Source: Escherichia phage KEP2. From it: DNA of 64,000 nt. Both the position numbers and the translations under genes were made by a program. Location: the sequence record PP047752; one strand, written 5' to 3'. The notes under the pieces are model-generated. The model was not told the origin of the DNA and did no database searches. It saw only the letters and a program-made list of their open reading frames with translations. Positions 1-64,000 of the stretch are shown one piece after another (position 1 is the stretch's first letter; every line of letters begins with the position of its first letter).

Positions 1-946
1 CCACAACATTCAGCGTTAAGGTCTCACCTTCAGTGATTTCTTGATTTGCTGGTTGCTGAGTGATAACTGGCAAAGCCTTCACCGTGATAGTTGCAGGGTT
101 AGAAGTAACAGAACCCCCAGCACCAGTCACAACGCATGTGTAAGAACCTGCATCTGCTGGAAGCGCACCAGATTTGCTATAGTTAGCATTTGTAGCTGAT
201 GGGATGTCAGAGCCATCTTTCTTCCATTGGTAGCCTGTTGCACCTGTTGCAGTGACTGATAAGTCAATGTTCCCACCTTCATTGATGGTCTGGCTAGAAG
301 GTTGTTTGGTAATCACTGGTAAGGCGTTCACAGTAACTGTTGCTGCATCTGAGGTGACACTTGTCCCACCCTCTCCAGATACAACGCAAGTGTATGAACC
401 AGCGTCAGAAGGCGCTACAGATTGTTTTGTATAGGTTGCAGATGTGGCACTGGAGATATTCTCACCATCCTTCTTCCATTGATACCCAGTGGCATTAGTT
501 GCGAGAACACTTAGGGTAAGTGCTCCACCTTCATTGACTGTTTGGTTTGTCGGTTGCTGAGTAATTACTGGTGGCTTAATGGCATCCTTCAACTTAGCAT
601 TCAACATTGAGAACGGCTTAACTCTTGCCAACCATTCACAATACACTGTGTCAACATCTTTACCATTGATAATTGCATATTGTAAATCCATGAAGAAGTC
701 AGAAGTTCTCATTTGAGCACCGACGCTGTAAAGCAAATCATCACTAAAAGGAACTTTGTAGTCTGGTTTGTAGTCAAACTTCTCAACTTCTGCGATATCA
801 GCTTCAGGCCAATATGAGCTATATGTTAGTGGTAAAATAGCCTCTTGATATGTTCTAAAATCATATCTCTTACCAGCCTTTACATTTGCGATGAAGCCCT
901 TCACAAATTCTTTGAAGTCTGGGTAAGTCTTTGCTTTAATCATTTC
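1..946 (-). CDS. Ig-like repeat protein, N-terminal part (3' end lies left of the window)
   Basis: Minus-strand frame open from ATG at 944-946 to window edge; absent from ORF track because no stop in window. Hand translation gives ~85-aa Ig-like repeats (…VNEGGALTLSVLATNATGYQWKKDG…) with ~255-bp DNA periodicity; N-terminal ~110 aa resemble the 940..1311 product. Confidence 0.55.
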
Positions 947-1311
947 TTTTTAGCCTCTAAACGTGCGTTTAATCTAAAATAGCCTTTATGTTGTGGAGAC
1001 ACATCACCAACAACGATACCTTCAACTTTATAACCTTTACCGATTACATACTGGATATCCATAAGAAATGTACCAAGTCCTACAATGTGGAACATTGGAT
1101 ATAATAACTTATCTGAATCTGGGAGATTAATATCTGGGTTGTAGGTAGGTTGTTTACTAGTAGGTGTAATATCTTCTTCAGGCCATTTACTTAGTCTCCA
1201 TGTCAAAGGTGTTGGGATAACATCATTAAGATTGTACCTCCCACCATTCTCCACGGAATGGATATAGGATTGTAGGAAGCAATAAAAGTCTTTTGCACTC
1301 TTAGCTTTCAT
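940..1311 (-). CDS. hypothetical protein, paralog of N-terminal domain of upstream Ig-repeat protein
   Basis: ORF track; shared motifs (MKAK…DF…, …F.MD.QY.I..G…) with 1..946 product. Confidence 0.5.
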   Translation of the reverse strand: MKAKSAKDFYCFLQSYIHSVENGGRYNLNDVIPTPLTWRLSKWPEEDITPTSKQPTYNPDINLPDSDKLLYPMFHIVGLGTFLMDIQYVIGKGYKVEGIVVGDVSPQHKGYFRLNARLEAKKK

Positions 1312-1358
1312 TAAATATCCTTATAAATAGATAAAGGGGCATTAGCCCCTGTTTATAC

Positions 1359-1949
1359 TTAAGCTTTGGTCTTAAGTAGGTTCTTAAGTTTTTTGAGATT
1401 CATGCTCTCGTCAAACTTAAAACCAAATCCATTGACATAATCAATGAACTCGGATTTCTTACTAAGTGATAGCGCGTAACTCATATCAAAGTTATTACTT
1501 GTTTCTGCGTCTGAACTAGAGTTCACATCAAATGAAATTTCTGTAGGCTCTTGCTTGCTACTTCTCATATTATCAATTAATAGGCATGTATAGTTCGCTG
1601 GATAGAAGTTTGCACTGCCATCAACATACCCATACTTATTGTTGTGAATAAGGTTTGAAAATACCTTAAGAAATGTTTCTGAGTCGTGGCATACAAGTTT
1701 GAATTGGCTGCATTCTCCAAGAGCCACTAAAGAATAAGGGCTTTCACTATCAATGTCGTAGTTTGGATTTGATGTTGTAACCGTCACACGCATCAAGTTA
1801 TTAGCAATAGTCTTCTGCTTGAAAGAATTTGGGACATAGTGAAGACCTCTATCACACTGATTAACTAACTCTTTAAGTAGGTCGTTTGCATATGGTGAAT
1901 TAATTGATACAGAGCCATCACTATTATAGTTAAAACTTACTGTTAACAT
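1359..1949 (-). CDS. hypothetical protein
   Basis: 196-aa ORF, tight spacing with neighbours. Confidence 0.5.
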   Translation of the reverse strand: MLTVSFNYNSDGSVSINSPYANDLLKELVNQCDRGLHYVPNSFKQKTIANNLMRVTVTTSNPNYDIDSESPYSLVALGECSQFKLVCHDSETFLKVFSNLIHNNKYGYVDGSANFYPANYTCLLIDNMRSSKQEPTEISFDVNSSSDAETSNNFDMSYALSLSKKSEFIDYVNGFGFKFDESMNLKKLKNLLKTKA

Positions 1950-2176
1950 TTTTCAGTTCTCCTGCGATTTATGATTTTGCTGCAATAGAGAAACGAAGTA
2001 AACTCACTGGAAGAAACCATTAAGTGTTGTTCACTAGATTGAGCCATTGCCCTGAAATACATTCCAGTCAAAGCATCGTAGTGACTATTCTTTCCAATTG
2101 AGGTTATATAGCCATGACTCTTTGCAGTTTTATATAAATCTATAATATCTGCGATTTCTAATTGGGAACTACACAT
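1943..2176 (-). CDS. hypothetical protein
   Basis: 77-aa ORF overlapping neighbours by a few nt (operon-like). Confidence 0.4.
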   Translation of the reverse strand: MCSSQLEIADIIDLYKTAKSHGYITSIGKNSHYDALTGMYFRAMAQSSEQHLMVSSSEFTSFLYCSKIINRRRTEKC

Positions 2177-2340
2177 AGATAATCCTCTTGTCTTCTGTAA
2201 TTTTGAAAGAACAGGTACAGACCAATTTCAGAGGATGAATAGTAGAGTAACTCTACCCTTTTTGATTCCTTACAGTGATTGGTATTTTTACCTTTCTTCG
2301 GGTTGTTTGATTTTCTCATTAAGTCTCCTTTGTAGAACAA
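2158..2340 (-). CDS. hypothetical small basic protein
   Basis: 60-aa ORF, K/R-rich. Confidence 0.3.
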   Translation of the reverse strand: MFYKGDLMRKSNNPKKGKNTNHCKESKRVELLYYSSSEIGLYLFFQNYRRQEDYLCVVPN

Positions 2341-2417
2341 GGCAGACCTACAGCTTTAAGTAAGATGGTACAGTAATCCATACAACAAGTCAAGAACTAT
2401 TGCAAGTTAAAAAAGTT

Positions 2418-2459
2418 GTTGACAAAGTACTTGACAAGGTGTAGGCTTATAAATACTTA
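2418..2459 (+). promoter_or_regulatory. tandem TTGACA boxes (GTTGACAAAGTACTTGACAAGGTGT), candidate promoter or regulator site in divergent intergenic region
   Basis: Two TTGACA hexamers 6 nt apart; nearly identical 25-mer recurs at 41868-41892. Confidence 0.4.
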
Positions 2460-2568
2460 GAAGATAACTTAAAAGGTTCCTCTAAAAAGGCTATTTAAAC
2501 AGATATCTTTCTGGATATCTATCTTTTATCTTAAAAGCCTTTTAAGAGGTCTTATAAGAGGCATACCA

Positions 2569-2940
2569 ATGAAAAACAGAACAAACAAAGGCCAGTTTAA
2601 AAAAGGCCAGTCTGGAAACCCATCTGGAAGACCAAAAGGCTCTCGTAACAAAAGCTCACTTGTAAAAGCTCAACTGACCATTGATAATTCTGCTGAGTTT
2701 GCTGCAAAGTTGTTTGAAGCGATTGTTACAAGGGACGCTGCTAAGCTTGCAGAGTTCGGGTTAAACACAGATGACGTAACCATCAAGAGCATGATTGAGG
2801 TCGGTAAAACTATCTTTACTCACTCAGCAGGTGAGATGAAAGCACTTGCAGCAGACACTAAGAAGACTCCTGATAATGGTGGTCAGTCACAGACAGATAA
2901 CAAACCAACGTTCTCTGCTGTAGCGACTCTCAAAAAATAA
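2569..2940 (+). CDS. hypothetical protein with Gly/Pro/Lys-rich N-terminus (GNPSGRPKGSRNK)
   Basis: 123-aa ORF downstream of promoter-like region. Confidence 0.5.
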   Translation: MKNRTNKGQFKKGQSGNPSGRPKGSRNKSSLVKAQLTIDNSAEFAAKLFEAIVTRDAAKLAEFGLNTDDVTIKSMIEVGKTIFTHSAGEMKALAADTKKTPDNGGQSQTDNKPTFSAVATLKK

Positions 2941-2952
2941 TTTTAAAAGGTG

Positions 2953-2988
2953 TTGACAGACTCTACAAAGTTACTCTAAAGTCTGTCA
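2953..2988 (+). promoter_or_regulatory. TTGACA box inside a 9-bp inverted repeat (GACAGACTC…AGTCTGTC), promoter/operator candidate upstream of 3022 gene
   Basis: TTGACA at 2953-2958; palindrome arms at about 2955-2963 and 2981-2988. Confidence 0.35.
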
Positions 2989-3021
2989 CATCAAACAACA
3001 AATGAGAGAAGAGAGTAAAAT

Positions 3022-4437
3022 ATGAGCGAATTATTTAAACATGCGCACCTTCATGCAGGTCGAACTGAAAATGGTGCTGTAAACCATACTTCATCAATGT
3101 CTGCTCTGGTAGACTTCTACAAAGCCGCTGGCTCAAGCCGTAGCAATGTAGAAATTTTACCAGACCTGTTCTACAAAGCTTTGCGTGAGGATGTTGATGT
3201 TGCAGTTCGTATTTTACTGCATATGCGAGATGTAAGAGAAGGTATGGGTGAGCGTAAAGCTTTCCGAACTGTTTTACTTCAAGCGATTGAAGATAAAGTT
3301 TTAGAACCTACACAGGTTCTTCGCATTATGGATAAGATTGCAGAGCTTGGTCGTTTTGATGACTTCAAAATCTTCGTAGGTACTCGTTTTGAGACAGATG
3401 CCTTCAAACATTTAGAAGCAGCATTACTAGACCCTGCAACAGCAGGTTTAGCAGCTAAGTGGTTACCACGAGTAAAACCACGCCACAAACAGTTTGTAAA
3501 ACGTTTCTGTAAGTTTGCAAACTTAAGTGAGAAGGAGTATCGCACACTGTTATCTGCACTGTCTGATACAGTTGAGCAAAAAATCTCTGCTAATGAGTTT
3601 GGTAAGATTGACTACAGCAAGATTCCTTCACTCGCTGCTGCACGTTACCAAAAGCTCTTTAACCGTAAAGATGGGGAACGTTACAAAGCTTACATTGAGT
3701 CCCTCTCAAAAGGTGAGGCTAAGATTAACGCTGGTGCTGTTTACCCATACGATGTGATTAAATCTATCAAGTATGGTAATGCAGATGTTGCTAATGAGCA
3801 GTGGAAAGCACTACCAAACTGGATGGCAGATGGTGAAAACATCTTGTGTATGACTGATGTTTCAAGCTCAATGTCTTGGGTGAATCTTGGTTCAATCACT
3901 GCCCTTGATATTGGTGTATCACTTGCCTTGTATGTAGCAGAACGCAATACAGGTTGCTTTAAGAATGAGTTAATGGTTTATTCAACAAACCCTCACTTCA
4001 TCGAACTGAGTGGTGATTTACGAAACCGTCATCGTCAGGTAATGCGTCATGTTGAATATGGCTCAACTAACTTACAAGCAGCTTTTGACCGCATTCTTGA
4101 GATAGGTAAGAGAAACAACTTGACTCAGAAAGATATGCCAAGTAAGCTTATCATCTTCTCTGATATGGAGTTTAATCAGGTTGATGGTGCAAATGGTCGT
4201 ACAAACTTTGAAGCAATTCAGAGTAAGTACAAAAAAGCTGGATACGAAATGCCACAACTAGTATTCTGGTACTTAGCAAACCGTAATGGTACTTGCGAAG
4301 TATCTGTTAAGGATAATGGTGTAGCAATGGTATCAGGGTTCTCTCCAGCCACTTTAAAAGCTCTGCTTGGTGGTGAGAAGTTTGACCCAATCAGCGTAAT
4401 GCTCAAAGCAGTAATGATTGACCGTTACATCTGGTAA
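3022..4437 (+). CDS. vWA-domain protein, candidate Ro60/Rsr-like (TROVE-vWA) RNA-binding protein
   Basis: 471 aa; MIDAS-type D-x-S-x-S (MTDVSSSMSW) and downstream LIIFSDMEF motif resemble the Ro60 vWA domain as I recall it; helical N-terminal ~270 aa; lies just upstream of tRNA/Y-RNA-like cluster. TROVE assignment is not verified. Confidence 0.45.
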   Translation: MSELFKHAHLHAGRTENGAVNHTSSMSALVDFYKAAGSSRSNVEILPDLFYKALREDVDVAVRILLHMRDVREGMGERKAFRTVLLQAIEDKVLEPTQVLRIMDKIAELGRFDDFKIFVGTRFETDAFKHLEAALLDPATAGLAAKWLPRVKPRHKQFVKRFCKFANLSEKEYRTLLSALSDTVEQKISANEFGKIDYSKIPSLAAARYQKLFNRKDGERYKAYIESLSKGEAKINAGAVYPYDVIKSIKYGNADVANEQWKALPNWMADGENILCMTDVSSSMSWVNLGSITALDIGVSLALYVAERNTGCFKNELMVYSTNPHFIELSGDLRNRHRQVMRHVEYGSTNLQAAFDRILEIGKRNNLTQKDMPSKLIIFSDMEFNQVDGANGRTNFEAIQSKYKKAGYEMPQLVFWYLANRNGTCEVSVKDNGVAMVSGFSPATLKALLGGEKFDPISVMLKAVMIDRYIW

Positions 4438-4455
4438 AAAGTTTTAAAAAGGGTA

Positions 4456-4484
4456 TTGACAATGTGTTTGATACCCTTTAATAT
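4456..4484 (+). promoter_or_regulatory. sigma70-like promoter (TTGACA-17-TAATAT) leading the tRNA array
   Basis: TTGACA 4456-4461, 17-nt spacer, TAATAT 4479-4484; flanked by GGGTAT/ATACCC inverted repeat. Confidence 0.55.
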
Positions 4485-4546
4485 GTTCTACATAGAAACG
4501 AAATGAGAGCTTTTCTAAGATACTGAAAAATATTTTAAAAAAGTTC

Positions 4547-4580
4547 TTGACAACCACTAAAAAATAATGTTAAAGTGGTT
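4547..4580 (+). promoter_or_regulatory. second TTGACA box with ACCACT/AGTGGT inverted repeat
   Basis: TTGACA 4547-4552; weak -10 candidates; palindrome arms 4553-4558 and 4575-4580. Confidence 0.35.
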
Positions 4581-4602
4581 ACATAGAGTTTGAAAAGTTT
4601 AT

Positions 4603-4679
4603 CTCTGTTTAGCTCAGCTTGGTAGAGCGTTCCGTTTGGGGCGGTAAGGCCGGAGGTTCAAGTCCTCCAACAGAGACCA
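4603..4679 (+). tRNA. tRNA-Pro (anticodon TGG)
   Basis: Acceptor complementarity, TAGCTCAG D-arm, anticodon loop TTTGGGG, T-arm GGAGG-TTCAAGT-CCTCC. Confidence 0.7.
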
Positions 4680-4686
4680 AATTAAT

Positions 4687-4764
4687 GTTCCAGTAGACAA
4701 AATGGTAAAGTCACCACTCTTTCAAAGTGGATATTTGAGGGTTCAAATCCCTTCTGGAACGCCA
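4687..4764 (+). tRNA. tRNA-Glu (anticodon TTC)
   Basis: Acceptor GTTCCAG/CTGGAAC, anticodon stem CCACT/AGTGG with loop CTTTCAA, T-loop TTCAAAT, CCA encoded. Confidence 0.7.
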
Positions 4765-4771
4765 GTTTTGA

Positions 4772-4844
4772 CAGAAGACCAATTACAGCAAACTTAATCT
4801 TATTCATCTGACACGAAATCGGACAAAGAAGAGGTTTGGTCTGG
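4772..4844 (+). repeat. hairpin module A of CAGAAGACC…GGTCTGG family
   Basis: 5' CAGAAGACCAA pairs with 3' TTGGTCTGG; CAGCAA box in loop. Confidence 0.5.
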
Positions 4845-4855
4845 TCATTAAGAAT

Positions 4856-4932
4856 TGCGGGTATAGAGAAAGGGCGTCTCACATGTCTCATTAGCATGGT
4901 ATCGGCAGGTTCGACTCCTGCACCCGCCTCCA
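4856..4932 (+). tRNA. tRNA with anticodon CAT (Met or Ile2)
   Basis: D-stem GAGA/TCTC, anticodon stem CATGT/GCATG with loop CTCATTA, T-arm GCAGG-TTCGACT-CCTGC, CCA encoded; one acceptor mismatch. Confidence 0.55.
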
Positions 4933-4938
4933 ATTTTG

Positions 4939-4998
4939 CAGAAGACCGTATTCAGCAACAAAATACTTTTTGCGGATAAAAGAAAAAACACGGTCTGG
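4939..4998 (+). repeat. hairpin module B of CAGAAGACC…GGTCTGG family
   Basis: 5' CAGAAGACCGT pairs with 3' ACGGTCTGG (compensatory change relative to A and C); CAGCAA box. Confidence 0.5.
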
Positions 4999-5009
4999 CA
5001 ATGTATTAA

Positions 5010-5086
5010 GGTTAGGAAGCACATAAGGTATGTGCGGTCGCCTGTTAAGCGAATGGCACAGGGTTCGAATCCCTGACTAACCGCCA
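5010..5086 (+). tRNA. tRNA-Asn (anticodon GTT)
   Basis: D-stem GCAC/GTGC, anticodon loop CTGTTAA, T-arm CAGGG-TTCGAAT-CCCTG, CCA encoded. Confidence 0.7.
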
Positions 5087-5173
5087 AATTATAATAAGTA
5101 TTTCAAGATGATGTTTTGAGAGGGCTATTTAGCCCCTCCCTTAAAGAGTTCTTACGAGTATTCTTTAAAGGAG

Positions 5174-5248
5174 CAGAAGACCAAATTCAGCAAGTACGTA
5201 TGATATTTTCAAGCCAATCAAATTTTGAAAAATTTAAACTTGGTCTGG
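5174..5248 (+). repeat. hairpin module C of CAGAAGACC…GGTCTGG family
   Basis: 5' CAGAAGACCAA pairs with 3' TTGGTCTGG; CAGCAA box. Confidence 0.5.
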
Positions 5249-5261
5249 CTCAACAAATTTA

Positions 5262-5393
5262 CAGAAGACCGTTTACAGCAAAACTTAAACAATCTATTTC
5301 TCCGGTAAAGAAAAGGTGAAGGTTCGATTCCTTCACTCGGCAGATGTCGAGTTGGTGTAATGGTAACACTTAAGATGATAAACAACGGTCTGG
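5262..5393 (+). ncRNA. candidate Y-RNA-like (YrlA-like) ncRNA with permuted tRNA-like core
   Basis: Terminal stem AGACCG(5266-5271)/CGGTCT(5386-5391); inside, T-arm GAAGG-TTCGATT-CCTTC (5318-5334), 7-bp acceptor-like stem ACTCGGC/GTCGAGT closed by AGAT loop (5335-5352), D-arm GTGT-AATGGTA-ACAC (5355-5369). Confidence 0.45.
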
Positions 5394-5542
5394 TAATTAT
5401 CTTTGTAGGTGAGCTATTAAGCTTACCTGTGAGTATGCGACCACAAAGGGTGAAAGGGTAAATTCTAGATTTAAACCCAACAAGGCACATCGCTACAGAC
5501 CTTAAGCAAGTCTGGGTAGCTTATCTACAAAGATAATTTAAT

Positions 5543-5618
5543 GGAAGTGTAGCAGAATGGTGATGCGGCAGACTTTTAATCTGACAGGCGATGGGTTCGA
5601 ATCCCTCCACTTCTACCA
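5543..5618 (+). tRNA. tRNA-Lys (anticodon TTT)
   Basis: Acceptor GGAAGTG/CACTTCT, anticodon loop CTTTTAA, T-loop TTCGAAT, CCA encoded. Confidence 0.6.
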
Positions 5619-5622
5619 ATAT

Positions 5623-5699
5623 GGTTCAGTCGCAGATAAGGTAATGCAGGGGTTTCATAAGCCCTTTGAATGTGGGTTAGATTCCCATCTGAACCTCCA
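5623..5699 (+). tRNA. tRNA with anticodon CAT (Met or Ile2)
   Basis: Acceptor GGTTCAG/CTGAACC, anticodon stem GGGGT/GCCCT with loop TTCATAA; T-loop atypical (TTAGATT). Confidence 0.5.
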
Positions 5700-5701
5700 A
5701 T

Positions 5702-5776
5702 TGTGGGTTAGCATAAATGGTAATGCAAACGGCTGATAACCGTTAGAAGAGGGTTCGATACCCTCACCTACAACCA
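5702..5776 (+). tRNA. tRNA-Ile (anticodon GAT)
   Basis: D-stem GCAT/ATGC, perfect anticodon stem AACGG/CCGTT with loop CTGATAA, T-arm GAGGG-TTCGATA-CCCTC, CCA encoded. Confidence 0.75.
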
Positions 5777-5791
5777 ATTTCAATAAAGTTG

Positions 5792-5820
5792 TTGACATTG
5801 AGATGTGACCACTTTATAGT
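5792..5820 (+). promoter_or_regulatory. sigma70-like promoter (TTGACA-17-TATAGT) inside the tRNA array
   Basis: TTGACA 5792-5797, 17-nt spacer, TATAGT 5815-5820. Confidence 0.55.
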
Positions 5821-6113
5821 AACTAAAATACTTCATAATATGTATAATTCAAACACCAATACATGAGCGTTAGACGTAACACAATGTGGGGAAATTTGTT
5901 GTACATATTCTGAATAGTTTTCGTTGCGTAGCGTCTATTTTGCAAATTTAAAATAAATGCAAACGACAATGTTTTTCTGGCAGTAGCTTGATAGGCTAAA
6001 CACCAGTGAGGTCTTCCAATCCCTCATCAAAGAATTTGGCGTACTCGCCCACGGTATGATTAATAAGGTGGGCATCTTTAAGGGCTTTCTAAGAGAGTCT
6101 TTAAAGATAATTA

Positions 6114-6195
6114 CGGGGCGTATCTCAGCGGTCTTCTAAACCGCCGTTAACCGAGTAAGTGGAGTATGCGGGTTCGAGTCCTGCCGCCTCGACCA
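6114..6195 (+). tRNA. atypical tRNA-like element (T-arm, acceptor and TCT anticodon-like loop; no recognisable D-arm)
   Basis: Acceptor CGGGGCG/CGCCTCG plus CCA, T-arm GCGGG-TTCGAGT-CCTGC, stem-loop GCGGT-CTTCTAA-ACCGC; 82 nt. Confidence 0.4.
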
Positions 6196-6209
6196 ATTTT
6201 GGAGAAATC

Positions 6210-6557
6210 ATGAAAACTTGTATTAGGTGCAAACTTAGCAAGGATGAAAATGATTTCTACATGAAAGATGGTAAGAGAACTCATTCATACTGTAAAAAGT
6301 GTGTTAATGAGCAAACCATAGAAAGACAAAGAGCACTTAAACTTTCAGCTATTGAGTACAAAGGTGGGGTTTGTCATGATTGTGGTAAAAGGTATCATCC
6401 AGCAGTGTATGACTTCCATCATTTGAATCCTTCAGAGAAAGATTTTAACATTGGTCATAGAAAAAGTCTGAAGTTCTCTCAAGAACTAAAAGATGAACTT
6501 GACAAATGTGTTTTGCTATGTTCAAATTGCCATAGGGTAAGACATGCAAAGTATTAG
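6210..6557 (+). CDS. HNH homing-endonuclease-like protein
   Basis: CxxC…CxxC zinc pairs and HH…N…CH motif (YDFHHLNP…CSNCHRVRH); start taken at ATG 6210 because track start 6159 overlaps the tRNA-like element. Confidence 0.7.
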   Translation: MKTCIRCKLSKDENDFYMKDGKRTHSYCKKCVNEQTIERQRALKLSAIEYKGGVCHDCGKRYHPAVYDFHHLNPSEKDFNIGHRKSLKFSQELKDELDKCVLLCSNCHRVRHAKY

Positions 6558-6694
6558 TTAGCAGATTGCTTAGACGACCTTATCGGGTCTCCGTGTAAGG
6601 AGGTGGTCTGTATCTCATGTTTTCCAGAACATGTAAATAATCTGAGAAGGGGCTTTACAGTGTTGCGAAAATACGGTAAGCTTCGAATTATAGT

Positions 6695-6776
6695 GTGGGA
6701 CGATGTTAAGACTCTAAGGCATGAGCAACGGCCTCCAAAACCGTTTCAAAGTGGTTCAACTCCTCCGTCCCATGCC
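6695..6776 (+). tRNA. tRNA-Trp-like (anticodon CCA), atypical length
   Basis: Acceptor GTGGGAC/GTCCCAT plus CCA, anticodon loop CTCCAAA; D-region too long for a canonical fold. Confidence 0.4.
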
Positions 6777-6790
6777 AAAGTCTTATTAGG

Positions 6791-6878
6791 GGTAGGTAGC
6801 GGCTAATGGTAGCCAAACTGTCTTGAAAACAGTTGCCACTGTAGAGATACGGTGAGGGTTCGACTCCTTTACTTACCG
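6791..6878 (+). tRNA. tRNA-Ser (anticodon TGA), long variable arm
   Basis: Acceptor GGTAGGT/ACTTACC, anticodon stem ACTGT/ACAGT with loop CTTGAAA, ~20-nt variable arm, T-loop TTCGACT. Confidence 0.6.
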
Positions 6879-7135
6879 CCTAATAAGATTTAAAGCCAAG
6901 CTTCATTCGGATGTTGCTTTGGTATCCCTCGTGTATTGTCGTACACACTGATAAAGCACCTAGTAGGTGTCACGGAGAAGAGATAATATCAAGCTCTCCA
7001 AAGGTTCTAGTCACCGGATTAAACAAGACTATGCAAAGACCAATTTAGGTCTTTTTAGAGGGCTTCTAAGGTTATTACAGCTTGTTGTGGAACCTTGTTG
7101 CTTAGGTTCTTAGAAGTTCTCTAAAAAGATTTAAT

Positions 7136-7212
7136 GCACCTATAGCCCAACTGGTAGAGGCAGCAGACTTAGAATCTGCTCAGTGTGAGTTCGAATCTCT
7201 CTAGGTGTACCA
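7136..7212 (+). tRNA. tRNA with anticodon TAG (Leu codon CUA) but short variable loop
   Basis: Acceptor GCACCTA/TAGGTGT plus CCA, 6-bp anticodon stem AGCAGA/TCTGCT with loop CTTAGAA, T-loop TTCGAAT. Confidence 0.5.
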
Positions 7213-7219
7213 AATTAAT

Positions 7220-7295
7220 GCAGGTGTAGCAAAATGGTTATGCGGCTGACTCTTAATCAGTAAGACGATGGGTTCAATTCCCTCCACCTGTACCA
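7220..7295 (+). tRNA. tRNA-Lys (anticodon CTT)
   Basis: Acceptor GCAGGTG/CACCTGT, anticodon loop CTCTTAA, T-loop TTCAATT, CCA encoded; paralogous to 5543-5618. Confidence 0.6.
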
Positions 7296-7301
7296 AACAT
7301 T

Positions 7302-7377
7302 GGGGATGTAGTTTACATGGTTAAAACATAAGTTTTGCAAACTTAAGTACAGGGTTCAATTCCCTGCTTCTCCACCA
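7302..7377 (+). tRNA. tRNA-Ala (anticodon TGC)
   Basis: D-stem GTTT/AAAC, perfect anticodon stem TAAGT/ACTTA with loop TTTGCAA, T-arm CAGGG-TTCAATT-CCCTG, CCA encoded. Confidence 0.7.
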
Positions 7378-7459
7378 ATTAGTGCATCCATAGTTTAAAT
7401 GGGAAAATTACAGTCTTCCAAACTGAGGTTGAGGGTTCGATTCCCTCTGGATGCTCCAA
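7372..7459 (+). repeat. 88-bp perfect direct repeat, copy 1 (contains tRNA-Gly)
   Basis: Identical to 7785-7872 by direct comparison. Confidence 0.85.
7384..7458 (+). tRNA. tRNA-Gly (anticodon TCC), copy 1
   Basis: Perfect acceptor GCATCCA/TGGATGC, anticodon loop CTTCCAA, T-arm GAGGG-TTCGATT-CCCTC, CCA encoded. Confidence 0.75.
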
Positions 7460-7465
7460 ATTAAT

Positions 7466-7541
7466 GCTCCTATCGTATAATTGGCTATTACGGTTGCCTT
7501 GTAAGCAACTTATCAGGGTTCGAATCCTTGTGGGAGCACCA
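7466..7541 (+). tRNA. tRNA-Thr (anticodon TGT)
   Basis: Acceptor GCTCCTA/TGGGAGC, perfect anticodon stem GTTGC/GCAAC with loop CTTGTAA, T-loop TTCGAAT, CCA encoded. Confidence 0.7.
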
Positions 7542-7543
7542 AT

Positions 7544-7632
7544 TCAGAGGTCAAGTGAAAGACCGCTGGTGTCAACTGAAGACCGTAACAAATTCCACGG
7601 AGTTGAGTTAGCGGCACAACTTCAGACCTCTT
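7544..7632 (+). ncRNA. structured spacer, candidate small RNA related to the AGACC hairpin family
   Basis: Outer stem CAGAGGTC/GACCTCT, inner pairings CTGAAG/CTTCAG and CCGCT/AGCGG; contains CTGAAGACCGTAACAAATT resembling the 5' box of modules A-D. Confidence 0.3.
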
Positions 7633-7636
7633 TCAT

Positions 7637-7711
7637 ACTCGCTTAGTTTATATGGTAAAACACCACCCTTACAAGATGAAGAAAAAGGTTCAAGTCCTTT
7701 AGTGAGTACCA
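7637..7711 (+). tRNA. tRNA-Val-like (anticodon TAC), weak anticodon stem
   Basis: Acceptor ACTCGCT/AGTGAGT plus CCA, D-stem GTTT/AAAC, T-arm AAAGG-TTCAAGT-CCTTT; only 3 of 5 anticodon-stem pairs. Confidence 0.45.
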
Positions 7712-7712
7712 T

Positions 7713-7790
7713 GTTCCAGTATCCCAATTGGCAGAGGATGCAAGCTCAAACCTTGTATTAGTGACGGTTCGAATCCGTCTTGGAACACCA
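7713..7790 (+). tRNA. tRNA with anticodon CAA (Leu codon UUG) but short variable loop
   Basis: Acceptor GTTCCAG/TTGGAAC plus CCA, anticodon stem GCAAG/CTTGT with loop CTCAAAC, T-arm GACGG-TTCGAAT-CCGTC. Confidence 0.5.
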
Positions 7791-7872
7791 ATTAGTGCAT
7801 CCATAGTTTAAATGGGAAAATTACAGTCTTCCAAACTGAGGTTGAGGGTTCGATTCCCTCTGGATGCTCCAA
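7785..7872 (+). repeat. 88-bp perfect direct repeat, copy 2 (contains tRNA-Gly)
   Basis: Identical to 7372-7459. Confidence 0.85.
7797..7871 (+). tRNA. tRNA-Gly (anticodon TCC), copy 2
   Basis: Sequence identical to 7384-7458. Confidence 0.75.
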
Positions 7873-7895
7873 GTTATTTTACTCTCTCTCAATTA

Positions 7896-7968
7896 AAATA
7901 ATAATAATGCCCTGCTATAAGTATTCTTCCTTTCGCTACCGAAGAGTATTTTTAGACAGGGCTTTTTT
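7896..7968 (+). terminator. compound hairpin plus T-run at end of tRNA array
   Basis: GCCCTG…CAGGGC arms followed by TTTTTT. Confidence 0.45.
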
Positions 7969-8033
7969 ACAGAGTTATACTTTATAAGAAGACTTATACA
8001 GTATGTCTCTGACGTACATTGTGGTTTCTCCTT

Positions 8034-8057
8034 GACGGTCTCTGTACCGTCTTTTTT
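8034..8057 (+). terminator. rho-independent terminator-like hairpin
   Basis: GACGGT-CTCTGT-ACCGTC followed by TTTTTT. Confidence 0.55.
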
Positions 8058-8093
8058 AAGGAGAAACATGGTTAATTATTTGGAGAAAACATA

Positions 8094-8294
8094 ATGAGCG
8101 AGACCGTTTATAAAGAACTTTATGAAGCTAATAAGAAGCTAGAATTTATGCAGAATACTATCATGGCAATTGCAGATAGATTGTCTGTAGCAACAGGTAT
8201 TGATATCAAAGAAGCCTCTATGGATGCACTCCTTGATGCTGTTGATGCAAAGTTCGAAGTTAAGAAAGAAGAGACTGCTACAGACTCTGAATAA
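8094..8294 (+). CDS. hypothetical protein (first gene of morphogenesis module)
   Basis: 66-aa ORF preceded by GGAGAAA RBS. Confidence 0.45.
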   Translation: MSETVYKELYEANKKLEFMQNTIMAIADRLSVATGIDIKEASMDALLDAVDAKFEVKKEETATDSE

Positions 8295-8315
8295 TTCTAT
8301 TTGCGGAGGTGCTTA

Positions 8316-9917
8316 ATGGACTTAAATGCTGTTAAGCAGAAGCGAGTGGAAGATGTTAGGAAAGTCCTAGCTGGAGAGTTGGGGCTTTCTGATGAAGTAA
8401 AAGAAATTATCAAATCATTCGGTAAAGACCCCTCTAAATTCCTTCCAACTCAAATTCTGACTTTATTAAGATACACACCAGACCAAGTTAGACTTATCTT
8501 CAAATTGATGACTGATAAGAACTATGTAGCCCCTCAGCCGGGTTCTCAAGAGGTCTTTTTAAATACTAATGCTGACTTGGTTCTCTATGGTGGTGCTGCT
8601 GGTGCTGGTAAAACTGCTGCATTGTTAATGGACTCTTTAAGGTTTATTGAAGACCCTAACTATAATGCTGTATATTTCCGTCGAAATACAACACAGTTAC
8701 AAGGTGGTTTATGGCCTGCTGCAAAGAAACTATTTGGTAAGTTTGGTGGGGTTCCTCACGAGCAGAAGATGACTATCACATTCCCTTCTGGGGCAACTAT
8801 CAAGTTCACCTACCTAGAACTTGAAAAGCACGCTGAAGGCCATCAGGGTATTGAATACTCAGCTATCTACTTTGACGAAGGTACACACTTCTCTGCTTCA
8901 CAGATTTCATACCTACAGACCCGTCTACGTTCTGGTGCTGAAGGTGACTCATACATGAAGATTTCTATGAACCCAGATAGAGACCACTTCATTTATGATT
9001 GGGTAGAACCCTTCTTAGATGAAGAGGGTTACCCAGACCCTGAGAAGTGCGGTCGTATTCGTTGGTATGTTATGAATGATGGTGTGATGGTTTCTGATTG
9101 GGAGAGAGACAAGATTCTTGAAATGTTCCCTCTTGAGATTCCCCAGACATACACCTTCATCTCTGGTACGATTGATGATAACCCAATTCTTGACTTCTTA
9201 GAACCTAAATACCGTGGTAAGTTGGAAAACAACACACCTGTAAACGTTGCAAGACTTCGTTTCGGTAACTGGAAGGCTCGTGCAGAAGGTTCAAACTATT
9301 GGCAAAGACAATGGTGTGAGATTGTTGATTCACTCCCAGAAGATGTGTTTGATGTCAGAGCATGGGACTTAGCAGCAACTTTACCATCTGAGATTAACCC
9401 TAATCCAGACTGGACAGCGGGTGTTAAGATGGGTAAATCTAAAAAAGACGGTTGCTATTATATCATTGATGTAGTAAGATTTAGAGATAGACCCTCTGGA
9501 GTCGAAACACAAATTAATTTGACTGCTGAAAGTGACGGTAAGCGAACTGGTATTTTTATCCCTCAAGACCCAGGCGCTGCTGGTAAATCCTATGCAACAT
9601 CCCTCATCAGGAAACTTGCCGAGAAAGGTTATCGCGCAAGAGCTAAACCAACAAATAAAGATAAAGTTACCCGCTTTGCGGGATTTTCTGCTGCTTCTGA
9701 AGCTGGACTTGTAAAAGTCTTGAGAGGTAGTTGGAACGAAGCTTATTTCCAAGAACTTGAAGGTTTTTGTGGTGATGGCAAAACTAAAGATGACCAAGTG
9801 GATGCTACCAGTGATGCTTTCAACAGTCTTAATGAAGTTAAATTATTCAAGCCACCATCAATGGGTGCTCACACAGACTTAGTGAGAGGAAACCCATATG
9901 AGGGGCTTAGACGTTGA
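8316..9917 (+). CDS. terL: terminase large subunit
   Basis: Walker A LYGGAAGAGKT; size and position ahead of portal; start moved to ATG 8316 (RBS GGAGG at 8305-8309). Confidence 0.85.
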   Translation: MDLNAVKQKRVEDVRKVLAGELGLSDEVKEIIKSFGKDPSKFLPTQILTLLRYTPDQVRLIFKLMTDKNYVAPQPGSQEVFLNTNADLVLYGGAAGAGKTAALLMDSLRFIEDPNYNAVYFRRNTTQLQGGLWPAAKKLFGKFGGVPHEQKMTITFPSGATIKFTYLELEKHAEGHQGIEYSAIYFDEGTHFSASQISYLQTRLRSGAEGDSYMKISMNPDRDHFIYDWVEPFLDEEGYPDPEKCGRIRWYVMNDGVMVSDWERDKILEMFPLEIPQTYTFISGTIDDNPILDFLEPKYRGKLENNTPVNVARLRFGNWKARAEGSNYWQRQWCEIVDSLPEDVFDVRAWDLAATLPSEINPNPDWTAGVKMGKSKKDGCYYIIDVVRFRDRPSGVETQINLTAESDGKRTGIFIPQDPGAAGKSYATSLIRKLAEKGYRARAKPTNKDKVTRFAGFSAASEAGLVKVLRGSWNEAYFQELEGFCGDGKTKDDQVDATSDAFNSLNEVKLFKPPSMGAHTDLVRGNPYEGLRR

Positions 9918-9924
9918 TAGCTAG

Positions 9925-11400
9925 GTGAGAAGAATGGCAGAAATTACAGAAACACAAGAAAGCTTACCACCATTTAGAATGGGTGAAGTAGGTTCTTTGG
10001 GTCTGAAGGTTAAGAATGGTAGAATCTATGAAGAACCTCGTCAGGCACTAAGGTTCCCTGAAAGTATTAAAACTTTCCAATTAATGATGCGTGACCCTGC
10101 TGTAGCAGCATCTGTAAATATTATTAAGATGTTTGTCAGAAAAGTCAACTGGAGATTCGTACCTCCAAAGGGAAAAGAGCAAGACCCTAAAATGCTTGAA
10201 AGAGCAGACTTCTTTAATTCTTTAATGGATGACATGGAGCATGATTGGGCAGATTTTATTAACTCTGTAATGTCATTCTGCACTTATGGGTTCTGTGTTA
10301 ACGAAAAGGTTTATAAGAAACGTCAGGGTAAAAAAGGAAAGTACCAGTCAAAATTTGATGATGGTCTAATTGGGTGGGCTAAATTACCAATCAGAAACCA
10401 GTCAACACTTGATAAGTGGTATTTTGACGAAGACTTTAGAAAAGTTACTGGTGTCAGACAAAATCTAAGAAATGTTTCACATATTGCTGGAGCAATTAAT
10501 CTTGGGGAAAGACCACTAACAAGAAAACTTCCACGAGCTAAATTCATGCTGTTTAAGTATGATGATGAGTATGGTAACCCAGAAGGTCGTTCACCATTAC
10601 TTAACGCTTATGTACCGTGGAAGTATAAAGTACAGATTGAAGAGTATGAAGCTGTTGGTGTTTCAAGAGACTTAGTAGGTATGCCAAAAATTGGTTTACC
10701 ACCAGACTATCTAGATGAAAATGCAGAACCTGAAAAGAAAGCTTTCGTACAATACTGCAAAACTGTTGTTAATGATATGATTGCTAACGATAGAGCAGGT
10801 TTAATCTGGCCTAGATATATCGACCCAGATACTAAAGAGGATATTTTTGAGTTCTCATTAGTTTCTAGACAGGGTGCTAAAGCATATGACACAGGCTCTA
10901 TCATTGACAGATATTCTAAGCAGATTATGATGGCATTTATGTCAGATGTTCTTGCTATGGGTCAGTCAAAGTACGGTTCATTCTCTCTTGCAGATTCTAA
11001 GACAAGTCTATTAGCAATGTCAGTAGATATTCTGCTGAAGCAAATTAAGAACGTAATTAACCGTGACTTAGTTGCACAGACTTATGCTCTTAATATGTGG
11101 GATGATGAAGAACATGTACAAATCACATATGATGATATCGAAACTCCAGACCTTGAAGCAATTGGTTCTTATATTCAGAAGACTGTTGCAGTAGGTGCTT
11201 TGGAAGTTGACAAAGAGCTATCTAATAAACTTAGAGAGCATATTGGTCTTCCTCCTGCTGATGAGTCTCAGCCAGTATCTGAAAAGCTTTCTCCAAATAG
11301 CCAAAGCCGTTCAGGGGATGGTTATAAGACCGCTGGAGAAGGTACTGCAAAGACACCTTCAGCGAAAGACCCAAGCACAGCAAATAAGGCAAATAAATAA
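9925..11400 (+). CDS. portal protein (by synteny)
   Basis: 491-aa ORF directly after terminase. Confidence 0.6.
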   Translation: MRRMAEITETQESLPPFRMGEVGSLGLKVKNGRIYEEPRQALRFPESIKTFQLMMRDPAVAASVNIIKMFVRKVNWRFVPPKGKEQDPKMLERADFFNSLMDDMEHDWADFINSVMSFCTYGFCVNEKVYKKRQGKKGKYQSKFDDGLIGWAKLPIRNQSTLDKWYFDEDFRKVTGVRQNLRNVSHIAGAINLGERPLTRKLPRAKFMLFKYDDEYGNPEGRSPLLNAYVPWKYKVQIEEYEAVGVSRDLVGMPKIGLPPDYLDENAEPEKKAFVQYCKTVVNDMIANDRAGLIWPRYIDPDTKEDIFEFSLVSRQGAKAYDTGSIIDRYSKQIMMAFMSDVLAMGQSKYGSFSLADSKTSLLAMSVDILLKQIKNVINRDLVAQTYALNMWDDEEHVQITYDDIETPDLEAIGSYIQKTVAVGALEVDKELSNKLREHIGLPPADESQPVSEKLSPNSQSRSGDGYKTAGEGTAKTPSAKDPSTANKANK

Positions 11401-11900
11401 TGGCTGAAGTTATCTCTATTTCAAATGCTACACGAGTGCATTCGTATAGAGGTGTCCTTATCATTACTGATAAGTTATCTGTAGAGGCTGGCTCAAGGGT
11501 CAGCCTTTCAGGTTATGTTAGTGATGGTGGAATCTCTGACGTTTTCACTATTTGCAGGTTACTTGATGCACCAATGAGTGGAAAACCGTTTATTTCAGGA
11601 AATTGTAGTGAAATTGTTAAAATTCCATTTGACAGTTCATGCCTTTTGGGTGTAAAGTTATATAACTGCGAGAATAAACGTATCAATGTTAATAGCATTG
11701 AAGCCGCTTTCATTACCCTCGACACTGCATTTCAATCTCCAATGACAGTTAATAAAGAAACAAACAGACTTGAATACATTTTTTCACAAAATGATTACAA
11801 AGTACTTGTCAAAGGTAAAGTATATGATATGATTGTAAATGTGGTAGATGAATCCGGTAACCATTCAACAGTCCTTAAACAAAAAGTAAGGTTTAATTAA
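11400..11900 (+). CDS. hypothetical head-module protein
   Basis: 166-aa ORF, start overlaps portal stop. Confidence 0.45.
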   Translation: MAEVISISNATRVHSYRGVLIITDKLSVEAGSRVSLSGYVSDGGISDVFTICRLLDAPMSGKPFISGNCSEIVKIPFDSSCLLGVKLYNCENKRINVNSIEAAFITLDTAFQSPMTVNKETNRLEYIFSQNDYKVLVKGKVYDMIVNVVDESGNHSTVLKQKVRFN

Positions 11901-12232
11901 TGGGAACATTAACTATTGATGGTAAGAATAAAATCCTCGCCACGCTAACCCCAACGACTATTATTTTACACAATGTAGACCCAACGGCAGACCCTACAGC
12001 AAATAAGGTTACTCAGCCAGTGGCTATTTATTTTTCTGAACCGGATAATGGCTTAATTGCCTCAGAAGACACAGTTAATATCACTGTTCCAGCTTCTGCA
12101 ACGGTCTCACACTATAGCTTGTGGGATGCTAACGATAAATGCGTGGCAACTGGTGCTCTTAGCAAACCTCAATTCTTTGCTGAAGAAGGTATCTATGTTA
12201 TCTCTTCAGTCTCTGTAGATTTAAACAAATAG
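11900..12232 (+). CDS. hypothetical head-module protein
   Basis: 110-aa ORF, overlapping stop/start. Confidence 0.45.
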   Translation: MGTLTIDGKNKILATLTPTTIILHNVDPTADPTANKVTQPVAIYFSEPDNGLIASEDTVNITVPASATVSHYSLWDANDKCVATGALSKPQFFAEEGIYVISSVSVDLNK

Positions 12233-12243
12233 GGTGAGTAAAA

Positions 12244-13590
12244 ATGAGTTCGAATATCTTCAGACTTGCTGATAGATTATTCAACCAACCTTTACTAGCC
12301 ACTGAATCCTTAGCTCACTCAGCAGCAACTTATGTGAATAACAGATTGCTGGGTGATGTCCAAGCAGCAGTAAACTTTGATAAACCCAAAGGTGAAGCAA
12401 GAAGTCTTTTAAAAGTAAAAGATGACATTGCTATTATCCCTATTATGGGTGGTTTAACTCATCGTATGACATTCATTGATGCAATGTGTACAGGTGGTTT
12501 AAGCTCTTATGAAGGTTTGCGCAGAGGCTTTGACGAAGCTTTAGCAGATGAGTCAATCAAGACTATTGTTCTGCATATTGATTCTGGTGGTGGTGAAGCT
12601 TCAGGTTGCTTTGAATTAGCACGTCACATCATGGCTTCAAGAGGCCAAAAGAAAATTATTGCTTATGTAGATGAGTTCGCTTGTTCCGCTGCATATGCTC
12701 TTGCATCTTCTGCTGAAGAAATTATTGCATCACCAGATGCAGATGTTGGTTCTATTGGTGTAATCATGGTTCATCAGGAATTAACTAAGGCATTTGAAAA
12801 GAATGGCGTAACAATTAACGTCATCAAAGCTGGTGAGTTTAAAGGTATGGGTTCACCATTCCAAGCACTTTCAGAAGAAAGCAAAGAAAGACTTCAAAAG
12901 AGAATTAATGATACCTACGCAACCTTTACAGGTTTTGTAGCTGAATCTCGCAATCTCTCTGAAGAAGCTGTAAAGAATACTGAGGCGAATGTTTATTCTG
13001 CTCAGGAAGCTCTTGAACTTGGTTTAATTAACTCAATCATGTCTCAAGATGATTTCTTAAATTACTTACAAGGTTCTGAAGAGGCTCCTGTAAGTTTAAA
13101 CGTTAACAATTCAGGTGAAGAAATGACTGAACAAGAAAAGCAAGAACTAGAAGCTTTGCGTCTTCAGGTTGCTCAAATGAAAGCTAAAGAACAGGAAGCT
13201 GCTTTGTCAGATTTGACTAATAAGATTTCTGCTTCTGCTGAAGCTTTTGGATTTGATGCAAAAGAAGCTGCAACGACTATTTTAGGTGCTGGTCTTGATA
13301 ACCCTCTGAGCGTTCTGTTTATGAATGCTATGGAAGGTGCTAACCAGAAACTTAATGAAACTATCGCGTCCCATGCTTCTGCAATGGAAGAAAAAGAATC
13401 AGAAATTACCAAGCTGAAAGAAACTGCTGGTGCTGTTCTTGAACATTCCAACGCTATGGAAGAAGTGGGTAATGACGGCGAAGCTGATTTGGTTGAAGAA
13501 GAAAAAGAACCAGCTAAGAATGCTTCCGAAGACACCGCTGAACAACGCAAACTGGCTCTCCAGAATGCTCTAAAATCTCTTATCAAATAA
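12244..13590 (+). CDS. prohead protease (S49/ClpP-like) with C-terminal scaffold-like coiled-coil region
   Basis: IPIMGGL…HIDSGGGEASG serine-peptidase-like N-half; E/K/A-rich C-terminal half. Confidence 0.6.
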   Translation: MSSNIFRLADRLFNQPLLATESLAHSAATYVNNRLLGDVQAAVNFDKPKGEARSLLKVKDDIAIIPIMGGLTHRMTFIDAMCTGGLSSYEGLRRGFDEALADESIKTIVLHIDSGGGEASGCFELARHIMASRGQKKIIAYVDEFACSAAYALASSAEEIIASPDADVGSIGVIMVHQELTKAFEKNGVTINVIKAGEFKGMGSPFQALSEESKERLQKRINDTYATFTGFVAESRNLSEEAVKNTEANVYSAQEALELGLINSIMSQDDFLNYLQGSEEAPVSLNVNNSGEEMTEQEKQELEALRLQVAQMKAKEQEAALSDLTNKISASAEAFGFDAKEAATTILGAGLDNPLSVLFMNAMEGANQKLNETIASHASAMEEKESEITKLKETAGAVLEHSNAMEEVGNDGEADLVEEEKEPAKNASEDTAEQRKLALQNALKSLIK

Positions 13591-13601
13591 GGAACACAAT
13601 A

Positions 13602-13979
13602 ATGGCATATCAAGGTTTTACTAAGTTAGGTAAAAGAGAACCTCTGAATGATATCATTCTTTGGGAACAGGTTACCCCAACAGGCCACTCTCGTAAAGAG
13701 TACACTCCAGTTGCTTCAACAGAATACCGTGTAGGTGAAGTTCTGAAAGCAGACGGTACTAAGGTACAAGCTGGAGAAGAAACTCAGGCTGATTCTGTAT
13801 GTATCGTTAACTTTTATGCAGACCTGCAACTGTCTTACCACGGTCAGTTGAAAGTTGTCGGTATTTACCGTGATGCAGAATTAAAAGACATGCTGACTCT
13901 TGAATCAAGCGTTGATGCTGATGCAGTCAAGAAAGCACTGGCTGCTAAAGGTATTGATTTCGTACCAACTGGCCTGTAA
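13602..13979 (+). CDS. hypothetical head protein (decoration?)
   Basis: 125-aa ORF between protease and capsid gene. Confidence 0.4.
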   Translation: MAYQGFTKLGKREPLNDIILWEQVTPTGHSRKEYTPVASTEYRVGEVLKADGTKVQAGEETQADSVCIVNFYADLQLSYHGQLKVVGIYRDAELKDMLTLESSVDADAVKKALAAKGIDFVPTGL

Positions 13980-14012
13980 TAACAATAATAAGACATTCTG
14001 GAGAATTTTACA

Positions 14013-15125
14013 ATGTTGACTAATTCTGAAAAAAGCAGATTTTTCCTTGCTGACCTGACTGGTGAAGTCCAGTCTATCCCAAATACTTATGGGTATATTT
14101 CCAACTTAGGTCTGTTCCGTTCAGCACCAATCACCCAAACTACTTTCCTTATGGACTTGACTGATTGGGATGTTAGCTTGCTTGATGCGGTAGACCGTGA
14201 TAGCCGTAAAGCAGAGACTAGCGCACCTGAGCGTGTTCGTCAAATCAGCTTCCCAATGATGTACTTCAAAGAAGTTGAAAGCATCACTCCTGATGAAATT
14301 CAGGGTGTACGTCAGCCAGGCACTGCAAACGAGCTTACTACTGAAGCTGTAGTACGTGCTAAGAAGCTGATGAAGATTCGTACCAAGTTCGATATTACTC
14401 GTGAGTTCCTGTTTATGCAAGCTCTGAAGGGTAAAGTTGTTGATGCTCGTGGTACTCTGTACGCTGACCTGTACAAGCAGTTCGACGTTGAGAAGAAGAC
14501 TATTCACTTCGACCTTGACAATCCTAATGCTGACATCGACGCTGCTATTGAAGAACTGCGTATGCACATGGAAGACGAAGCTAAGACTGGCACTGTAATC
14601 AACGGTGAAGAAATTCACGTAGTCGTTGACCGTGTATTCTTCAGCAAACTGGTTAAGCATCCTAAGATTCGTGACGCTTATCTTGCACAGCAGACTCCGC
14701 TGGCTTGGCAGCAGATTACTGGTTCTCTGAGAACTGGTGGTACTGACGGCGTTCAGGCTCATATGAATACTTTCTACTACGGTGGTGTTAAGTTTGTCCA
14801 GTACAACGGTAAGTTCAAAGACAAGCGCGGTAAGGTTCACACTCTGGTTAGCATTGATGGTGTTACTCAGGATGGAACTGTAGGTGTAGGTCATGCTTTC
14901 CCTAACGTTTCTATGCTGGGTGAAGCAAACAACATCTTCGAAGTGGCATATGGTCCATGTCCTAAGATGGGTTATGCAAATACACTTGGTCAGGAACTGT
15001 ACGTATTCGAATACGAAAAAGACCGTGACGAAGGTATCGACTTTGAAGCTCACTCTTACATGCTGCCATACTGTACTCGTCCTCAGTTGCTGGTAGATGT
15101 TCGTTCTGACGCTAAAGGTGGCTGA
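14013..15125 (+). CDS. major capsid protein (by synteny)
   Basis: 370-aa ORF after protease/scaffold; highly expressed-looking codon usage. Confidence 0.6.
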   Translation: MLTNSEKSRFFLADLTGEVQSIPNTYGYISNLGLFRSAPITQTTFLMDLTDWDVSLLDAVDRDSRKAETSAPERVRQISFPMMYFKEVESITPDEIQGVRQPGTANELTTEAVVRAKKLMKIRTKFDITREFLFMQALKGKVVDARGTLYADLYKQFDVEKKTIHFDLDNPNADIDAAIEELRMHMEDEAKTGTVINGEEIHVVVDRVFFSKLVKHPKIRDAYLAQQTPLAWQQITGSLRTGGTDGVQAHMNTFYYGGVKFVQYNGKFKDKRGKVHTLVSIDGVTQDGTVGVGHAFPNVSMLGEANNIFEVAYGPCPKMGYANTLGQELYVFEYEKDRDEGIDFEAHSYMLPYCTRPQLLVDVRSDAKGG

Positions 15126-15145
15126 TAAACTTAGGAGGGTTATGA

Positions 15146-15595
15146 ATGTGTTATACAGGCGACCCAGCCAATAACCCTCTTGATAGAGTAAGAATCCTCT
15201 GCACAGACACCAATAATGATGAAATTCTTATTGAGCAGTCTGTGCTAGAGTGGTTCTATCTAGAATCTGGAAAGGATGAAAAGAAAGCAGCCATCAAAGC
15301 TCTTAAATATTTACTCTTTCAAGTAGCCAAGATGGGAGATGAGAAGGTTGGTGGTGTTTATTTACGTAACTCTTCCAGATTCAAATCTCTGAAAGCTGTT
15401 TATGACGACCTTGTTAAAAGCTCTGTTTCAGGACTGCCCTATGCAGGTGGTATTAATCAGTGTGACATTGATATGCGTCGTCAGAATCCTTGCTCTGTCA
15501 AGAAATACACAGAATATGGTGATGCTGCCAGATACGAAGGCAGAGATTACTGCAACCGTGTTAATGGCGTATTTATTATCGAGCGAGATGAATAA
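15146..15595 (+). CDS. hypothetical head-tail joining protein
   Basis: 149-aa ORF. Confidence 0.4.
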   Translation: MCYTGDPANNPLDRVRILCTDTNNDEILIEQSVLEWFYLESGKDEKKAAIKALKYLLFQVAKMGDEKVGGVYLRNSSRFKSLKAVYDDLVKSSVSGLPYAGGINQCDIDMRRQNPCSVKKYTEYGDAARYEGRDYCNRVNGVFIIERDE

Positions 15596-16077
15596 TGGTT
15601 AAAAGGGTTATTCACCCCGCTAGAGCAAAATTAGTCGGGGCTATGAAGAACTTGCAAACGGCTAATGCTCAAGTTGGGTATTTTCAAGAACAAGGTCAAC
15701 ATAGCTCTGGTTTTTCTTATCCTGCTTTAATGTATTTACAAGAAGTCATTGGGGTTCCTTCAGCTTCTGGTAAAGTATATCGTAGGTTGTTTGAAATCAC
15801 TATGATGCTAAACAAACAGACCTTGTTAGAGCAGACTAAGAAGAATCTATATAAGCAACTTAGCAGTCTCAACACAGACCCTTCAAATACCTTAGAAGCA
15901 TTTGCAAAGAATGCTCAGAAGGCAATTAAAAGAGGTTTTGGTAATTCTGCTATCCTCCCTCCTAACGCACCTTCCACAGTCAAGAAAAAAGGCTTTAATG
16001 CACCTCTTGTTGAGACAGGTGACTTAAGGGAGAACCTTGCTTATAAAATTTCTACTAAGAAGGGTATTAAAAAATGA
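15595..16077 (+). CDS. hypothetical head-tail joining protein
   Basis: 160-aa ORF. Confidence 0.4.
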   Translation: MVKRVIHPARAKLVGAMKNLQTANAQVGYFQEQGQHSSGFSYPALMYLQEVIGVPSASGKVYRRLFEITMMLNKQTLLEQTKKNLYKQLSSLNTDPSNTLEAFAKNAQKAIKRGFGNSAILPPNAPSTVKKKGFNAPLVETGDLRENLAYKISTKKGIKK

Positions 16078-16475
16078 GACTCTTAAACAGACACAGCTTT
16101 GTAGTAAAGCGTAAAGTCTCTGAAGACGGTTATTATAATGATGATGGTAATTGGGTAGCTTCACAAGATATTGTAGAGGTTAACTGTAAAGGTAATATCC
16201 AGCCATATATCAAAGGTTCTGTAAAGAATGGTACACAGATTGCTTTACCGGAAGGTATTAGGCTTACCGATACAAGAATCCTGTATACCACATATAAACT
16301 TAGAACTTCAGATGATGTAGAGTGGAATGAGTCTGACATTGTTATGATTGATGGTCATGAGTATGAAGTATTCATGACTATGGATTGGTCACAGCAATTA
16401 GCCCATACATCCCATTATGAATATATCATTATTAGAAGGGATAAAATGAATGCAGTTAGAAACAGCAGAACTTGA
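16074..16475 (+). CDS. hypothetical head-tail joining protein
   Basis: 133-aa ORF. Confidence 0.4.
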   Translation: MRLLNRHSFVVKRKVSEDGYYNDDGNWVASQDIVEVNCKGNIQPYIKGSVKNGTQIALPEGIRLTDTRILYTTYKLRTSDDVEWNESDIVMIDGHEYEVFMTMDWSQQLAHTSHYEYIIIRRDKMNAVRNSRT

Positions 16476-17049
16476 AAAAGGTCTAGTTAGAACCTTAGTG
16501 GATGTTATTGGTCACAGACTAGCTCGTGATAAAAATAATAGACCAAATGTAATTAGAGCTTACCCTTCTGATAACTCAAATGACAAAGGTTTAAAACCTG
16601 ACCAGCCATTTATTACCGTATATTGTCAAGACGCTGCAACACCTTATGGTTGGGTTCTTGATAAGTTTGTTGAGGATGATGTAGTTTGCTACAGAATTGC
16701 TTTTCAGATTCCAGTATTAATTACGGTGAATGGTAAAGGTGCTCACAGTATTATGCTTGAGCTTAAACAACGATTAGAGATGAGTTCAGTCAGAGATTTA
16801 ATTCTTGAAGAGACAGGAGCTACAGTTTTAGACACTGGAGCTATCCCAAATGACTATACTTATCTTAATACAGATTTCGAAAATTCTGCACCTCTTGTTG
16901 TAACTCTTGTAAAAAATTCAGTCCTGAAAGATGAACGTGGAAGTATTATTGAACGTGTCATTGTTGATGGTGAATTAGTTTACGAAGAAGGACAAGAGCC
17001 ACCAGAATATACTATCCATCTAGATGTAGACTCCAAAGGGGTAAAATAA
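16450..17049 (+). CDS. hypothetical tail completion protein
   Basis: 199-aa ORF. Confidence 0.4.
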   Translation: MQLETAELEKGLVRTLVDVIGHRLARDKNNRPNVIRAYPSDNSNDKGLKPDQPFITVYCQDAATPYGWVLDKFVEDDVVCYRIAFQIPVLITVNGKGAHSIMLELKQRLEMSSVRDLILEETGATVLDTGAIPNDYTYLNTDFENSAPLVVTLVKNSVLKDERGSIIERVIVDGELVYEEGQEPPEYTIHLDVDSKGVK

Positions 17050-18402
17050 ATGTGGAATCCAATTGTTAATGTAGATATTACATTGAACACCGCAGGAACT
17101 ACAAGAGAAGGTTTTGGGCTACCACTATTTTTAGCTTCAACAGATAACTTTGAAGAAAGAGTCCGTGGTTACACTTCCTTAACTGAAGTTGCTGAAGATT
17201 TCGATGAAAATTCTGCTGCATATAAGGCTGCTAAACAACTTTGGAGTCAGACTCCTAAAGTAACTCAGCTTTATATTGGTAGACGTGCTATGCAGTACAC
17301 TGTATCAATTCCTGACTCTGTTACTGAAAGTACCGATTATTCTTTAACTGTAGCTGTTAGAGGTGGAGTTTCTCAACCATTCCAGTACACTTCACAGTCA
17401 GAAGATACTGCTGAGAAGGTGTTACAGCAGCTTAAAACACAGATTGAAGCAGAACCTTCTGTAAAAGACCTTGTTACTGTCAATGTAACTGGTACTGGTG
17501 GTTCAGCAACAATGGTAATCACCAAAGCTGGTGACAACGACTTCGTGAAGGTTACTACTACAGCACAAACAGTGTCAATTGCAAGTACAACTGCTGACAC
17601 AGCATCGACTGCTCTGGCAGCTATTGAAGCTTATTCAACTGACTGGTATTTCATTGCAGCAGAAGACAGAACTCAACAGTTCGTCTTAGCAATGGCTTCT
17701 GAGATTCAAGCTCGTAAGAAGATTTTCTTTACAGCTAACTCTGATGTAGCAGCACTGCAAGGTACAGAATTAGCCAGTGCAAATGATGTTCCAGCACAAC
17801 TTGCTAAGAATAAGTACACTCGTACAGTTTGCTTGTGGCATCACACAGCGGCAGAAGACTATCCAGAAATGGCATACATTGCTTATGGTGCTCCATATGA
17901 TGCAGGTTCAATTGCTTGGGGTAACGCACAGTTAACTGGCGTAGCTGCTTCTCTACAGCCATCTAATCAGAGACCTCTGACAAGTATTCAGAAGTCAGCT
18001 TTAGATGCACGTCACTGTAACTTTATTGACCTTGATGGTGGTGTTCCAGTGGTTCGTAGAGGAATTACTTCTGGTGGGGAATGGATTGATATCATCCGTG
18101 GTGTTGACTGGTTAGAATCAGACCTGAAAACTTCTCTGAGAGACTTGCTAATTAATCAGAAGGGTGGTAAGATTACTTATGATGATACTGGTATTACCCG
18201 TATTCGTCAAGTCATTGAAACCTCTCTACAAAGAGCAGTCAACAGAAACTTCCTGTCATCTTACACAGTTAATGTTCCTAAAGCCTCTCAAGTTGCTTTA
18301 GCAGACAAGAAAGCTCGTATCCTGAAAGATGTTACCTTCTCAGGTATCTTAGCAGGGGCTATCTTGGATGTTGACTTGAAAGGTACAGTGGCTTACGAAT
18401 AA
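17050..18402 (+). CDS. putative tail sheath protein (or major tail protein)
   Basis: 450 aa, followed by a 148-aa ORF, two small chaperone-like ORFs and the tape measure gene (myovirus-like order). Confidence 0.45.
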   Translation: MWNPIVNVDITLNTAGTTREGFGLPLFLASTDNFEERVRGYTSLTEVAEDFDENSAAYKAAKQLWSQTPKVTQLYIGRRAMQYTVSIPDSVTESTDYSLTVAVRGGVSQPFQYTSQSEDTAEKVLQQLKTQIEAEPSVKDLVTVNVTGTGGSATMVITKAGDNDFVKVTTTAQTVSIASTTADTASTALAAIEAYSTDWYFIAAEDRTQQFVLAMASEIQARKKIFFTANSDVAALQGTELASANDVPAQLAKNKYTRTVCLWHHTAAEDYPEMAYIAYGAPYDAGSIAWGNAQLTGVAASLQPSNQRPLTSIQKSALDARHCNFIDLDGGVPVVRRGITSGGEWIDIIRGVDWLESDLKTSLRDLLINQKGGKITYDDTGITRIRQVIETSLQRAVNRNFLSSYTVNVPKASQVALADKKARILKDVTFSGILAGAILDVDLKGTVAYE

Positions 18403-18417
18403 TAGAGGTAAATTGGA

Positions 18418-18864
18418 ATGGCTATGTATCAGCAATATTCCCCTAAAGACGTTGTGTGTAGCTGGAATGGTATTGCCATTGAAGGCTTTGCCCCAGACTC
18501 ATTCTTACGTCTACAGAGAACATCACCACTTGTGACACCAGTTGTAGGTGCAGGTGGTCAAGTTGCTCTGACAAGAAATGCAGACAAGACAGGTACTATT
18601 GAGATTGAGCTAATGCAGACTTCTCTCTCTAATCAGATGCTTTCTGCAATTCAAGCTAAACAAGACAATATGGAACTTGAAGAAGATATCTCTTCTAACT
18701 TCGTAATCTACGACCCATCAGGCTCTGTTCTGGCAACTGGTATTAATGCTTGGTTGCAGGAACTACCGCAGATTGAACTTGGTCGTGACCAGAACTCTAA
18801 GACTTGGATTTTTGGTTGTGAGAAGCTAGACTACACTTCTACAATTCCAGCGTCAAGTGTTTAA
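18418..18864 (+). CDS. putative tail tube protein
   Basis: 148-aa ORF after sheath candidate, followed by terminator. Confidence 0.45.
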   Translation: MAMYQQYSPKDVVCSWNGIAIEGFAPDSFLRLQRTSPLVTPVVGAGGQVALTRNADKTGTIEIELMQTSLSNQMLSAIQAKQDNMELEEDISSNFVIYDPSGSVLATGINAWLQELPQIELGRDQNSKTWIFGCEKLDYTSTIPASSV

Positions 18865-18876
18865 TAAATCCTATAA

Positions 18877-18910
18877 GGGGGAGACTTTAAAAGGTCTTCC
18901 CCTTTTTTTG
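18877..18910 (+). terminator. rho-independent terminator
   Basis: GGGGGAGAC…GGTCTTCCCC hairpin followed by TTTTTTT. Confidence 0.6.
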
Positions 18911-18938
18911 TTTCTTTTAAAAGTATTAAGGAATCACA

Positions 18939-19337
18939 ATGAAAACAGAAGCTAGAGTAATTAATGGTAAGAAAGTAAATATCGTTCTGCTTGGGGCAAG
19001 AGATGGTATTAAGATGTCTATGAAGTTGGGTAAAATTGTTGTTCCAACCTTTGCACAGATGCTGTCAAGTCTGACTGATAAAGATAAGAAAGAAGTTCCA
19101 ATGGTTCCATTTAAAGAACTTGTTGAGGCTTGTTTTGACAGAATTGAAGAAATTAACCTTGAAGAAATGGCTACCCTGCTATTTCAAGGGGCAACTGTCG
19201 ATGACTTCCCACTTAATATTGATACATACTTCCAAGCAAACTATGGCGAATTTATTGATTACTTAGCATTTGCGCTGGAGGCAAACTTCGGAAGTTTTTT
19301 CGAAGCAAGCATTTTCAAAAGCCTAACTTCTCAGTAA
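18939..19337 (+). CDS. tail assembly chaperone (upstream ORF)
   Basis: 132-aa ORF before tape measure; contains slippery site near 3' end. Confidence 0.5.
   Translation: MKTEARVINGKKVNIVLLGARDGIKMSMKLGKIVVPTFAQMLSSLTDKDKKEVPMVPFKELVEACFDRIEEINLEEMATLLFQGATVDDFPLNIDTYFQANYGEFIDYLAFALEANFGSFFEASIFKSLTSQ
19295..19301 (+). other. candidate -1 programmed ribosomal frameshift heptamer T_TTT_TTC
   Basis: X_XXY_YYZ in zero frame of 18939..19337; -1 frame is open from 19298 into ATG 19340 and through 19579. Confidence 0.5.
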
Positions 19338-19339
19338 AC

Positions 19340-19578
19340 ATGGGTAATACTCTACAGACACCACTAACTGATGCTGCTGTAGAGGCAACCTATGAAGAAG
19401 CAGACGAGATGAAATTTGTGCTTGCTATTTATGGTATGGAAGGGTGTAAAGAAACACTTGACCAACTCTTTGCTATGACATTCTCTGATTTATTATCATT
19501 GAGACAATTTCTTGAAATTCAGAGGTCGTATAAAGAGGAAATTGCTTACAACGAACTTAGAAGAGCAGGAAAAATGTA

Positions 19579-19579
<1 letters not shown>
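19340..19579 (+). CDS. tail assembly chaperone (downstream ORF, probably expressed as frameshift fusion)
   Basis: 79-aa ORF in -1 frame relative to 18939..19337. Confidence 0.45.
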
Positions 19580-24963
<5,384 letters not shown>

Positions 24964-24964
<1 letters not shown>

Positions 24965-26433
24965 TGGCAGGATTAACTACAACAGGATTACAAACTCTAA
25001 GATATCAGGAAATTTTTGATAATATCAAATCAAGACTTCTTAGAGATATTTCACCCAACCTTGACGTTTCTGAAGATAGCCAATTAGGACTCTTCCTAGC
25101 TTCAATTGCAAGGTCTTTAGCAGATACTCATGAGATTCTATCAGAAATCTACGATGGGGGTACAATTGATAAGGCTGAAGGCTTTAACCTTGATGATATC
25201 ACAGCTTTAAATGCGGTATACAGATATGTTGCTCAGGCAACAAGAGGCCAAGTTGAGTTTACTGGAACGACTGGTGCTACCATTCCTTCAACAACAAGAT
25301 TAAGAAGTACTGCCGGAAACATCTTTTACCCAGTTAATAATATTACCCTTACTCCATCATATTGTGTTGAAGCTATTCTTGAAGTTAACTCTTTACGAAC
25401 TGATGCAGATTATGTTATTATTATTGATAACGTCATTTTCTCATATAAACCAACCTCATCAGACACAATCACCACGCTTCTAACAAAATTATCAGAAGCT
25501 ATTAATGGTGGTATTGTAGCAAAAGCAGAAGTCATTAATGATGGAGCCGCACTAAGAGTCTATAAAGACGAGGGCGATATCATTGCAAGAACAAACCCTA
25601 TGGTTGTCACTGCAACAACGTTTCTGACCTTTACAAAAATTACAACTATTTCAGATGTAGTAGCTGAAGAGGTTGGTGCTACCCCTGCTTTGGCTGGTAC
25701 GCTTATTGAGATTGAGACAACTGTTGATGGTCTTGACAGTATTTATAACAGGTATGACTTAACAACTGGTAGAAACGAAGAAACTGACACAGAACTTAGA
25801 CAGAGATATTTAGAGTCCTTAGCAGTTACTGGTGTAGGGACTTTAGATGCAATTGTAGCTGCTGTTAAAAGAGTTCAAGGTGTCTCAGATGCTTCAGGTG
25901 TTGAGAATGATACTGAAGAGACAAGCTCAGAAGGTCTTCCACCAAAATCTTTTAAGATTGTTGTAGTTGGTGGTCAAAATGATAATGTTGCTCAAGCAAT
26001 CTGGGATACAAAACCTGCTGGTATTAGGGCTTATGGCTCAATTTTTGGTACAGCCCATGATTTAGGTGGTTTGGCACATAATATTTATTTTAGCAGACCA
26101 ACACCAAAATACGCATTTGTTAAAGTCTCTTACTCTTTATATGATGAAGAAAACTTGACAATCCCTGAAGAGGATATCAGAGACAGCATTGTACAAGGTA
26201 TTAATGCCTACGGAAGAACTCTTAAGGTTGGTAATGATGTTATTCCTAATAGAATCTATGGGTATATCTATGACGTAATTAAAGGTATTGAGATTAATGA
26301 GGTTAAAGTAGCCTTATCAAACAGCCAATCAGTTCCACCTAGTGATGGGCAGTATACTACAGCAAGAATTACTGTTGACGGTGACCAATATACTGTTTGG
26401 GAAAGCAGCCAGTATACTATCACTAAGGAGTAA
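24964..26433 (+). CDS. hypothetical baseplate protein (J-like size class)
   Basis: 489-aa ORF. Confidence 0.35.
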
Positions 26434-26435
26434 TA

Positions 26436-27290
26436 ATGTTTGAGAAGATTGATAGTGTTTATTACAAAACACTTGATGAAAGGACTGTAACACAGTTTAA
26501 AGATAAATTTATCTATACAAGTATCTTGAAAGCAATCACTGATGAATTACAAACTCTAGAGGATGTTTGCTGGCAGATGCACACGGAGAGAAATATCAGA
26601 ACGTCAGTAGGCCAACAACTTGATAATATTGGCTCACTGATTAAAGTTCCTAGACCTTTAGGTGCAGATGATGAAACATATAGGGCTATGCTTTATATTC
26701 AAATCTTCCTAAGACGCTCTGACACTACTCCAACATTCTTGCAAAAAGCAATTATGACACTATATGGTGCAACTTTCTCTCAGATTTTTGAGCATATTAC
26801 TCCTAAGACTGGTGGCATTGTTATCCGTATCAACACTAGAAAAAGCGTTCTAGATGCTGCATATACACTGTCAAAGATTTCTGCAACAACTACTGGTTCC
26901 GCTGTTATCTTAAGAGATGTTACTTTAAATGGAACCGCTTGGACACCTGTAGAGGTTGCTGATTCATCACTTGCTATTGTTGATGATAAAGAGAACTGGT
27001 TTGTAACTGATGCTAACAGAGGTCTTGTCACGAATAACACTGGTGGCTCTCTGGAGTCCAACTTAGTAGGTAGTCTTGCAGATGCTGGTGTTATTGATGG
27101 TTACTTTAGGGTTGACAGAACAGCAAACTCACAGAGTGATGATTATATGACTGTAGATAGGTCCAATAATAGTGGCTATTTCATCGTTGGTAAAGAAGCT
27201 ATTGCAGGTGGTGCATACGGAGTCATGGCTGAGGTTGCACAAATTGTCAAAGGCAGAAAAGATAAATCACAACAAGAAGGAAATTCCTAA
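26436..27290 (+). CDS. hypothetical baseplate/tail protein
   Basis: 284-aa ORF. Confidence 0.4.
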
Positions 27291-27592
27291 TGGCAGTTTT
27301 AAATTGGTCTACAAATGAGGTGGACACTGACGGTAATCAGTTAAAAGTCTTACCACCAACAGAAGTCCAAGAGACAGGTCTTTTAAAGGGTGAACCTATG
27401 GGTAGGCAATGGTTCAACTATATTATCAACTACCTACTGAATAAAGTAAACGGTACTGTTGGTGAAGTTCGCTCATATGCAACTCAGCAACCAGATTTAG
27501 TAGCCAATGGCTGGAAACTGATTAAGTCTGAGACAGGTACTGCAACAACAAGTACAAAGAACCTTTACACATATGAATATGTAGGAGCTTAA
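27290..27592 (+). CDS. hypothetical tail protein
   Basis: 100-aa ORF. Confidence 0.35.
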
Positions 27593-27594
27593 TA

Positions 27595-28770
27595 ATGGCA
27601 GTCGGTGAAATTCAAATTAGTGCCTTGCCACAAGCGGCCTTACCAGTTGATTTAAGTGATATCTTCCATCTTAAGCAAGGTGTTGAGGATAAAAGATGTA
27701 CGCTTGAACAGTTGTTAGCACCTCACGCATCTTTGAGGAATAATCCTCATGGTGTAACCAAATCGCAAGTGGGTCTTGATAATGTTATTAACTCTCTTCA
27801 ATTAGTTGCAGCTAATAACTTGTCAGACATTGTGAATGTTGCTGAGGCAAGAGCAAATCTACAAATTATGTCGTCAGAGGAAGTGAATAACTTAATTCAA
27901 CAACATATTGACGACAAAAGTAACCCACACAATACGACGAAAGCACAGGTCGGTTTAAGTAATGTTCAGAACTGGACAACATCTAATCTGTACAATGAAG
28001 ATGCTGATAAGTATGCTACCGCGAGAGCAGTGAATAATTTATACAAAGCTATCCAAGCATCATATCCAGTAGGGACTATTCATCTATCTGTTAATTCTGC
28101 TAACCCAGCCACTTACTTGCTTTGTGGAGGTACTTGGGAGTTAGTTTCTAGAGGTAGAGCACTAGTTGGTTATGATACAAATTCTAGACCTGTTGGTTCA
28201 ACGTTTGGTTCTCAGACTGTAGTATTAACAAATAACAATTTACCAGCACATACTCACTCTATCTATCTAACAGGTGGTGGTCATACACACTCTGCAAGTG
28301 TATCTATCTCTAGTTTTGATTATGGTTCAAAGAGTACATCAACTTTTGACTATGGTACGAAGGCAACTAACAGTGCTGGTGCTCACACTCACACGTTTAG
28401 CGGCACGACAAGTAATGATGGTAACCATAACCATAGAGTACCACTGAGGGGTAATGATAGAAGTGGGTCAAATGCTATTACTGCATCTGCTTATGCTGGG
28501 ATTGATAATAATATGTATACTGATTTAGCAGGTGCTCACACCCATAGCTTCTCAGGCACAACTGCATCATCTGGTGCTCATAGTCATACTGTTGCAATTG
28601 GTGCTCATAGCCACACTGTTAATATTGGTTCACACAGTCATACGGGTACTGTTACTGTCTCTAACTCTGAACATACACACTCAGGAACATCCGGTTCTGT
28701 TGGTGGTGGTCAAGCTTTCAGTGTTGAGCAGCCATCTTTTGTCGTATATGTATGGCAGAGAACAGCTTAA
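27595..28770 (+). CDS. tail fibre protein with HxH repeats
   Basis: Repeated GAHTHTFSGTT / GAHSHTV motifs; C-terminus AFSV…W.RTA shared with 28817..31366. Confidence 0.65.
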   Translation: MAVGEIQISALPQAALPVDLSDIFHLKQGVEDKRCTLEQLLAPHASLRNNPHGVTKSQVGLDNVINSLQLVAANNLSDIVNVAEARANLQIMSSEEVNNLIQQHIDDKSNPHNTTKAQVGLSNVQNWTTSNLYNEDADKYATARAVNNLYKAIQASYPVGTIHLSVNSANPATYLLCGGTWELVSRGRALVGYDTNSRPVGSTFGSQTVVLTNNNLPAHTHSIYLTGGGHTHSASVSISSFDYGSKSTSTFDYGTKATNSAGAHTHTFSGTTSNDGNHNHRVPLRGNDRSGSNAITASAYAGIDNNMYTDLAGAHTHSFSGTTASSGAHSHTVAIGAHSHTVNIGSHSHTGTVTVSNSEHTHSGTSGSVGGGQAFSVEQPSFVVYVWQRTA

Positions 28771-28778
28771 TTTCTTTA

Positions 28779-28801
28779 CAGGGGCTTTGTAGCCCCTTTT
28801 A
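28779..28801 (+). terminator. rho-independent terminator
   Basis: AGGGGCT-TTGT-AGCCCCT followed by TTTT. Confidence 0.55.
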
Positions 28802-28816
28802 AGAGGAAAATTTATA

Positions 28817-31366
28817 ATGGCAGATTACAAGTTGAGTCAATTAAACTCAATCGACACAATTCGTTCAGAAGACCTATTGCACATCAGAGTTAAGAAAAGA
28901 CCTGAAATGTTGGGTGACGAAGACCGTAGAATGACCTATCAAGACTTCTTAGCTTCCTTCAAACTAGAAAGGTTTGTTCAGATTGCTGGGAGCACTATGA
29001 CGGGGGATTTAGGTATTGTCAAGTTACTTTACGGTGGAAAGGCTGTATTTGACCCTACAGACTCTTCTGAGATTACTATTGGGGATATTTTAAAGACTTT
29101 TAAAATTAACTCAAATGGTCTTAAACTCACTATCGCAGATGCTTCAAGGTCAGCAACTGTTTATCATACTTTGAATAAACCAAGTCCTAATGAACTTGGC
29201 ATGAGAACTAATGAAGAGAATGATGCAAGATATGCAAGGCTTGCTGTTACAAACACATTCTCTGGGACTCAGAACATTCAAGGTGATGCTAACTTACTTC
29301 GTCTTAGAAACCAGAATGCAAATAATGCGCAATATATTGAGGGTGTGAACTTAGATGGTTCAGCTAGATGGTGGGTTGGTATTGGTAGTAATGGCTCTGA
29401 TGAAGTAAAACTGTACAATAACAAATACAACTCAGCTTTGGCTATTGCAAGCAATATCTCTGTTAATAAGTCTTTAGCAATCACTGGACAAGTTCAACCT
29501 TCAGATTTCTCTAACTTAGACGCTAGATACTTTACTCAGACAGTCGCTAATCAGAGATTTGCACAGTTAGCTGGCAATAACACCTTTACAGGTGCTAACA
29601 CATTTAGGACTATGAGTGTTATTTCAAATGCTGCTGCCATCACACTGCAATGTGCATCAGCAAACGAATCCCTGTATCTACTTGCAAAAGATTATGAAGG
29701 TGGAAACTTATGGTATCTTGGTAAAGGTAGTTCAGGTGCTGGTGTAACTATCTACAACTATACCACTAACACCTCTTTGGTCTTAGATGCTGCTGGAGTA
29801 TCAGCAAATAAAAATGTCAGAATCACTGGTCAAGTTCAACCTTCAGATTGGGCTAACATTGACTCTAGATATATTCCGGCAGCAACATTAAGTACAATTG
29901 CAAGAACTAATGCAAGGAATACTTTTAATGGTGTACAGACAGTTGTTACGGATAATGAAGGTCTGATTGTTAAAAACTCTACTCAGAATAGACCATTATA
30001 TATTCGTGGTGTGGACACTACTAATGTATCAAGATGGTGGATTGGTGTTGGTGGTGCTGATACGAATGATGTTACCCTAAATAACAGTTATTCTGGAACC
30101 CAATTGGTTCTCGGGAATACAACATCATACATTAACAAAACATTGACTATTGCTGGACAAGTTCAACCTTCAGATTTTTCTAACTTAGATGCTAGATACT
30201 TTACGCAAAGTGCTAGTGATAGCAGATACCTAAGAATCAGAAGCACTAGCTTCAATGTGGGAAACACTGAGAAGTGGGCTAAAATTGCCACTGTTGTGAT
30301 GCCACAATCAGCATCCACTGCTGTTATTGAGGTATTTGGTGGGTCAGGTTTTAATATTAATACACCACAACAAGCAGGTAAATGTGAAATTGTTCTGCGA
30401 ACTTCAAATAACAATCCAAAGGGCTTAAATGTTGTTGCTTGGAGAACATCAGATAACACCATTGTCAGGGATATTGGTTATGTGAATACTTCTGGAGACA
30501 CCTATGATATTTACTATCTTGCTGGTACGTATCAAAACAGCACAACGACAAGGGTTCAGTCTTCTAGTAATGCAAGTGTACAGTTGTTTGAAGTCCCACA
30601 GACATTTGATGATGCTCCACAAGGTATTGTGAAGGGTACAATTGCAAAATACTACACAAGTTTGCAAAAACCAACCCCTTCAGATATTGGTGCATACACT
30701 AAAGCAGAGACTGACCAGAAGATTGCAGAAGCAATTAGTGACTCTACAGACCTGAATAAAATCTATCCAGTGGGTATTGTGACATGGTTTAACAGTAATG
30801 TTAACCCTAATACAGCACTTCCTGGTCTAACTTGGACGTACCTGAATAATGGTGTTGGTAGAACTATTAGAATTGCAGCAGCAAATGGTTCAGATGTTGC
30901 TACAACTGGTGGTTCAGATTCTGTAACGCTATCTGTTGGTAACTTACCTTCACACACGCATAGTTTCTCTGCTACTACTTCATCATTTGATTATGGTACT
31001 AAGACGACAAATACGACTGGCAACCATGCTCACGATAGAGGTAACATGGAAATTTCTGGTGTGGTTGGTTGGTTCAGAAGTGATAACAGTGCATTCTACA
31101 CTGCGAGCGGTGCGTTTCAGATGGGTAGTTCTCAGGCTTCACATGGCTTCACAGGCTCTAACTTCACTTACGGTGCTGCTGTTGATTTCCACGCGTCAAG
31201 AACTTGGACAGGTGTAACCAACACAACTGGTAACCACGCGCACAGCGTTGGTATTGGTGCTCACAGCCACACAGTTAGCGGTAACACAGGTGGCACTGGT
31301 TCTGGTTCAGCATTTAGTGTTACTAACCAGTTCTACAAGTTAATGGCTTGGGTGAGAACTGCTTAA
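28817..31366 (+). CDS. long tail fibre protein with HxH repeats and internal triplicated segment
   Basis: 849 aa; C-terminal HTHSF / GNHAHS / GAHSHTV motifs; three copies of ITGQVQPSDFSNLDARYFTQ-type segment. Confidence 0.65.
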   Translation: MADYKLSQLNSIDTIRSEDLLHIRVKKRPEMLGDEDRRMTYQDFLASFKLERFVQIAGSTMTGDLGIVKLLYGGKAVFDPTDSSEITIGDILKTFKINSNGLKLTIADASRSATVYHTLNKPSPNELGMRTNEENDARYARLAVTNTFSGTQNIQGDANLLRLRNQNANNAQYIEGVNLDGSARWWVGIGSNGSDEVKLYNNKYNSALAIASNISVNKSLAITGQVQPSDFSNLDARYFTQTVANQRFAQLAGNNTFTGANTFRTMSVISNAAAITLQCASANESLYLLAKDYEGGNLWYLGKGSSGAGVTIYNYTTNTSLVLDAAGVSANKNVRITGQVQPSDWANIDSRYIPAATLSTIARTNARNTFNGVQTVVTDNEGLIVKNSTQNRPLYIRGVDTTNVSRWWIGVGGADTNDVTLNNSYSGTQLVLGNTTSYINKTLTIAGQVQPSDFSNLDARYFTQSASDSRYLRIRSTSFNVGNTEKWAKIATVVMPQSASTAVIEVFGGSGFNINTPQQAGKCEIVLRTSNNNPKGLNVVAWRTSDNTIVRDIGYVNTSGDTYDIYYLAGTYQNSTTTRVQSSSNASVQLFEVPQTFDDAPQGIVKGTIAKYYTSLQKPTPSDIGAYTKAETDQKIAEAISDSTDLNKIYPVGIVTWFNSNVNPNTALPGLTWTYLNNGVGRTIRIAAANGSDVATTGGSDSVTLSVGNLPSHTHSFSATTSSFDYGTKTTNTTGNHAHDRGNMEISGVVGWFRSDNSAFYTASGAFQMGSSQASHGFTGSNFTYGAAVDFHASRTWTGVTNTTGNHAHSVGIGAHSHTVSGNTGGTGSGSAFSVTNQFYKLMAWVRTA
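29460..30240 (+). repeat. three in-frame copies of a ~330-340-bp repeat unit inside the fibre gene
   Basis: CACTGGACAAGTTCAACCTTCAGAT… recurs at about 29482, 29824 and 30151. Confidence 0.6.
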
Positions 31367-31387
31367 TCACTTGTTGACTGATTGTTA

Positions 31388-31416
31388 AGATGGTGTTAAT
31401 ATTCTTTATGGGTATT
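31388..31416 (+). promoter_or_regulatory. sigma70-like promoter (TTGACT-17-TAATAT)
   Basis: TTGACT 31388-31393, TAATAT 31411-31416; overlaps 9-bp inverted repeat AAGATGGTG/CACCATCTT. Confidence 0.45.
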
Positions 31417-31445
31417 CTCACCATCTTGGCTGATGAGGTGATTAA

Positions 31446-31643
31446 ATGCCTACAATCCTAGCAATTCTTCTAAAAAATCTAGGTAGCTTCTTCTGGAAAC
31501 TCATTTTATCCCTTCTAAGTGAATACATGATTGAGAAAGTGTTCTTTAAGCTTGCAAGATACCTTGCGAGTAAGACAGACACACCTATTGATGATGAGTT
31601 CGTAGATAACTTAGAAAAAGCTTTTAAGGGGGAGAATAAATGA
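31446..31643 (+). CDS. small hydrophobic protein (holin-like?)
   Basis: 65 aa, hydrophobic N-terminus. Confidence 0.35.
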   Translation: MPTILAILLKNLGSFFWKLILSLLSEYMIEKVFFKLARYLASKTDTPIDDEFVDNLEKAFKGENK

Positions 31644-32011
31644 AGTGGCTAGAGGAAGCTTTTAAAAATAATATTGGTGCAATTGTAGTTGGTATTTTTA
31701 GTGTTATTGGGATGTATACCACCATGCAAGTTTCGGATGGTAAGCAAGAAGTGTCTGTCACAACAAAGTTACAGCAGCTAGATAATTATATCAAATCTAA
31801 TTACTCAGCTATTCGTGATTTACAGTCTGACATGAGACTGATTCAGCTAGGGATGGAGAACCAGAAAGTTCAGTTAGAGAATGTTAAGGGTGAGAACGCA
31901 AAACTTACTAAAACTCTGGATAAATTCTCTGACAGTGTGAACAATCTGGCTCAATCAGTATCAGCCTTGCAAGCTATTACTGAAAAGAACACAAAGAATA
32001 CTGAAAAATAA
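31640..32011 (+). CDS. membrane-anchored coiled-coil protein
   Basis: 123 aa, TM segment (IGAIVVGIFSVIGMY) then heptad-rich region. Confidence 0.4.
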   Translation: MKWLEEAFKNNIGAIVVGIFSVIGMYTTMQVSDGKQEVSVTTKLQQLDNYIKSNYSAIRDLQSDMRLIQLGMENQKVQLENVKGENAKLTKTLDKFSDSVNNLAQSVSALQAITEKNTKNTEK

Positions 32012-32017
32012 AATTTA

Positions 32018-32046
32018 AGGCTCCTTTTTACGGGAGCCTTTTTTGT
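32018..32046. terminator. bidirectional rho-independent terminator between convergent modules
   Basis: AGGCTCC…GGAGCCT hairpin flanked by T-run on plus strand and A-run upstream. Confidence 0.65.
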
Positions 32047-32047
32047 T

Positions 32048-32947
32048 TTACTTGCCTACTGACAGAGGTGCTTCAATCTTACCTGCATGTTGGTAGTTAT
32101 TAATCCCACCAATAAAATCACTTGCTGTAAGATGTTTTAAGTCACTTAAAGTGTTAAGTGGGATACCAATCTCAAAAGTTGGTGCATGGAACTCTTCATT
32201 GTTCATCAGTTCATAAACCTGCTTCATATGGTTCTGATAAATCTGAGTATCCCCAAAGACACCTATCAAGTACCGTGGAGCGTATCCAGTCATCTTGCAA
32301 AGAACTTCCAGAATAAAACCATAAGAGGCAATATTAAACGGAAGTCCTAAAAAGGTGTCTACAGAACGCTGATACCATTGTAAGTCAACTTCACCCTCAT
32401 TAGTGATATAAATCTGAAACAGAACATGACAAGGTGCTAAAGCCATTGAGTTTGCTGCAATATCTGCTGCATTCCAAGCATTAACCAGCATGTAACGGTC
32501 TGTGATATCACCCTTCATCTTTGTTACTAATGTCTCTAGTTGGTCTACAACACAACCATTATGACCTTCAAAGTTTCTCCACTGAACCCCATAGATTCTC
32601 CCACCTGCATCATCTAACCAATCTTGTTCAGAAGAATAATTAGAGCTTAACCAACGTTTAAAATCATCTGACCAGATTGTCCAACGTTCTCCGTCATTTT
32701 CACCCCAAGTACGGTAACGAAGTTCACCAAGCTTATTCTCTCCATTCAGGAACCATAAAGCTTCCCCAATAACTTGCCGTGTAAACACCTGTTTAGATGT
32801 TAAAAGTGGGAAACCAGTTCGCATATCAAAACGAAACTGAGGTGGAGCAAATGCAGAGATAACATCTCCAGTTCGTGTAGTACGCAGTTCACCAACTGAT
32901 AAAACATGGTTCAGAATATTTTTGTAACTTGTATCTGCTTGTGACAT
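32048..32947 (-). CDS. thyA: thymidylate synthase
   Basis: APCHVLFQIY active-site Cys region and DTFLGLPFNIASY motif. Confidence 0.9.
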   Translation of the reverse strand: MSQADTSYKNILNHVLSVGELRTTRTGDVISAFAPPQFRFDMRTGFPLLTSKQVFTRQVIGEALWFLNGENKLGELRYRTWGENDGERWTIWSDDFKRWLSSNYSSEQDWLDDAGGRIYGVQWRNFEGHNGCVVDQLETLVTKMKGDITDRYMLVNAWNAADIAANSMALAPCHVLFQIYITNEGEVDLQWYQRSVDTFLGLPFNIASYGFILEVLCKMTGYAPRYLIGVFGDTQIYQNHMKQVYELMNNEEFHAPTFEIGIPLNTLSDLKHLTASDFIGGINNYQHAGKIEAPLSVGK

Positions 32948-32948
32948 A

Positions 32949-33494
32949 TCAAAAGTGCCCTTTTACTTGTGGTGTATAGATATCAAAAGTTGCTTTTCCA
33001 TCTGCTGATGGTCTTGACTGAATCTTAGCGAAAATTTTACGGTCATGCAACTTGTCAAAGAAGTTCTCAAAAGGTAGATACACAGTTGCCTCTTCAGTCA
33101 CTTCATGGAAAACTGTATGAAACACTACATCAGCATACGGTAAAGCACTGACAAGAATACCTGCACCACCAATTACGAAAACATCTTCTTCAATATTACT
33201 ATCAAGATACTTTAAAAATGCTCCAAAAGAGTCTTGATGAGCTTTAGCAAACATAACATCATCTTTACTAAAATCTATACCGTAATAAGGCACGGAGTTT
33301 GTTAAGATAAGGTTTTCACGTTCAGGTAAAGGGTTACTTCCCAGAGTCTTGAAAGTCTCATTACCCATTACTACTAAGTTGTCTTTAGTGAGTCTCTTAA
33401 ACTCTTGCATATCCTCTTTATGTCGAGGCCACGGCATACCAGTTGGAGTACCAAACTCCCCATTTTCACCACTTGCAAAGATTAATTTAATCAT
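32949..33494 (-). CDS. folA: dihydrofolate reductase
   Basis: N-terminal IFA…GMPW…MGNETF DHFR signature; adjacent to thyA. Confidence 0.85.
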   Translation of the reverse strand: MIKLIFASGENGEFGTPTGMPWPRHKEDMQEFKRLTKDNLVVMGNETFKTLGSNPLPERENLILTNSVPYYGIDFSKDDVMFAKAHQDSFGAFLKYLDSNIEEDVFVIGGAGILVSALPYADVVFHTVFHEVTEEATVYLPFENFFDKLHDRKIFAKIQSRPSADGKATFDIYTPQVKGHF

Positions 33495-33751
33495 TTTGTA
33501 AATCCTTTCTTAATGAACCAGTTGATAACATTCTTCACAGCTTTATTGCTATGGTAGATTAAGTGTGGTGCAGGTTGGTATGAACCATAGGCCCAGAATG
33601 ATAGATGCTCACCACAACCAACACATGTAGTACTTTCTTCAGCTATATGACCATTAACAATCACATGAACTTCACCTTGTAAGTCTGTACACCCACAATG
33701 TGGACAACGTATAGGTGTTCCATCAGACTCATAGCAGTGTTCAATTTTCAT
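33491..33751 (-). CDS. zinc-ribbon protein
   Basis: CPHCGC…CVGCG cysteine pairs. Confidence 0.45.
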   Translation of the reverse strand: MKIEHCYESDGTPIRCPHCGCTDLQGEVHVIVNGHIAEESTTCVGCGEHLSFWAYGSYQPAPHLIYHSNKAVKNVINWFIKKGFTK

Positions 33752-34267
33752 TTATTTAACCTCAAAAACTGGTTCAAGAACCAATATAAAGTCTACACAG
33801 TCATCTTCTTCATCCAGAATACCATCAAAGTTCTTAGGAACGAAGTCGAAGAGGCTCATCACAAAGCAGTCAGAAGTAACCCTGATAGTTCCTCCCATAT
33901 TCTCTACAGTCAACACTGTACGGCTTTCTTTTACCTCTCTCAGAAGATTACTCACAAAGTCATCTAAGAAGTACTTCATCAGTGACTTAAAACCTTTAGG
34001 GTAATCTGTACCAGAGTATGTTTCAATCTGAGGTACAAGCTTAACATTTATACTAGTCTTTGTTAAGAATGTGTTAGAGAACATACTATCAGGTAACTTA
34101 CAAACAATCTTTCCAGTACCTTCATGTTCAATCTCAACAAAACCAGCTTCATCGCCACATGTGACTATTTTAAAAGATGCTTCATTCTCATGCTGTGAAG
34201 CCATAAACTTTTTAAGCATTTCCTTAAGGAAATCTGCATGAGCATCTTGTAAGTAGATATCAATCAT
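33752..34267 (-). CDS. hypothetical protein
   Basis: 171-aa ORF. Confidence 0.45.
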   Translation of the reverse strand: MIDIYLQDAHADFLKEMLKKFMASQHENEASFKIVTCGDEAGFVEIEHEGTGKIVCKLPDSMFSNTFLTKTSINVKLVPQIETYSGTDYPKGFKSLMKYFLDDFVSNLLREVKESRTVLTVENMGGTIRVTSDCFVMSLFDFVPKNFDGILDEEDDCVDFILVLEPVFEVK

Positions 34268-34280
34268 AGTTAATCACCTA

Positions 34281-34640
34281 TTATGGGAACAGACACTTGA
34301 TGTCATCGTTTTTAAAAACAAAACTTGTGTAGTTGTGACCGTCAACATCCAGCCAAACAGCCTGAACATCTACACCATCAAGATTTTGGTAAAGCTCTTT
34401 GATAAAGTGGTCTTTCACAATCTGGCTACTGGTTGTTTCCAGCTTAATGTTTGAGATTGCTGAACCTACAGCCATATAACCCATGACACGTTTCTTCTCA
34501 GTATGCTTAATCTTACCATCTTTGTAAGCCATAATGAGATTGGAAAGAATCTTCACACCATAATACTTTTCAAGGTGAGTCGGTACACCATAAAAGCCTA
34601 ATGCGAAGTTTTCAGAGTGGATAATATTTTCACGTTTCAT
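34281..34640 (-). CDS. hypothetical protein
   Basis: 119-aa ORF. Confidence 0.45.
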   Translation of the reverse strand: MKRENIIHSENFALGFYGVPTHLEKYYGVKILSNLIMAYKDGKIKHTEKKRVMGYMAVGSAISNIKLETTSSQIVKDHFIKELYQNLDGVDVQAVWLDVDGHNYTSFVFKNDDIKCLFP

Positions 34641-34641
34641 A

Positions 34642-34971
34642 TTAATCTGCCAACCTTAAATTAAAATTAACACCAAATTTTTCACATACTTCCAACATAT
34701 ACTCAAGGGAGACATTACCAGTGAGGTGGATTATGTTGGATACACGAGCCTGAGAGATACCACAAATTTTAGCAACTTGCTCTTGAGAAAGACCTCTGGA
34801 TTTAATCTCTCTCTTAAAACGATGTGCAACAAAATCTCTCATTTCGTCTACATCCATTGGACAAATATAACTCTCCATTTCAGCCTCTCTGTCAGCCTCC
34901 CAATCATCTTGTGGAGCATAAGGGTCAAAAACCTCATTCATCTTTCTTCTTCCGTTTGCGTGAAGTATCAA
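34642..34971 (-). CDS. helix-turn-helix protein (XRE-like)
   Basis: LSQEQVAKICGISQARVSNI HTH-like segment. Confidence 0.45.
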   Translation of the reverse strand: MILHANGRRKMNEVFDPYAPQDDWEADREAEMESYICPMDVDEMRDFVAHRFKREIKSRGLSQEQVAKICGISQARVSNIIHLTGNVSLEYMLEVCEKFGVNFNLRLAD

Positions 34972-35146
34972 TCAATGAATCTATGTTTGTAGCCCTAACC
35001 TTTTCACGTTCATCGTTAAGATAATCATCAAGAGCCTTTTCAATCTGTGAATCATCTTGACAGATAACTGTAAAGACTGTAAAGCCGTCTGTATCATCAA
35101 TTATCTTACCATAACCGCTTCTGGGATGTAACTTTTTAAGAGCCAT
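34934..35146 (-). CDS. hypothetical protein
   Basis: 70-aa ORF. Confidence 0.35.
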   Translation of the reverse strand: MALKKLHPRSGYGKIIDDTDGFTVFTVICQDDSQIEKALDDYLNDEREKVRATNIDSLIDTSRKRKKKDE

Positions 35147-35147
35147 A

Positions 35148-35531
35148 TCAAATACCTGTGCAGCTTCTGTTTTCTAAGAAATACTCAACACCATACATAG
35201 CTTTTTGCATCAAGTCTTCTTTAAACTGAATACGATGATTGAGCATAGCCTGTACATCAATATCATCAGGGTGCTTCTCTTTAATATTTGCAGATTGTAG
35301 GAAATACTCTGCAAGAACACGATACTGATAGTCAGTTACCTTATCAGTCATCTCTGTTAAAGACTCTTCAGAGATTGGTTTAAGTAGTTCACCATTAGCT
35401 AGAGCAACACCTTTTACAATCTGGCAAGTGTCTTCTGGAACACCTGATAAGTCCACATTGGGAAGTTCTGTTGCATTAACTGGTAAATTCATTGCCATAA
35501 CCATTGCAGCAGCTAATAAAATCTTTTTCAT
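35148..35531 (-). CDS. secreted/periplasmic protein with signal peptide
   Basis: N-terminus MKKILLAAAMVMAMNLPVNA. Confidence 0.5.
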   Translation of the reverse strand: MKKILLAAAMVMAMNLPVNATELPNVDLSGVPEDTCQIVKGVALANGELLKPISEESLTEMTDKVTDYQYRVLAEYFLQSANIKEKHPDDIDVQAMLNHRIQFKEDLMQKAMYGVEYFLENRSCTGI

Positions 35532-35963
35532 AATGACCTCAAAGTTATATTAAATTTTGTATTACATTGAGTATAAAAATAAGCTATAACACCTGACTTG
35601 TCAACAGATTTTATAGCTTATTTGGCAGATTTTTTATAAGGCTACTGCCATCCTTCCATACCAGACTACACCATGCCAGACCAGACTTCACATCACCTTA
35701 CCGTGCAATACATTACTTAAAAACCCTCTTAAAAGACTCTTAAGTGATGCTGGTGAGTACCCGTTGGTCTATACTGCTCAGTATACTCACCAAATTTTCT
35801 ATGTCAACAACTTTTATATAAAAGTACTGATAGCTATATGTGTTACAAAACAGAAGATTGTGAACAAGACACCCATTGCAAAGGATGTGTTCAAAAGCTT
35901 ACTTGTGATGTAAGACAACACAAAGATAACTAATGCAAATAGTATGATTATGCTTAGCATAGT

Positions 35964-37100
35964 TTACTCATAATCCCTAATAACGAGGCCAACAGGGAAC
36001 TGTAAAGAACCCTTACGAGTCATCTTCTGGAACTGAACAGTTAAAGGTTTCCCGATAAACTCTTCAGGATGTTCAGCAAGATACTGTTTCTTCTCGTGTG
36101 TAGTTTTCCATGAAACATCTACAAAGACGTTAGGAAGAGTCTCTACAACAAACTTGCCATGACCACGTTTGTCAGTTTTTACACCAGTCACTTTAAACTC
36201 TTCCGTGTGCATCTTCTTGTGCTTAATCAAGAAGTATGAACGGTGACAACACTCATAGAAGGAGTCTTCAGAGATTGAACGGTACATTGCACCTTCAAAC
36301 TTAGCTTCAACCCACTTATCATGAGCTTCATCAAACTCCTCCCAAGAGTTCACACGGATAGTCTGTACAGGAACCACTCTACAGGTATCACCAAGCTCAA
36401 TAATGGGTGAGTTATCAATAACTTCACGACGCTCAGGCCAAGTTTTTGAATTGTCACAGATATCATACCAGTAGAATTTAAGAAGGTGACGTTCTGGGTT
36501 GTCAGTATTCTTAATCATAGACACAATATCTTCTAAGTCCCAACCGTGAGCATAAATCTCACCATCAAAGTCTTCGACTTGTGGATGCAATTTAAGCAAC
36601 AAAAGCAAATCTGGGATTAGCTCTGCTGGTACGTTGTAAACAGTATTCTCACGAGAATAAGCCGTGAAACTAACTAAATCAGCATCTCTTGAAATTCTAC
36701 AACGGACACCATCAAGTTTCGGTTGAGCATCAGCAGGGAACTTCAGATACTTTGCATGACTAACCTTTGCAGCATCATGAGCAAGCTGCACACCTACCTT
36801 TTCAGTATTCTGTGCAGACTCTTTTGTATAAGCATAACCTTTGCGGTCAACTTGCTTTTTGTACTTAGCAGTAACTTCAAAGAGAGCTTGCTGTTCAGCA
36901 TTACGCTCATTCTTTTTACCGATGTTTTTAGGTTCTGCTGTATACTCTTCAAACATCATCTTGCCATTTTCTTTACCGTAGGTTGTAATGACTTTGTCAC
37001 CTACAGCAACGCATGACCAGACGTTAAAAGAACCATCTTTATTCTGTTTGTATAGTATTGTCATTTTATTCCTCTGAGTGATACCAAGTATTGCAAGCAT
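35964..37100 (-). CDS. ATP-dependent DNA ligase
   Basis: Adenylation motif PKLDGVRC (KxDG); 378 aa. Confidence 0.8.
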   Translation of the reverse strand: MLAILGITQRNKMTILYKQNKDGSFNVWSCVAVGDKVITTYGKENGKMMFEEYTAEPKNIGKKNERNAEQQALFEVTAKYKKQVDRKGYAYTKESAQNTEKVGVQLAHDAAKVSHAKYLKFPADAQPKLDGVRCRISRDADLVSFTAYSRENTVYNVPAELIPDLLLLLKLHPQVEDFDGEIYAHGWDLEDIVSMIKNTDNPERHLLKFYWYDICDNSKTWPERREVIDNSPIIELGDTCRVVPVQTIRVNSWEEFDEAHDKWVEAKFEGAMYRSISEDSFYECCHRSYFLIKHKKMHTEEFKVTGVKTDKRGHGKFVVETLPNVFVDVSWKTTHEKKQYLAEHPEEFIGKPLTVQFQKMTRKGSLQFPVGLVIRDYE

Positions 37101-37257
37101 TACATGCGTAAAGCTCTAAGTCATTTTTATCTGGTTTATGAAAACAGTTTGCTCCGCAGTGGCAACGAAATGGCTTTCCACCAACTGTAAGGATGAAGGA
37201 TTGAACCTTTCCATCAGGAGTTCGTACAGCATTTTTATGTTTATCTTCTTTGTTCAT
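37066..37257 (-). CDS. zinc-ribbon protein, paralog A
   Basis: FRCHCGANCFH…CNACN; paralog of 37582..37785. Confidence 0.45.
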   Translation of the reverse strand: MNKEDKHKNAVRTPDGKVQSFILTVGGKPFRCHCGANCFHKPDKNDLELYACNACNTWYHSEE

Positions 37258-37330
37258 TTTATCTCTTGCCTCACAAGCTATGCAACCTTTTGAGTAGAAG
37301 TAGTGCCAAGCACAACCATCAAAGCTCTCT

Positions 37331-37585
37331 TTAGTGATTAATTGAATTTACTAATTCCATGTGTTTTTCGTAGAAACATAAACATTTTTTATCTTGCTCA
37401 TTTATGTAGCTCTCATAAAATTCTGGTGATTCTGGTCTTTCACCAAATGAAATAACCTTTAGGTAGTACTTCCCATATGTGGAGCTATCTAACCAAGAGT
37501 CAAATAGTAATTTCTTAGTATTAGTCTTTGGAGGGATTACCAAACTTTTCTCATACAATTCCTTCATTTCTTGGGTTATCTTCAT
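37331..37585 (-). CDS. hypothetical protein
   Basis: 84-aa ORF. Confidence 0.4.
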   Translation of the reverse strand: MKITQEMKELYEKSLVIPPKTNTKKLLFDSWLDSSTYGKYYLKVISFGERPESPEFYESYINEQDKKCLCFYEKHMELVNSINH

Positions 37586-37785
37586 TGCATATCCTTAATC
37601 TTACCTAAGAACCTTACCCCACAGTTATTACACTCGTATGTGTCTAACTTTGTGTTATCAGGTTTGTGAAAACAGTTTGACCCACAACGACACCGGAATA
37701 GTTTACCATCAACACGAAGAATGAACGTCTCAAGCTCACCCTCTTCTGTAAGAACTGCGTTTTTCAATTTATCTCCTACAGTCAT
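37582..37785 (-). CDS. zinc-ribbon protein, paralog B
   Basis: FRCRCGSNCFH…CNNCG. Confidence 0.45.
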   Translation of the reverse strand: MTVGDKLKNAVLTEEGELETFILRVDGKLFRCRCGSNCFHKPDNTKLDTYECNNCGVRFLGKIKDMQ

Positions 37786-38087
37786 TTTCTTTTACCACCA
37801 ATCTCTACGTCGATAACTTGAACATCACCAGCAATATCAAACTTATGAATGATGCTTTCCACAGTATAAGTCCAACCCTCGATTCGAACCAACTCACCCT
37901 CTCGTGGGACGATTGGGTTACGTTGAGCTACGGTTGTAGTGGAGTGAACAACATCATAACAGTAGATATAGTTTACTAGGACTTCCATCGTGAAAACCTC
38001 ACTCAATAACCGTAGTATGTGATTGACCATTTTTGCCATAACTATAAGATGTTGTTGTTTGAGAGTTTGGACACCTGACAACAACAA
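37782..38087 (-). CDS. hypothetical protein
   Basis: 101-aa ORF. Confidence 0.4.
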   Translation of the reverse strand: MLLSGVQTLKQQHLIVMAKMVNHILRLLSEVFTMEVLVNYIYCYDVVHSTTTVAQRNPIVPREGELVRIEGWTYTVESIIHKFDIAGDVQVIDVEIGGKRK

Positions 38088-38235
38088 TATCTCTGCTTAT
38101 TGCATCCCCATTTAACTTATAGACTTTGCAATCTTGCATCTCTGGTGGGAGACTATAAGAAGCATTTTTGTCCTCGTAAGAGGGATTACAGCCAGATAGA
38201 AAGATAACACCAAGCACAATTACTGCTTTCCACAT
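37999..38235 (-). CDS. putative lipoprotein
   Basis: Signal peptide with lipobox MWKAVIVLGVIFLSGC; overlaps 37782..38087 in another frame so one of the two may be spurious. Confidence 0.35.
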   Translation of the reverse strand: MWKAVIVLGVIFLSGCNPSYEDKNASYSLPPEMQDCKVYKLNGDAISRDIVVVRCPNSQTTTSYSYGKNGQSHTTVIE

Positions 38236-38422
38236 AATACTCCTCCTATTTACTGTTCACGATGTTCTACTTCTCTGTACGTTCGTCGATAGTATATAAT
38301 AAGCTGTGCTAATTCGTTGCTTTTAACATCGGAGCGTAACAGTTGCCAATCAAAGCCTTTACCTACCCTACCATATAAACTAAACAACTTCACTTTGCGT
38401 TTCATTTTGGTATCCCCAATAC

Positions 38423-38650
38423 TCAGAGGTCAATACTAATACGTTCACCTTTAAGGACTCCTGTACGGTCCCTTGCAATCTTACCGTCAACAATAAGGAT
38501 ATGTGCAGACCTTAAAGATTCACTATTAAAACCTTTTAAGAACTTGCTAGGCATCACTACAATACACATCTCCTGAATCAACTCTGGAGTATAGCAGTTG
38601 TCGTGAAGTTGCTGAATAACGTCTGCAAGTGTCATTTTTGATGTCTCCAA
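38423..38650 (-). CDS. small protein, paralog pair member 1
   Basis: Shares …DGKIARDRTGVLKGERISID… motif with 38838..39047. Confidence 0.45.
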   Translation of the reverse strand: METSKMTLADVIQQLHDNCYTPELIQEMCIVVMPSKFLKGFNSESLRSAHILIVDGKIARDRTGVLKGERISIDL

Positions 38651-38841
38651 TACTCAATGTCAATAAGTTCTTGTGCAATGCTTTTCAGATTACCTTTCAA
38701 GAAAACCTTCTCAGAACCTGAAAGAGATGAATTGTCAATTAACCTGCTCATTCTCTCAAACAACTTCTGCTTACGGTTCTTGATAGTCTCATTTGAAGCA
38801 CCTTTCATCATCGCTGCATGGGTTCTTCCACGGTGACTCAT
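38632..38841 (-). CDS. small basic protein
   Basis: 69-aa ORF between the two paralogs. Confidence 0.4.
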   Translation of the reverse strand: MSHRGRTHAAMMKGASNETIKNRKQKLFERMSRLIDNSSLSGSEKVFLKGNLKSIAQELIDIEYWRHQK

Positions 38842-39047
38842 AGCAAATTCTCGATGTCTACACGTTCACCTTTTAAGTACCCTGTCTTGTCTTTTGCGAT
38901 TTTCCCTCCAGCAATAAAGATATCTGCTATACGCAGAGCTTCAGGGTTTACTCTATAACCACTGCAAATAACAATAAGCATGTCTTCAATCTCTTTTTGA
39001 GAATAACCTGCACATTGCAACTGAACTTCAATCTCTGAAAGCGTCAT
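38838..39047 (-). CDS. small protein, paralog pair member 2
   Basis: …GGKIAKDKTGYLKGERVDIE…. Confidence 0.45.
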   Translation of the reverse strand: MTLSEIEVQLQCAGYSQKEIEDMLIVICSGYRVNPEALRIADIFIAGGKIAKDKTGYLKGERVDIENLL

Positions 39048-39108
39048 GTGACCTCCTATACAAGATACAGTATAAGGTACTCTTCCATGAGCACCTTGTC
39101 AATACTAA

Positions 39109-41808
39109 TTAGTGTACTTCAAGCCAGCTTTTACCAACCTTACCAGTACCTGTTACAAGTGTTTCTTTCTTAAGACCTAAGTTCTTAGAAGCTTGTCCAT
39201 AATACCAGTCAGTAACTGCTTTCACTTCTGCCGTCATACTTTCTGGACATTCCCAGCTTGTTTCATCGTGATATGCGCAGAGCAAACGAGCACCAATAGC
39301 TGGTTTACGACCATTTAACTTCATCAAACCTTCGTCAATCATACGACGACAAGCAAGGTTAATTGCCTCATTTTGAATCTGAGCCTCTGAACCCATCAAA
39401 AGATAGTTCAACAGTTTGTGTGGAGATTTACACCACAACCAAGCTCCAGCAACCTTTACAAATCCCCCTTTAGAGATTGCAGCGGTCTTACCAAAAACCT
39501 CTTCAAGTGCCTTTTTAGTCGCTTTGTAGTCAGCTTCCAAGTCATCTAGCAACTTCTTAATTTTAGGCAAACGAATAAAGTAAGTCTGTTTAGTCAGTGC
39601 ACCTTCCTGAGTAGTTGCAGCTTTAATTGTCTTAGCAAACTTCTCATCACCTGCACCGAACAGCAGTGCATAGATACCATTCTTAGCTTTTTTACGACCC
39701 TTACTAATCTCATGGAGAAGATTCTCATCCTGAGTGGCTCGACAAGTCAAGATATCCTGCTCATCATTCAAGCTAAAGTAAATACTGTTCAGTGTGTGTG
39801 CATCAGTCCCTGAATAGACAACGTACAGGTCATTCTCAGAGTCATAGCGGAGGTACTTATCAATCTCTGGGTTGAGGTACTCATCAAAGTGTTTGCAGTA
39901 ATAGCGTCCATCTTCTTGACGAATAAACTCAATCTCTTCTTTACCTTGCGTTACCGCTTTGGTGAAGTCTTTGTCACCCATAAAGTTACAAAGGAGAACT
40001 AGCTGGGCTGAGTTCATGTCTACAGAGACAACATTAGTACCTTCTTCACAAATCCACACTGCCCTCATTGGTTCCCCATAGACAGCAGCACCAGACGGTA
40101 CGTTTACAATACCATATTGTGTCATACGTCCAGTTGAAGTACCAAATACCATTGCACCAGCACTAAGGCGACCATCTGGACGAATCTGGTTTAGCCAACC
40201 TTTTTCATCATCCTTTGAGTTCTCAATAGTTCTGCGTCTGTGCATCAAAGTATAGTACTTAGCAATCTTCTGTCCAAGCTCACCTTCAATCGTATCATAA
40301 GATGATTCAGTAAGTTTTGGTGAAGTACGGATTAAGCAAGGCTCAAGCAAATCTGTGTACTTCTTCACAGACCAGTTATGCTCGATGTACTGTACACCTT
40401 CATGTTCAACATAACTCAAACCACACCGCTCAACCATTTCCTGCCACTTAGGATGCTTTGTAATCATCTTTTTATTGTCTTTGAAACGACAAACTTTGAC
40501 AGGGCGACCGTCTGAATCTTTCTTGTAGTTCCAGTCATCTGGAATCCAACCAACTGATTTCAAGTAGTCTTTAACAACTGCTACCTGAGTCATACGAGAA
40601 ACTTCAAACTCAATTGGTGTATATGGTGCATCAATCAATCCTGTGTAGCGACTTGACTCAAGCTCAAAGTGGTTAACAACATGACTGTTATAGTACTTCA
40701 CAGTTTTAACTGTTTTTACTGGCTTCCAGTCTTTGCATTTCTTACCAATCTTTGCATTCAACTCATTGCAAATTGCACGAGCATCCTTCATTGCTACAAA
40801 ACCTTCCTTGTACTCTTCACCAGTTACAGAGTTGGTTGGTGTATAGCAATTTCTCTTTTCAATGTTAAAAATCTTTGTAGTTGGCTTACCAAATGGCTTG
40901 ATTTCATATGTCTGCATCTCACCGTTACGTACCTGCTGACGATACTTTGTCTTAGGGTACTTGGTAATTCTCTTCAGTCCATCTGCGTGACCAAATGCTT
41001 CAACATACTCATTCCAAGCTTTTGCAAACTCTTCTCCAGTGACTTTACCTTTGGTCTTGATAGTTGGTGGAAGGTGTGGTTCAACTTCTGAAGCAAGCTC
41101 ATTAGTCAGCTTGTCAAGTTCCTTTACATGGAACTCCATAAGCTCTTTATCAGCTTTCCAACCATTGATAGCCTGTTGACTCATCCAGAAAGATGTTTCT
41201 TTAGCTCGCATGTAGGTTTCATAAGTATCTATGCCACACTTCTTCAGCTTGAGATATTCATTATCCAGTGCGCGTTTAGTTTTGGCGTTAATACGGATAT
41301 CTTCCACAACACGAGTGAAGATTTCTGCATTCCACACACCCCAATGTTCAATCTCTGGTTTACGTACACCAACACGAGCACCCCATGCTGCCAAGCCATG
41401 AGCACCTTTATAACCTTTTGGAGTTGGTCTATCCATCCACTGAACACGAGACTGGATAAGAGAATCCTGAAAGAAATTACTCCACGGCTTACACTTTGGA
41501 TTATCAAAGTTCCACAAATCAGGTGCAATGTGATTGAAAACCCACCAGTCATACCCCAGACCATTATGGATGCAGAGTCGTTTTGCCTTTAACGCAAACT
41601 CAATGCCTTCACGTAAGCCACCCTTAATGTACTTGGTATACTTGTGACCGAGGATAGGTTCATCTGTAAAGACCCATACAGGCGGCTCTTCATCGTCAGA
41701 TTTATAGTCTGCGAAAGCCATTACGTGCACTTTAGTGAACTCAAGGAGTAAACCATCAGTTTCTGTATCACCAACTAAATGTAAGTTTTTAAAATCTACG
41801 TTTTCCAT
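39109..41808 (-). CDS. family-A DNA polymerase with 3'-5' exonuclease domain
   Basis: Exo motif VGDTETDGL; pol motifs KKAKNGIYALLFGAG and CAYHDE; start taken at second ATG (41808) which has GGGAG RBS; track start 41838. Confidence 0.9.
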   Translation of the reverse strand: MENVDFKNLHLVGDTETDGLLLEFTKVHVMAFADYKSDDEEPPVWVFTDEPILGHKYTKYIKGGLREGIEFALKAKRLCIHNGLGYDWWVFNHIAPDLWNFDNPKCKPWSNFFQDSLIQSRVQWMDRPTPKGYKGAHGLAAWGARVGVRKPEIEHWGVWNAEIFTRVVEDIRINAKTKRALDNEYLKLKKCGIDTYETYMRAKETSFWMSQQAINGWKADKELMEFHVKELDKLTNELASEVEPHLPPTIKTKGKVTGEEFAKAWNEYVEAFGHADGLKRITKYPKTKYRQQVRNGEMQTYEIKPFGKPTTKIFNIEKRNCYTPTNSVTGEEYKEGFVAMKDARAICNELNAKIGKKCKDWKPVKTVKTVKYYNSHVVNHFELESSRYTGLIDAPYTPIEFEVSRMTQVAVVKDYLKSVGWIPDDWNYKKDSDGRPVKVCRFKDNKKMITKHPKWQEMVERCGLSYVEHEGVQYIEHNWSVKKYTDLLEPCLIRTSPKLTESSYDTIEGELGQKIAKYYTLMHRRRTIENSKDDEKGWLNQIRPDGRLSAGAMVFGTSTGRMTQYGIVNVPSGAAVYGEPMRAVWICEEGTNVVSVDMNSAQLVLLCNFMGDKDFTKAVTQGKEEIEFIRQEDGRYYCKHFDEYLNPEIDKYLRYDSENDLYVVYSGTDAHTLNSIYFSLNDEQDILTCRATQDENLLHEISKGRKKAKNGIYALLFGAGDEKFAKTIKAATTQEGALTKQTYFIRLPKIKKLLDDLEADYKATKKALEEVFGKTAAISKGGFVKVAGAWLWCKSPHKLLNYLLMGSEAQIQNEAINLACRRMIDEGLMKLNGRKPAIGARLLCAYHDETSWECPESMTAEVKAVTDWYYGQASKNLGLKKETLVTGTGKVGKSWLEVH

Positions 41809-41867
41809 TTTTACTCCCTCTAAAATCATTAACCTCATACATTACTGCAAAAAATTATAAAAAGCAA

Positions 41868-41892
41868 GTTGACAATGTGCTTGACAAGGTGT
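41868..41892 (+). promoter_or_regulatory. tandem TTGACA boxes (GTTGACAATGTGCTTGACAAGGTGT) in divergent intergenic region
   Basis: 23 of 25 nt identical to 2418-2442. Confidence 0.4.
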
Positions 41893-42065
41893 TAATCTTT
41901 GCGAAGTGGGTTTTTACTTAAAAGGTTACTTAACAGTTTAACTATACAGATACTTTAAAACTCTTAAAAGATTATTTAATAGCTTTTAAAAAGCTTTAAA
42001 GTATAACGTATAGAATACGTTAAGATAAAAGATTAAAACTTAATAGTTACTTAAAAGAGGCTTAC

Positions 42066-42488
42066 ATGCAGAAAATGTTTGTTCACCCAGACATAGCTGA
42101 CTTTGTTAGAGCTTTGCAGAAGTTGGAAGAACTTGACATTGCTGCTCAACGGGAATATGCTCACCATCACAGGAGAATGGTTGATATACAACATGAAATA
42201 GAGTTGTCCGAAGACTATGAAGACGACTTAAAATGCTCTGTGTTTGAGCATATGAAAGATGTTGCTACAGCGAGACGTAAAGCTAAAGACACAGTTGCTT
42301 TACTAGATTCTCTTAAAAAGAGGTTGCAAAGTGGTACAGACCTGTGTAATCTAGCGTCACTGATTAACGATGTTGAAACTTCTTGGGATAGGCATTACTA
42401 TCCACGTTCTGAAAAGACACTTGACTTTTCTTCATCTGAAAACTTAAAATGTTCTAGAAAGAAACTTAACCAACTGAGAGAGAAATAA
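42066..42488 (+). CDS. hypothetical protein
   Basis: 140-aa ORF. Confidence 0.5.
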   Translation: MQKMFVHPDIADFVRALQKLEELDIAAQREYAHHHRRMVDIQHEIELSEDYEDDLKCSVFEHMKDVATARRKAKDTVALLDSLKKRLQSGTDLCNLASLINDVETSWDRHYYPRSEKTLDFSSSENLKCSRKKLNQLREK

Positions 42489-42489
42489 T

Positions 42490-43302
42490 ATGAATACTAC
42501 TGTAGACCAGATGCTTGAAGAAAAAGGTATTGACGAAGCATTCTTAATCAATGCCGTAGAAAGCATGGCTATGATTCTTCGTGGAAACAACTACACAGAA
42601 CAGTTTATGCCTGCAAGCTATAACTTGCCTAAAGACAAGTCTGATAACGGTGCTTTTGCAGAACAGGTTAATATGATGCTGTGTGATAAAACACTTGCTT
42701 TAGCATCTATCGTTGTAGGTGTTGATGCTCTTGCAGAGTTCATTTTCTATGAGATGCAGAAAAATGACTATATTGCCATGACCTCTGAAGAAAAAGACTC
42801 GCTACTGCTCTTAGGTCATGATGAGCTAGTTGACCTGTTAATTTCGTCAACAAGTGCTGTTATGGCTGCTCTTGAGAAGCGAATGGAAGAGAAGCTGTCA
42901 CGATATGAAAAACTTGATTGGGGTGTAGAAGAGTTAAACCCACGAATCAAAGAGATTATCCAGCAAACTAAAGACTCTTTAGCAGAAGCTGTGAAAGATG
43001 ATTCTGTAGCTGATGTAGAACCACTACAGGTTAAGGTTGCTCTGATGATTCCTGCTATCTCTACAATGATGAATATCGTTGCACTAATCCAACTTTCTCA
43101 GATGTTGGGTGTAACCATTGAGTTCGTTGAGGAGATGACTGGTGGTGTCAGTATGCAAGCAATCAATGATGTTTTGGTAAACATTGGCGCTTCAATCATT
43201 GAAGAAAAACTGCGCATTAACTTTGGTGACGATTTTGTGAAGCAAGTCTCAGCTATGGCTGAAAAAGAGCAATCACAGATTACTAGTGACCAACTGCACT
43301 AA
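42490..43302 (+). CDS. hypothetical protein
   Basis: 270-aa ORF. Confidence 0.5.
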   Translation: MNTTVDQMLEEKGIDEAFLINAVESMAMILRGNNYTEQFMPASYNLPKDKSDNGAFAEQVNMMLCDKTLALASIVVGVDALAEFIFYEMQKNDYIAMTSEEKDSLLLLGHDELVDLLISSTSAVMAALEKRMEEKLSRYEKLDWGVEELNPRIKEIIQQTKDSLAEAVKDDSVADVEPLQVKVALMIPAISTMMNIVALIQLSQMLGVTIEFVEEMTGGVSMQAINDVLVNIGASIIEEKLRINFGDDFVKQVSAMAEKEQSQITSDQLH

Positions 43303-43319
43303 GTCTTTATAAATCTTAC

Positions 43320-43345
43320 AAGCCTCCTTAGTTGGGGGCTTTTTA
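43320..43345 (+). terminator. rho-independent terminator
   Basis: AGCCTCC…GGGGGCT hairpin followed by TTTTT. Confidence 0.55.
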
Positions 43346-43363
43346 GTAATTAAGGGAGATAAA

Positions 43364-44107
43364 ATGAGTAATATTATTGCATTTACTGGAAAGGCACGTT
43401 CTGGAAAAGACACCTCATGTTCTATTGTTAAGAATATTTTAGAAGATGAGTATGGCTACAATGTTGCAGTAATGGCATATGCAGACAACCTTAAGCTATC
43501 TGCATCAAAGATATTTGACCTGACTTGGAATGACCTGTACGGTGAAACTAAAGAGACTCCACAGGTCTTTGATTTATCATACTCTGAACTTATGACTAAA
43601 GTTACGGAAGCTATGGAGTTCACCTTCAGAGATGAACGTTACCATATGGACTTTAAGCTTATGTCAGAGTTAACCGGACGACTAATCATGGAACTTAAGA
43701 AGGTTGCTAAACCGACTCTATTGACACGTCTGGGATTTAGCAAAAAGTATAAATTCTCATCAAGACAAATTCAACAGATTTGGGGCACTGAAGTAATCCG
43801 TAAAGTCATGGGTGACAAGTTCTGGTCTAAAGACCTTGAAAAAAGGATGGTAAACTTCTTTGACGTTTGCTCACTTAGGAATCAAGAAGGTGTTGTTTTA
43901 ATCAGTGACTTAAGGTTTGACTCTGAAGCTGAGTGGCTGAGTAGATTTGCACACCAAACTATTGAAGTAAAAAGAGACAATGTGGACAAGGTTTCATCAC
44001 ATGTTTCAGAAAATGGAATTTCTACCAAATATGCGCGTGACATTATCCATAATAATGGTACTCTTGAAGACCTTGAAAGCAAGCTAAGAGCTATCCTGAA
44101 AATTTAA
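43364..44107 (+). CDS. P-loop kinase, probable deoxynucleoside monophosphate kinase
   Basis: N-terminal Walker A IIAFTGKARSGKDT. Confidence 0.45.
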   Translation: MSNIIAFTGKARSGKDTSCSIVKNILEDEYGYNVAVMAYADNLKLSASKIFDLTWNDLYGETKETPQVFDLSYSELMTKVTEAMEFTFRDERYHMDFKLMSELTGRLIMELKKVAKPTLLTRLGFSKKYKFSSRQIQQIWGTEVIRKVMGDKFWSKDLEKRMVNFFDVCSLRNQEGVVLISDLRFDSEAEWLSRFAHQTIEVKRDNVDKVSSHVSENGISTKYARDIIHNNGTLEDLESKLRAILKI

Positions 44108-44115
44108 AAGAGAGA

Positions 44116-44316
44116 ATGAAGATGAGAGTAAAAGATAATTTTAAAGTTATTGACCATCGTTTAGTGGAACTCTCATCTCTTTCCGATGAGGTAATGATTG
44201 AACGTCTTAAGAGAGTTGAATCACGAAGGAAAGAGATTGCAGATGAAATTCATGAACTGGACAAGATTGAAAACGGATTGAAGGCAGAACTACAACGAAG
44301 AGGTGCTAATGTCTAA
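44116..44316 (+). CDS. hypothetical small coiled-coil protein
   Basis: 66-aa ORF. Confidence 0.35.
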   Translation: MKMRVKDNFKVIDHRLVELSSLSDEVMIERLKRVESRRKEIADEIHELDKIENGLKAELQRRGANV

Positions 44317-46294
44317 AGGTCGTAAATTGAAAGAGGCTGGTCAGTTTATTGGTCATTGTGCATGTCCACGTTGTGGTTCATCAGATGCTGGTTCAATCTA
44401 CCATCATGACGATGATTCTTATTCGATGACTTGCTTTAGCTGTAACAAAGGTTTCCCAGAGTGGGATTTTGATAAAGGACAAATCGTGAGCACTTATTCT
44501 ACTGGTTCAGATAATAAAAGCCGTACTTTCCGTGGAATGGATTTAGACGATGTAAAAGAAAACCTAGAAGCAATGGACTTGAAAGACAGGAAGATTCCTG
44601 CAAAAGTCCTTGAACGTTTAGGTATCAAGGTTGATATTGATAGCGACGGTGAAATTGATGCACATTTCTATCCAACTTACAAACGTAATGAAGATGGCAA
44701 GCTAGAACATGTTGGCTATCGTGTTCGTCACCGTTACCCAGAAGACCATCCAAAAGAACACCTACGTGGTAAACTAAAAGACTTTTCAGGTGGTGTTGGG
44801 GACATTAAAGGTGAACTGGCAATGTTCGGTTCATGGATTGCTCCAGAAGGTGGTAACCGTCTATTCATTTGGGAAGGTGAGATGGAATGTGCCACAGCAA
44901 TCTACATGACTTCTCTGGCGATTAAAGATAAGTCTCGTCGTAAGAATTACTGTCACGTATCTGTTCCATCAGGTGCAAACATTAAGTCTATCAAAGACAA
45001 CTATCAGTACATTACATCATTTGATGAGATTTACTTGTGCTTTGATAACGATGAAGCAGGTGCTAAAGCTACCAAAGAGGCTGCTGGCATCCTACCTATT
45101 GAGAAGGTTCGTTTATTCCAGTATCCAGAAGGTGTAAAAGACCTTAACGAATGGTGGACAAAGTTCTATAAAGAGAAAGACACAGTTCTGGAAGGATTTA
45201 AACAGCGTATCTACAACGCACCTCGTTACTGTCCTGCTGGTATCAAGAACTTCGCAGATGGTTTTGAGGCAATGAAGAATCGTGGTCAGATTCCTTTGAT
45301 TCCTTTCCCAGAATCTTTCGGTGATTTGAACAGGTTGACTTATGGTGGTTATGGTTTAGGTGAGATTACAACTCTGGCAGCACCATCTTCAGTAGGTAAA
45401 TCAGCGTACACCCGTGAAATGATTTACACTGCTTGGAAGGAAACCGATTATAATATTGGTGTAATTCCTGTAGAAGATACCTATGAAGAGTTGATGGAGA
45501 TGCTCTGTGCAATTCATCTAAGCAAGCAGATTTCTGAGATTCCTTATGACGAACGTGATTGGGATGAATTGAAGGAAGCACACGCAGAACTATCTAAAGG
45601 CCGTCGTATCCATATCGTTGACCATCAAGGGGCAATTGACCAAGATAACCTACTGGAATTTGTTGACTATCTTGTTAACAGCTTAGATTGCAAGATTATC
45701 ATTCTTGACCCTATCACGTTAGCTCTGTCACGTTCAGATACGGATGAAGAGGAAGTTTTGTCTGAGCTATTGCGTCGTTGCAAACGCTACCAGTATGCAC
45801 AGGTAAACGTATGTCACGTTCGTAAGAGTGCAGGTGGTCAAAAAGCTAACTCTGAAGGTGGAGATATCTCTGAAGAGGATATTAAGGGTTCTGGTGCATA
45901 CTTCCAGATTTCCATGAACAACATTCTGTTAATGCGTAACAAGGTTGACCCAGACCCAGTTAAGAAAAACTTGACAAAAATCAAGTTAACTAAGTGTCGT
46001 CGTCATGGTAAGTCAACAGGTATTGCTGGTCATACTTGGTACAATCCAGATACAGGACGTCTTATCAAAGCTTCTGGATGTGGTGTTGACATTGATGGTG
46101 CAGCAGAAAATATTCGTCAACAGTTTGGTATTGGTGAAGCTGAGGACCATTACGATGACTCTTTACCTCATTATGAGGATGAAGTGTTTGACCGTGAGAC
46201 TGGTGAAGTCTATACTGAAGAACAGCGTCAAAGTTCAACAATTCCACCTGTATTAAGCGAGGATGCCGATGACTGCCCGTTCGAAACTGAGTGA
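44303..46294 (+). CDS. DNA primase-helicase (zinc finger, toprim and DnaB-like helicase)
   Basis: CPRCGSSD…CFSCNKG zinc finger, CFDNDEAG toprim-like, Walker A AAPSSVGKSAYT. Confidence 0.8.
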   Translation: MLMSKGRKLKEAGQFIGHCACPRCGSSDAGSIYHHDDDSYSMTCFSCNKGFPEWDFDKGQIVSTYSTGSDNKSRTFRGMDLDDVKENLEAMDLKDRKIPAKVLERLGIKVDIDSDGEIDAHFYPTYKRNEDGKLEHVGYRVRHRYPEDHPKEHLRGKLKDFSGGVGDIKGELAMFGSWIAPEGGNRLFIWEGEMECATAIYMTSLAIKDKSRRKNYCHVSVPSGANIKSIKDNYQYITSFDEIYLCFDNDEAGAKATKEAAGILPIEKVRLFQYPEGVKDLNEWWTKFYKEKDTVLEGFKQRIYNAPRYCPAGIKNFADGFEAMKNRGQIPLIPFPESFGDLNRLTYGGYGLGEITTLAAPSSVGKSAYTREMIYTAWKETDYNIGVIPVEDTYEELMEMLCAIHLSKQISEIPYDERDWDELKEAHAELSKGRRIHIVDHQGAIDQDNLLEFVDYLVNSLDCKIIILDPITLALSRSDTDEEEVLSELLRRCKRYQYAQVNVCHVRKSAGGQKANSEGGDISEEDIKGSGAYFQISMNNILLMRNKVDPDPVKKNLTKIKLTKCRRHGKSTGIAGHTWYNPDTGRLIKASGCGVDIDGAAENIRQQFGIGEAEDHYDDSLPHYEDEVFDRETGEVYTEEQRQSSTIPPVLSEDADDCPFETE

Positions 46295-46550
46295 TAGTTA
46301 TAAAAGAGAGGGGTTTATACCCTTCTTTGAAGAAAAAAGTTTAAATGAATTTCAGGAAGAGTGTTTGACAAAGATTGATAGGTTCTATAGAATGCTCTAC
46401 ATGAAATGTGATGGAGGTGTTGAGGTAGAAGAAAAGTTCCATCACAGTATAATCACAGTCACCATTACTATACCTGAGCATAATATTGGCTGGCTCTTTG
46501 TAATAAAAGAAAATGTGTTTGAATATCAAGTATATCGGAGAATATCATGA
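46263..46550 (+). CDS. hypothetical protein
   Basis: 95-aa ORF overlapping helicase 3' end. Confidence 0.3.
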   Translation: MPMTARSKLSDSYKREGFIPFFEEKSLNEFQEECLTKIDRFYRMLYMKCDGGVEVEEKFHHSIITVTITIPEHNIGWLFVIKENVFEYQVYRRIS

Positions 46551-46703
46551 AACACTCTAAAGCATTTGAAAAAGTTTTTGGGGATTCCTTAAAAGCCACT
46601 GCTGGCAAACCAGCAAAATACTATGAAGAGAAGCGTGTAAGAACTGGAAAAACTGCACGTAAAGCAGCTTCTAAAGATAAGCACAACTTCCAGTAATTAA
46701 TGT

Positions 46704-46732
46704 TTGACAATAGAGTATCAACAAATTAGAAT
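46704..46732 (+). promoter_or_regulatory. sigma70-like promoter (TTGACA-17-TAGAAT)
   Basis: TTGACA 46704-46709, TAGAAT 46727-46732. Confidence 0.5.
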
Positions 46733-46768
46733 TGGTACTCTTCATAAATTGAGATAGAGGTTTAAATA

Positions 46769-47626
46769 ATGTCTAAAGTTGTTAAAATGAAAGCTCCGGT
46801 AGAGAAGTACAATGGTACTGAACGTCAAACTCTGCGTTACCTTCTGAAAGATGTTTGGTTTTATTACCTGAACACTTCACCACGTCCGGGAAAAGGTAAA
46901 TCCATTGATAAGAAATTCCCAGGAAAAGACTGCAACTATAGTGTTTCAATTCTGGCAGAAGATGGTAACAAGCTGTTTAAAGAGTTCACTAAGTCTAAGA
47001 AAAACCCAGAAGGTTGGGATAAAGTTACTACTGAAGCTGTTGATGCAGATGACTTCGAAGAGAAGTTTGGTTGCAAACCACCTTTTGAAGCAGACACTTA
47101 CTATATCTTGAAAGTAAGTCGTGCAGCAGCTTATAAAGATGGTGCTGTGTGGACAGCTAAACAGTCATTCCCTGTAATGCTGATTGAAGAAGTAAATGGT
47201 AAGCGTGTAGCTGTTAAACAGCCGATGAAGAAAATCAAAGCTCAAGCATCTGATAAGCATGAAGATGACAAGAACTATGATGTAATTCATCCAGATATTG
47301 CAGTTGGTAACGGTTCTTTTGGTAGTGTGATTCTTTCTACTCACTTCTACACCTTTGAGAACAATGTTCTGACAAAACCTATTCAGGAACAGTTTATCAT
47401 TGATACTCTTGTACCTTACACTGGTGGTAACGGTGCTAATGGCGAACCTGAACTGGATGAAGACGAACTGGCTATGCTTGGTCTTGATGGTGTTGAAGAT
47501 AACGGTGAAATCACTGAAGAAGATGCAAAAGACCACAAACCTTCGAATGATTCTGATGATGGTGACGATGAAGACTTGCCAGACCCAGATGACGAAGAAG
47601 ATGAAGACTTCGATACAGAAGACTAA
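46769..47626 (+). CDS. acidic-tailed protein, candidate single-stranded DNA-binding protein
   Basis: C-terminal DDGDDEDLPDPDDEEDEDFDTED tail; replication-module context. Confidence 0.35.
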   Translation: MSKVVKMKAPVEKYNGTERQTLRYLLKDVWFYYLNTSPRPGKGKSIDKKFPGKDCNYSVSILAEDGNKLFKEFTKSKKNPEGWDKVTTEAVDADDFEEKFGCKPPFEADTYYILKVSRAAAYKDGAVWTAKQSFPVMLIEEVNGKRVAVKQPMKKIKAQASDKHEDDKNYDVIHPDIAVGNGSFGSVILSTHFYTFENNVLTKPIQEQFIIDTLVPYTGGNGANGEPELDEDELAMLGLDGVEDNGEITEEDAKDHKPSNDSDDGDDEDLPDPDDEEDEDFDTED

Positions 47627-47687
47627 TCTCTAAAAGTTACTTTAAAGCCCTGTACTTAGTATGGGGCTTTTCATATGGAGAGTCACA

Positions 47688-48728
47688 ATGGAGAAGTATA
47701 CGCTAACAAAACTTCCCGATTCAGTTACACATGTCTTTATTGACTCTGATAGTATTGCCTATAAAGGTGCTTGTGTAGTTGAGAAAGCAAAATATAAATA
47801 TGTCAATAAACTCACAGCAGAAGAATCTGAACCATTTGATAATGCAAAAGATGCTGCAAGATGGTTAGCAGACCAGAGAATCCTTGTAGAAGAGCTTGGC
47901 CTAGCATTTGATGAAGATGAATGGGAAAGACAGACTTGGAAAGAAACTAAGAGTGAAAAAGAAGCTATAATGGCGACTCAGCAGGTTCTTCAGGAATGGC
48001 TTAAGGTTGTTGGTAAAGAAAGAACTTGGGTAGGTTACTTAACAGAGAAGGGTGTACATAAACATAAAGACATTAAAGGTCTTGAGCACCAATATCAAGG
48101 TAACCGTAAAGAGGCTATCACACCAACACACTTAGTTGCTTGTCGTGAATATCTTTTATCCAGACCAGAGTTCAAGCTCTTAAAGGGAGGCTTCGAAGCC
48201 GATTCCATCGTAATTGCTAAAGCTGAAAAGATGGGTAAGAAGGCTGCTCTTATGAGTATTGACAAAGACCTTCGACAAGCTGAAGGGACTTATTGTATTG
48301 ATATGACTTATGAAAAGTCACCACTAATTTTTATTGCTGATAATAATGTTGGTGATATCTGGGATTGTCCTATCAAATCAAAACCAAAAGCTGCAAAAAC
48401 AGTTGGTGTAGGTTTTAAATTCTTGTGTTATCAGGCTGTTGCTGGAGATAATGCAGATAACTACTTCGGCCTCAAAGGTGCTGGCAAAGTAGCTGTGATG
48501 AAGGCTTTAGATGGTAAAGAGACCTATAAAGAGTGCCTTGATGCTATCTATGAACTCTATGCTAAAAAAGAGTCTTATACCTATGTATCGTGGGATGGAC
48601 AGACTGTTACCAAAACACCATTAGAGTTAATGGAACAGCATTTCTGGATAGCATATCAAGAGAGAAATCCAAAAGATAATTTCTCTTTTAAGAAATATAA
48701 TTGGGAGCCGTGTATGAATGAAGATTAA
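47688..48728 (+). CDS. flap endonuclease / 5'-3' exonuclease
   Basis: H3TH-like AGDNADNYFGLKGAGKVA and N-terminal VFIDSDS acidic cluster; start moved to ATG 47688 with RBS. Confidence 0.6.
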   Translation: MEKYTLTKLPDSVTHVFIDSDSIAYKGACVVEKAKYKYVNKLTAEESEPFDNAKDAARWLADQRILVEELGLAFDEDEWERQTWKETKSEKEAIMATQQVLQEWLKVVGKERTWVGYLTEKGVHKHKDIKGLEHQYQGNRKEAITPTHLVACREYLLSRPEFKLLKGGFEADSIVIAKAEKMGKKAALMSIDKDLRQAEGTYCIDMTYEKSPLIFIADNNVGDIWDCPIKSKPKAAKTVGVGFKFLCYQAVAGDNADNYFGLKGAGKVAVMKALDGKETYKECLDAIYELYAKKESYTYVSWDGQTVTKTPLELMEQHFWIAYQERNPKDNFSFKKYNWEPCMNED

Positions 48729-49215
48729 AGGATTTGGCAATTGTCCTACCTATGGTCATTGGGTATCTTTATGTGGGGAAGTTGACCCCACTAAACATTT
48801 TGGTTTTGTCTATTTAGTACACTGTAAGAAGACCGGACAATATTATATTGGAAAGAAACAGCTTAATAGTGTGACCAAAAGAAAAGTTGCTGGCAAGACT
48901 CGGAAGAAGGTAGTCACTAAGGAGAGTGATTGGATGACTTATGAGACTTCTTCTGAGTATATTAAAAAAGATATTGAGAGCTTTGGAAAAGAATTTTTTG
49001 ACTTTTACATTATCCAAACCTACTACACGAAAGGTGGTCTAGTTTATGGTGAAGCAAACCTCCAACATAAATTCGATGTAATGACAAAAAGGATTGACTC
49101 TAAGCTCAGACTCTTCTACAATGCCAATATTGCAGCAATTAAGTTTATCACTAAAGAAACTTATGAAGATGCTGAAAAAAGAATCCATAAGGTAATGAAA
49201 GCAAATTGTGCTTGA
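48718..49215 (+). CDS. GIY-YIG-like nuclease
   Basis: FGFVYLVHCKKTGQYYIGKK resembles GIY-(10-11)-YIG motif. Confidence 0.4.
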   Translation: MKIKGFGNCPTYGHWVSLCGEVDPTKHFGFVYLVHCKKTGQYYIGKKQLNSVTKRKVAGKTRKKVVTKESDWMTYETSSEYIKKDIESFGKEFFDFYIIQTYYTKGGLVYGEANLQHKFDVMTKRIDSKLRLFYNANIAAIKFITKETYEDAEKRIHKVMKANCA

Positions 49216-49221
49216 TAACTA

Positions 49222-49467
49222 TTGAGAGAGAATAAAATGTTTAACAAAAGTAAAGCTGTGAGTCATGTAGCAAAGGTTGACAGCAAGACTGAAGAACTTG
49301 AGCGCATTCTTGCAAATGCCAGAGAGTCAATAATTAAAGAAGTTGAAGCCGTTGAATCTCAAATGCAGCACCTAATGCTTAAACGTCAAGAGTTACGTGA
49401 GCATCTGGAATATATTGAAACACGAGAGCTAAAAGTTAACAGATTTTTAAGGAGTCCGAATGTTTAA
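49222..49467 (+). CDS. hypothetical coiled-coil protein
   Basis: 81-aa ORF. Confidence 0.4.
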   Translation: MRENKMFNKSKAVSHVAKVDSKTEELERILANARESIIKEVEAVESQMQHLMLKRQELREHLEYIETRELKVNRFLRSPNV

Positions 49468-50215
49468 CTCAAGAGAATCAGTAAAAAACTGGAATCTTCG
49501 TTGCGGAAACACCCAAAAGCAACCTTACAGTGATGAGTATTGGGAATCTTTGAAATCCCAGTCTCTGTGTATGCTTGAAGAAGCGAAAGAGCTTGTAAAA
49601 GCAATTGAAGAGAAAGACCCCATTGAGACATTGGATGCTCAGGCAGATTTGCAATATGTTCTTGATGGTCTAATTTATCTGTCACAACATGACCACAATG
49701 GTGCTATGGAAGCTGTTTGCCATAATAATGACCTGAAGTACACAGATGACTATGAAGAAGCTTTAAAACGTCTTGCAGATATTGAGAAGCGTACTAGTCA
49801 AGAGTGTATTATCAGAATGTCAGTGGTTGATGGTAAAGAGTGGTATGCGATTGTCCGTGCAGCAGATGGGAAGATTATGAAGCAATCAAATCTCCCTAAA
49901 GTACAGCTTGGTGAATACATTGTAGAGCTTGAAAGCCAAGAACTTTTTGTGGTAGTATCTGAGACATGCGTTATCTGCAAAGGTATTGTAGGTAGCTTAA
50001 AGGATTTGGGTGTAGATGGTTTTGTAGAAGTTAATCCAATTACCTCTAAAGCAGATAAAGATTTCTGTAAAGAGAATGGACTATGGATTGCAGATATTGT
50101 CTACTACGATGGTGAGCAGTTCCATGTAACCTCATACCCGAAACTGAATTATGATGCTAATAACCTGAAGTGCTGGTTAAAAGGGGTTGGTTATAATGGA
50201 TTCACAGAACATTAA
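49460..50215 (+). CDS. hypothetical protein, possible MazG-like N-terminal domain
   Basis: 251 aa; helical acidic N-terminal region. Confidence 0.3.
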   Translation: MFNSRESVKNWNLRCGNTQKQPYSDEYWESLKSQSLCMLEEAKELVKAIEEKDPIETLDAQADLQYVLDGLIYLSQHDHNGAMEAVCHNNDLKYTDDYEEALKRLADIEKRTSQECIIRMSVVDGKEWYAIVRAADGKIMKQSNLPKVQLGEYIVELESQELFVVVSETCVICKGIVGSLKDLGVDGFVEVNPITSKADKDFCKENGLWIADIVYYDGEQFHVTSYPKLNYDANNLKCWLKGVGYNGFTEH

Positions 50216-50519
50216 TAAAGAAGGTGTGGCTCAGAAGAGCCACTTCTCAAACTACAATATTTCTATGACGGTGTTTATGTATGACCCGTTACTTGAGAAG
50301 TATGGTGAGACTCCAGATACACTTCTGGATAATGAACAAGTTTTAAAAGCAGTCCTGTACAAATATGGGATTGATATTGAGAAAGAGTATTCCTTTGAAA
50401 TCTGCCAACACAGAAATACTTTTGGTAAAGTTGTGATGGCTCCACTCTTCATGGGTGTAGAAAGAACTGACTATGGTTGGTTATATCTAAAAAGAAACTT
50501 GGAGAAATACCGTGTCTAA
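50187..50519 (+). CDS. hypothetical protein
   Basis: 110-aa ORF. Confidence 0.4.
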   Translation: MVIMDSQNINKEGVAQKSHFSNYNISMTVFMYDPLLEKYGETPDTLLDNEQVLKAVLYKYGIDIEKEYSFEICQHRNTFGKVVMAPLFMGVERTDYGWLYLKRNLEKYRV

Positions 50520-50853
50520 AGCAAAAAAGTTATCTTATGATGACATTATCTCAGGTGCTAAGTTAGGTGTTGACAGTATCGGACAAGACGTTAAGCACGG
50601 AGACACAGTTATGTACTGTGATGACCGAAGAGGGAGAAGTGCAATCTTGTTTGGAAGAATTGTTTGCAAGATGCGAGGTAATTACGTTGTTGCAGACATG
50701 GATGTGAACGTTACACAAAAACTTGAAACACTTATGGATGATAATACATCATCATCATGGTTCTTCCTGAATTGTATGCACACTTCTTCAGTCACAAAAG
50801 TAAGTGATAAGTTTTACGATATGTGGCAGAATGAGCAAATTTTCAAGATTTAA
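50512..50853 (+). CDS. hypothetical protein
   Basis: 113-aa ORF. Confidence 0.4.
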   Translation: MSKAKKLSYDDIISGAKLGVDSIGQDVKHGDTVMYCDDRRGRSAILFGRIVCKMRGNYVVADMDVNVTQKLETLMDDNTSSSWFFLNCMHTSSVTKVSDKFYDMWQNEQIFKI

Positions 50854-50858
50854 ACTAG

Positions 50859-50881
50859 GGAGCCTCTTCGGAGGCTCTTTT
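50859..50881 (+). terminator. rho-independent terminator
   Basis: GAGCCTC-TTCG-GAGGCTC followed by TTTT. Confidence 0.6.
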
Positions 50882-50899
50882 CATCTGTAGGATTCAAAA

Positions 50900-53134
50900 A
50901 TGATTAAGACAATTAAAAAATCAAACGGTACAGTAGTAAACTTTGACCCAGAAAGACTGAATAAGTGGGCATCATGGGCAGATAAGCGTGGTATTATCTG
51001 GTCAGAAGTCACTATGGAAGCCATGAAACGTGTCTATGAAGGTTGCACTACAAAAGAGATGCACCAAGCCATGATTGATGTTTGTGTTGATAAACAAACT
51101 CAAGAGTACTCAGATATGGCTGGACGGCTACTTCTAGGGATTATCTACAAAGAAGCCTTTGGAGGCTTTACTAAGGTTCCTACGCTGGTTACCTTCGTTA
51201 AAAATATGGAGAGAGCAGGACTTTGGGAGAAGATGGACTATTCTCAGGAAGAGCTTGAATACCTGCAAGGGTACATTGTGCACTCAAAAGATATCTCTTA
51301 CGGTTATGCAGTCCTGAAACAGTTCAGAGATAAGTATGGTATCCGTGATATTAAAACGGGAAAACTTTTTGAGTCACCGCAGTTTATGTTTATGGGTATG
51401 GCTATGAAAGCCTTCGAGAAGCAACCAAAGCACCGTAGACTGCAAGATGTTATCAAGCTGTACACTTACCTATCTGACCTGAAGATTAATGCTCCTACAC
51501 CTTATCTGAATGGTTTAAGAGCTACTAAATCAGGTTACGCGTCATGCTGTTTGATTAAGGCAAATGATACTGCTGAATCACTTGGTATTGCTGCAAAGGT
51601 TGCTTATGATATGACTACAAAGCAAGCTGGTATTGGGATGCTGATGGAGACTCGTACTATTGGTGATGGTATCCGTCAAAATACTATTGAGCACATGGGT
51701 AAACTACCTTATTACAAGCTTGTACGTTCATCTGTAGAGGCAAACAAACAAAAGAGCCGTGGTGGTTCAGCTAACAACTTCTACACCGCTCTAGACCCGC
51801 AGATTGAAGATTTACTGCGTTTGAAGCACCCTACAACGGTTCCTTCGAAACGTATTAACGAGATGGACTACTCATTTGGTACAAATGATTATTTCTGGCA
51901 GTGTGTTCAATATGATACAGACTGGTTGCTATTCTCTTACAAGGATGCACCAAAACTCTATGACATGTTCTACACAGCATCTGCTGATGAGTTTGCTATG
52001 GCAGTTGGTCACGCAGTACATTCAGGTGTTAAGCACAGACGGGTGAAGGCTCGTGAAATTGCTAAACTGTTTATCCAGCAGCGTTATGCAACAGGCCGTG
52101 TGTACCCATTCTTCACGAATAATGCAAACACACATACACCATTTAAAGAGCCTTTGAAGATGTCAAATCTTTGTATGGAAATTGTGTTGCCAGTGTACGG
52201 CTTTGAGAAAGAGACAGACCTTTACAGAGATGATGCTGTGAAAGAGGATGGTGAGGTAGCTCTTTGCTTCCTAGCTAGTTTGGTTGCAGGGAGAATTTCA
52301 GAAGATGAATACGCTGACGTTGCTTATTATGCTCTTGCAATGGTTGACTCCGTTATTGACCTTATGGATTATCCGTATCCGTCGATGCGTAACCATGTTC
52401 AGAAGCGTCGTTCTGTTGGTATTGGCCTTACAAATGTGGCTCATTACCTTGCAAAAAATTACGTGAACTACTCTTCAAGAGCAGGTAAGACGAAGCTTCA
52501 TGAGCTTGCTGAAATGCACTCTTACTACTTGCACGAAGCTTCTTTAAGACTTGCTAAAGAACGTGGTGTGCCTGAGTATATGCAGTTCACTAAGTATCCT
52601 GAAGGTTGGGTTCCTCCGAAGACAGCTAACAGGAAGATTGATGAGAAGCATGATGCAAAACTTCGTTATGATTGGGATGACTTAGCACAACGTATTAAAG
52701 AAAATGGTGGAATCCGTAACTCTGTATTAGAAGCTTACATGCCTAATGAGAGTTCTTCACTGGCAACTAATACGACAAACGGATTGTATCCAATTCGTGA
52801 CTTTATTTTAACTAAAAAGTCTGCAACTGGTAACGTACTGTTTATTGTTCCAGACTACGAAGAGTTGAAGTATGTCTATGAAATTGCTTGGGATATTGAC
52901 ACCTTTGACCTGATTGATTGCTATGCAATTGTTCAAAAGTTCACTGGTCAAGCTATCTCTTCAGATTTCTATGTTGACTACGCAAAAGCTAAGAAGGTAT
53001 CATTGGCTCAAGCTTTGAAGTACATGATTTATGCAAACTCAGTAGGTATGAAAACCATGTACTACCTTAACAGTCGCATCGGTGTAGGTAAATCTGCACT
53101 GCAAGATGCTTATTGCGAGGGTTGTGGTGTTTAG
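50900..53134 (+). CDS. nrdA: ribonucleotide reductase class Ia large subunit
   Basis: 744 aa; active-site region NLCMEIVLP; N-terminal ATP-cone-like segment. Confidence 0.9.
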   Translation: MIKTIKKSNGTVVNFDPERLNKWASWADKRGIIWSEVTMEAMKRVYEGCTTKEMHQAMIDVCVDKQTQEYSDMAGRLLLGIIYKEAFGGFTKVPTLVTFVKNMERAGLWEKMDYSQEELEYLQGYIVHSKDISYGYAVLKQFRDKYGIRDIKTGKLFESPQFMFMGMAMKAFEKQPKHRRLQDVIKLYTYLSDLKINAPTPYLNGLRATKSGYASCCLIKANDTAESLGIAAKVAYDMTTKQAGIGMLMETRTIGDGIRQNTIEHMGKLPYYKLVRSSVEANKQKSRGGSANNFYTALDPQIEDLLRLKHPTTVPSKRINEMDYSFGTNDYFWQCVQYDTDWLLFSYKDAPKLYDMFYTASADEFAMAVGHAVHSGVKHRRVKAREIAKLFIQQRYATGRVYPFFTNNANTHTPFKEPLKMSNLCMEIVLPVYGFEKETDLYRDDAVKEDGEVALCFLASLVAGRISEDEYADVAYYALAMVDSVIDLMDYPYPSMRNHVQKRRSVGIGLTNVAHYLAKNYVNYSSRAGKTKLHELAEMHSYYLHEASLRLAKERGVPEYMQFTKYPEGWVPPKTANRKIDEKHDAKLRYDWDDLAQRIKENGGIRNSVLEAYMPNESSSLATNTTNGLYPIRDFILTKKSATGNVLFIVPDYEELKYVYEIAWDIDTFDLIDCYAIVQKFTGQAISSDFYVDYAKAKKVSLAQALKYMIYANSVGMKTMYYLNSRIGVGKSALQDAYCEGCGV

Positions 53135-53189
53135 TTTTAATAACTATGAGGGTCGTAAAAGACCCTCTAAAATTAACTTTGGAGAAACT

Positions 53190-53447
53190 ATGAAAGACCT
53201 AATAGAAAAACATGAGAGGCCAATATACTTATTCTACAAACCCCGCAAAACATTATACTACGTGAGCAGCACAGGCATCATGATAAAGCAGAATGATGAC
53301 TTATGGGTCACTGGAGCCTCTTACATCTCTACAGCAGATGGTAAAATCTACGCAAGACCTTATGAGATGTTCAATGAAGAAAATTGGGAAGTTTTAGACA
53401 GAAAACAAGCCTTAGAGATGATAAAGAAAGGAGAAATCACGCTATGA
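53190..53447 (+). CDS. hypothetical small protein between nrdA and nrdB
   Basis: Internal ATG with RBS (GGAGAAACT) within track ORF 53106..53447. Confidence 0.35.
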   Translation: MKDLIEKHERPIYLFYKPRKTLYYVSSTGIMIKQNDDLWVTGASYISTADGKIYARPYEMFNEENWEVLDRKQALEMIKKGEITL

Positions 53448-54517
53448 TTAACCAACACCCAATCTTTTTAGGTGGTGAGAGAAAAACATTCGACTCACTT
53501 AATAAGCACTACCCAAAAATCTTTGAGCTATATAAACAACAAAAAGCACAAGACTGGTCAGAAGATGAGTTCCCTTTTGAACAATCACGCCTTGATTTTG
53601 AGAGTGTACCAGCATCAATGTCAGGTGTAATGCTTGAGATTCTTAAGTGGCAGTGGGAAGCAGATACCCAAGTTGCTAAGAGCTTAGCGTTTGCCTTTGC
53701 GCCATTCATCTCTGATGACATTTATGCAACTGCAATTATGAAGCAGTCTGAGATTGAAAACCTACATGCTCTTACTTACTCGGAGATTGTAAGACAATGT
53801 ATTAAAAATCCTGAAACAATCTTAGATGAGATTAACCAGAACATTGCTGTACAAGACCGATTAAAAACTGTGAATCGTGTTCTTGAAGAATTACTAGATG
53901 AAGGTATAAACTATCGTCTGAGTTATGTCCGTGACTCACTTCTGGACAAAGACCCTTTACACTTCCATAAAGTGATTCTAAAAGGTCTATTTGCAGTGAC
54001 TGCACTTGAAGGTATTTCTTTTATGGCATCCTTTGCATGTACTTTTGCACTTGATGCTCAAGATAAATTTCAAGGTATTGCTCAAGCTGTCCAGAAAATT
54101 ATGCTTGACGAAATCCTTCACACTAAAATTGATATTGAAGTTTTAAAAGAAACTTTAAGAGATGATGAGTGGCAAAAAGCTTTCCAACAAATTCTTCCAG
54201 AGATTAAAGTAATCTTAGATGAAGTAGTTGAAAGTGAAGAGAAATGGTCGTATTATATCTTCTCCGAAGGACGTGCTGTAGTTGGGTTAAATACAAAGCT
54301 TCTTCATGAGTGGGTTTACTACAATGCTGCCCCACTGTATGATATGTTTGGCATTCCCAGAGATTTTGTAGCTCCTAAAGAACCACCTTTGAAGTATATG
54401 ATTAAGAAGATGGAAATTGATAAAGAGCAGAATGCTAATCAGGAGCAACAGAACGGTGCGTACTTATTGAATACTGTTGTAGATGATTTGAATAGTGGAT
54501 TTTTAGAGGTTCCTTAA
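53444..54517 (+). CDS. nrdB: ribonucleotide reductase class Ia small subunit
   Basis: Follows nrdA; start moved to ATG 53444 (MINQHP…) with RBS AAAGGAGAAA. Confidence 0.8.
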   Translation: MINQHPIFLGGERKTFDSLNKHYPKIFELYKQQKAQDWSEDEFPFEQSRLDFESVPASMSGVMLEILKWQWEADTQVAKSLAFAFAPFISDDIYATAIMKQSEIENLHALTYSEIVRQCIKNPETILDEINQNIAVQDRLKTVNRVLEELLDEGINYRLSYVRDSLLDKDPLHFHKVILKGLFAVTALEGISFMASFACTFALDAQDKFQGIAQAVQKIMLDEILHTKIDIEVLKETLRDDEWQKAFQQILPEIKVILDEVVESEEKWSYYIFSEGRAVVGLNTKLLHEWVYYNAAPLYDMFGIPRDFVAPKEPPLKYMIKKMEIDKEQNANQEQQNGAYLLNTVVDDLNSGFLEVP

Positions 54518-54759
54518 TGACTTATGTAATTTACTCCAAAACTGGATGCCCTCAGTGTGAGACTGCAAAGAATTTTGCGAAAGCTCGTGGTATTGACCAT
54601 GTTGTGAGAATGTTAGGGCAGGATTATGAACTGTCAGACCTGATGGATATTGCACAGATGCCAGTTCGTCAGATGCCATTCATCATGAAAACTGACGGTC
54701 AAAACCTAAAACCTGTTGGAACGCTACAGAACTTCATGGCAGAGGTGAATAATGCTTAA
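54517..54759 (+). CDS. nrdH: glutaredoxin-like protein (NrdH-type)
   Basis: CPQC redox motif near N-terminus; 80 aa; follows nrdB. Confidence 0.6.
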   Translation: MTYVIYSKTGCPQCETAKNFAKARGIDHVVRMLGQDYELSDLMDIAQMPVRQMPFIMKTDGQNLKPVGTLQNFMAEVNNA

Positions 54760-54958
54760 ACGCCTTTGGGAAGGTTTGGTTGTTGATGCACCAGCTATTG
54801 TGATTGGTATGCTTGTTGTTAACCTATTTACTGATTTTGAACAAGGTTCATTGTTTGGAGCCATGTTACTATGGGTTATCTTTGAAATATTAGAAATACA
54901 GTTATGTATCACTGAAAAACTAAGAGAACTCTTTTCGAAGTTTTCTAAAAAGATTTAA
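54752..54958 (+). CDS. small membrane protein
   Basis: 68 aa, hydrophobic. Confidence 0.35.
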   Translation: MLKRLWEGLVVDAPAIVIGMLVVNLFTDFEQGSLFGAMLLWVIFEILEIQLCITEKLRELFSKFSKKI

Positions 54959-54964
54959 AATGAA

Positions 54965-54987
54965 AGGGTCTCTTCGGAGACCTTTTT
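54965..54987 (+). terminator. rho-independent terminator
   Basis: GGGTCTC-TTCG-GAGACC followed by TTTTT. Confidence 0.6.
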
Positions 54988-55006
54988 AGCATGTAAAGGG
55001 GCAATA

Positions 55007-57151
55007 ATGAACAAAGTACAAATTATTAAAAAGAATGGCTCACTTGAAGAACCGGATATCAAAAAAGTTTTAGCAGCAGTAACTAAGTCAGCTAACAGAG
55101 TTGGGTATAAAGAACTTCCACCAGATGTTACCCAAGCTCTTGAGTCAGCATTTATGAGGATTCTAGTAAAGTCCACTAAGCAGAATAACTTACTTATCTC
55201 GGTAAATGATATCCACAGTATCGTTGAAGGTGCTTTGGCAGAAGTCAATCACGAGATTTATGAGTCTTACTCAACATACAGAAATTACCGTAAAGAGGTT
55301 GCTCAAAATTGGGATGAGCTTTACCAAAAGACCAGAGACACACTCTTCTTAGGTGACCGTGAAAATGCTAACTTTGACAGTAGTTTAATTTCTACAAAAG
55401 GTTCAATTATTCGTGGTTATCTGACTAAAGAAATCTTTAAACAGTACCATTTAACACCAGAGGAACTTGAATCCATTGAAAAAGGGTTTATCTATATCCA
55501 CGATTTAAGAGACCTGATTTTTTGTGGTATTAACTGTTGCTTGTTTGACATTGGTAAAGTACTGGAAGGTGGCTTTGAAATGTCTGGCATCGAATACTGT
55601 GAACCAAAGTCTGTACTGTCAGCCTTACAAGTTATCGGTGATGTAGTTCTTTCAGCAACTGCACAGCAATTTGGTGGATTTACTTTAGCAGAGATTGACA
55701 AGGTGCTTGTACCGTATGCTAAGAAGTCTCTACGCTATCATGCTGAGAAAGCAGCATCTTACGGTATTCCTAAAGAACATTACCATAACTATGTCATGGA
55801 GCAGCTACAGATTGAATTAACTCAAGGCTTCCAGTCACTAGAGATGAAACTAAATACTGTACCTTGCAGCCGTGGTGATTTTGCATTCACAACTTTAACA
55901 TTTGGTTTACTTGACTCAGATATGTCTAATGAAGACAACCGGCTACAATACATGATTGCAAACACCATTCTTGATGTTCGCATGAATGGACAAGGTAAGA
56001 GTAAGAAGCCTGTTGTATTCCCTAAACTGGTTTATATTCATGACCAGAAGAGACACGATGAGAATATCTGTCAAGGCCAACTGTACAGTAAAGCTATTGA
56101 GTGTTGCTCTAAAGCAATGTATCCAGATTTCTTAAGCGTATCTGGTCATGGTGCTGTAGCAGAGGCTTTTGAGCGTTCTGGCAAGGTAATTTCACCGATG
56201 GGTTGCAGAGCTTTCTTATCCCCATATCTTAACGAGAATGGAGAAGAGTTCTACGTTGGACGTGCTAACATTGGTGCTGTATCTTTGAACTTGCCAATGA
56301 TTTACCAGTATTCTAAAGAGAATGGTTTAGATTTCTGGAAAGAGCTTGATAAGTACCTAGAGATGATTCGCAGCTTCCACAAGAAACGCTACGAAATGAT
56401 TGCTAATATGCCAGCAAGTTCTAACCCTCTTGCATTCACACAAGGTGGTCTGTACAAAGGGACTAAGAAACCTACTGACAAGGTTGGTTGGGATATCGTG
56501 AAGTCCTTCACAGCTTCTTTTGGGGTTACTGCGCTTGATGAGCTGTCTGTTCTTGCTGAAGGTAAACGACTCCATGAAGTTGGAAGCTACAGTTTTGCAT
56601 ACGATGTTCTGGCATACATTAACATGAAAACTGAAGAGTTTAAGAATGAAGATGGCTTCTTATATGCTGTCTATGGTACTCCAGCAGAATCACTTTGCGG
56701 AACTCAGCTAAAACAGTTCAGAGATATGTTTGGCGTTATCAAAGGTGTTTCTGATAAGGAATACTTTACAAACAGTTTCCATATGAATGTTGCAGCAGAC
56801 ATCTCACCATTTGAGAAGCAGGACTTAGAAGAGCCATTCTTCCATATCTGTAGAGGTGGTAGAATCCAGTATGTCAGAGTAGCTAACCCAGAAAACTTAC
56901 CAGCACTTAAAAGTTGTATTACCAGAGGGATGTTGAAGGGTTTTTATCAGGGACTTAACTTTGACTTAGCAATCTGTGAGCATTGCGGTAACAGACCAAA
57001 GGCTGATGTTGAAGAATGTGAGGTTTGCCATTCACATGATATCTCTGTGATTAACAGGGTGTGTGGTTATCTTGGATGGACTAAGATTAAAGGTGAATCC
57101 CGAATGAACGATGCAAAAATCGCTGAGATTCGTGACAGGATTTCTATGTAA
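55007..57151 (+). CDS. nrdD: anaerobic ribonucleoside-triphosphate reductase
   Basis: C-terminal glycyl-radical motif RVCGYLG and CxxC zinc site (CEHCG…CEVC). Confidence 0.85.
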   Translation: MNKVQIIKKNGSLEEPDIKKVLAAVTKSANRVGYKELPPDVTQALESAFMRILVKSTKQNNLLISVNDIHSIVEGALAEVNHEIYESYSTYRNYRKEVAQNWDELYQKTRDTLFLGDRENANFDSSLISTKGSIIRGYLTKEIFKQYHLTPEELESIEKGFIYIHDLRDLIFCGINCCLFDIGKVLEGGFEMSGIEYCEPKSVLSALQVIGDVVLSATAQQFGGFTLAEIDKVLVPYAKKSLRYHAEKAASYGIPKEHYHNYVMEQLQIELTQGFQSLEMKLNTVPCSRGDFAFTTLTFGLLDSDMSNEDNRLQYMIANTILDVRMNGQGKSKKPVVFPKLVYIHDQKRHDENICQGQLYSKAIECCSKAMYPDFLSVSGHGAVAEAFERSGKVISPMGCRAFLSPYLNENGEEFYVGRANIGAVSLNLPMIYQYSKENGLDFWKELDKYLEMIRSFHKKRYEMIANMPASSNPLAFTQGGLYKGTKKPTDKVGWDIVKSFTASFGVTALDELSVLAEGKRLHEVGSYSFAYDVLAYINMKTEEFKNEDGFLYAVYGTPAESLCGTQLKQFRDMFGVIKGVSDKEYFTNSFHMNVAADISPFEKQDLEEPFFHICRGGRIQYVRVANPENLPALKSCITRGMLKGFYQGLNFDLAICEHCGNRPKADVEECEVCHSHDISVINRVCGYLGWTKIKGESRMNDAKIAEIRDRISM

Positions 57152-57153
57152 AA

Positions 57154-57165
57154 CTTGACAAGGTG
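57154..57165 (+). promoter_or_regulatory. third copy of CTTGACAAGGTG motif
   Basis: Same 12-mer as at 2430-2441 and 41880-41891. Confidence 0.35.
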
Positions 57166-57549
57166 GTGTGGGTCTTGATAGGCTTACATCACCTTTTTAT
57201 TTGGAGTTGCATCATGGACTTGTGGCTTTATGTAGCAGTTTGTGGGATTGTATGTCTGATAATCTTATTTATTCTTGGAATAATGAGATTTAGAGACATC
57301 ATACAGTCAGATTTTTTGCCTGAGTTTGCCATGATAGTTGGGGTTATTACACTTTGTGTCTTGGCGGTGTTCTATTCATACAAAACTGTGATATGGATGG
57401 AGGCAAACAATTGTGTAAAAACTCATCAACATCGTGAAGTTACTTATTTTGTGAGTGTACTTAGTGGGAACACCACTATACTTGTCCCACAAACTTCTGT
57501 AGAGTATCTTTACACATGTGATAATGGTAAAACTATATGGTGGAATTAA
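57163..57549 (+). CDS. membrane protein (true start probably downstream)
   Basis: Hydrophobic segments; track start overlaps the conserved motif. Confidence 0.35.
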   Translation: MVWVLIGLHHLFIWSCIMDLWLYVAVCGIVCLIILFILGIMRFRDIIQSDFLPEFAMIVGVITLCVLAVFYSYKTVIWMEANNCVKTHQHREVTYFVSVLSGNTTILVPQTSVEYLYTCDNGKTIWWN

Positions 57550-57752
57550 CAATGACAACACTCTTAAGGGTATTAGCACCCATACTACACATAGCAATCT
57601 TCTTCTTTGGAGTTAGTGTTATGGTATGGGGTTTTTCAGACCCACAATGGAGTTTCGCATATCATGGTCAGATGGATTTATGGTCATGCTTCAAACCATT
57701 TTTAGGGTTAGCTATAGCATTTAGTGCATTACCAACTAAGGTGAAATTATGA
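57537..57752 (+). CDS. small membrane protein
   Basis: 71 aa, two hydrophobic stretches. Confidence 0.35.
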   Translation: MVELTMTTLLRVLAPILHIAIFFFGVSVMVWGFSDPQWSFAYHGQMDLWSCFKPFLGLAIAFSALPTKVKL

Positions 57753-58144
57753 TTAAGTTGAGCAAAAAACAGTTAGAGTGGATTAAAGATTACGCCTCAG
57801 AGTGTGGCTCTTGCGAAAAGAATCACGTAAGATACTCAACATTCCATACAACCTTCACATTGTATGTTGGCGACAACGTTCTAAGTGATTCCGTAGAAGA
57901 TGGTGTAGCGTTGCCTAATGAATTGCTTGACAAATTAGCTGTAGTCACTGGAACTTGGTCTGAAGAAGACGGTCATGAATTATCTGACGATGTTGTCTTC
58001 TACAGTCTTGAAAATATTATGAATCCAGAGTACATTATGCTAATGACTTGTGCACAAGACTGTGTACCATTACAAAACTTCATTAAAGAGCACTGTGAAG
58101 AGTTTATTACTAAACAGGTTCCTTGTGAGGTGGTGTTTGAATGA
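57749..58144 (+). CDS. hypothetical protein
   Basis: 131-aa ORF. Confidence 0.45.
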   Translation: MIKLSKKQLEWIKDYASECGSCEKNHVRYSTFHTTFTLYVGDNVLSDSVEDGVALPNELLDKLAVVTGTWSEEDGHELSDDVVFYSLENIMNPEYIMLMTCAQDCVPLQNFIKEHCEEFITKQVPCEVVFE

Positions 58145-58440
58145 GTAAAACAATTCGAAGAAAAGGTTTAAAGAACGTTCATGGACTCTATGAGTGGAGA
58201 AATGAGGTACGTAACAGAGAAAATGCTTCAGATGTCTACTTCCATTCTGATATGATGTCCAGAAAAGGTGGCTATTATGACTTTACAAGTCAGCCTTGTA
58301 GAGAGATTAAGAAGGCTACTAAACGTCTTACAAGAACACAAATAAGGCAGCTTTCTAAGACATCCTTCTTAGATGAAGACTTTGACATTGATAGCAAGTC
58401 TCCAAAGAAAGCCGCTAATAGCACTTATATGTATTGGTGA
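58141..58440 (+). CDS. hypothetical basic protein
   Basis: 99-aa ORF. Confidence 0.4.
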   Translation: MSKTIRRKGLKNVHGLYEWRNEVRNRENASDVYFHSDMMSRKGGYYDFTSQPCREIKKATKRLTRTQIRQLSKTSFLDEDFDIDSKSPKKAANSTYMYW

Positions 58441-58449
58441 GGTAACTAG

Positions 58450-58935
58450 ATGAATTACATGGAGATTCGACCATTTGACACAGCTAATGGTGAAGGGGTT
58501 CGTGTAAGCCTCTTCGTAGCTGGCTGTAAACATCACTGTGAAGGCTGCTTTAACAGGGAGTCTTGGAAGTTTAATGCTGGTAAAGAGTTTACTTATGCAA
58601 ACCTCTACGGCATCATTAAGTTAATGGATGATAATGCTATCAGTGGGCTGTCAATACTTGGTGGGGAGCCTCTGGATGACAGAAACATTCAAGAGGTCAC
58701 TAACATATGCAAGCGTATTAAAACTGTTTATCCAGAAAAGTCTATATGGCTTTGGACAGGTTTTCAACTGCACGAAAAAATCCACCTAGATGTGATGAAA
58801 TATGTTGACGTGGTGATTGATGGTAAGTATGATTCATCTAAACCAACAGTTAAACCATATCGTGGTTCTGATAACCAAAACCTCTGGAGAAAAGAGTATG
58901 GGTGGCAAGGCGATTGTCAATGGCGAGCAGAATGA
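58450..58935 (+). CDS. nrdG: anaerobic RNR activating protein (radical SAM)
   Basis: CxxxCxxC cluster motif GCKHHCEGC; 161 aa; near nrdD. Confidence 0.75.
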   Translation: MNYMEIRPFDTANGEGVRVSLFVAGCKHHCEGCFNRESWKFNAGKEFTYANLYGIIKLMDDNAISGLSILGGEPLDDRNIQEVTNICKRIKTVYPEKSIWLWTGFQLHEKIHLDVMKYVDVVIDGKYDSSKPTVKPYRGSDNQNLWRKEYGWQGDCQWRAE

Positions 58936-59173
58936 TTATTCTGGTAAGTGGACTTATGACATCAACAAGTTAGATGCCTGGATTATTTATACAAGAGAAA
59001 AATTTGGTGCACATTCATTATGTGCTCTTGCAACGATTGTAAAGAATGTCACCTTTGTCATACATGAGTCAGATAAATTTGGAGACTTCTACAGGATTCA
59101 AAACATCAGAGAAGGTGTAACTCCAATAGGAATCACTGAAGAAGAACTTCATAAGTTTTGTATTAAACTTTAA
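58897..59173 (+). CDS. hypothetical protein
   Basis: Internal ATG of track ORF 58817..59173, avoiding overlap with nrdG. Confidence 0.3.
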
Positions 59174-59188
59174 TGAGAGAGACTAAAA

Positions 59189-59455
59189 ATGGGAATTTTA
59201 GGTAATATGAAGGCTGGCTTCTTGAAGGCACTGGCAAAAGCAGCAGCAATCATTTCTATGACTGGAAAGCAGGTTGGTGTAGATGCTTCAGCAGTTGCAC
59301 AAGTTCTTGCAAGCCAAATTGAACAGCAGCCTTACATCTACGTAGGACGTGGAAAAGGTGGTAAAAAACAAGCACATCGACCAACTGGTGCAGCAGCAAT
59401 TAAACGTGCAGCTAAGAAATCTCGTAACCGTAAACGTAACAAGAAGGCTAAATAA
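59189..59455 (+). CDS. small protein with highly basic C-terminus
   Basis: C-terminal KRAAKKSRNRKRNKKAK. Confidence 0.4.
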   Translation: MGILGNMKAGFLKALAKAAAIISMTGKQVGVDASAVAQVLASQIEQQPYIYVGRGKGGKKQAHRPTGAAAIKRAAKKSRNRKRNKKAK

Positions 59456-59457
59456 TC

Positions 59458-59778
59458 ATGAGCAAAGTTTATAACACTCGTAAATTACAGATTTTCGTAC
59501 TGTGCCAGTTTATGGCTAAAGAGTATAACTACTACTATTGTGGTACAGGGTTCATTAGTGATAATGACGGTTCATATCTACCATTCAAAGAGGCTGTAAA
59601 ACTCTTCAATGAAGAGAAAAGCTCTAAGAAAGATATTGAAAAGGTTAAGCTAACCTACAGCAAGAAAGATAAGAAGATTATCTGCCTAGATAACTTTGTA
59701 AAAGTTACTGGAGAAGCAAAAGAGTTTATGGATGAGAGTGAGATTTCATTCACAAGCATCTTGAAAGTAGCTCAGTAA
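59458..59778 (+). CDS. hypothetical protein
   Basis: 106-aa ORF followed by terminator-like hairpin. Confidence 0.45.
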   Translation: MSKVYNTRKLQIFVLCQFMAKEYNYYYCGTGFISDNDGSYLPFKEAVKLFNEEKSSKKDIEKVKLTYSKKDKKIICLDNFVKVTGEAKEFMDESEISFTSILKVAQ

Positions 59779-59829
59779 ACAGATACTATAAGGGGACTGT
59801 AAAGGTTCCCTTTTTATTTTGGAGATAAA

Positions 59830-60345
59830 ATGTATCTGTCAAACCTGAAACGTTCGGCTGCAATGTCAGTTCTAAGACTCAGCTTTGAGGAACGTCAAGA
59901 GTTCATTGACTCCCACCAATACGACCCTTCTAACTCAAATCACATGATTCTCTGGAATCGTGAGAGTACTCGTGAAAGAGCACTATTCCGCTATTATCCA
60001 CACTACACTATAGATAACCTGTATGAATGTTTTGTTGTGAAGAACACCATTACAGTTCTCAATAAACTTTGCAGATACACAGGTAGTCAATCCTTCACAT
60101 TAGGTCACCACAAGCCTGTTACAAAAGGTGGTGAACATCACTGCGCAAACTGGTTTATCCAAACTAAAGCTGATAACCAGAAGCAAGGAGATAGCCTTCT
60201 AAGCACTCCTAAGATGACCTATGAAGAGCAAGAGAGATATATCAAAAATAATATGCCAGATGTGCTTGACAACAACTATACAGATTTGGCAATATCTCTC
60301 CTGTTGAAGTTTGAGACAGTTTATAGGGCAACTTACAATGGCTAA
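59830..60345 (+). CDS. HNH-motif nuclease-like protein
   Basis: LGHHKPVTKGGEHHCANWFIQTKADNQK (HH…GG…N…N..K pattern). Confidence 0.4.
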   Translation: MYLSNLKRSAAMSVLRLSFEERQEFIDSHQYDPSNSNHMILWNRESTRERALFRYYPHYTIDNLYECFVVKNTITVLNKLCRYTGSQSFTLGHHKPVTKGGEHHCANWFIQTKADNQKQGDSLLSTPKMTYEEQERYIKNNMPDVLDNNYTDLAISLLLKFETVYRATYNG

Positions 60346-60616
60346 AGAGAAGTGGGAGATTCTACCATTAGTGAGTGAAGGTGGTAACGGCTGTGAGATG
60401 TACATGATACGTGGTCATGTCCCAGAACCAATTGCACTTGAGATGGTAAACAATTTTACAGATGGCTCTTACAAAGATTTAGGAGAGCCAACTATAAAGC
60501 ATCAATGGGTCAAACCTGTACCAGACAGCACAGGTAACTGTAGTGTACTTTATCACGTTGTAGACCCTGCAAAATGCAAATCTGCAATGGCAGTAACAAA
60601 CATAACCTTTGATTGA
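60338..60616 (+). CDS. hypothetical protein
   Basis: Internal ATG (MAKEKWEIL…) of track ORF 60311..60616. Confidence 0.35.
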   Translation: MAKEKWEILPLVSEGGNGCEMYMIRGHVPEPIALEMVNNFTDGSYKDLGEPTIKHQWVKPVPDSTGNCSVLYHVVDPAKCKSAMAVTNITFD

Positions 60617-60629
60617 GAGAGAGAAAACT

Positions 60630-61511
60630 ATGAAAACTGTTATTGAAGTCGTTGTCACCGCACAAGAGAAATTCTTCCACACAGAAAAATTTAATATCAT
60701 CCAATTCCCATCTGGAGAAATTGGTGGAAACTTCTCTGAAGATTTTGTTAAGTTTACTGAGCGTAATGCTGGTAAGATTGACAATGTTATACTTACTGTG
60801 CAGGGATATGATAAAGATACACTGTTTGCATTAGCTTTGGCTAAGGATGCCATTGACAGCCTTGTTCCATATAAATCAGCGATGAAAACCGTTGTTTTCG
60901 GGTTCTTACCGAATGCTCGATATGACCGCCATATGTTCAAAGGCGATTCAGCAGCACTAAAAGCTTTTGCCAACCTCGTTAATGCAATGGGCTTTGATGC
61001 AGTATGTGCTCTTGACCCTCACAGTAATGTTGCAGAAAACTTATTTAAGTGCTTCCAAAGCATGAAGCAAAAAGATGTGGCAGTACACTTTGCAAGTGAC
61101 CCACGCATTGATTTCTTGGTAGCCCCAGATGCAGGTGCAGCTAAGAAGACTGAAGAGACTGCTAAAGAGGTGGATAAACCATACATCACAATGTCTAAAG
61201 TACGTAACCTTAAGACTGGTGAAATTACTGGTATGCGAATCCTTGATGATGTTGATTTGACCGATAAAACTGTCATGATTCTCGATGATATCTGTGATGG
61301 TGGTCGAACCTTCATAGAAGCAGCTAAACATCTTCGTGAAGCAGGTGCAAAACGTGTGGAACTCTATGTAACTCATGGCATTTTCTCTAAAGGTGTTGAA
61401 AACTTACTTGACAATGGTATTGACCATATCTACACTACAAACTCTTTAGGGGAAGCTAAAGACCGTGGCTTAACACATTATGCCCAAGTTACTGTAATTA
61501 CCATTGATTGA
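60630..61511 (+). CDS. ribose-phosphate pyrophosphokinase-like protein (Prs family; possibly ADPR-pyrophosphate synthetase)
   Basis: PRTase-type PRPP loop VMILDDICDGGRT; ~295 aa; directly upstream of NAMPT-like gene. Confidence 0.55.
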   Translation: MKTVIEVVVTAQEKFFHTEKFNIIQFPSGEIGGNFSEDFVKFTERNAGKIDNVILTVQGYDKDTLFALALAKDAIDSLVPYKSAMKTVVFGFLPNARYDRHMFKGDSAALKAFANLVNAMGFDAVCALDPHSNVAENLFKCFQSMKQKDVAVHFASDPRIDFLVAPDAGAAKKTEETAKEVDKPYITMSKVRNLKTGEITGMRILDDVDLTDKTVMILDDICDGGRTFIEAAKHLREAGAKRVELYVTHGIFSKGVENLLDNGIDHIYTTNSLGEAKDRGLTHYAQVTVITID

Positions 61512-61519
61512 AACTTTAT

Positions 61520-61542
61520 AGGGGGCTTCAAAGCCCCATTTT
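61520..61542 (+). terminator. hairpin with T-run between Prs-like and NAMPT-like genes
   Basis: GGGGGCT-TCAA-AGCCCC followed by ATTTT. Confidence 0.45.
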
Positions 61543-61558
61543 GAGAGAGATTAAAAAG

Positions 61559-63340
61559 ATGACTAAATCACTTTATGCAGTACCAGCAGGTTTAAACGCG
61601 GATGCTTACAAATCTGGCCATATTTATCAGTATCCTAGTGCAACAGAGTACCTAATGTTCAACCTGACACCACGTAGTGATAAATGGTTTAACAGCCCTT
61701 TAGCAATTGACGGTGTAGTTGCTTTTGGTATTCAACGTTTTGTTAAAGATTACCTGATAGACCACTGGAACGCCACCTTCTTCGAACGTGACAAAAAAGA
61801 AGCAATTGATGAAATCTTAGAAGTCATGAACGGCGTTCTGGGTAAAGATGCTATTGGTCGAGAACATTGGGAAGCACTCCACGACTTAGGTTATCTACCA
61901 GTTGAAGTCTACGCTGTAGAAGAAGGTACAGTTGTCCCTATGCGTGTGCCAATGATTGTCTTCCAGAACACTGTTTCAGGTTTCCATTGGGTAGCGGGGT
62001 ATCTGGAAGATGCTTTCTCTGCTGAGATTTGGAAGGCTTGTACCATTGCAACTATTGCATTGCACTACAAACGTATCTGTAAGAAGTGGGCTGACCTTAC
62101 TTGTGACAACGACTTGCATTTACCTTATCAGTGCCATGACTTTGCTATGCGTGGTATGTCTGGCTTTACTGATGACGCATTTAACGCTGTAGGTCACTTA
62201 ACCAGCTTTAAAGGAACTGACAGCTTCCCTGCTGTGTATACAGCTAAACGCATCTATGGACAGTCCTACCCAATCTCTGATATTGGTAGTTCTGTGCCAG
62301 CCACTGAACACTCTGTAATGTGTGCAAACATTGCTTGGGAAGGTGGTAATGAGTTAATTGAAGATGAAAGACGTTTTAAAGGTGAGTTACAAACCTTCCG
62401 TCGTTTCTTAACAGAAACTTACCCAACTGGTATTGCAAGTGTTGTTTCAGACACTTATAACTTCTGGAGAACTGTATCAGTCATATTACCAGAACTCCGT
62501 AAAGAGATTATGGAACGTAATGGCAAACTAGTAATTCGTCCTGACTCTGGAGACCCTGTACATATTGTCACAGGCTATAAAGCAATCCACTTAGAGTGTG
62601 CTAAAAAGGCTTATTACGAACACCTAAGCAAGCTGGAAGCCAGCGACACAATGTTGAATGCTGTTCTGAACATGAAGCTTGAAAACATCAATTATGGTAT
62701 TGCTGGATGGCTATTGTCAGAAGGCTACGAAATAGTTGTTGACAGAGAAGACTTTGAAGTTGCTGATACAGTGCTGTTGAAAAATGCTTATATGGTTGGT
62801 TCTGCAAACGTTGTAACACGTCCTGTAGCGGAGATTGATGGAGCTATCAAGACACTGTATAACATCTTTGGAGGAACTATCAACGCTAAAGGTTTTAAAG
62901 TACTGGATGAGCATATCGGACTTATTTATGGTGACTCTATCACGTTGGAACGTGCAAACGAAATACTGAAGCGTTTGTATGAAATGGGTTTTGCAAGCTC
63001 TAACGTAGTGTTTGGTGTAGGTTCTTATACTTACCAGTACATGACTCGTGACACCTTTGCATTTGCTGTCAAAGCAACTCTTGCAAGCATTGGTGGTAAA
63101 GAGATTATGCTTGCAAAAGACCCTAAAACAGATAGCGGTGTTAAGAAGTCTGCTTTTGGTGGTGTAGCGCCCATGTGGGATGGTGATAAGCTGAAAGCTG
63201 TAGATGGCTATGGATTCCAGAGCTTTGCAGATGTGCTTGAACATCCAGCTTGTGCTTTACGTTTAGTCTTTAGTGACTCTGAGCAGTTCGGTTACACAAC
63301 TCTTGGCGATATTCGAAATAATATTGACAAGCAGCTTTAA
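61559..63340 (+). CDS. nicotinamide phosphoribosyltransferase family protein (NAMPT/NadV-like; possibly Namat)
   Basis: N-terminal DAYKSGHIYQYP resembles NAMPT DSYKVTHYKQYP; start set at ATG 61559 (track start 61508 is TTG inside hairpin). Confidence 0.7.
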   Translation: MTKSLYAVPAGLNADAYKSGHIYQYPSATEYLMFNLTPRSDKWFNSPLAIDGVVAFGIQRFVKDYLIDHWNATFFERDKKEAIDEILEVMNGVLGKDAIGREHWEALHDLGYLPVEVYAVEEGTVVPMRVPMIVFQNTVSGFHWVAGYLEDAFSAEIWKACTIATIALHYKRICKKWADLTCDNDLHLPYQCHDFAMRGMSGFTDDAFNAVGHLTSFKGTDSFPAVYTAKRIYGQSYPISDIGSSVPATEHSVMCANIAWEGGNELIEDERRFKGELQTFRRFLTETYPTGIASVVSDTYNFWRTVSVILPELRKEIMERNGKLVIRPDSGDPVHIVTGYKAIHLECAKKAYYEHLSKLEASDTMLNAVLNMKLENINYGIAGWLLSEGYEIVVDREDFEVADTVLLKNAYMVGSANVVTRPVAEIDGAIKTLYNIFGGTINAKGFKVLDEHIGLIYGDSITLERANEILKRLYEMGFASSNVVFGVGSYTYQYMTRDTFAFAVKATLASIGGKEIMLAKDPKTDSGVKKSAFGGVAPMWDGDKLKAVDGYGFQSFADVLEHPACALRLVFSDSEQFGYTTLGDIRNNIDKQL

Positions 63341-63353
63341 AAGTATATGATAA

Positions 63354-63377
63354 GAGGCTCCTACGGGAGCCTTTTTA
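63354..63377 (+). terminator. rho-independent terminator
   Basis: AGGCTCC-TACG-GGAGCCT followed by TTTTT. Confidence 0.6.
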
Positions 63378-63393
63378 ATTTCTGGAGAAGATT

Positions 63394-63729
63394 ATGAAAA
63401 TCAAAGAAATGAACATCAACATTGTCTTAGAAGAACGCTGGGAGAACATCAAGAAGCCTGAAAATGGTCATAAGTTCCTCAACAAAATCTTAGTAGCAGC
63501 TAAAGAAGAGCTGACTGGCAAGGTTGCAGCAGCAATCACAATAAAGGTGTGTGTAAAGGGTCTTCCAGACAATCACCAATTTGCACTTGACGAGTTTAAA
63601 GAAAGCTTCTACAATCCAAACAAACAGATGCTTGAAAGTAACTTTGCAGTGTCTACAAGTATCGTCCATGACAGAAGCTTTATCCTTTACAAGAATATGA
63701 GAGGTGAGTCATGCAAGCATATTGGATAG
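63394..63729 (+). CDS. hypothetical protein
   Basis: 111-aa ORF. Confidence 0.45.
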   Translation: MKIKEMNINIVLEERWENIKKPENGHKFLNKILVAAKEELTGKVAAAITIKVCVKGLPDNHQFALDEFKESFYNPNKQMLESNFAVSTSIVHDRSFILYKNMRGESCKHIG

Positions 63730-63887
63730 AAATTTTACTGTCACTTGGTAGTGTAGCAGTGCTTGTTTACCTTCTTTGTAAGTACTTTGCAGAGAACAAA
63801 AAATGTGAATACTGCAACGGAGAGGGGTACATAAGGGCAGGTTGTTGCCCTATGTGTGGTGGTTCTGGTAAAATGTTTAATAAGTGA
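63711..63887 (+). CDS. small membrane zinc-ribbon protein
   Basis: 58-aa ORF below track cutoff, found by hand; RBS GAGGTGAG; hydrophobic N-terminus and CEYCNG…CPMCGG. Confidence 0.3.
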   Translation: MQAYWIEILLSLGSVAVLVYLLCKYFAENKKCEYCNGEGYIRAGCCPMCGGSGKMFNK

Positions 63888-64000
63888 TTTAAAAGAAAAC
63901 TAAGAGGAAAGTATTATGCGCATGGTAAACGACCACGCAGAAGTGATTAAGAGTTCAACTTCTTTAGAGACGTCTCAAGCACAGATTACAATGACGCCTG

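Follow-up and report, generated by a model that had tools for sequence, protein, structure and literature searches.

A small-gene block in the replication and nucleotide-metabolism unit of Escherichia phage KEP2, with paralog pairs that probably represent recombinant alleles

INTRODUCTION

The transcription unit of bacteriophage Felix O1 that runs from gene 96 to gene 80 was defined by Whichard et al. (2010; PMC3185647; AF320576), and in it a series of small genes is co-transcribed with replication genes. RT-PCR showed that genes 80, 83, 84, 87, 88, 89, 90, 93, and 96 of this phage peak at 25 min, and the 25-min peak of most genes of the unit was classed as middle expression (PMC3185647). The same unit corresponds to g47 to g30 of Bas63 (Escherichia phage JohannRWettstein, MZ501086), a Felixounavirus of the BASEL collection for which a remarkable sensitivity to several restriction-modification systems has been described. 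Bas63 genes g32-g45 are the gene set covered by the PhageMaP knockout screen (PMC11482910, a preprint), whose gene numbers agree with the locus tags of the Bas63 record. A broader likeness exists to the early-middle arrays of T4, T5, and T7 (e.g., the T7 class II genes 1.4-2), in which packed, mostly dispensable small ORFs likewise lie among ligase, polymerase, and nucleotide-metabolism genes, although these arrays have no sequence relationship to the cluster described here.

We analyzed the corresponding region in a 64,000-nt stretch of DNA (the window) from Escherichia phage KEP2 (PP047752), a genome of the Felixounavirus (Felix O1-like) type. A sequence-only reading of this window had singled out positions 33491-39047 as an early-region cluster of 15 small ORFs, arranged as tandem paralogous pairs of the kind expected in host-takeover or anti-defense loci.

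RESULTS

Layout and conservation of the cluster

All genes enclosed by folA (32949-33494) and the DNA polymerase gene (39109-41838) are encoded on the minus strand, as are these two genes and thyA (32048-32947), and they are closely packed, with an intergenic spacing of -8 to +17 nt that is relieved only by three gaps of 61, 73, and 282 nt. The polymerase, a 909-aa family-A enzyme that is 91-99% identical to the Felixounavirus polymerases and is annotated accordingly in relatives, is the first gene of the unit; folA and thyA, the dihydrofolate reductase and thymidylate synthase ORFs by the annotation of relatives, are the last, and a terminator is found at 32017-32040. The sequence-only reading had placed the cluster correctly between thyA/folA and the polymerase, but the interval holds 16 small ORFs (p1-p7 and p9-p17) rather than 15, together with a 366-aa ATP-dependent DNA ligase in its middle that was missing from the earlier inventory. 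The nucleotide identity of 33491-39047 to 259 records is 92-94%. Every small ORF matches a PHROG family (E-values from 1e-17 to 1e-91) and, compared pairwise with close relatives, gives a dN/dS of about 0-0.3, so these are real genes rather than chance ORFs; all of them are under purifying selection.

The frame formed by thyA, folA, the ligase, and the polymerase is common to Felixounavirus, Mooglevirus, Kolesnikvirus, and one Yersinia phage, whereas the intervening small genes differ. Most of the latter are limited to Felixounavirus and Mooglevirus and several have been gained or lost among strains; p3 and p16 are kept throughout the subfamily. Felix O1 genes 80-96 show the same unit and order at about 92% nucleotide identity, but have a single hybrid zinc-ribbon gene, lack p10, p7, and p17, and carry an HNH endonuclease gene next to the polymerase. 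The gene order of Bas63 g32-g45 is also as in KEP2, and p1-p7 and p12-p16 are 91-100% identical between the two phages; the differences are that a hybrid zinc-ribbon gene, g40, replaces p11-p10-p9 and that an HNH homing endonuclease gene, g46, replaces p17. The interval is thus an ordinary, already known entity, a well-catalogued accessory small-gene block amid the replication genes of Felix O1-like phages.

Two pairs of paralogs in a minority of genomes

The slot adjoining the polymerase is occupied by p17 (38838-39047; 69 aa), whose paralog p15 (38423-38635; 91% identical to Bas63 g44) encodes 70 aa if read from the ATG at 38635, a likelier start than the TTG at 38650, which would give 75 aa. 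The two proteins are 43% identical (E=8e-17), and p15 and p17 match the phrog_4230 profile over its full length (E=1.5e-41 and 5e-33, respectively). Between them lies p16 (38632-38841; phrog_5180), a basic protein of 69 aa (pI 10.3) whose gene overlaps each neighbor by 4 nt (ATGA); its identity is 97% to Bas63 g45 and is still 52-57% out to Kolesnikvirus. Of 252 records, 187 carry p15 alone and 34 carry both genes. Mooglevirus has the p17 type only, and Felix O1 the p15 type only, with the HNH endonuclease in the p17 slot.

The second pair consists of the zinc-ribbon proteins p9 (37066-37257; 63 aa), the downstream copy, and p11 (37582-37785; 67 aa), the upstream one, which are 54% identical (E=2e-24) and match phrog_5768 over the full profile, with E-values of 1.6e-40 (p9) and 8e-33 (p11). 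Their domain signature comprises four cysteines (CxC...CxxC) and the motif F-R-C-x-C-G-x-N-x-F-H-K-P-D. Among 150 homologs of the phrog_5768 type, C32 and C52 are invariant, while C34, N37, F39, P42, N53, and C55 are conserved in at least 90%, and both KEP2 proteins carry these conserved residues. The domain, which is not in Pfam, recruits 472 cluster representatives at E<=1e-3 and occurs within the small-gene arrays of unrelated phages; p9 and p11 thus belong to an unnamed but widespread family of phage zinc-ribbon domains. For p9/p11 as well as p15/p17, the structure models are confident (pLDDT 87 in the AF2 model of p11) and matched no known fold.

Of 225 phage records, only about 9 have two zinc-ribbon copies, one of them of the p11 type, and p10 (37331-37585; 84 aa; phrog_32421), the rare gene between the two, is present in just 11 phage records. 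In ASO1A and tootiki, p9 is the sole copy. The single gene of Felix O1, ZX4221, and Bas63 is a recombinant with a 5' end from p11 and a 3' end from p9: it is p11-like for about the first 107 nt and p9-like past about nt 118, with the switch in the common stretch coding for NCFHKP. The Bas63 hybrid, g40, shares 76% identity with p9 and 72% with p11. The close relatives thus display three allelic states as well as complete absence of the gene.

Both pairs of the sequence-only reading therefore hold as paralogs, but not as strictly tandem arrays, since each encloses an unrelated gene (p10 and p16). Moreover, most relatives have a single copy for each pair, and the two-copy state is the minority condition.

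Ligase, regulator, and putative envelope proteins

The stop codon of p9 lies 1 nt before the start of the ligase gene (35964-37064). The ligase scores 32.3 bits with DNA_ligase_A_M (PF01068; cut-off 26.2), contains the KxDG motif as KLDG, and is 89-97% identical in relatives; its OB-domain match (23.2 bits) falls under the cut-off of 28. The three further protein types named in the sequence-only reading, namely an HTH protein, a lipoprotein, and a signal-peptide protein, are all borne out. The HTH protein is p4 (34642-34941; 99 aa, with an acidic N-terminus), which scores 39.4 bits with HTH_3 (PF01381; cut-off 23; E=6e-10) and belongs to phrog_1373, a transcriptional regulator family; it would act as a DNA-binding regulator of the Cro/C1 type. 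The predicted lipoprotein is p13 (37999-38235; 78 aa; phrog_902), whose translation begins MWKAVIVLGVIFLSGC and combines a charged start, a hydrophobic stretch, and a lipobox of the form [LVI][ASTVI][GAS]C, here L-S-G-C at residues 13-16; its relatives in 585 phage records are all annotated as hypothetical. The third is p6 (35148-35531; 127 aa; phrog_4332; 34% identity in Mooglevirus), with the signal peptide MKKILLAAAMVMAMNLPVNA followed by TE. The hydrophobic p7 (35814-35960; 48 aa; phrog_22006; GRAVY 1.99) likely has two membrane helices; it is 98% identical to Bas63 g38 and is missing in DE17, Felix O1, and ZX4221. On these features, p6, p7, and p13 are predicted to be exported to the cell envelope.

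The other small genes offer fewer clues. p14 (38250-38405; 51 aa, basic; phrog_2381; 94% identical to Bas63 g43) is variably present in relatives. p12 (37782-37988; 68 aa; phrog_4427) is found in Felixounavirus and Mooglevirus, and its start is set at the ATG at 37988 because phrog_4427 aligns to residues 34-101 of the longer ORF. p5 (34934-35146; 70 aa; phrog_4473) is 100% identical to Bas63 g36, while p3 (34281-34640; 119 aa; phrog_4116) is conserved across the Ounavirinae, with 36-37% identity in Kolesnikvirus and Yersinia phage P778. The acidic p2 (33752-34267; 171 aa; pI 4.6; phrog_4422) has no sequence match in Pfam or the PDB.

The last gene before folA, p1 (33491-33751; 86 aa; phrog_2993; 98.8% identical to Bas63 g32), encodes a CxxC...CxxC zinc ribbon, and its relatives in a sample of GenBank phage records are labelled hypothetical. 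The Lar (PF14354/TIGR03655) and ECs_2282 (NF047912) families have an N-terminal ribbon of the same type and similar size, but p1 differs from both in a conserved 35-residue C-terminal extension (FWAYGSY...NWFIKKGF) beyond the matched part of the models. Its scores stay below the cut-offs for Lar (13.8 bits against 28.6 for PF14354; 18.1 against 39.6 for TIGR03655, E=0.0025) and for ECs_2282 (24.3 against 37, E=2e-5), and a profile comparison with a protein bearing a genuine Lar domain gave no alignment to that domain.

Expression and the intergenic region

The 282-nt gap at 35532-35813 contains two promoter-like sites, 35807-35780 (11/12) and 35604-35576 (10/12), as matches to the sigma70 consensus only, and stable hairpins (fold z-score -3.6). 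In relatives a two-gene cassette is found in this region, flanked by repeats of its DNA, which makes the region a hot spot of cassette insertion. Transcription of the unit by host RNA polymerase probably starts in the region preceding the polymerase gene as well as at the two internal promoters of the sigma70 type (about 35.8 and 35.6 kb), and the ATGA overlaps point to probable translational coupling of many of its genes. The designation "early region" is only partly apt: expression in Felix O1 is early to middle, but the peak of most unit genes places them in the middle class (PMC3185647).

DISCUSSION

We interpret the interval as the accessory small genes that belong to the Felixounavirus transcription unit for replication and nucleotide metabolism, with the paralog pairs included as recombinant alleles, and assign this reading a probability of roughly 70%. 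The unit would proceed from the polymerase through small genes to the ligase, and through further small genes to folA and thyA. The pairs may have arisen when recombination between related phages put divergent alleles next to each other in a small share of the genomes, and recombination between the copies may in turn collapse them into single genes; the hybrid is directly visible, and the direction of the change is the part that we infer. This history rests on the distribution of the alleles and on the hybrid gene rather than on a dated phylogeny, and much the same pattern would be expected of an old duplication in place if one copy had often been lost since.

It is unlikely, by comparison, that the interval is a dedicated island for anti-defense or host takeover, in which most of the small proteins, both pairs among them, inhibit immunity or shut down host functions and duplication widens the range of targets. 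The genes are indeed small, variable, accessory, expressed early to middle, and co-transcribed with replication genes, and two Bas63 orthologs, g32 and g40, interact with host immunity in the PhageMaP screen (PMC11482910). There, the p1 ortholog g32 is named "Lar-like" and is required less strongly in DH10B than in three further strains, a host-dependent fitness that the authors link to type IV restriction and attribute to restriction evasion; p1 is a zinc-ribbon protein whose Bas63 ortholog matters only in some host genotypes, and its sub-threshold Lar and ECs_2282 matches also speak for an anti-defense role, as do occasional fusions of the p9/p11-type domain to Lar, Tad2-like, MazG-like, and NUDIX domains in other phages (one case each among 150 proteins). 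On the other hand, the toxicity of g40 depends on the presence of the Hhe defense system; g40 triggers defense rather than inhibiting it. The validated Bas63 counter-defense genes (g77, g79/80, g84/85, and g130) all lie outside the cluster, and Bas63, sensitive as it is to restriction-modification, is reported there to have no RecBCD inhibitor. In our searches of Pfam, NCBIfam, and PHROGs, which are not dedicated anti-defense catalogs, none of the 16 proteins reached the curated threshold of an anti-defense family, and PADLOC returned only a generic HTH match. Purifying selection without a sign of rapid diversification also argues against an island, as does the rarity of the two-copy state from which the proposal started. 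The sequence-only reading had taken housekeeping homologs as evidence against itself: the ligase within the cluster is a housekeeping enzyme and p3 and p16 are conserved subfamily-wide. Support for the anti-defense proposal is partial, coming from the accessory character of the genes, their co-transcription with replication genes, and the link of two orthologs to immunity.

The behavior of g40 also invites the proposal that escape from defense sensing drives the variation of the zinc-ribbon pair, the two copies being a snapshot of an arms race: detection of the protein or its activity by Hhe-like systems would select for divergent alleles, hybrids, and loss. The Hhe-dependent toxicity, together with the three allelic states and the absence of the gene among close relatives, would fit, but pairwise dN/dS is low, and we consider the proposal improbable. 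The Hhe helicase-nuclease system responds to g40 or to its activity; PhageMaP also yielded seven unrelated T7 genes as candidate triggers of Hhe, which led the authors to suspect that an activity is sensed and not the protein itself (PMC11482910), and a zinc-ribbon domain HMM found nothing in T7 genes 1.1-2.8. The trigger property may not carry over to p9 and p11, because g40 is a hybrid and only 72-76% identical to them. Most doubtful of all is a role as replication or repair cofactors, with the zinc-ribbon proteins aiding the ligase (e.g., in nick sensing) and p15, p16, and p17 aiding the polymerase. This would accord with the 1-nt distance between p9 and the ligase gene, the position of the p17-p16-p15 trio directly after the polymerase, the conservation of p16 and p3 along with polymerase and ligase across the subfamily, and a Kolesnikvirus zinc-ribbon homolog one gene away from polynucleotide kinase. 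However, about 33 kb separate that homolog from the ligase gene, Mooglevirus lacks a zinc-ribbon gene despite a ligase of 90% identity, homologs in other phages reside among unrelated small genes, and Bas63 g40 is dispensable, and more so under several defense systems (PMC11482910).

Under the preferred reading, that of accessory content with recombinant alleles, the small proteins would be individually dispensable "toolbox" factors acting on the host rather than parts of one machine. The two-copy state of KEP2 would then be a rare recombinational variant and not a fixed feature or functional design of these phages.

Gene content and constraint

All genes from the DNA polymerase (39109-41838) through thyA (32048-32947) lie on the minus strand, and those between folA and the polymerase are numbered here p1 to p17 from the folA side. 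In the order of transcription, the polymerase is followed by p17 (38838-39047), p16 (38632-38841), p15 (38423-38635), p14, p13 (37999-38235; a predicted lipoprotein), p12, the zinc-ribbon gene p11 (37582-37785), p10 (37331-37585), a second zinc-ribbon gene, p9 (37066-37257), a 366-aa ATP-dependent DNA ligase (35964-37064), and p7, a 48-aa predicted membrane protein. Beyond a 282-nt intergenic region (35532-35813) come p6 (a predicted secreted protein with a signal peptide), p5, p4 (helix-turn-helix [HTH]), p3 (34281-34640), p2, p1 (33491-33751; zinc ribbon), folA, and thyA. The ligase, identified by the Pfam DNA_ligase_A_M model (32.3 bits versus a cut-off of 26.2), was omitted from the sequence-only reading, which counted 15 small open reading frames (ORFs) where there are 16 with the ligase in their midst; its open frame reaches upstream to 37100, into the end of p9. 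Three gaps, of 61, 73, and 282 nt, stand out; otherwise neighbouring genes are spaced by -8 to +17 nt, and the 4-nt ATGA overlap recurs through p17-p16-p15, through p12-p11-p10, and at the p1-folA junction.

The region 33491-39047 has megablast matches in 259 phage records, 208 of them at 90-95% identity, and nearly all belong to Felixounavirus, a group of Felix O1-like myoviruses that infect Escherichia, Salmonella, and Shigella. The top match, Escherichia phage vB_EcoM_DE17 (93.8% identity, 97% coverage), has an identical annotated gene order. Felixounavirus DNA or proteins of the region also occur in GU169904 (Staphylococcus phage SA1) and in MG065664 and MG065668 (Campylobacter phages A132 and A126), which are probably contaminated or mislabelled assemblies. 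The small ORFs are real genes under constraint, because all 16 match PHROG families, labelled "unknown function" for all but the HTH regulator, and because their dN/dS, calculated with orthologues from Felix O1, from ASO1A, and from two mooglevirus genomes, is about 0-0.3 where the relatives are close, resembling that of thyA, the ligase, and the polymerase. The individual predictions also bear up: p4 matches Pfam HTH_3 at 39.4 bits, and the LSGC lipobox of p13 and the …PVNA/TE signal-peptide site of p6 are visible in the translations. Both proposed paralogous pairs are genuine, with p9 and p11 sharing 54% identity (E=2e-24) and phrog_5768, and p15 and p17 sharing 43% identity (E=8e-17) and phrog_4230; they are not strictly tandem, as had been claimed, since one unrelated gene sits inside each pair.

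Distribution of the genes and probable instability of the pairs

Each protein was scored against the equivalent locus from ten relatives. The reach of thyA, folA, p3, p16, ligase, and polymerase extends to Kolesnikvirus, and a Yersinia phage shares all but folA. The genes p1, p2, p4, p5, p6, p12, and p13 are common to Felixounavirus and Mooglevirus, and p7, p9, p10, p11, p14, p15, and p17 are variable in presence. The p3 protein shows 36-37% identity in Kolesnikvirus, with a counterpart in the Yersinia phage too, and p16 shows 52-57% identity in Kolesnikvirus; conserved across Ounavirinae, these two behave like core rather than accessory genes. Members of the p13 family occur in 585 phage records, about 295 of them from Vibrio phages and some from jumbo phages, and p1 relatives occur in 389, with T4-like and SPO1-like phages among them; relatives of both are labelled hypothetical in every record sampled.

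The paired state itself is uncommon. A search of all phage records with p11 found 234 places in 225 records, leaving about 9 with two copies; a p11-type copy (≥80% identity) occurs in only 9 phage records and p10 in 11. The corresponding search with p17 found 286 places in 252 records, 34 of which have two copies; the p15 type is the sole copy in 187, and mooglevirus records carry the p17 type only. In Felix O1, ASO1A, tootiki, and Bas63 (Escherichia phage JohannRWettstein, MZ501086), the p17 slot beside the polymerase is filled by an HNH homing endonuclease (relatives' loci L002 8197-8700, L005 8345-8857, L007 9787-10290, and L018 15208-15735). The tootiki polymerase gene is annotated as two pieces.

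Felix O1 and ZX4221 have one zinc-ribbon gene, which is a hybrid of the two copies. In a codon-level alignment, it matches p11 at nearly all informative sites over about the first 107 nt and, beginning at about nt 118, p9 at all of them, with the switch point inside the NCFHKP-coding stretch common to both copies; the protein sequence of Bas63 gene 40 (g40) is the same hybrid. As judged from the alignment, recombination between the p11 and p9 direct repeats, with p10 lost along with it, would yield such a gene. The paralogs have diverged strongly at synonymous sites (dS of 1.4 for p15/p17 and beyond estimation for p9/p11), which argues that the copies are old alleles and not products of recent duplication. 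The evidence favours seeing the pairs as unstable states produced by recombination and not as part of a fixed design. Co-infecting relatives would recombine and reshuffle the small-gene content of the unit, homing-endonuclease insertion may add to this reshuffling, and the pairs would arise as its by-product.

Transcription and the 282-nt intergenic region

In Felix O1, genes 96-80 form one of four transcription units, and ORF 96, which encodes the polymerase, yields transcripts within 5 min (Whichard et al., PMC3185647). The reverse transcription-PCR table places the maxima of genes 80, 83, 84, 87, 88, 89, 90, 93, and 96 at 25 min ("middle"), that of gene 81 at 10 min, and that of gene 95 at 5 min (PMC3185647). 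On this timing, the description of the cluster as an early region is roughly right; it is imprecise in that most of the tabulated maxima are "middle" (PMC3185647).

The best sigma70-like sites, TTGACA-16-TATACT (35807..35780) and TTGACA-17-TATTTT (35604..35576), both fall within the 282-nt gap, on the minus strand. The total of promoter-like sites is no higher than in shuffled sequence, and these sites are therefore leads only. The gap also contains stable hairpins, one with a -35 box in its loop and followed by a T-run, and in several relatives (L003, L006, L007, and L009) it has received a two-gene cassette (441 and 588 nt), flanked by direct repeats of the intergenic DNA, whose genes have no match in Pfam. 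From the sequence layout, promoter and stem-loop repeats may have made this gap a recombination hot spot. Upstream of p17, at 39048-39108 on the minus strand, TTGACA and TATACT are separated by a 22-nt spacer that could form a hairpin and that exceeds standard sigma70 promoter spacing. At the other end, a predicted bidirectional terminator hairpin (32017-32040), between a plus-strand holin-like gene (31640-32011) and the thyA end, matches the Felix O1 terminators t79 and t80. Rfam contains no RNA family matching within the region.

The zinc-ribbon domain family

Among 1.84 billion representative proteins, a profile of the p9/p11 family recovered 472 with E≤1e-3, of which 102 reach E≤1e-10. The conserved core, G-K-x-F-R-C-x-C-G-C-N-V-F-H-K-P-D…Y-x-C-N-x-C, includes four cysteines (CxC…CxxC), each at least 90% conserved. 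In many homologues the N-terminus is extended by unrelated sequence. Pfam, scanned with 150 homologues, gave no model for the domain itself; Lar, Tad2-like, dATP/dGTP pyrophosphohydrolase, NUDIX, DUF2934, and RyR domains were each found fused to it once. AlphaFold2 models of p11 and p17 are confident (pLDDT 87.4 and 92.1) and have no significant structural neighbour; likewise, PDB sequence searches with p11, p17, p2, p3, and two family profiles gave no significant match, and word-indexed protein searches with p11, p17, and p1 returned close relatives only. The zinc ribbons of TFIIS, Rpb9, and TFS4 were only weak matches to p11 and were not taken as evidence of RNA-polymerase binding. We also rejected p1 as a family member (hhalign probability 49-67% over 23-34 columns; 2 bits with the family HMM); its hits to ECs_2282_CxxC and Lar are both sub-threshold.

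In other phages the zinc-ribbon gene lies within small-gene arrays, flanked by RNA polymerase and SSB genes in an Aeromonas phage, rIIB and polynucleotide kinase nearby in Kolesnikvirus, and elsewhere an adjoining HTH gene with dUTPase or the early region of a lambdoid-type contig; no consistent link to ligase is seen in these neighbourhoods. For the zinc-ribbon proteins, a role as ligase or polymerase cofactor is unlikely, because they are missing from Mooglevirus, whose ligase is 90% identical, and the Kolesnikvirus homologue lies about 33 kb from the ligase. Many Felixounavirus records label zinc-ribbon ORFs of 63-72 aa "DNA ligase" (e.g., L001 7444-7647 and L007 8488-8679); these lack a ligase domain, and the label looks like a propagated misannotation.

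Knockout phenotypes and the nature of the cluster

The PhageMaP preprint (PMC11482910) reports barcoded knockouts of Bas63, and the MZ501086 locus tags agree with its gene numbers (65, glutaredoxin; 79/80, NAD-synthesis enzymes; 84/85, rIIA/rIIB). Bas63 g32-g45 correspond one-to-one with p1-p16 at 91-100% identity, the exceptions being the ligase (89%) and the hybrid g40, with 76% identity to p9 and 72% to p11. According to the preprint, gene 32, called a Lar homologue, shows lower essentiality in DH10B than in BW25113, MG1655, or S17-1, and is proposed to aid evasion of type IV restriction (PMC11482910). The same source describes g40 as more dispensable under several defence systems and, when expressed alone, as toxic only with the helicase-nuclease defence system Hhe in the cell, which identifies it as an Hhe trigger (PMC11482910). 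The validated counter-defence genes that it names, g77, g79/80, g84/85, and g130, all lie outside the cluster (PMC11482910). Two further preprints on phage gene essentiality do not cover Felixounavirus, and PADLOC returned generic HTH similarity and nothing else.

These two immunity-related phenotypes lend partial support to the proposal of an anti-defence or host-takeover locus, which is unsupported for the cluster as a whole and for the pairs. Since seven unrelated T7 genes of a DNA-metabolism cluster are also candidate triggers, the authors suspect that Hhe senses an activity and not a specific protein (PMC11482910); no homologue of the zinc-ribbon domain was found among these T7 candidates. 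We regard it as rather improbable that the domain is a widespread effector perturbing host DNA metabolism and sensed by Hhe-type defences, with its alleles, hybrids, and losses representing escape. The best-supported reading is that the cluster represents a mosaic of accessory genes within the replication transcription unit, in which individually dispensable small proteins, several touching host immunity, would be interleaved with core enzymes.

The cluster is already known, in that its sequences, gene families, and part of its phenotypes are public; it is ordinary phage "dark matter," found across hundreds of genomes, and a knockout screen of genome-wide scope has taken it in. What is added here is a corrected gene map with the ligase, a direct tie between genes of the window and the published Bas63 g32 and g40 phenotypes, the reading of the paralog pairs as unstable recombination states, and the placement of the Hhe-triggering protein in a large unnamed zinc-ribbon domain family. 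Together, p9, p11, and the hybrid form a ready natural variant set for comparing how Hhe senses infection.

Follow-up and report, generated by a model that had tools for sequence, protein, structure and literature searches.

The counter-defence operon NARP1 was defined by deletion of genes 0079-0080 in the Felixounavirus phage Bas63 (JohannRWettstein, MZ501086; bioRxiv 10.1101/2024.02.11.579819). In that work, phages deleted for genes 79-80 became sensitive to SIR2-HerA while the wild type rescued NAD+, ADPR-PP was detected only when wild-type Bas63 and the defence system were combined, and counter-defence was retained in a pncC nadR double mutant. A second laboratory (PhageMaP preprint) found that phages lacking g79 or g80 plate 1e4- to 1e6-fold less well on Sir2-HerA cells, a defect that complementation reverses. 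The Bas63 protein 'did not purify well', and assays with purified enzymes cover the Bacillus phage SPbetaL1 and a few others. Purified SPbetaL1 Adps gave a product only from ADPR and ATP; the other incubation, for which the figure legend names ribose-5-phosphate and the text names PRPP, yielded no measurable product, and a K162A mutant of the enzyme was inactive. When SPbetaL1 Namat was offered ADPR-PP and PRPP together it formed NAD+ only, while in the absence of ADPR-PP it can form NMN from PRPP.

The stretch analysed here, 64,000 nt of Escherichia phage KEP2 (sequence record PP047752; hereafter the window), is a Felixounavirus genome with 98.7% nucleotide identity to phage AYO145A and is matched by 257 Felixounavirus-type records. 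An earlier note on this DNA had described two adjacent genes, and both could be confirmed: the span 60630-63340 opens with the ATG of the first gene and closes with the stop codon of the second, both reading frames are intact and co-oriented, and the Prs-family gene lies immediately upstream of the NAMPT-family gene with a spacer of 47 nt.

60630..61511, plus strand: adps, ADPR-pyrophosphate synthetase of the Prs family, 293 aa (from the ORF, Pfam, PHROG and identity to Bas63_0079)
61559..63340, plus strand: namat, nicotinamide ADPR-transferase of the NAMPT family, 593 aa (from the ORF, Pfam, PHROG, identity to Bas63_0080 and PDB matches)

Of the two motifs quoted in the note, VMILDDICDGGRT was found in the first protein (residue 215) and DAYKSGHIYQYP in the second (residue 15). 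Each of the start codons, ATG 60630 and ATG 61559, is preceded by a Shine-Dalgarno-like GAGAGAG run and agrees with the annotations of AYO145A and Bas63, and for these reasons the upstream TTG starts (ORFs 60609..61511 and 61508..63340) were dropped. If real, the TTG starts imply an overlap of adps and namat with translational coupling.

The NARP1 operon of Bas63, a phage of the same genus, shows the same gene order and the same protein lengths (293/593 aa). Adps is 96% identical to Bas63_0079 (281/293, gapless, 12 substitutions) and Namat 98% identical to Bas63_0080 (579/593, gapless, 14 substitutions), with identical clamp residues. The flanking Bas63 genes gp77, gp78, gp82 and gp83 are 91-98% identical to the window, and Bas63 is collinear with window positions 57581-63396 at about 94.6% nucleotide identity. 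In contrast to the window, Bas63 carries an extra small gene (0081) right after namat as well as a homing-endonuclease insertion in nrdD. AYO145A is the closest deposited genome, with 292/293 identical residues in Adps (AYO145A_128) and 588/593 in Namat. The operon is a near-identical copy of an experimentally proven NARP1 and is in this respect already known. We put the probability that adps-namat represents NARP1 in its core two-gene form, as the counter-defence operon of a Felixounavirus, at roughly 93%; the support found here comes from orthology, from the conservation of catalytic and specificity residues, and from the order of the genes and the fold. The earlier note had proposed NARP1 (Adps plus Namat), and the identities to Bas63_0079/0080, the synteny and the clamp motif bear this out; its caveat that sequence cannot separate NARP1 from Prs plus NadV was too cautious in view of the clamp motif and the failed Prs equivalogs described below.

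Like the window, SPbetaL1 carries NARP1 as a two-gene operon with the same gene order. Both share the catalytic Lys, the Namat core, the SCH motif, the NAD+ contacts and the fold (TM 0.95), at an identity of 31% for Adps and 47% for Namat. NARP1-AP, which includes the Macro-domain ADPR-1P phosphatase Adpp, and RyDEP NARP1, which includes a RyR-domain glycosidase, have the Adps/Namat core in common with the window, but neither of their extra genes lies beside the window operon: Pfam and PHROG scans of the 10 flanking ORFs yielded no Macro-domain phosphatase (Adpp) and no RyR-domain gene. The operon is the core two-gene form of NARP1, since no gene of either kind is attached to it.

Generic classification places the first protein in the Prs family (Pfam PF00156 and PF14572; PHROG 619, E=1e-98), and the Prs-type ATP and ribose-phosphate motifs NARYDR, DPHS and DDICDGGRT are all present. 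Two sites of Adps are relevant to catalysis and substrate binding:

61197..61199, plus strand: codon for Lys190, the catalytic flexible-loop lysine, from the alignment
61272..61310, plus strand: ribose-phosphate binding loop VMILDDICDGGRT, within the PF00156 match and aligning with CVLVDDMIDTGGT of E. coli Prs

K190 is aligned with K162 of SPbetaL1 Adps and K194 of E. coli Prs. The database names invite a reading as canonical salvage, in which a true PRPP synthetase and NadV/NAMPT would produce NMN, host NadR/PncC would convert it to NAD+, and the pair would serve as a general metabolic booster. Pfam, PHROG and NCBIfam all name the proteins Prs and NAMPT/NAPRT, and two NCBIfam cut-offs are passed, by Adps for the broad subfamily model TIGR01251 (133.5 bits vs 113) and by Namat for NF006629 (467 bits vs 405), which bears the generic name nicotinate/nicotinamide phosphoribosyltransferase. 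The folds, the pyrophosphoryl/phosphoribosyl-type transfer chemistry and the motifs of the ATP site and the ribose-phosphate loop are indeed common to the window proteins, to E. coli b1207 as the canonical Prs, and to the NadV/NAMPT enzymes H. ducreyi NadV (9KE8), Xanthomonas Nampt (7YQO), human NAMPT and T4-like RB16 NadV. However, Adps remains below every NCBIfam Prs equivalog cut-off by a wide margin (48-110 bits vs 296-536 bits; the best scores are 110 vs 296 and 77 vs 438), and its identity is 31% with SPbetaL1 Adps as against 26% with E. coli Prs (b1207). Based on these pairwise identities and equivalog scores, Adps would group with the phage Adps clade and not with cellular Prs; Bas63 Adps was a query sequence in the published clade analysis (bioRxiv 10.1101/2024.02.11.579819). 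Further points against canonical salvage are that Bas63, with its 96-98% identical proteins, counters defence without pncC/nadR, that ADPR-PP accumulates in infected cells, and that the SPbetaL1 enzymes favour ADPR and ADPR-PP in vitro. Together with the clamp aromatics of the second protein, which are missing from true NadV/Nampt, this makes canonical salvage very improbable.

Namat matches Pfam PF04095 and PF18127 as well as PHROG 448 (E=3e-201); for both proteins the family assignment lies far above chance level. Its best PDB sequence match is SPbetaL1 Namat (crystal structures 9W5W/9W5X, E=1e-127; human NAMPT 1e-40), and its best fold match is again 9W5X with a TM of 0.95, ahead of every NAMPT and NadV entry. 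The positions on which catalysis and specificity depend are the following:

61676..61687, plus strand: selectivity-clamp loop (SCL) S40-D41-K42-W43, from the alignment, identical to Bas63
62309..62311, plus strand: codon for His251, the catalytic histidine in PATEHS, invariant in 36 homologues
63020..63052, plus strand: selectivity-clamp helix (SCH) motif GSYTYQYMTRD, residues 488-498, the Namat-specific clamp of PMC12774641

We found the catalytic core intact, with D15, Y17, F195, R198, D221, A248, H251, R327 and D329 conserved; these cover the nicotinamide sandwich, the equivalents of Arg306 and Asp308, and the catalytic His, a conserved residue also reported in PMC12774641. Of the NAD+ contacts of the SPbetaL1 enzyme, D13, Y15, F189, R192, D215, A242, R306, D308, G360, D361, G390, S391, Y396, T398, R399 and D400 (SPbetaL1 numbering) are conserved, and the remaining contact positions show conservative changes. 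In the SCL, the residue that stacks on adenine is either the third one, where this is an Arg, or the one that follows a Lys or Tyr, and Bas63 belongs to the latter type, with a Lys and then a stacking fourth residue. K42 of the window protein aligns with R40 of SPbetaL1, so that the stacking position is Arg40 there and K42-W43 here; W43 is predicted to stack on the adenine, as judged from a published AlphaFold3 model. The SCH counterparts read GSFTYQYNTRD in SPbetaL1, GGGLLQEVTRD in RB16 NadV, GAQTYQRNTRD in H. ducreyi NadV and GGALLQKVDRD in Xanthomonas Nampt. The clamp aromatics are kept in the window Namat, whereas they have no counterpart in the latter three enzymes.

These comparisons also bear on a NARP2-type arrangement, in which the Prs homologue would do no more than supply PRPP, and the NAMPT homologue, acting with a phage NMN adenylyltransferase, would turn this PRPP and nicotinamide into NAD+. 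About 20% of phage Namat/Nampt homologues form a separate clade that works in this way, but this clade is distinct and its homologues sit in phages without Adps (bioRxiv 10.1101/2024.02.11.579819). Moreover, the window Namat shares only 31% identity with the NadV of T4-like RB16, an enzyme that itself lacks the clamp motif, and a scan of the 10 neighbouring ORFs (57749-63884) gave no nucleotidyltransferase-family match. As far as these ten ORFs go, we regard NARP2 as very unlikely at this locus, and the canonical enzymes as a whole as related to the NARP1 pair by fold and chemistry but set apart by sequence (26% identity for E. coli Prs) and by the missing clamp aromatics in NadV/Nampt.

The window Namat differs from its SPbetaL1 counterpart in two insertions, the smaller one of about 15 residues. 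The larger one is:

62576..62839, plus strand: insertion of about 88 residues in Namat (residues ~340-427), missing from SPbetaL1 Namat and bacterial homologues

This insertion, carried by the Ounavirinae-type Namat, is confidently folded and occupies a position at which Namat homologues are hypervariable; no relative of it was detectable by sequence or fold. The word 'insertion' does not occur in the NAR structure paper, though Bas63 Namat is aligned there. It is conceivable, if unlikely, that this subdomain adds a so far undescribed function to NARP1. Possible roles would be to dock Adps so that the labile ADPR-PP is channelled, to gate the enzyme allosterically so that it works only once ADPR rises, or to shield it from a host inhibitor. 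The insertion is the sole new question raised by the operon.

Regarding transcription, two hairpins were noted within and behind the operon:

61522..61537, plus strand: GC-rich hairpin GGGGCU-UCAA-AGCCCC followed by AUUUUG, in the adps-namat spacer, from sequence and folding
63352..63375, plus strand: terminator-like hairpin just 3' of the namat stop, from a consensus scan (10-bp stem, then a T run)

The spacer hairpin has a fold energy of -14.2 kcal/mol (z = -2.5). Its counterpart is called a rho-independent terminator in the AYO145A annotation, while our terminator scan did not call it; we consider it a putative attenuator or RNA-stability element. The hairpin behind namat likely marks the end of the transcription unit, and the consensus scan gave a matching terminator-like site at 59790-59812, upstream of the gp77-gp78-adps-namat block. 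The operon is placed in a nucleotide-metabolism block, with nrdA/B, nrdD and nrdG adjoining.

In the NARP1 mechanism, host NADase effectors of the SIR2, TIR, SEFIR or DSR type would cleave NAD+ to ADP-ribose and nicotinamide. Adps would then transfer pyrophosphate from ATP to the free ribose of ADP-ribose and so form ADPR-PP, and Namat would replace the pyrophosphate of ADPR-PP by nicotinamide to yield NAD+ directly, so that the host NMN-to-NAD+ enzymes would be unneeded. We infer the in vitro activities of the window's ortholog type by analogy, because purified assays are limited to SPbetaL1 (31%/47% identical) and a few others; on this basis Namat is predicted to prefer ADPR-PP over PRPP, and Adps to act on ADPR rather than ribose-5-phosphate. 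The same enzymes could possibly have a wider role beyond NADases, a suggestion we consider tentative: they may replenish adenine or NAD+ pools against retron Ec86 or hhe, or support the NAD+-dependent phage ligase or ribonucleotide reductase chemistry. Consistent with this, Bas63 g79/g80 also counter retron Ec86 (10- to 1000-fold) and alter fitness on hhe hosts in the PhageMaP work, and the operon lies beside the nrd genes. Such a role would however extend the NARP1 reading and not replace it, and what the PhageMaP preprint proposes as mechanism against Ec86 and hhe is speculative.

The value of assigning this operon to NARP1 lies mainly in annotation. Almost all deposited Felixounavirus genomes list these genes as 'ribose-phosphate pyrophosphokinase' and 'nicotinamide phosphoribosyltransferase', names that predict the wrong chemistry. 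Their identity as Adps and Namat predicts that the phage resists NAD+ depletion by SIR2-HerA, DSR1/2, type I Thoeris and SEFIR-type systems. By the published logic the phage is predicted not to resist aRES-type cleavage of NAD+ to ADPR-1P, because the Adpp phosphatase is not found beside the operon. Predictions of this kind are useful in picking Felixounavirus phages for therapy or diagnostics.

We found two intact open reading frames (ORFs) in the same orientation on the plus strand, bearing out the earlier note, which had placed a gene like that for ribose-phosphate pyrophosphokinase (Prs) next to a NAMPT-like gene. Automated ORF listing began them at upstream TTG codons (60609 and 61508), which were set aside in favour of the biologically sensible ATG starts. 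Both ATGs follow a GAGAGAG ribosome-binding run and agree with the annotation of the closest relatives:

60630-61511, plus strand, adps, Prs-family gene (293 residues)
61559-63340, plus strand, namat, NAMPT-family gene (593 residues)

The motifs quoted in that note lie at residue 215 of Adps and residue 15 of Namat. Family matches are overwhelming for both predicted products, with Pfam PF00156/PF14572, PHROG 619 (E=1e-98) and NCBIfam TIGR01251 for Adps, and PF04095/PF18127, PHROG 448 (E=3e-201) and NF006629 for Namat.

A megablast of 60600-63400 matched 257 phage records, nearly all Felixounavirus (Ounavirinae) with Escherichia, Salmonella, Shigella or Citrobacter hosts, and 216 of them matched the operon at ≥80% coverage; the top match was vB_EcoM_AYO145A with 98.7% identity. 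The operon lies in a nucleotide-metabolism block typical for Felixounavirus, with small genes of unknown function between nrdG and adps:

55007-57151, nrdD, nucleotide-metabolism block
58450-58935, nrdG, nucleotide-metabolism block
59830-60345, ortholog of Bas63 gp77 (171 residues, 97% identical)
63352-63375, terminator-like hairpin
4603-7871, cluster of 16 tRNA genes, typical of Felixounavirus genomes

The spacer between adps and namat holds a GC-rich hairpin, annotated in AYO145A as a terminator, and is occupied in several relatives by an HNH homing-endonuclease gene. The gp77 ortholog shares a terminator-bounded block with adps and namat. PhageMaP reported that Bas63 gp77, labelled GIY-YIG, counters retron Ec67; a Pfam search of the ortholog returned no nuclease domain, and PHROG only a weak match to HNH (E=1e-4), although its sequence contains an HNH-like GHHKPVTKGGEHHCANW stretch. 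Bas63 is annotated with tRNA genes in the region equivalent to the tRNA cluster at 4603-7871. GC skew is negative over about 10 kb (~32000-42000) and positive again beyond, a reversal that minus-strand genes grouped in this stretch could account for.

NAD+ reconstitution pathway 1 (NARP1) came to light when genes 79-80 were removed from the BASEL phage JohannRWettstein, or Bas63 (bioRxiv 10.1101/2024.02.11.579819). Bas63 is a Felixounavirus (MZ501086). The products of bas63_0079 and bas63_0080 equal our Adps and Namat exactly in length, and gapless alignment gave 281/293 (96%) and 579/593 (98%) identical residues, respectively; against AYO145A, Adps differs at one position and Namat at five. 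The DNA at 57581-63396 is collinear with Bas63 at about 94.6% identity, and the flanking small proteins gp77, gp78, gp82 and gp83 are 91-98% identical. By this protein near-identity and collinearity, the operon in the window is the one from which NARP1 was first defined. Bas63 differs in having an extra small gene, bas63_0081, directly 3' of namat (window 63341-63396, Bas63 locus L005 18355-18757), and an nrdD split by a homing-endonuclease insertion and annotated as a two-piece join (window ~56204, L005 10727-11469).

Both families carry database names that favour canonical salvage, in which a Prs and a NadV would be ordinary PRPP and NMN enzymes, and in vitro Namat can still make NMN from PRPP. 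This reading is contradicted by Bas63 genetics and metabolomics, by Adps scores and by the Namat clamp. Window Adps passes only the broad subfamily model ribP_PPkin and falls far short of the cut-off of every NCBIfam Prs equivalog model (e.g. 110 bits against 296). It is 31% identical to Adps of the Bacillus phage SPbetaL1 and 26% to E. coli Prs, and keeps the NARYDR, DPHS and DDICDGGRT motifs and the flexible-loop lysine K190, which aligns with E. coli K194 and with SPbetaL1 K162, a residue whose replacement by alanine abolishes activity. The PDB contains no Adps structure, and the top matches there were ordinary Prs enzymes, none stronger than E=1e-17.

In the structures of SPbetaL1 Namat (9W5W, 9W5X), an adenine "selectivity clamp" of two elements sets Namat apart from Nampt; its variable loop adds one stacking residue, either a third-position Arg or the residue after Lys/Tyr, as in Bas63 (PMC12774641). 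Window Namat, to which SPbetaL1 Namat is 47% identical, has the clamp-helix motif GSYTYQYMTRD (residues 488-498) and the loop S40-D41-K42-W43. At the helix motif the sequence reads GSFTYQYNTRD in SPbetaL1 Namat, GGGLLQEVTRD in NadV of T4-like RB16, GAQTYQRNTRD in Haemophilus ducreyi NadV (9KE8) and GGALLQKVDRD in Xanthomonas Nampt (7YQO). All reported NAD+ contacts of SPbetaL1 Namat are identical or conservatively replaced in the alignment, and R327 (SPbetaL1 Arg306) and the catalytic histidine H251 are conserved. The two Namat entries came first in a PDB sequence search (E=1e-127), followed lower down by H. ducreyi NadV (8e-105) and human NAMPT (1e-40), and the AlphaFold2 model (mean pLDDT 93) superposed most closely on 9W5X (TM 0.95, normalised to target). 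A NARP2-type pathway is unlikely, as it relies on a separate Nampt clade in phages without Adps (bioRxiv 10.1101/2024.02.11.579819); among the ten ORFs scanned at 57749-63884, none matched a nucleotidyltransferase family.

In NARP1, Adps converts ADPR and ATP to ADPR-PP, from which Namat forms NAD+ with nicotinamide. Osterman et al. found that the Bas63 deletion mutant plated ~20-fold lower on SIR2-HerA cells, that wild-type infection gave milder NAD+ depletion, that host pncC and nadR were dispensable for the effect, and that ADPR-PP (m/z 720.010) appeared only with wild-type phage and defence-carrying cells. An independent gene-essentiality screen reported that deletion of g79 or g80 cut Sir2-HerA plating by 1e4 to 1e6, rescued by complementation; the effects seen with retron Ec86 and hhe were smaller. 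Because Bas63 protein purified poorly, the in vitro chemistry was worked out on SPbetaL1 enzymes, whose Namat prefers ADPR-PP over PRPP. For the window, the predicted pathway rests on near-identity to Bas63, conserved specificity residues and enzymology extrapolated from the 31% and 47% identical homologues.

Extended NARP1 adds a Macro-domain ADPR-1P phosphatase in some phages, defeating aRES defence, and in others an RyR-domain glycosidase, by which cyclic ADPR signals are turned into ADPR. Neither turned up when ten ORFs around the operon were searched with Pfam and PHROG, and the operon is, by predicted gene content, the core two-gene form. Salmonella phage FG1m (PP068123; locus L010, 1529-1776) shows a natural near-complete NARP1 deletion, with ORF pieces of 102 nt and 168 nt remaining between the gp78 and gp82 orthologs; the operon is thus dispensable and sometimes lost. 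Homologues of 496 residues, ~47% identical and bearing the Namat-type motif GSFTYQYNTRD, occur on chromosomes of Klebsiella, Cronobacter, Kosakonia and Phytobacter (P0070, P0073, P0087, P0108 and others), which suggests NARP1-like genes in Enterobacteriaceae and fits published reports of bacterial NARP1.

Window Namat also carries an insertion of about 88 residues (about 340-427) that SPbetaL1 Namat lacks, the one modest loose end of an otherwise known system. The proposal of Adps and Namat in the earlier note is supported by the Bas63 identities, collinearity and clamp residues, and the two genes reproduce almost exactly a published, experimentally characterised system, already known and already within the AntiDefenseFinder profiles.
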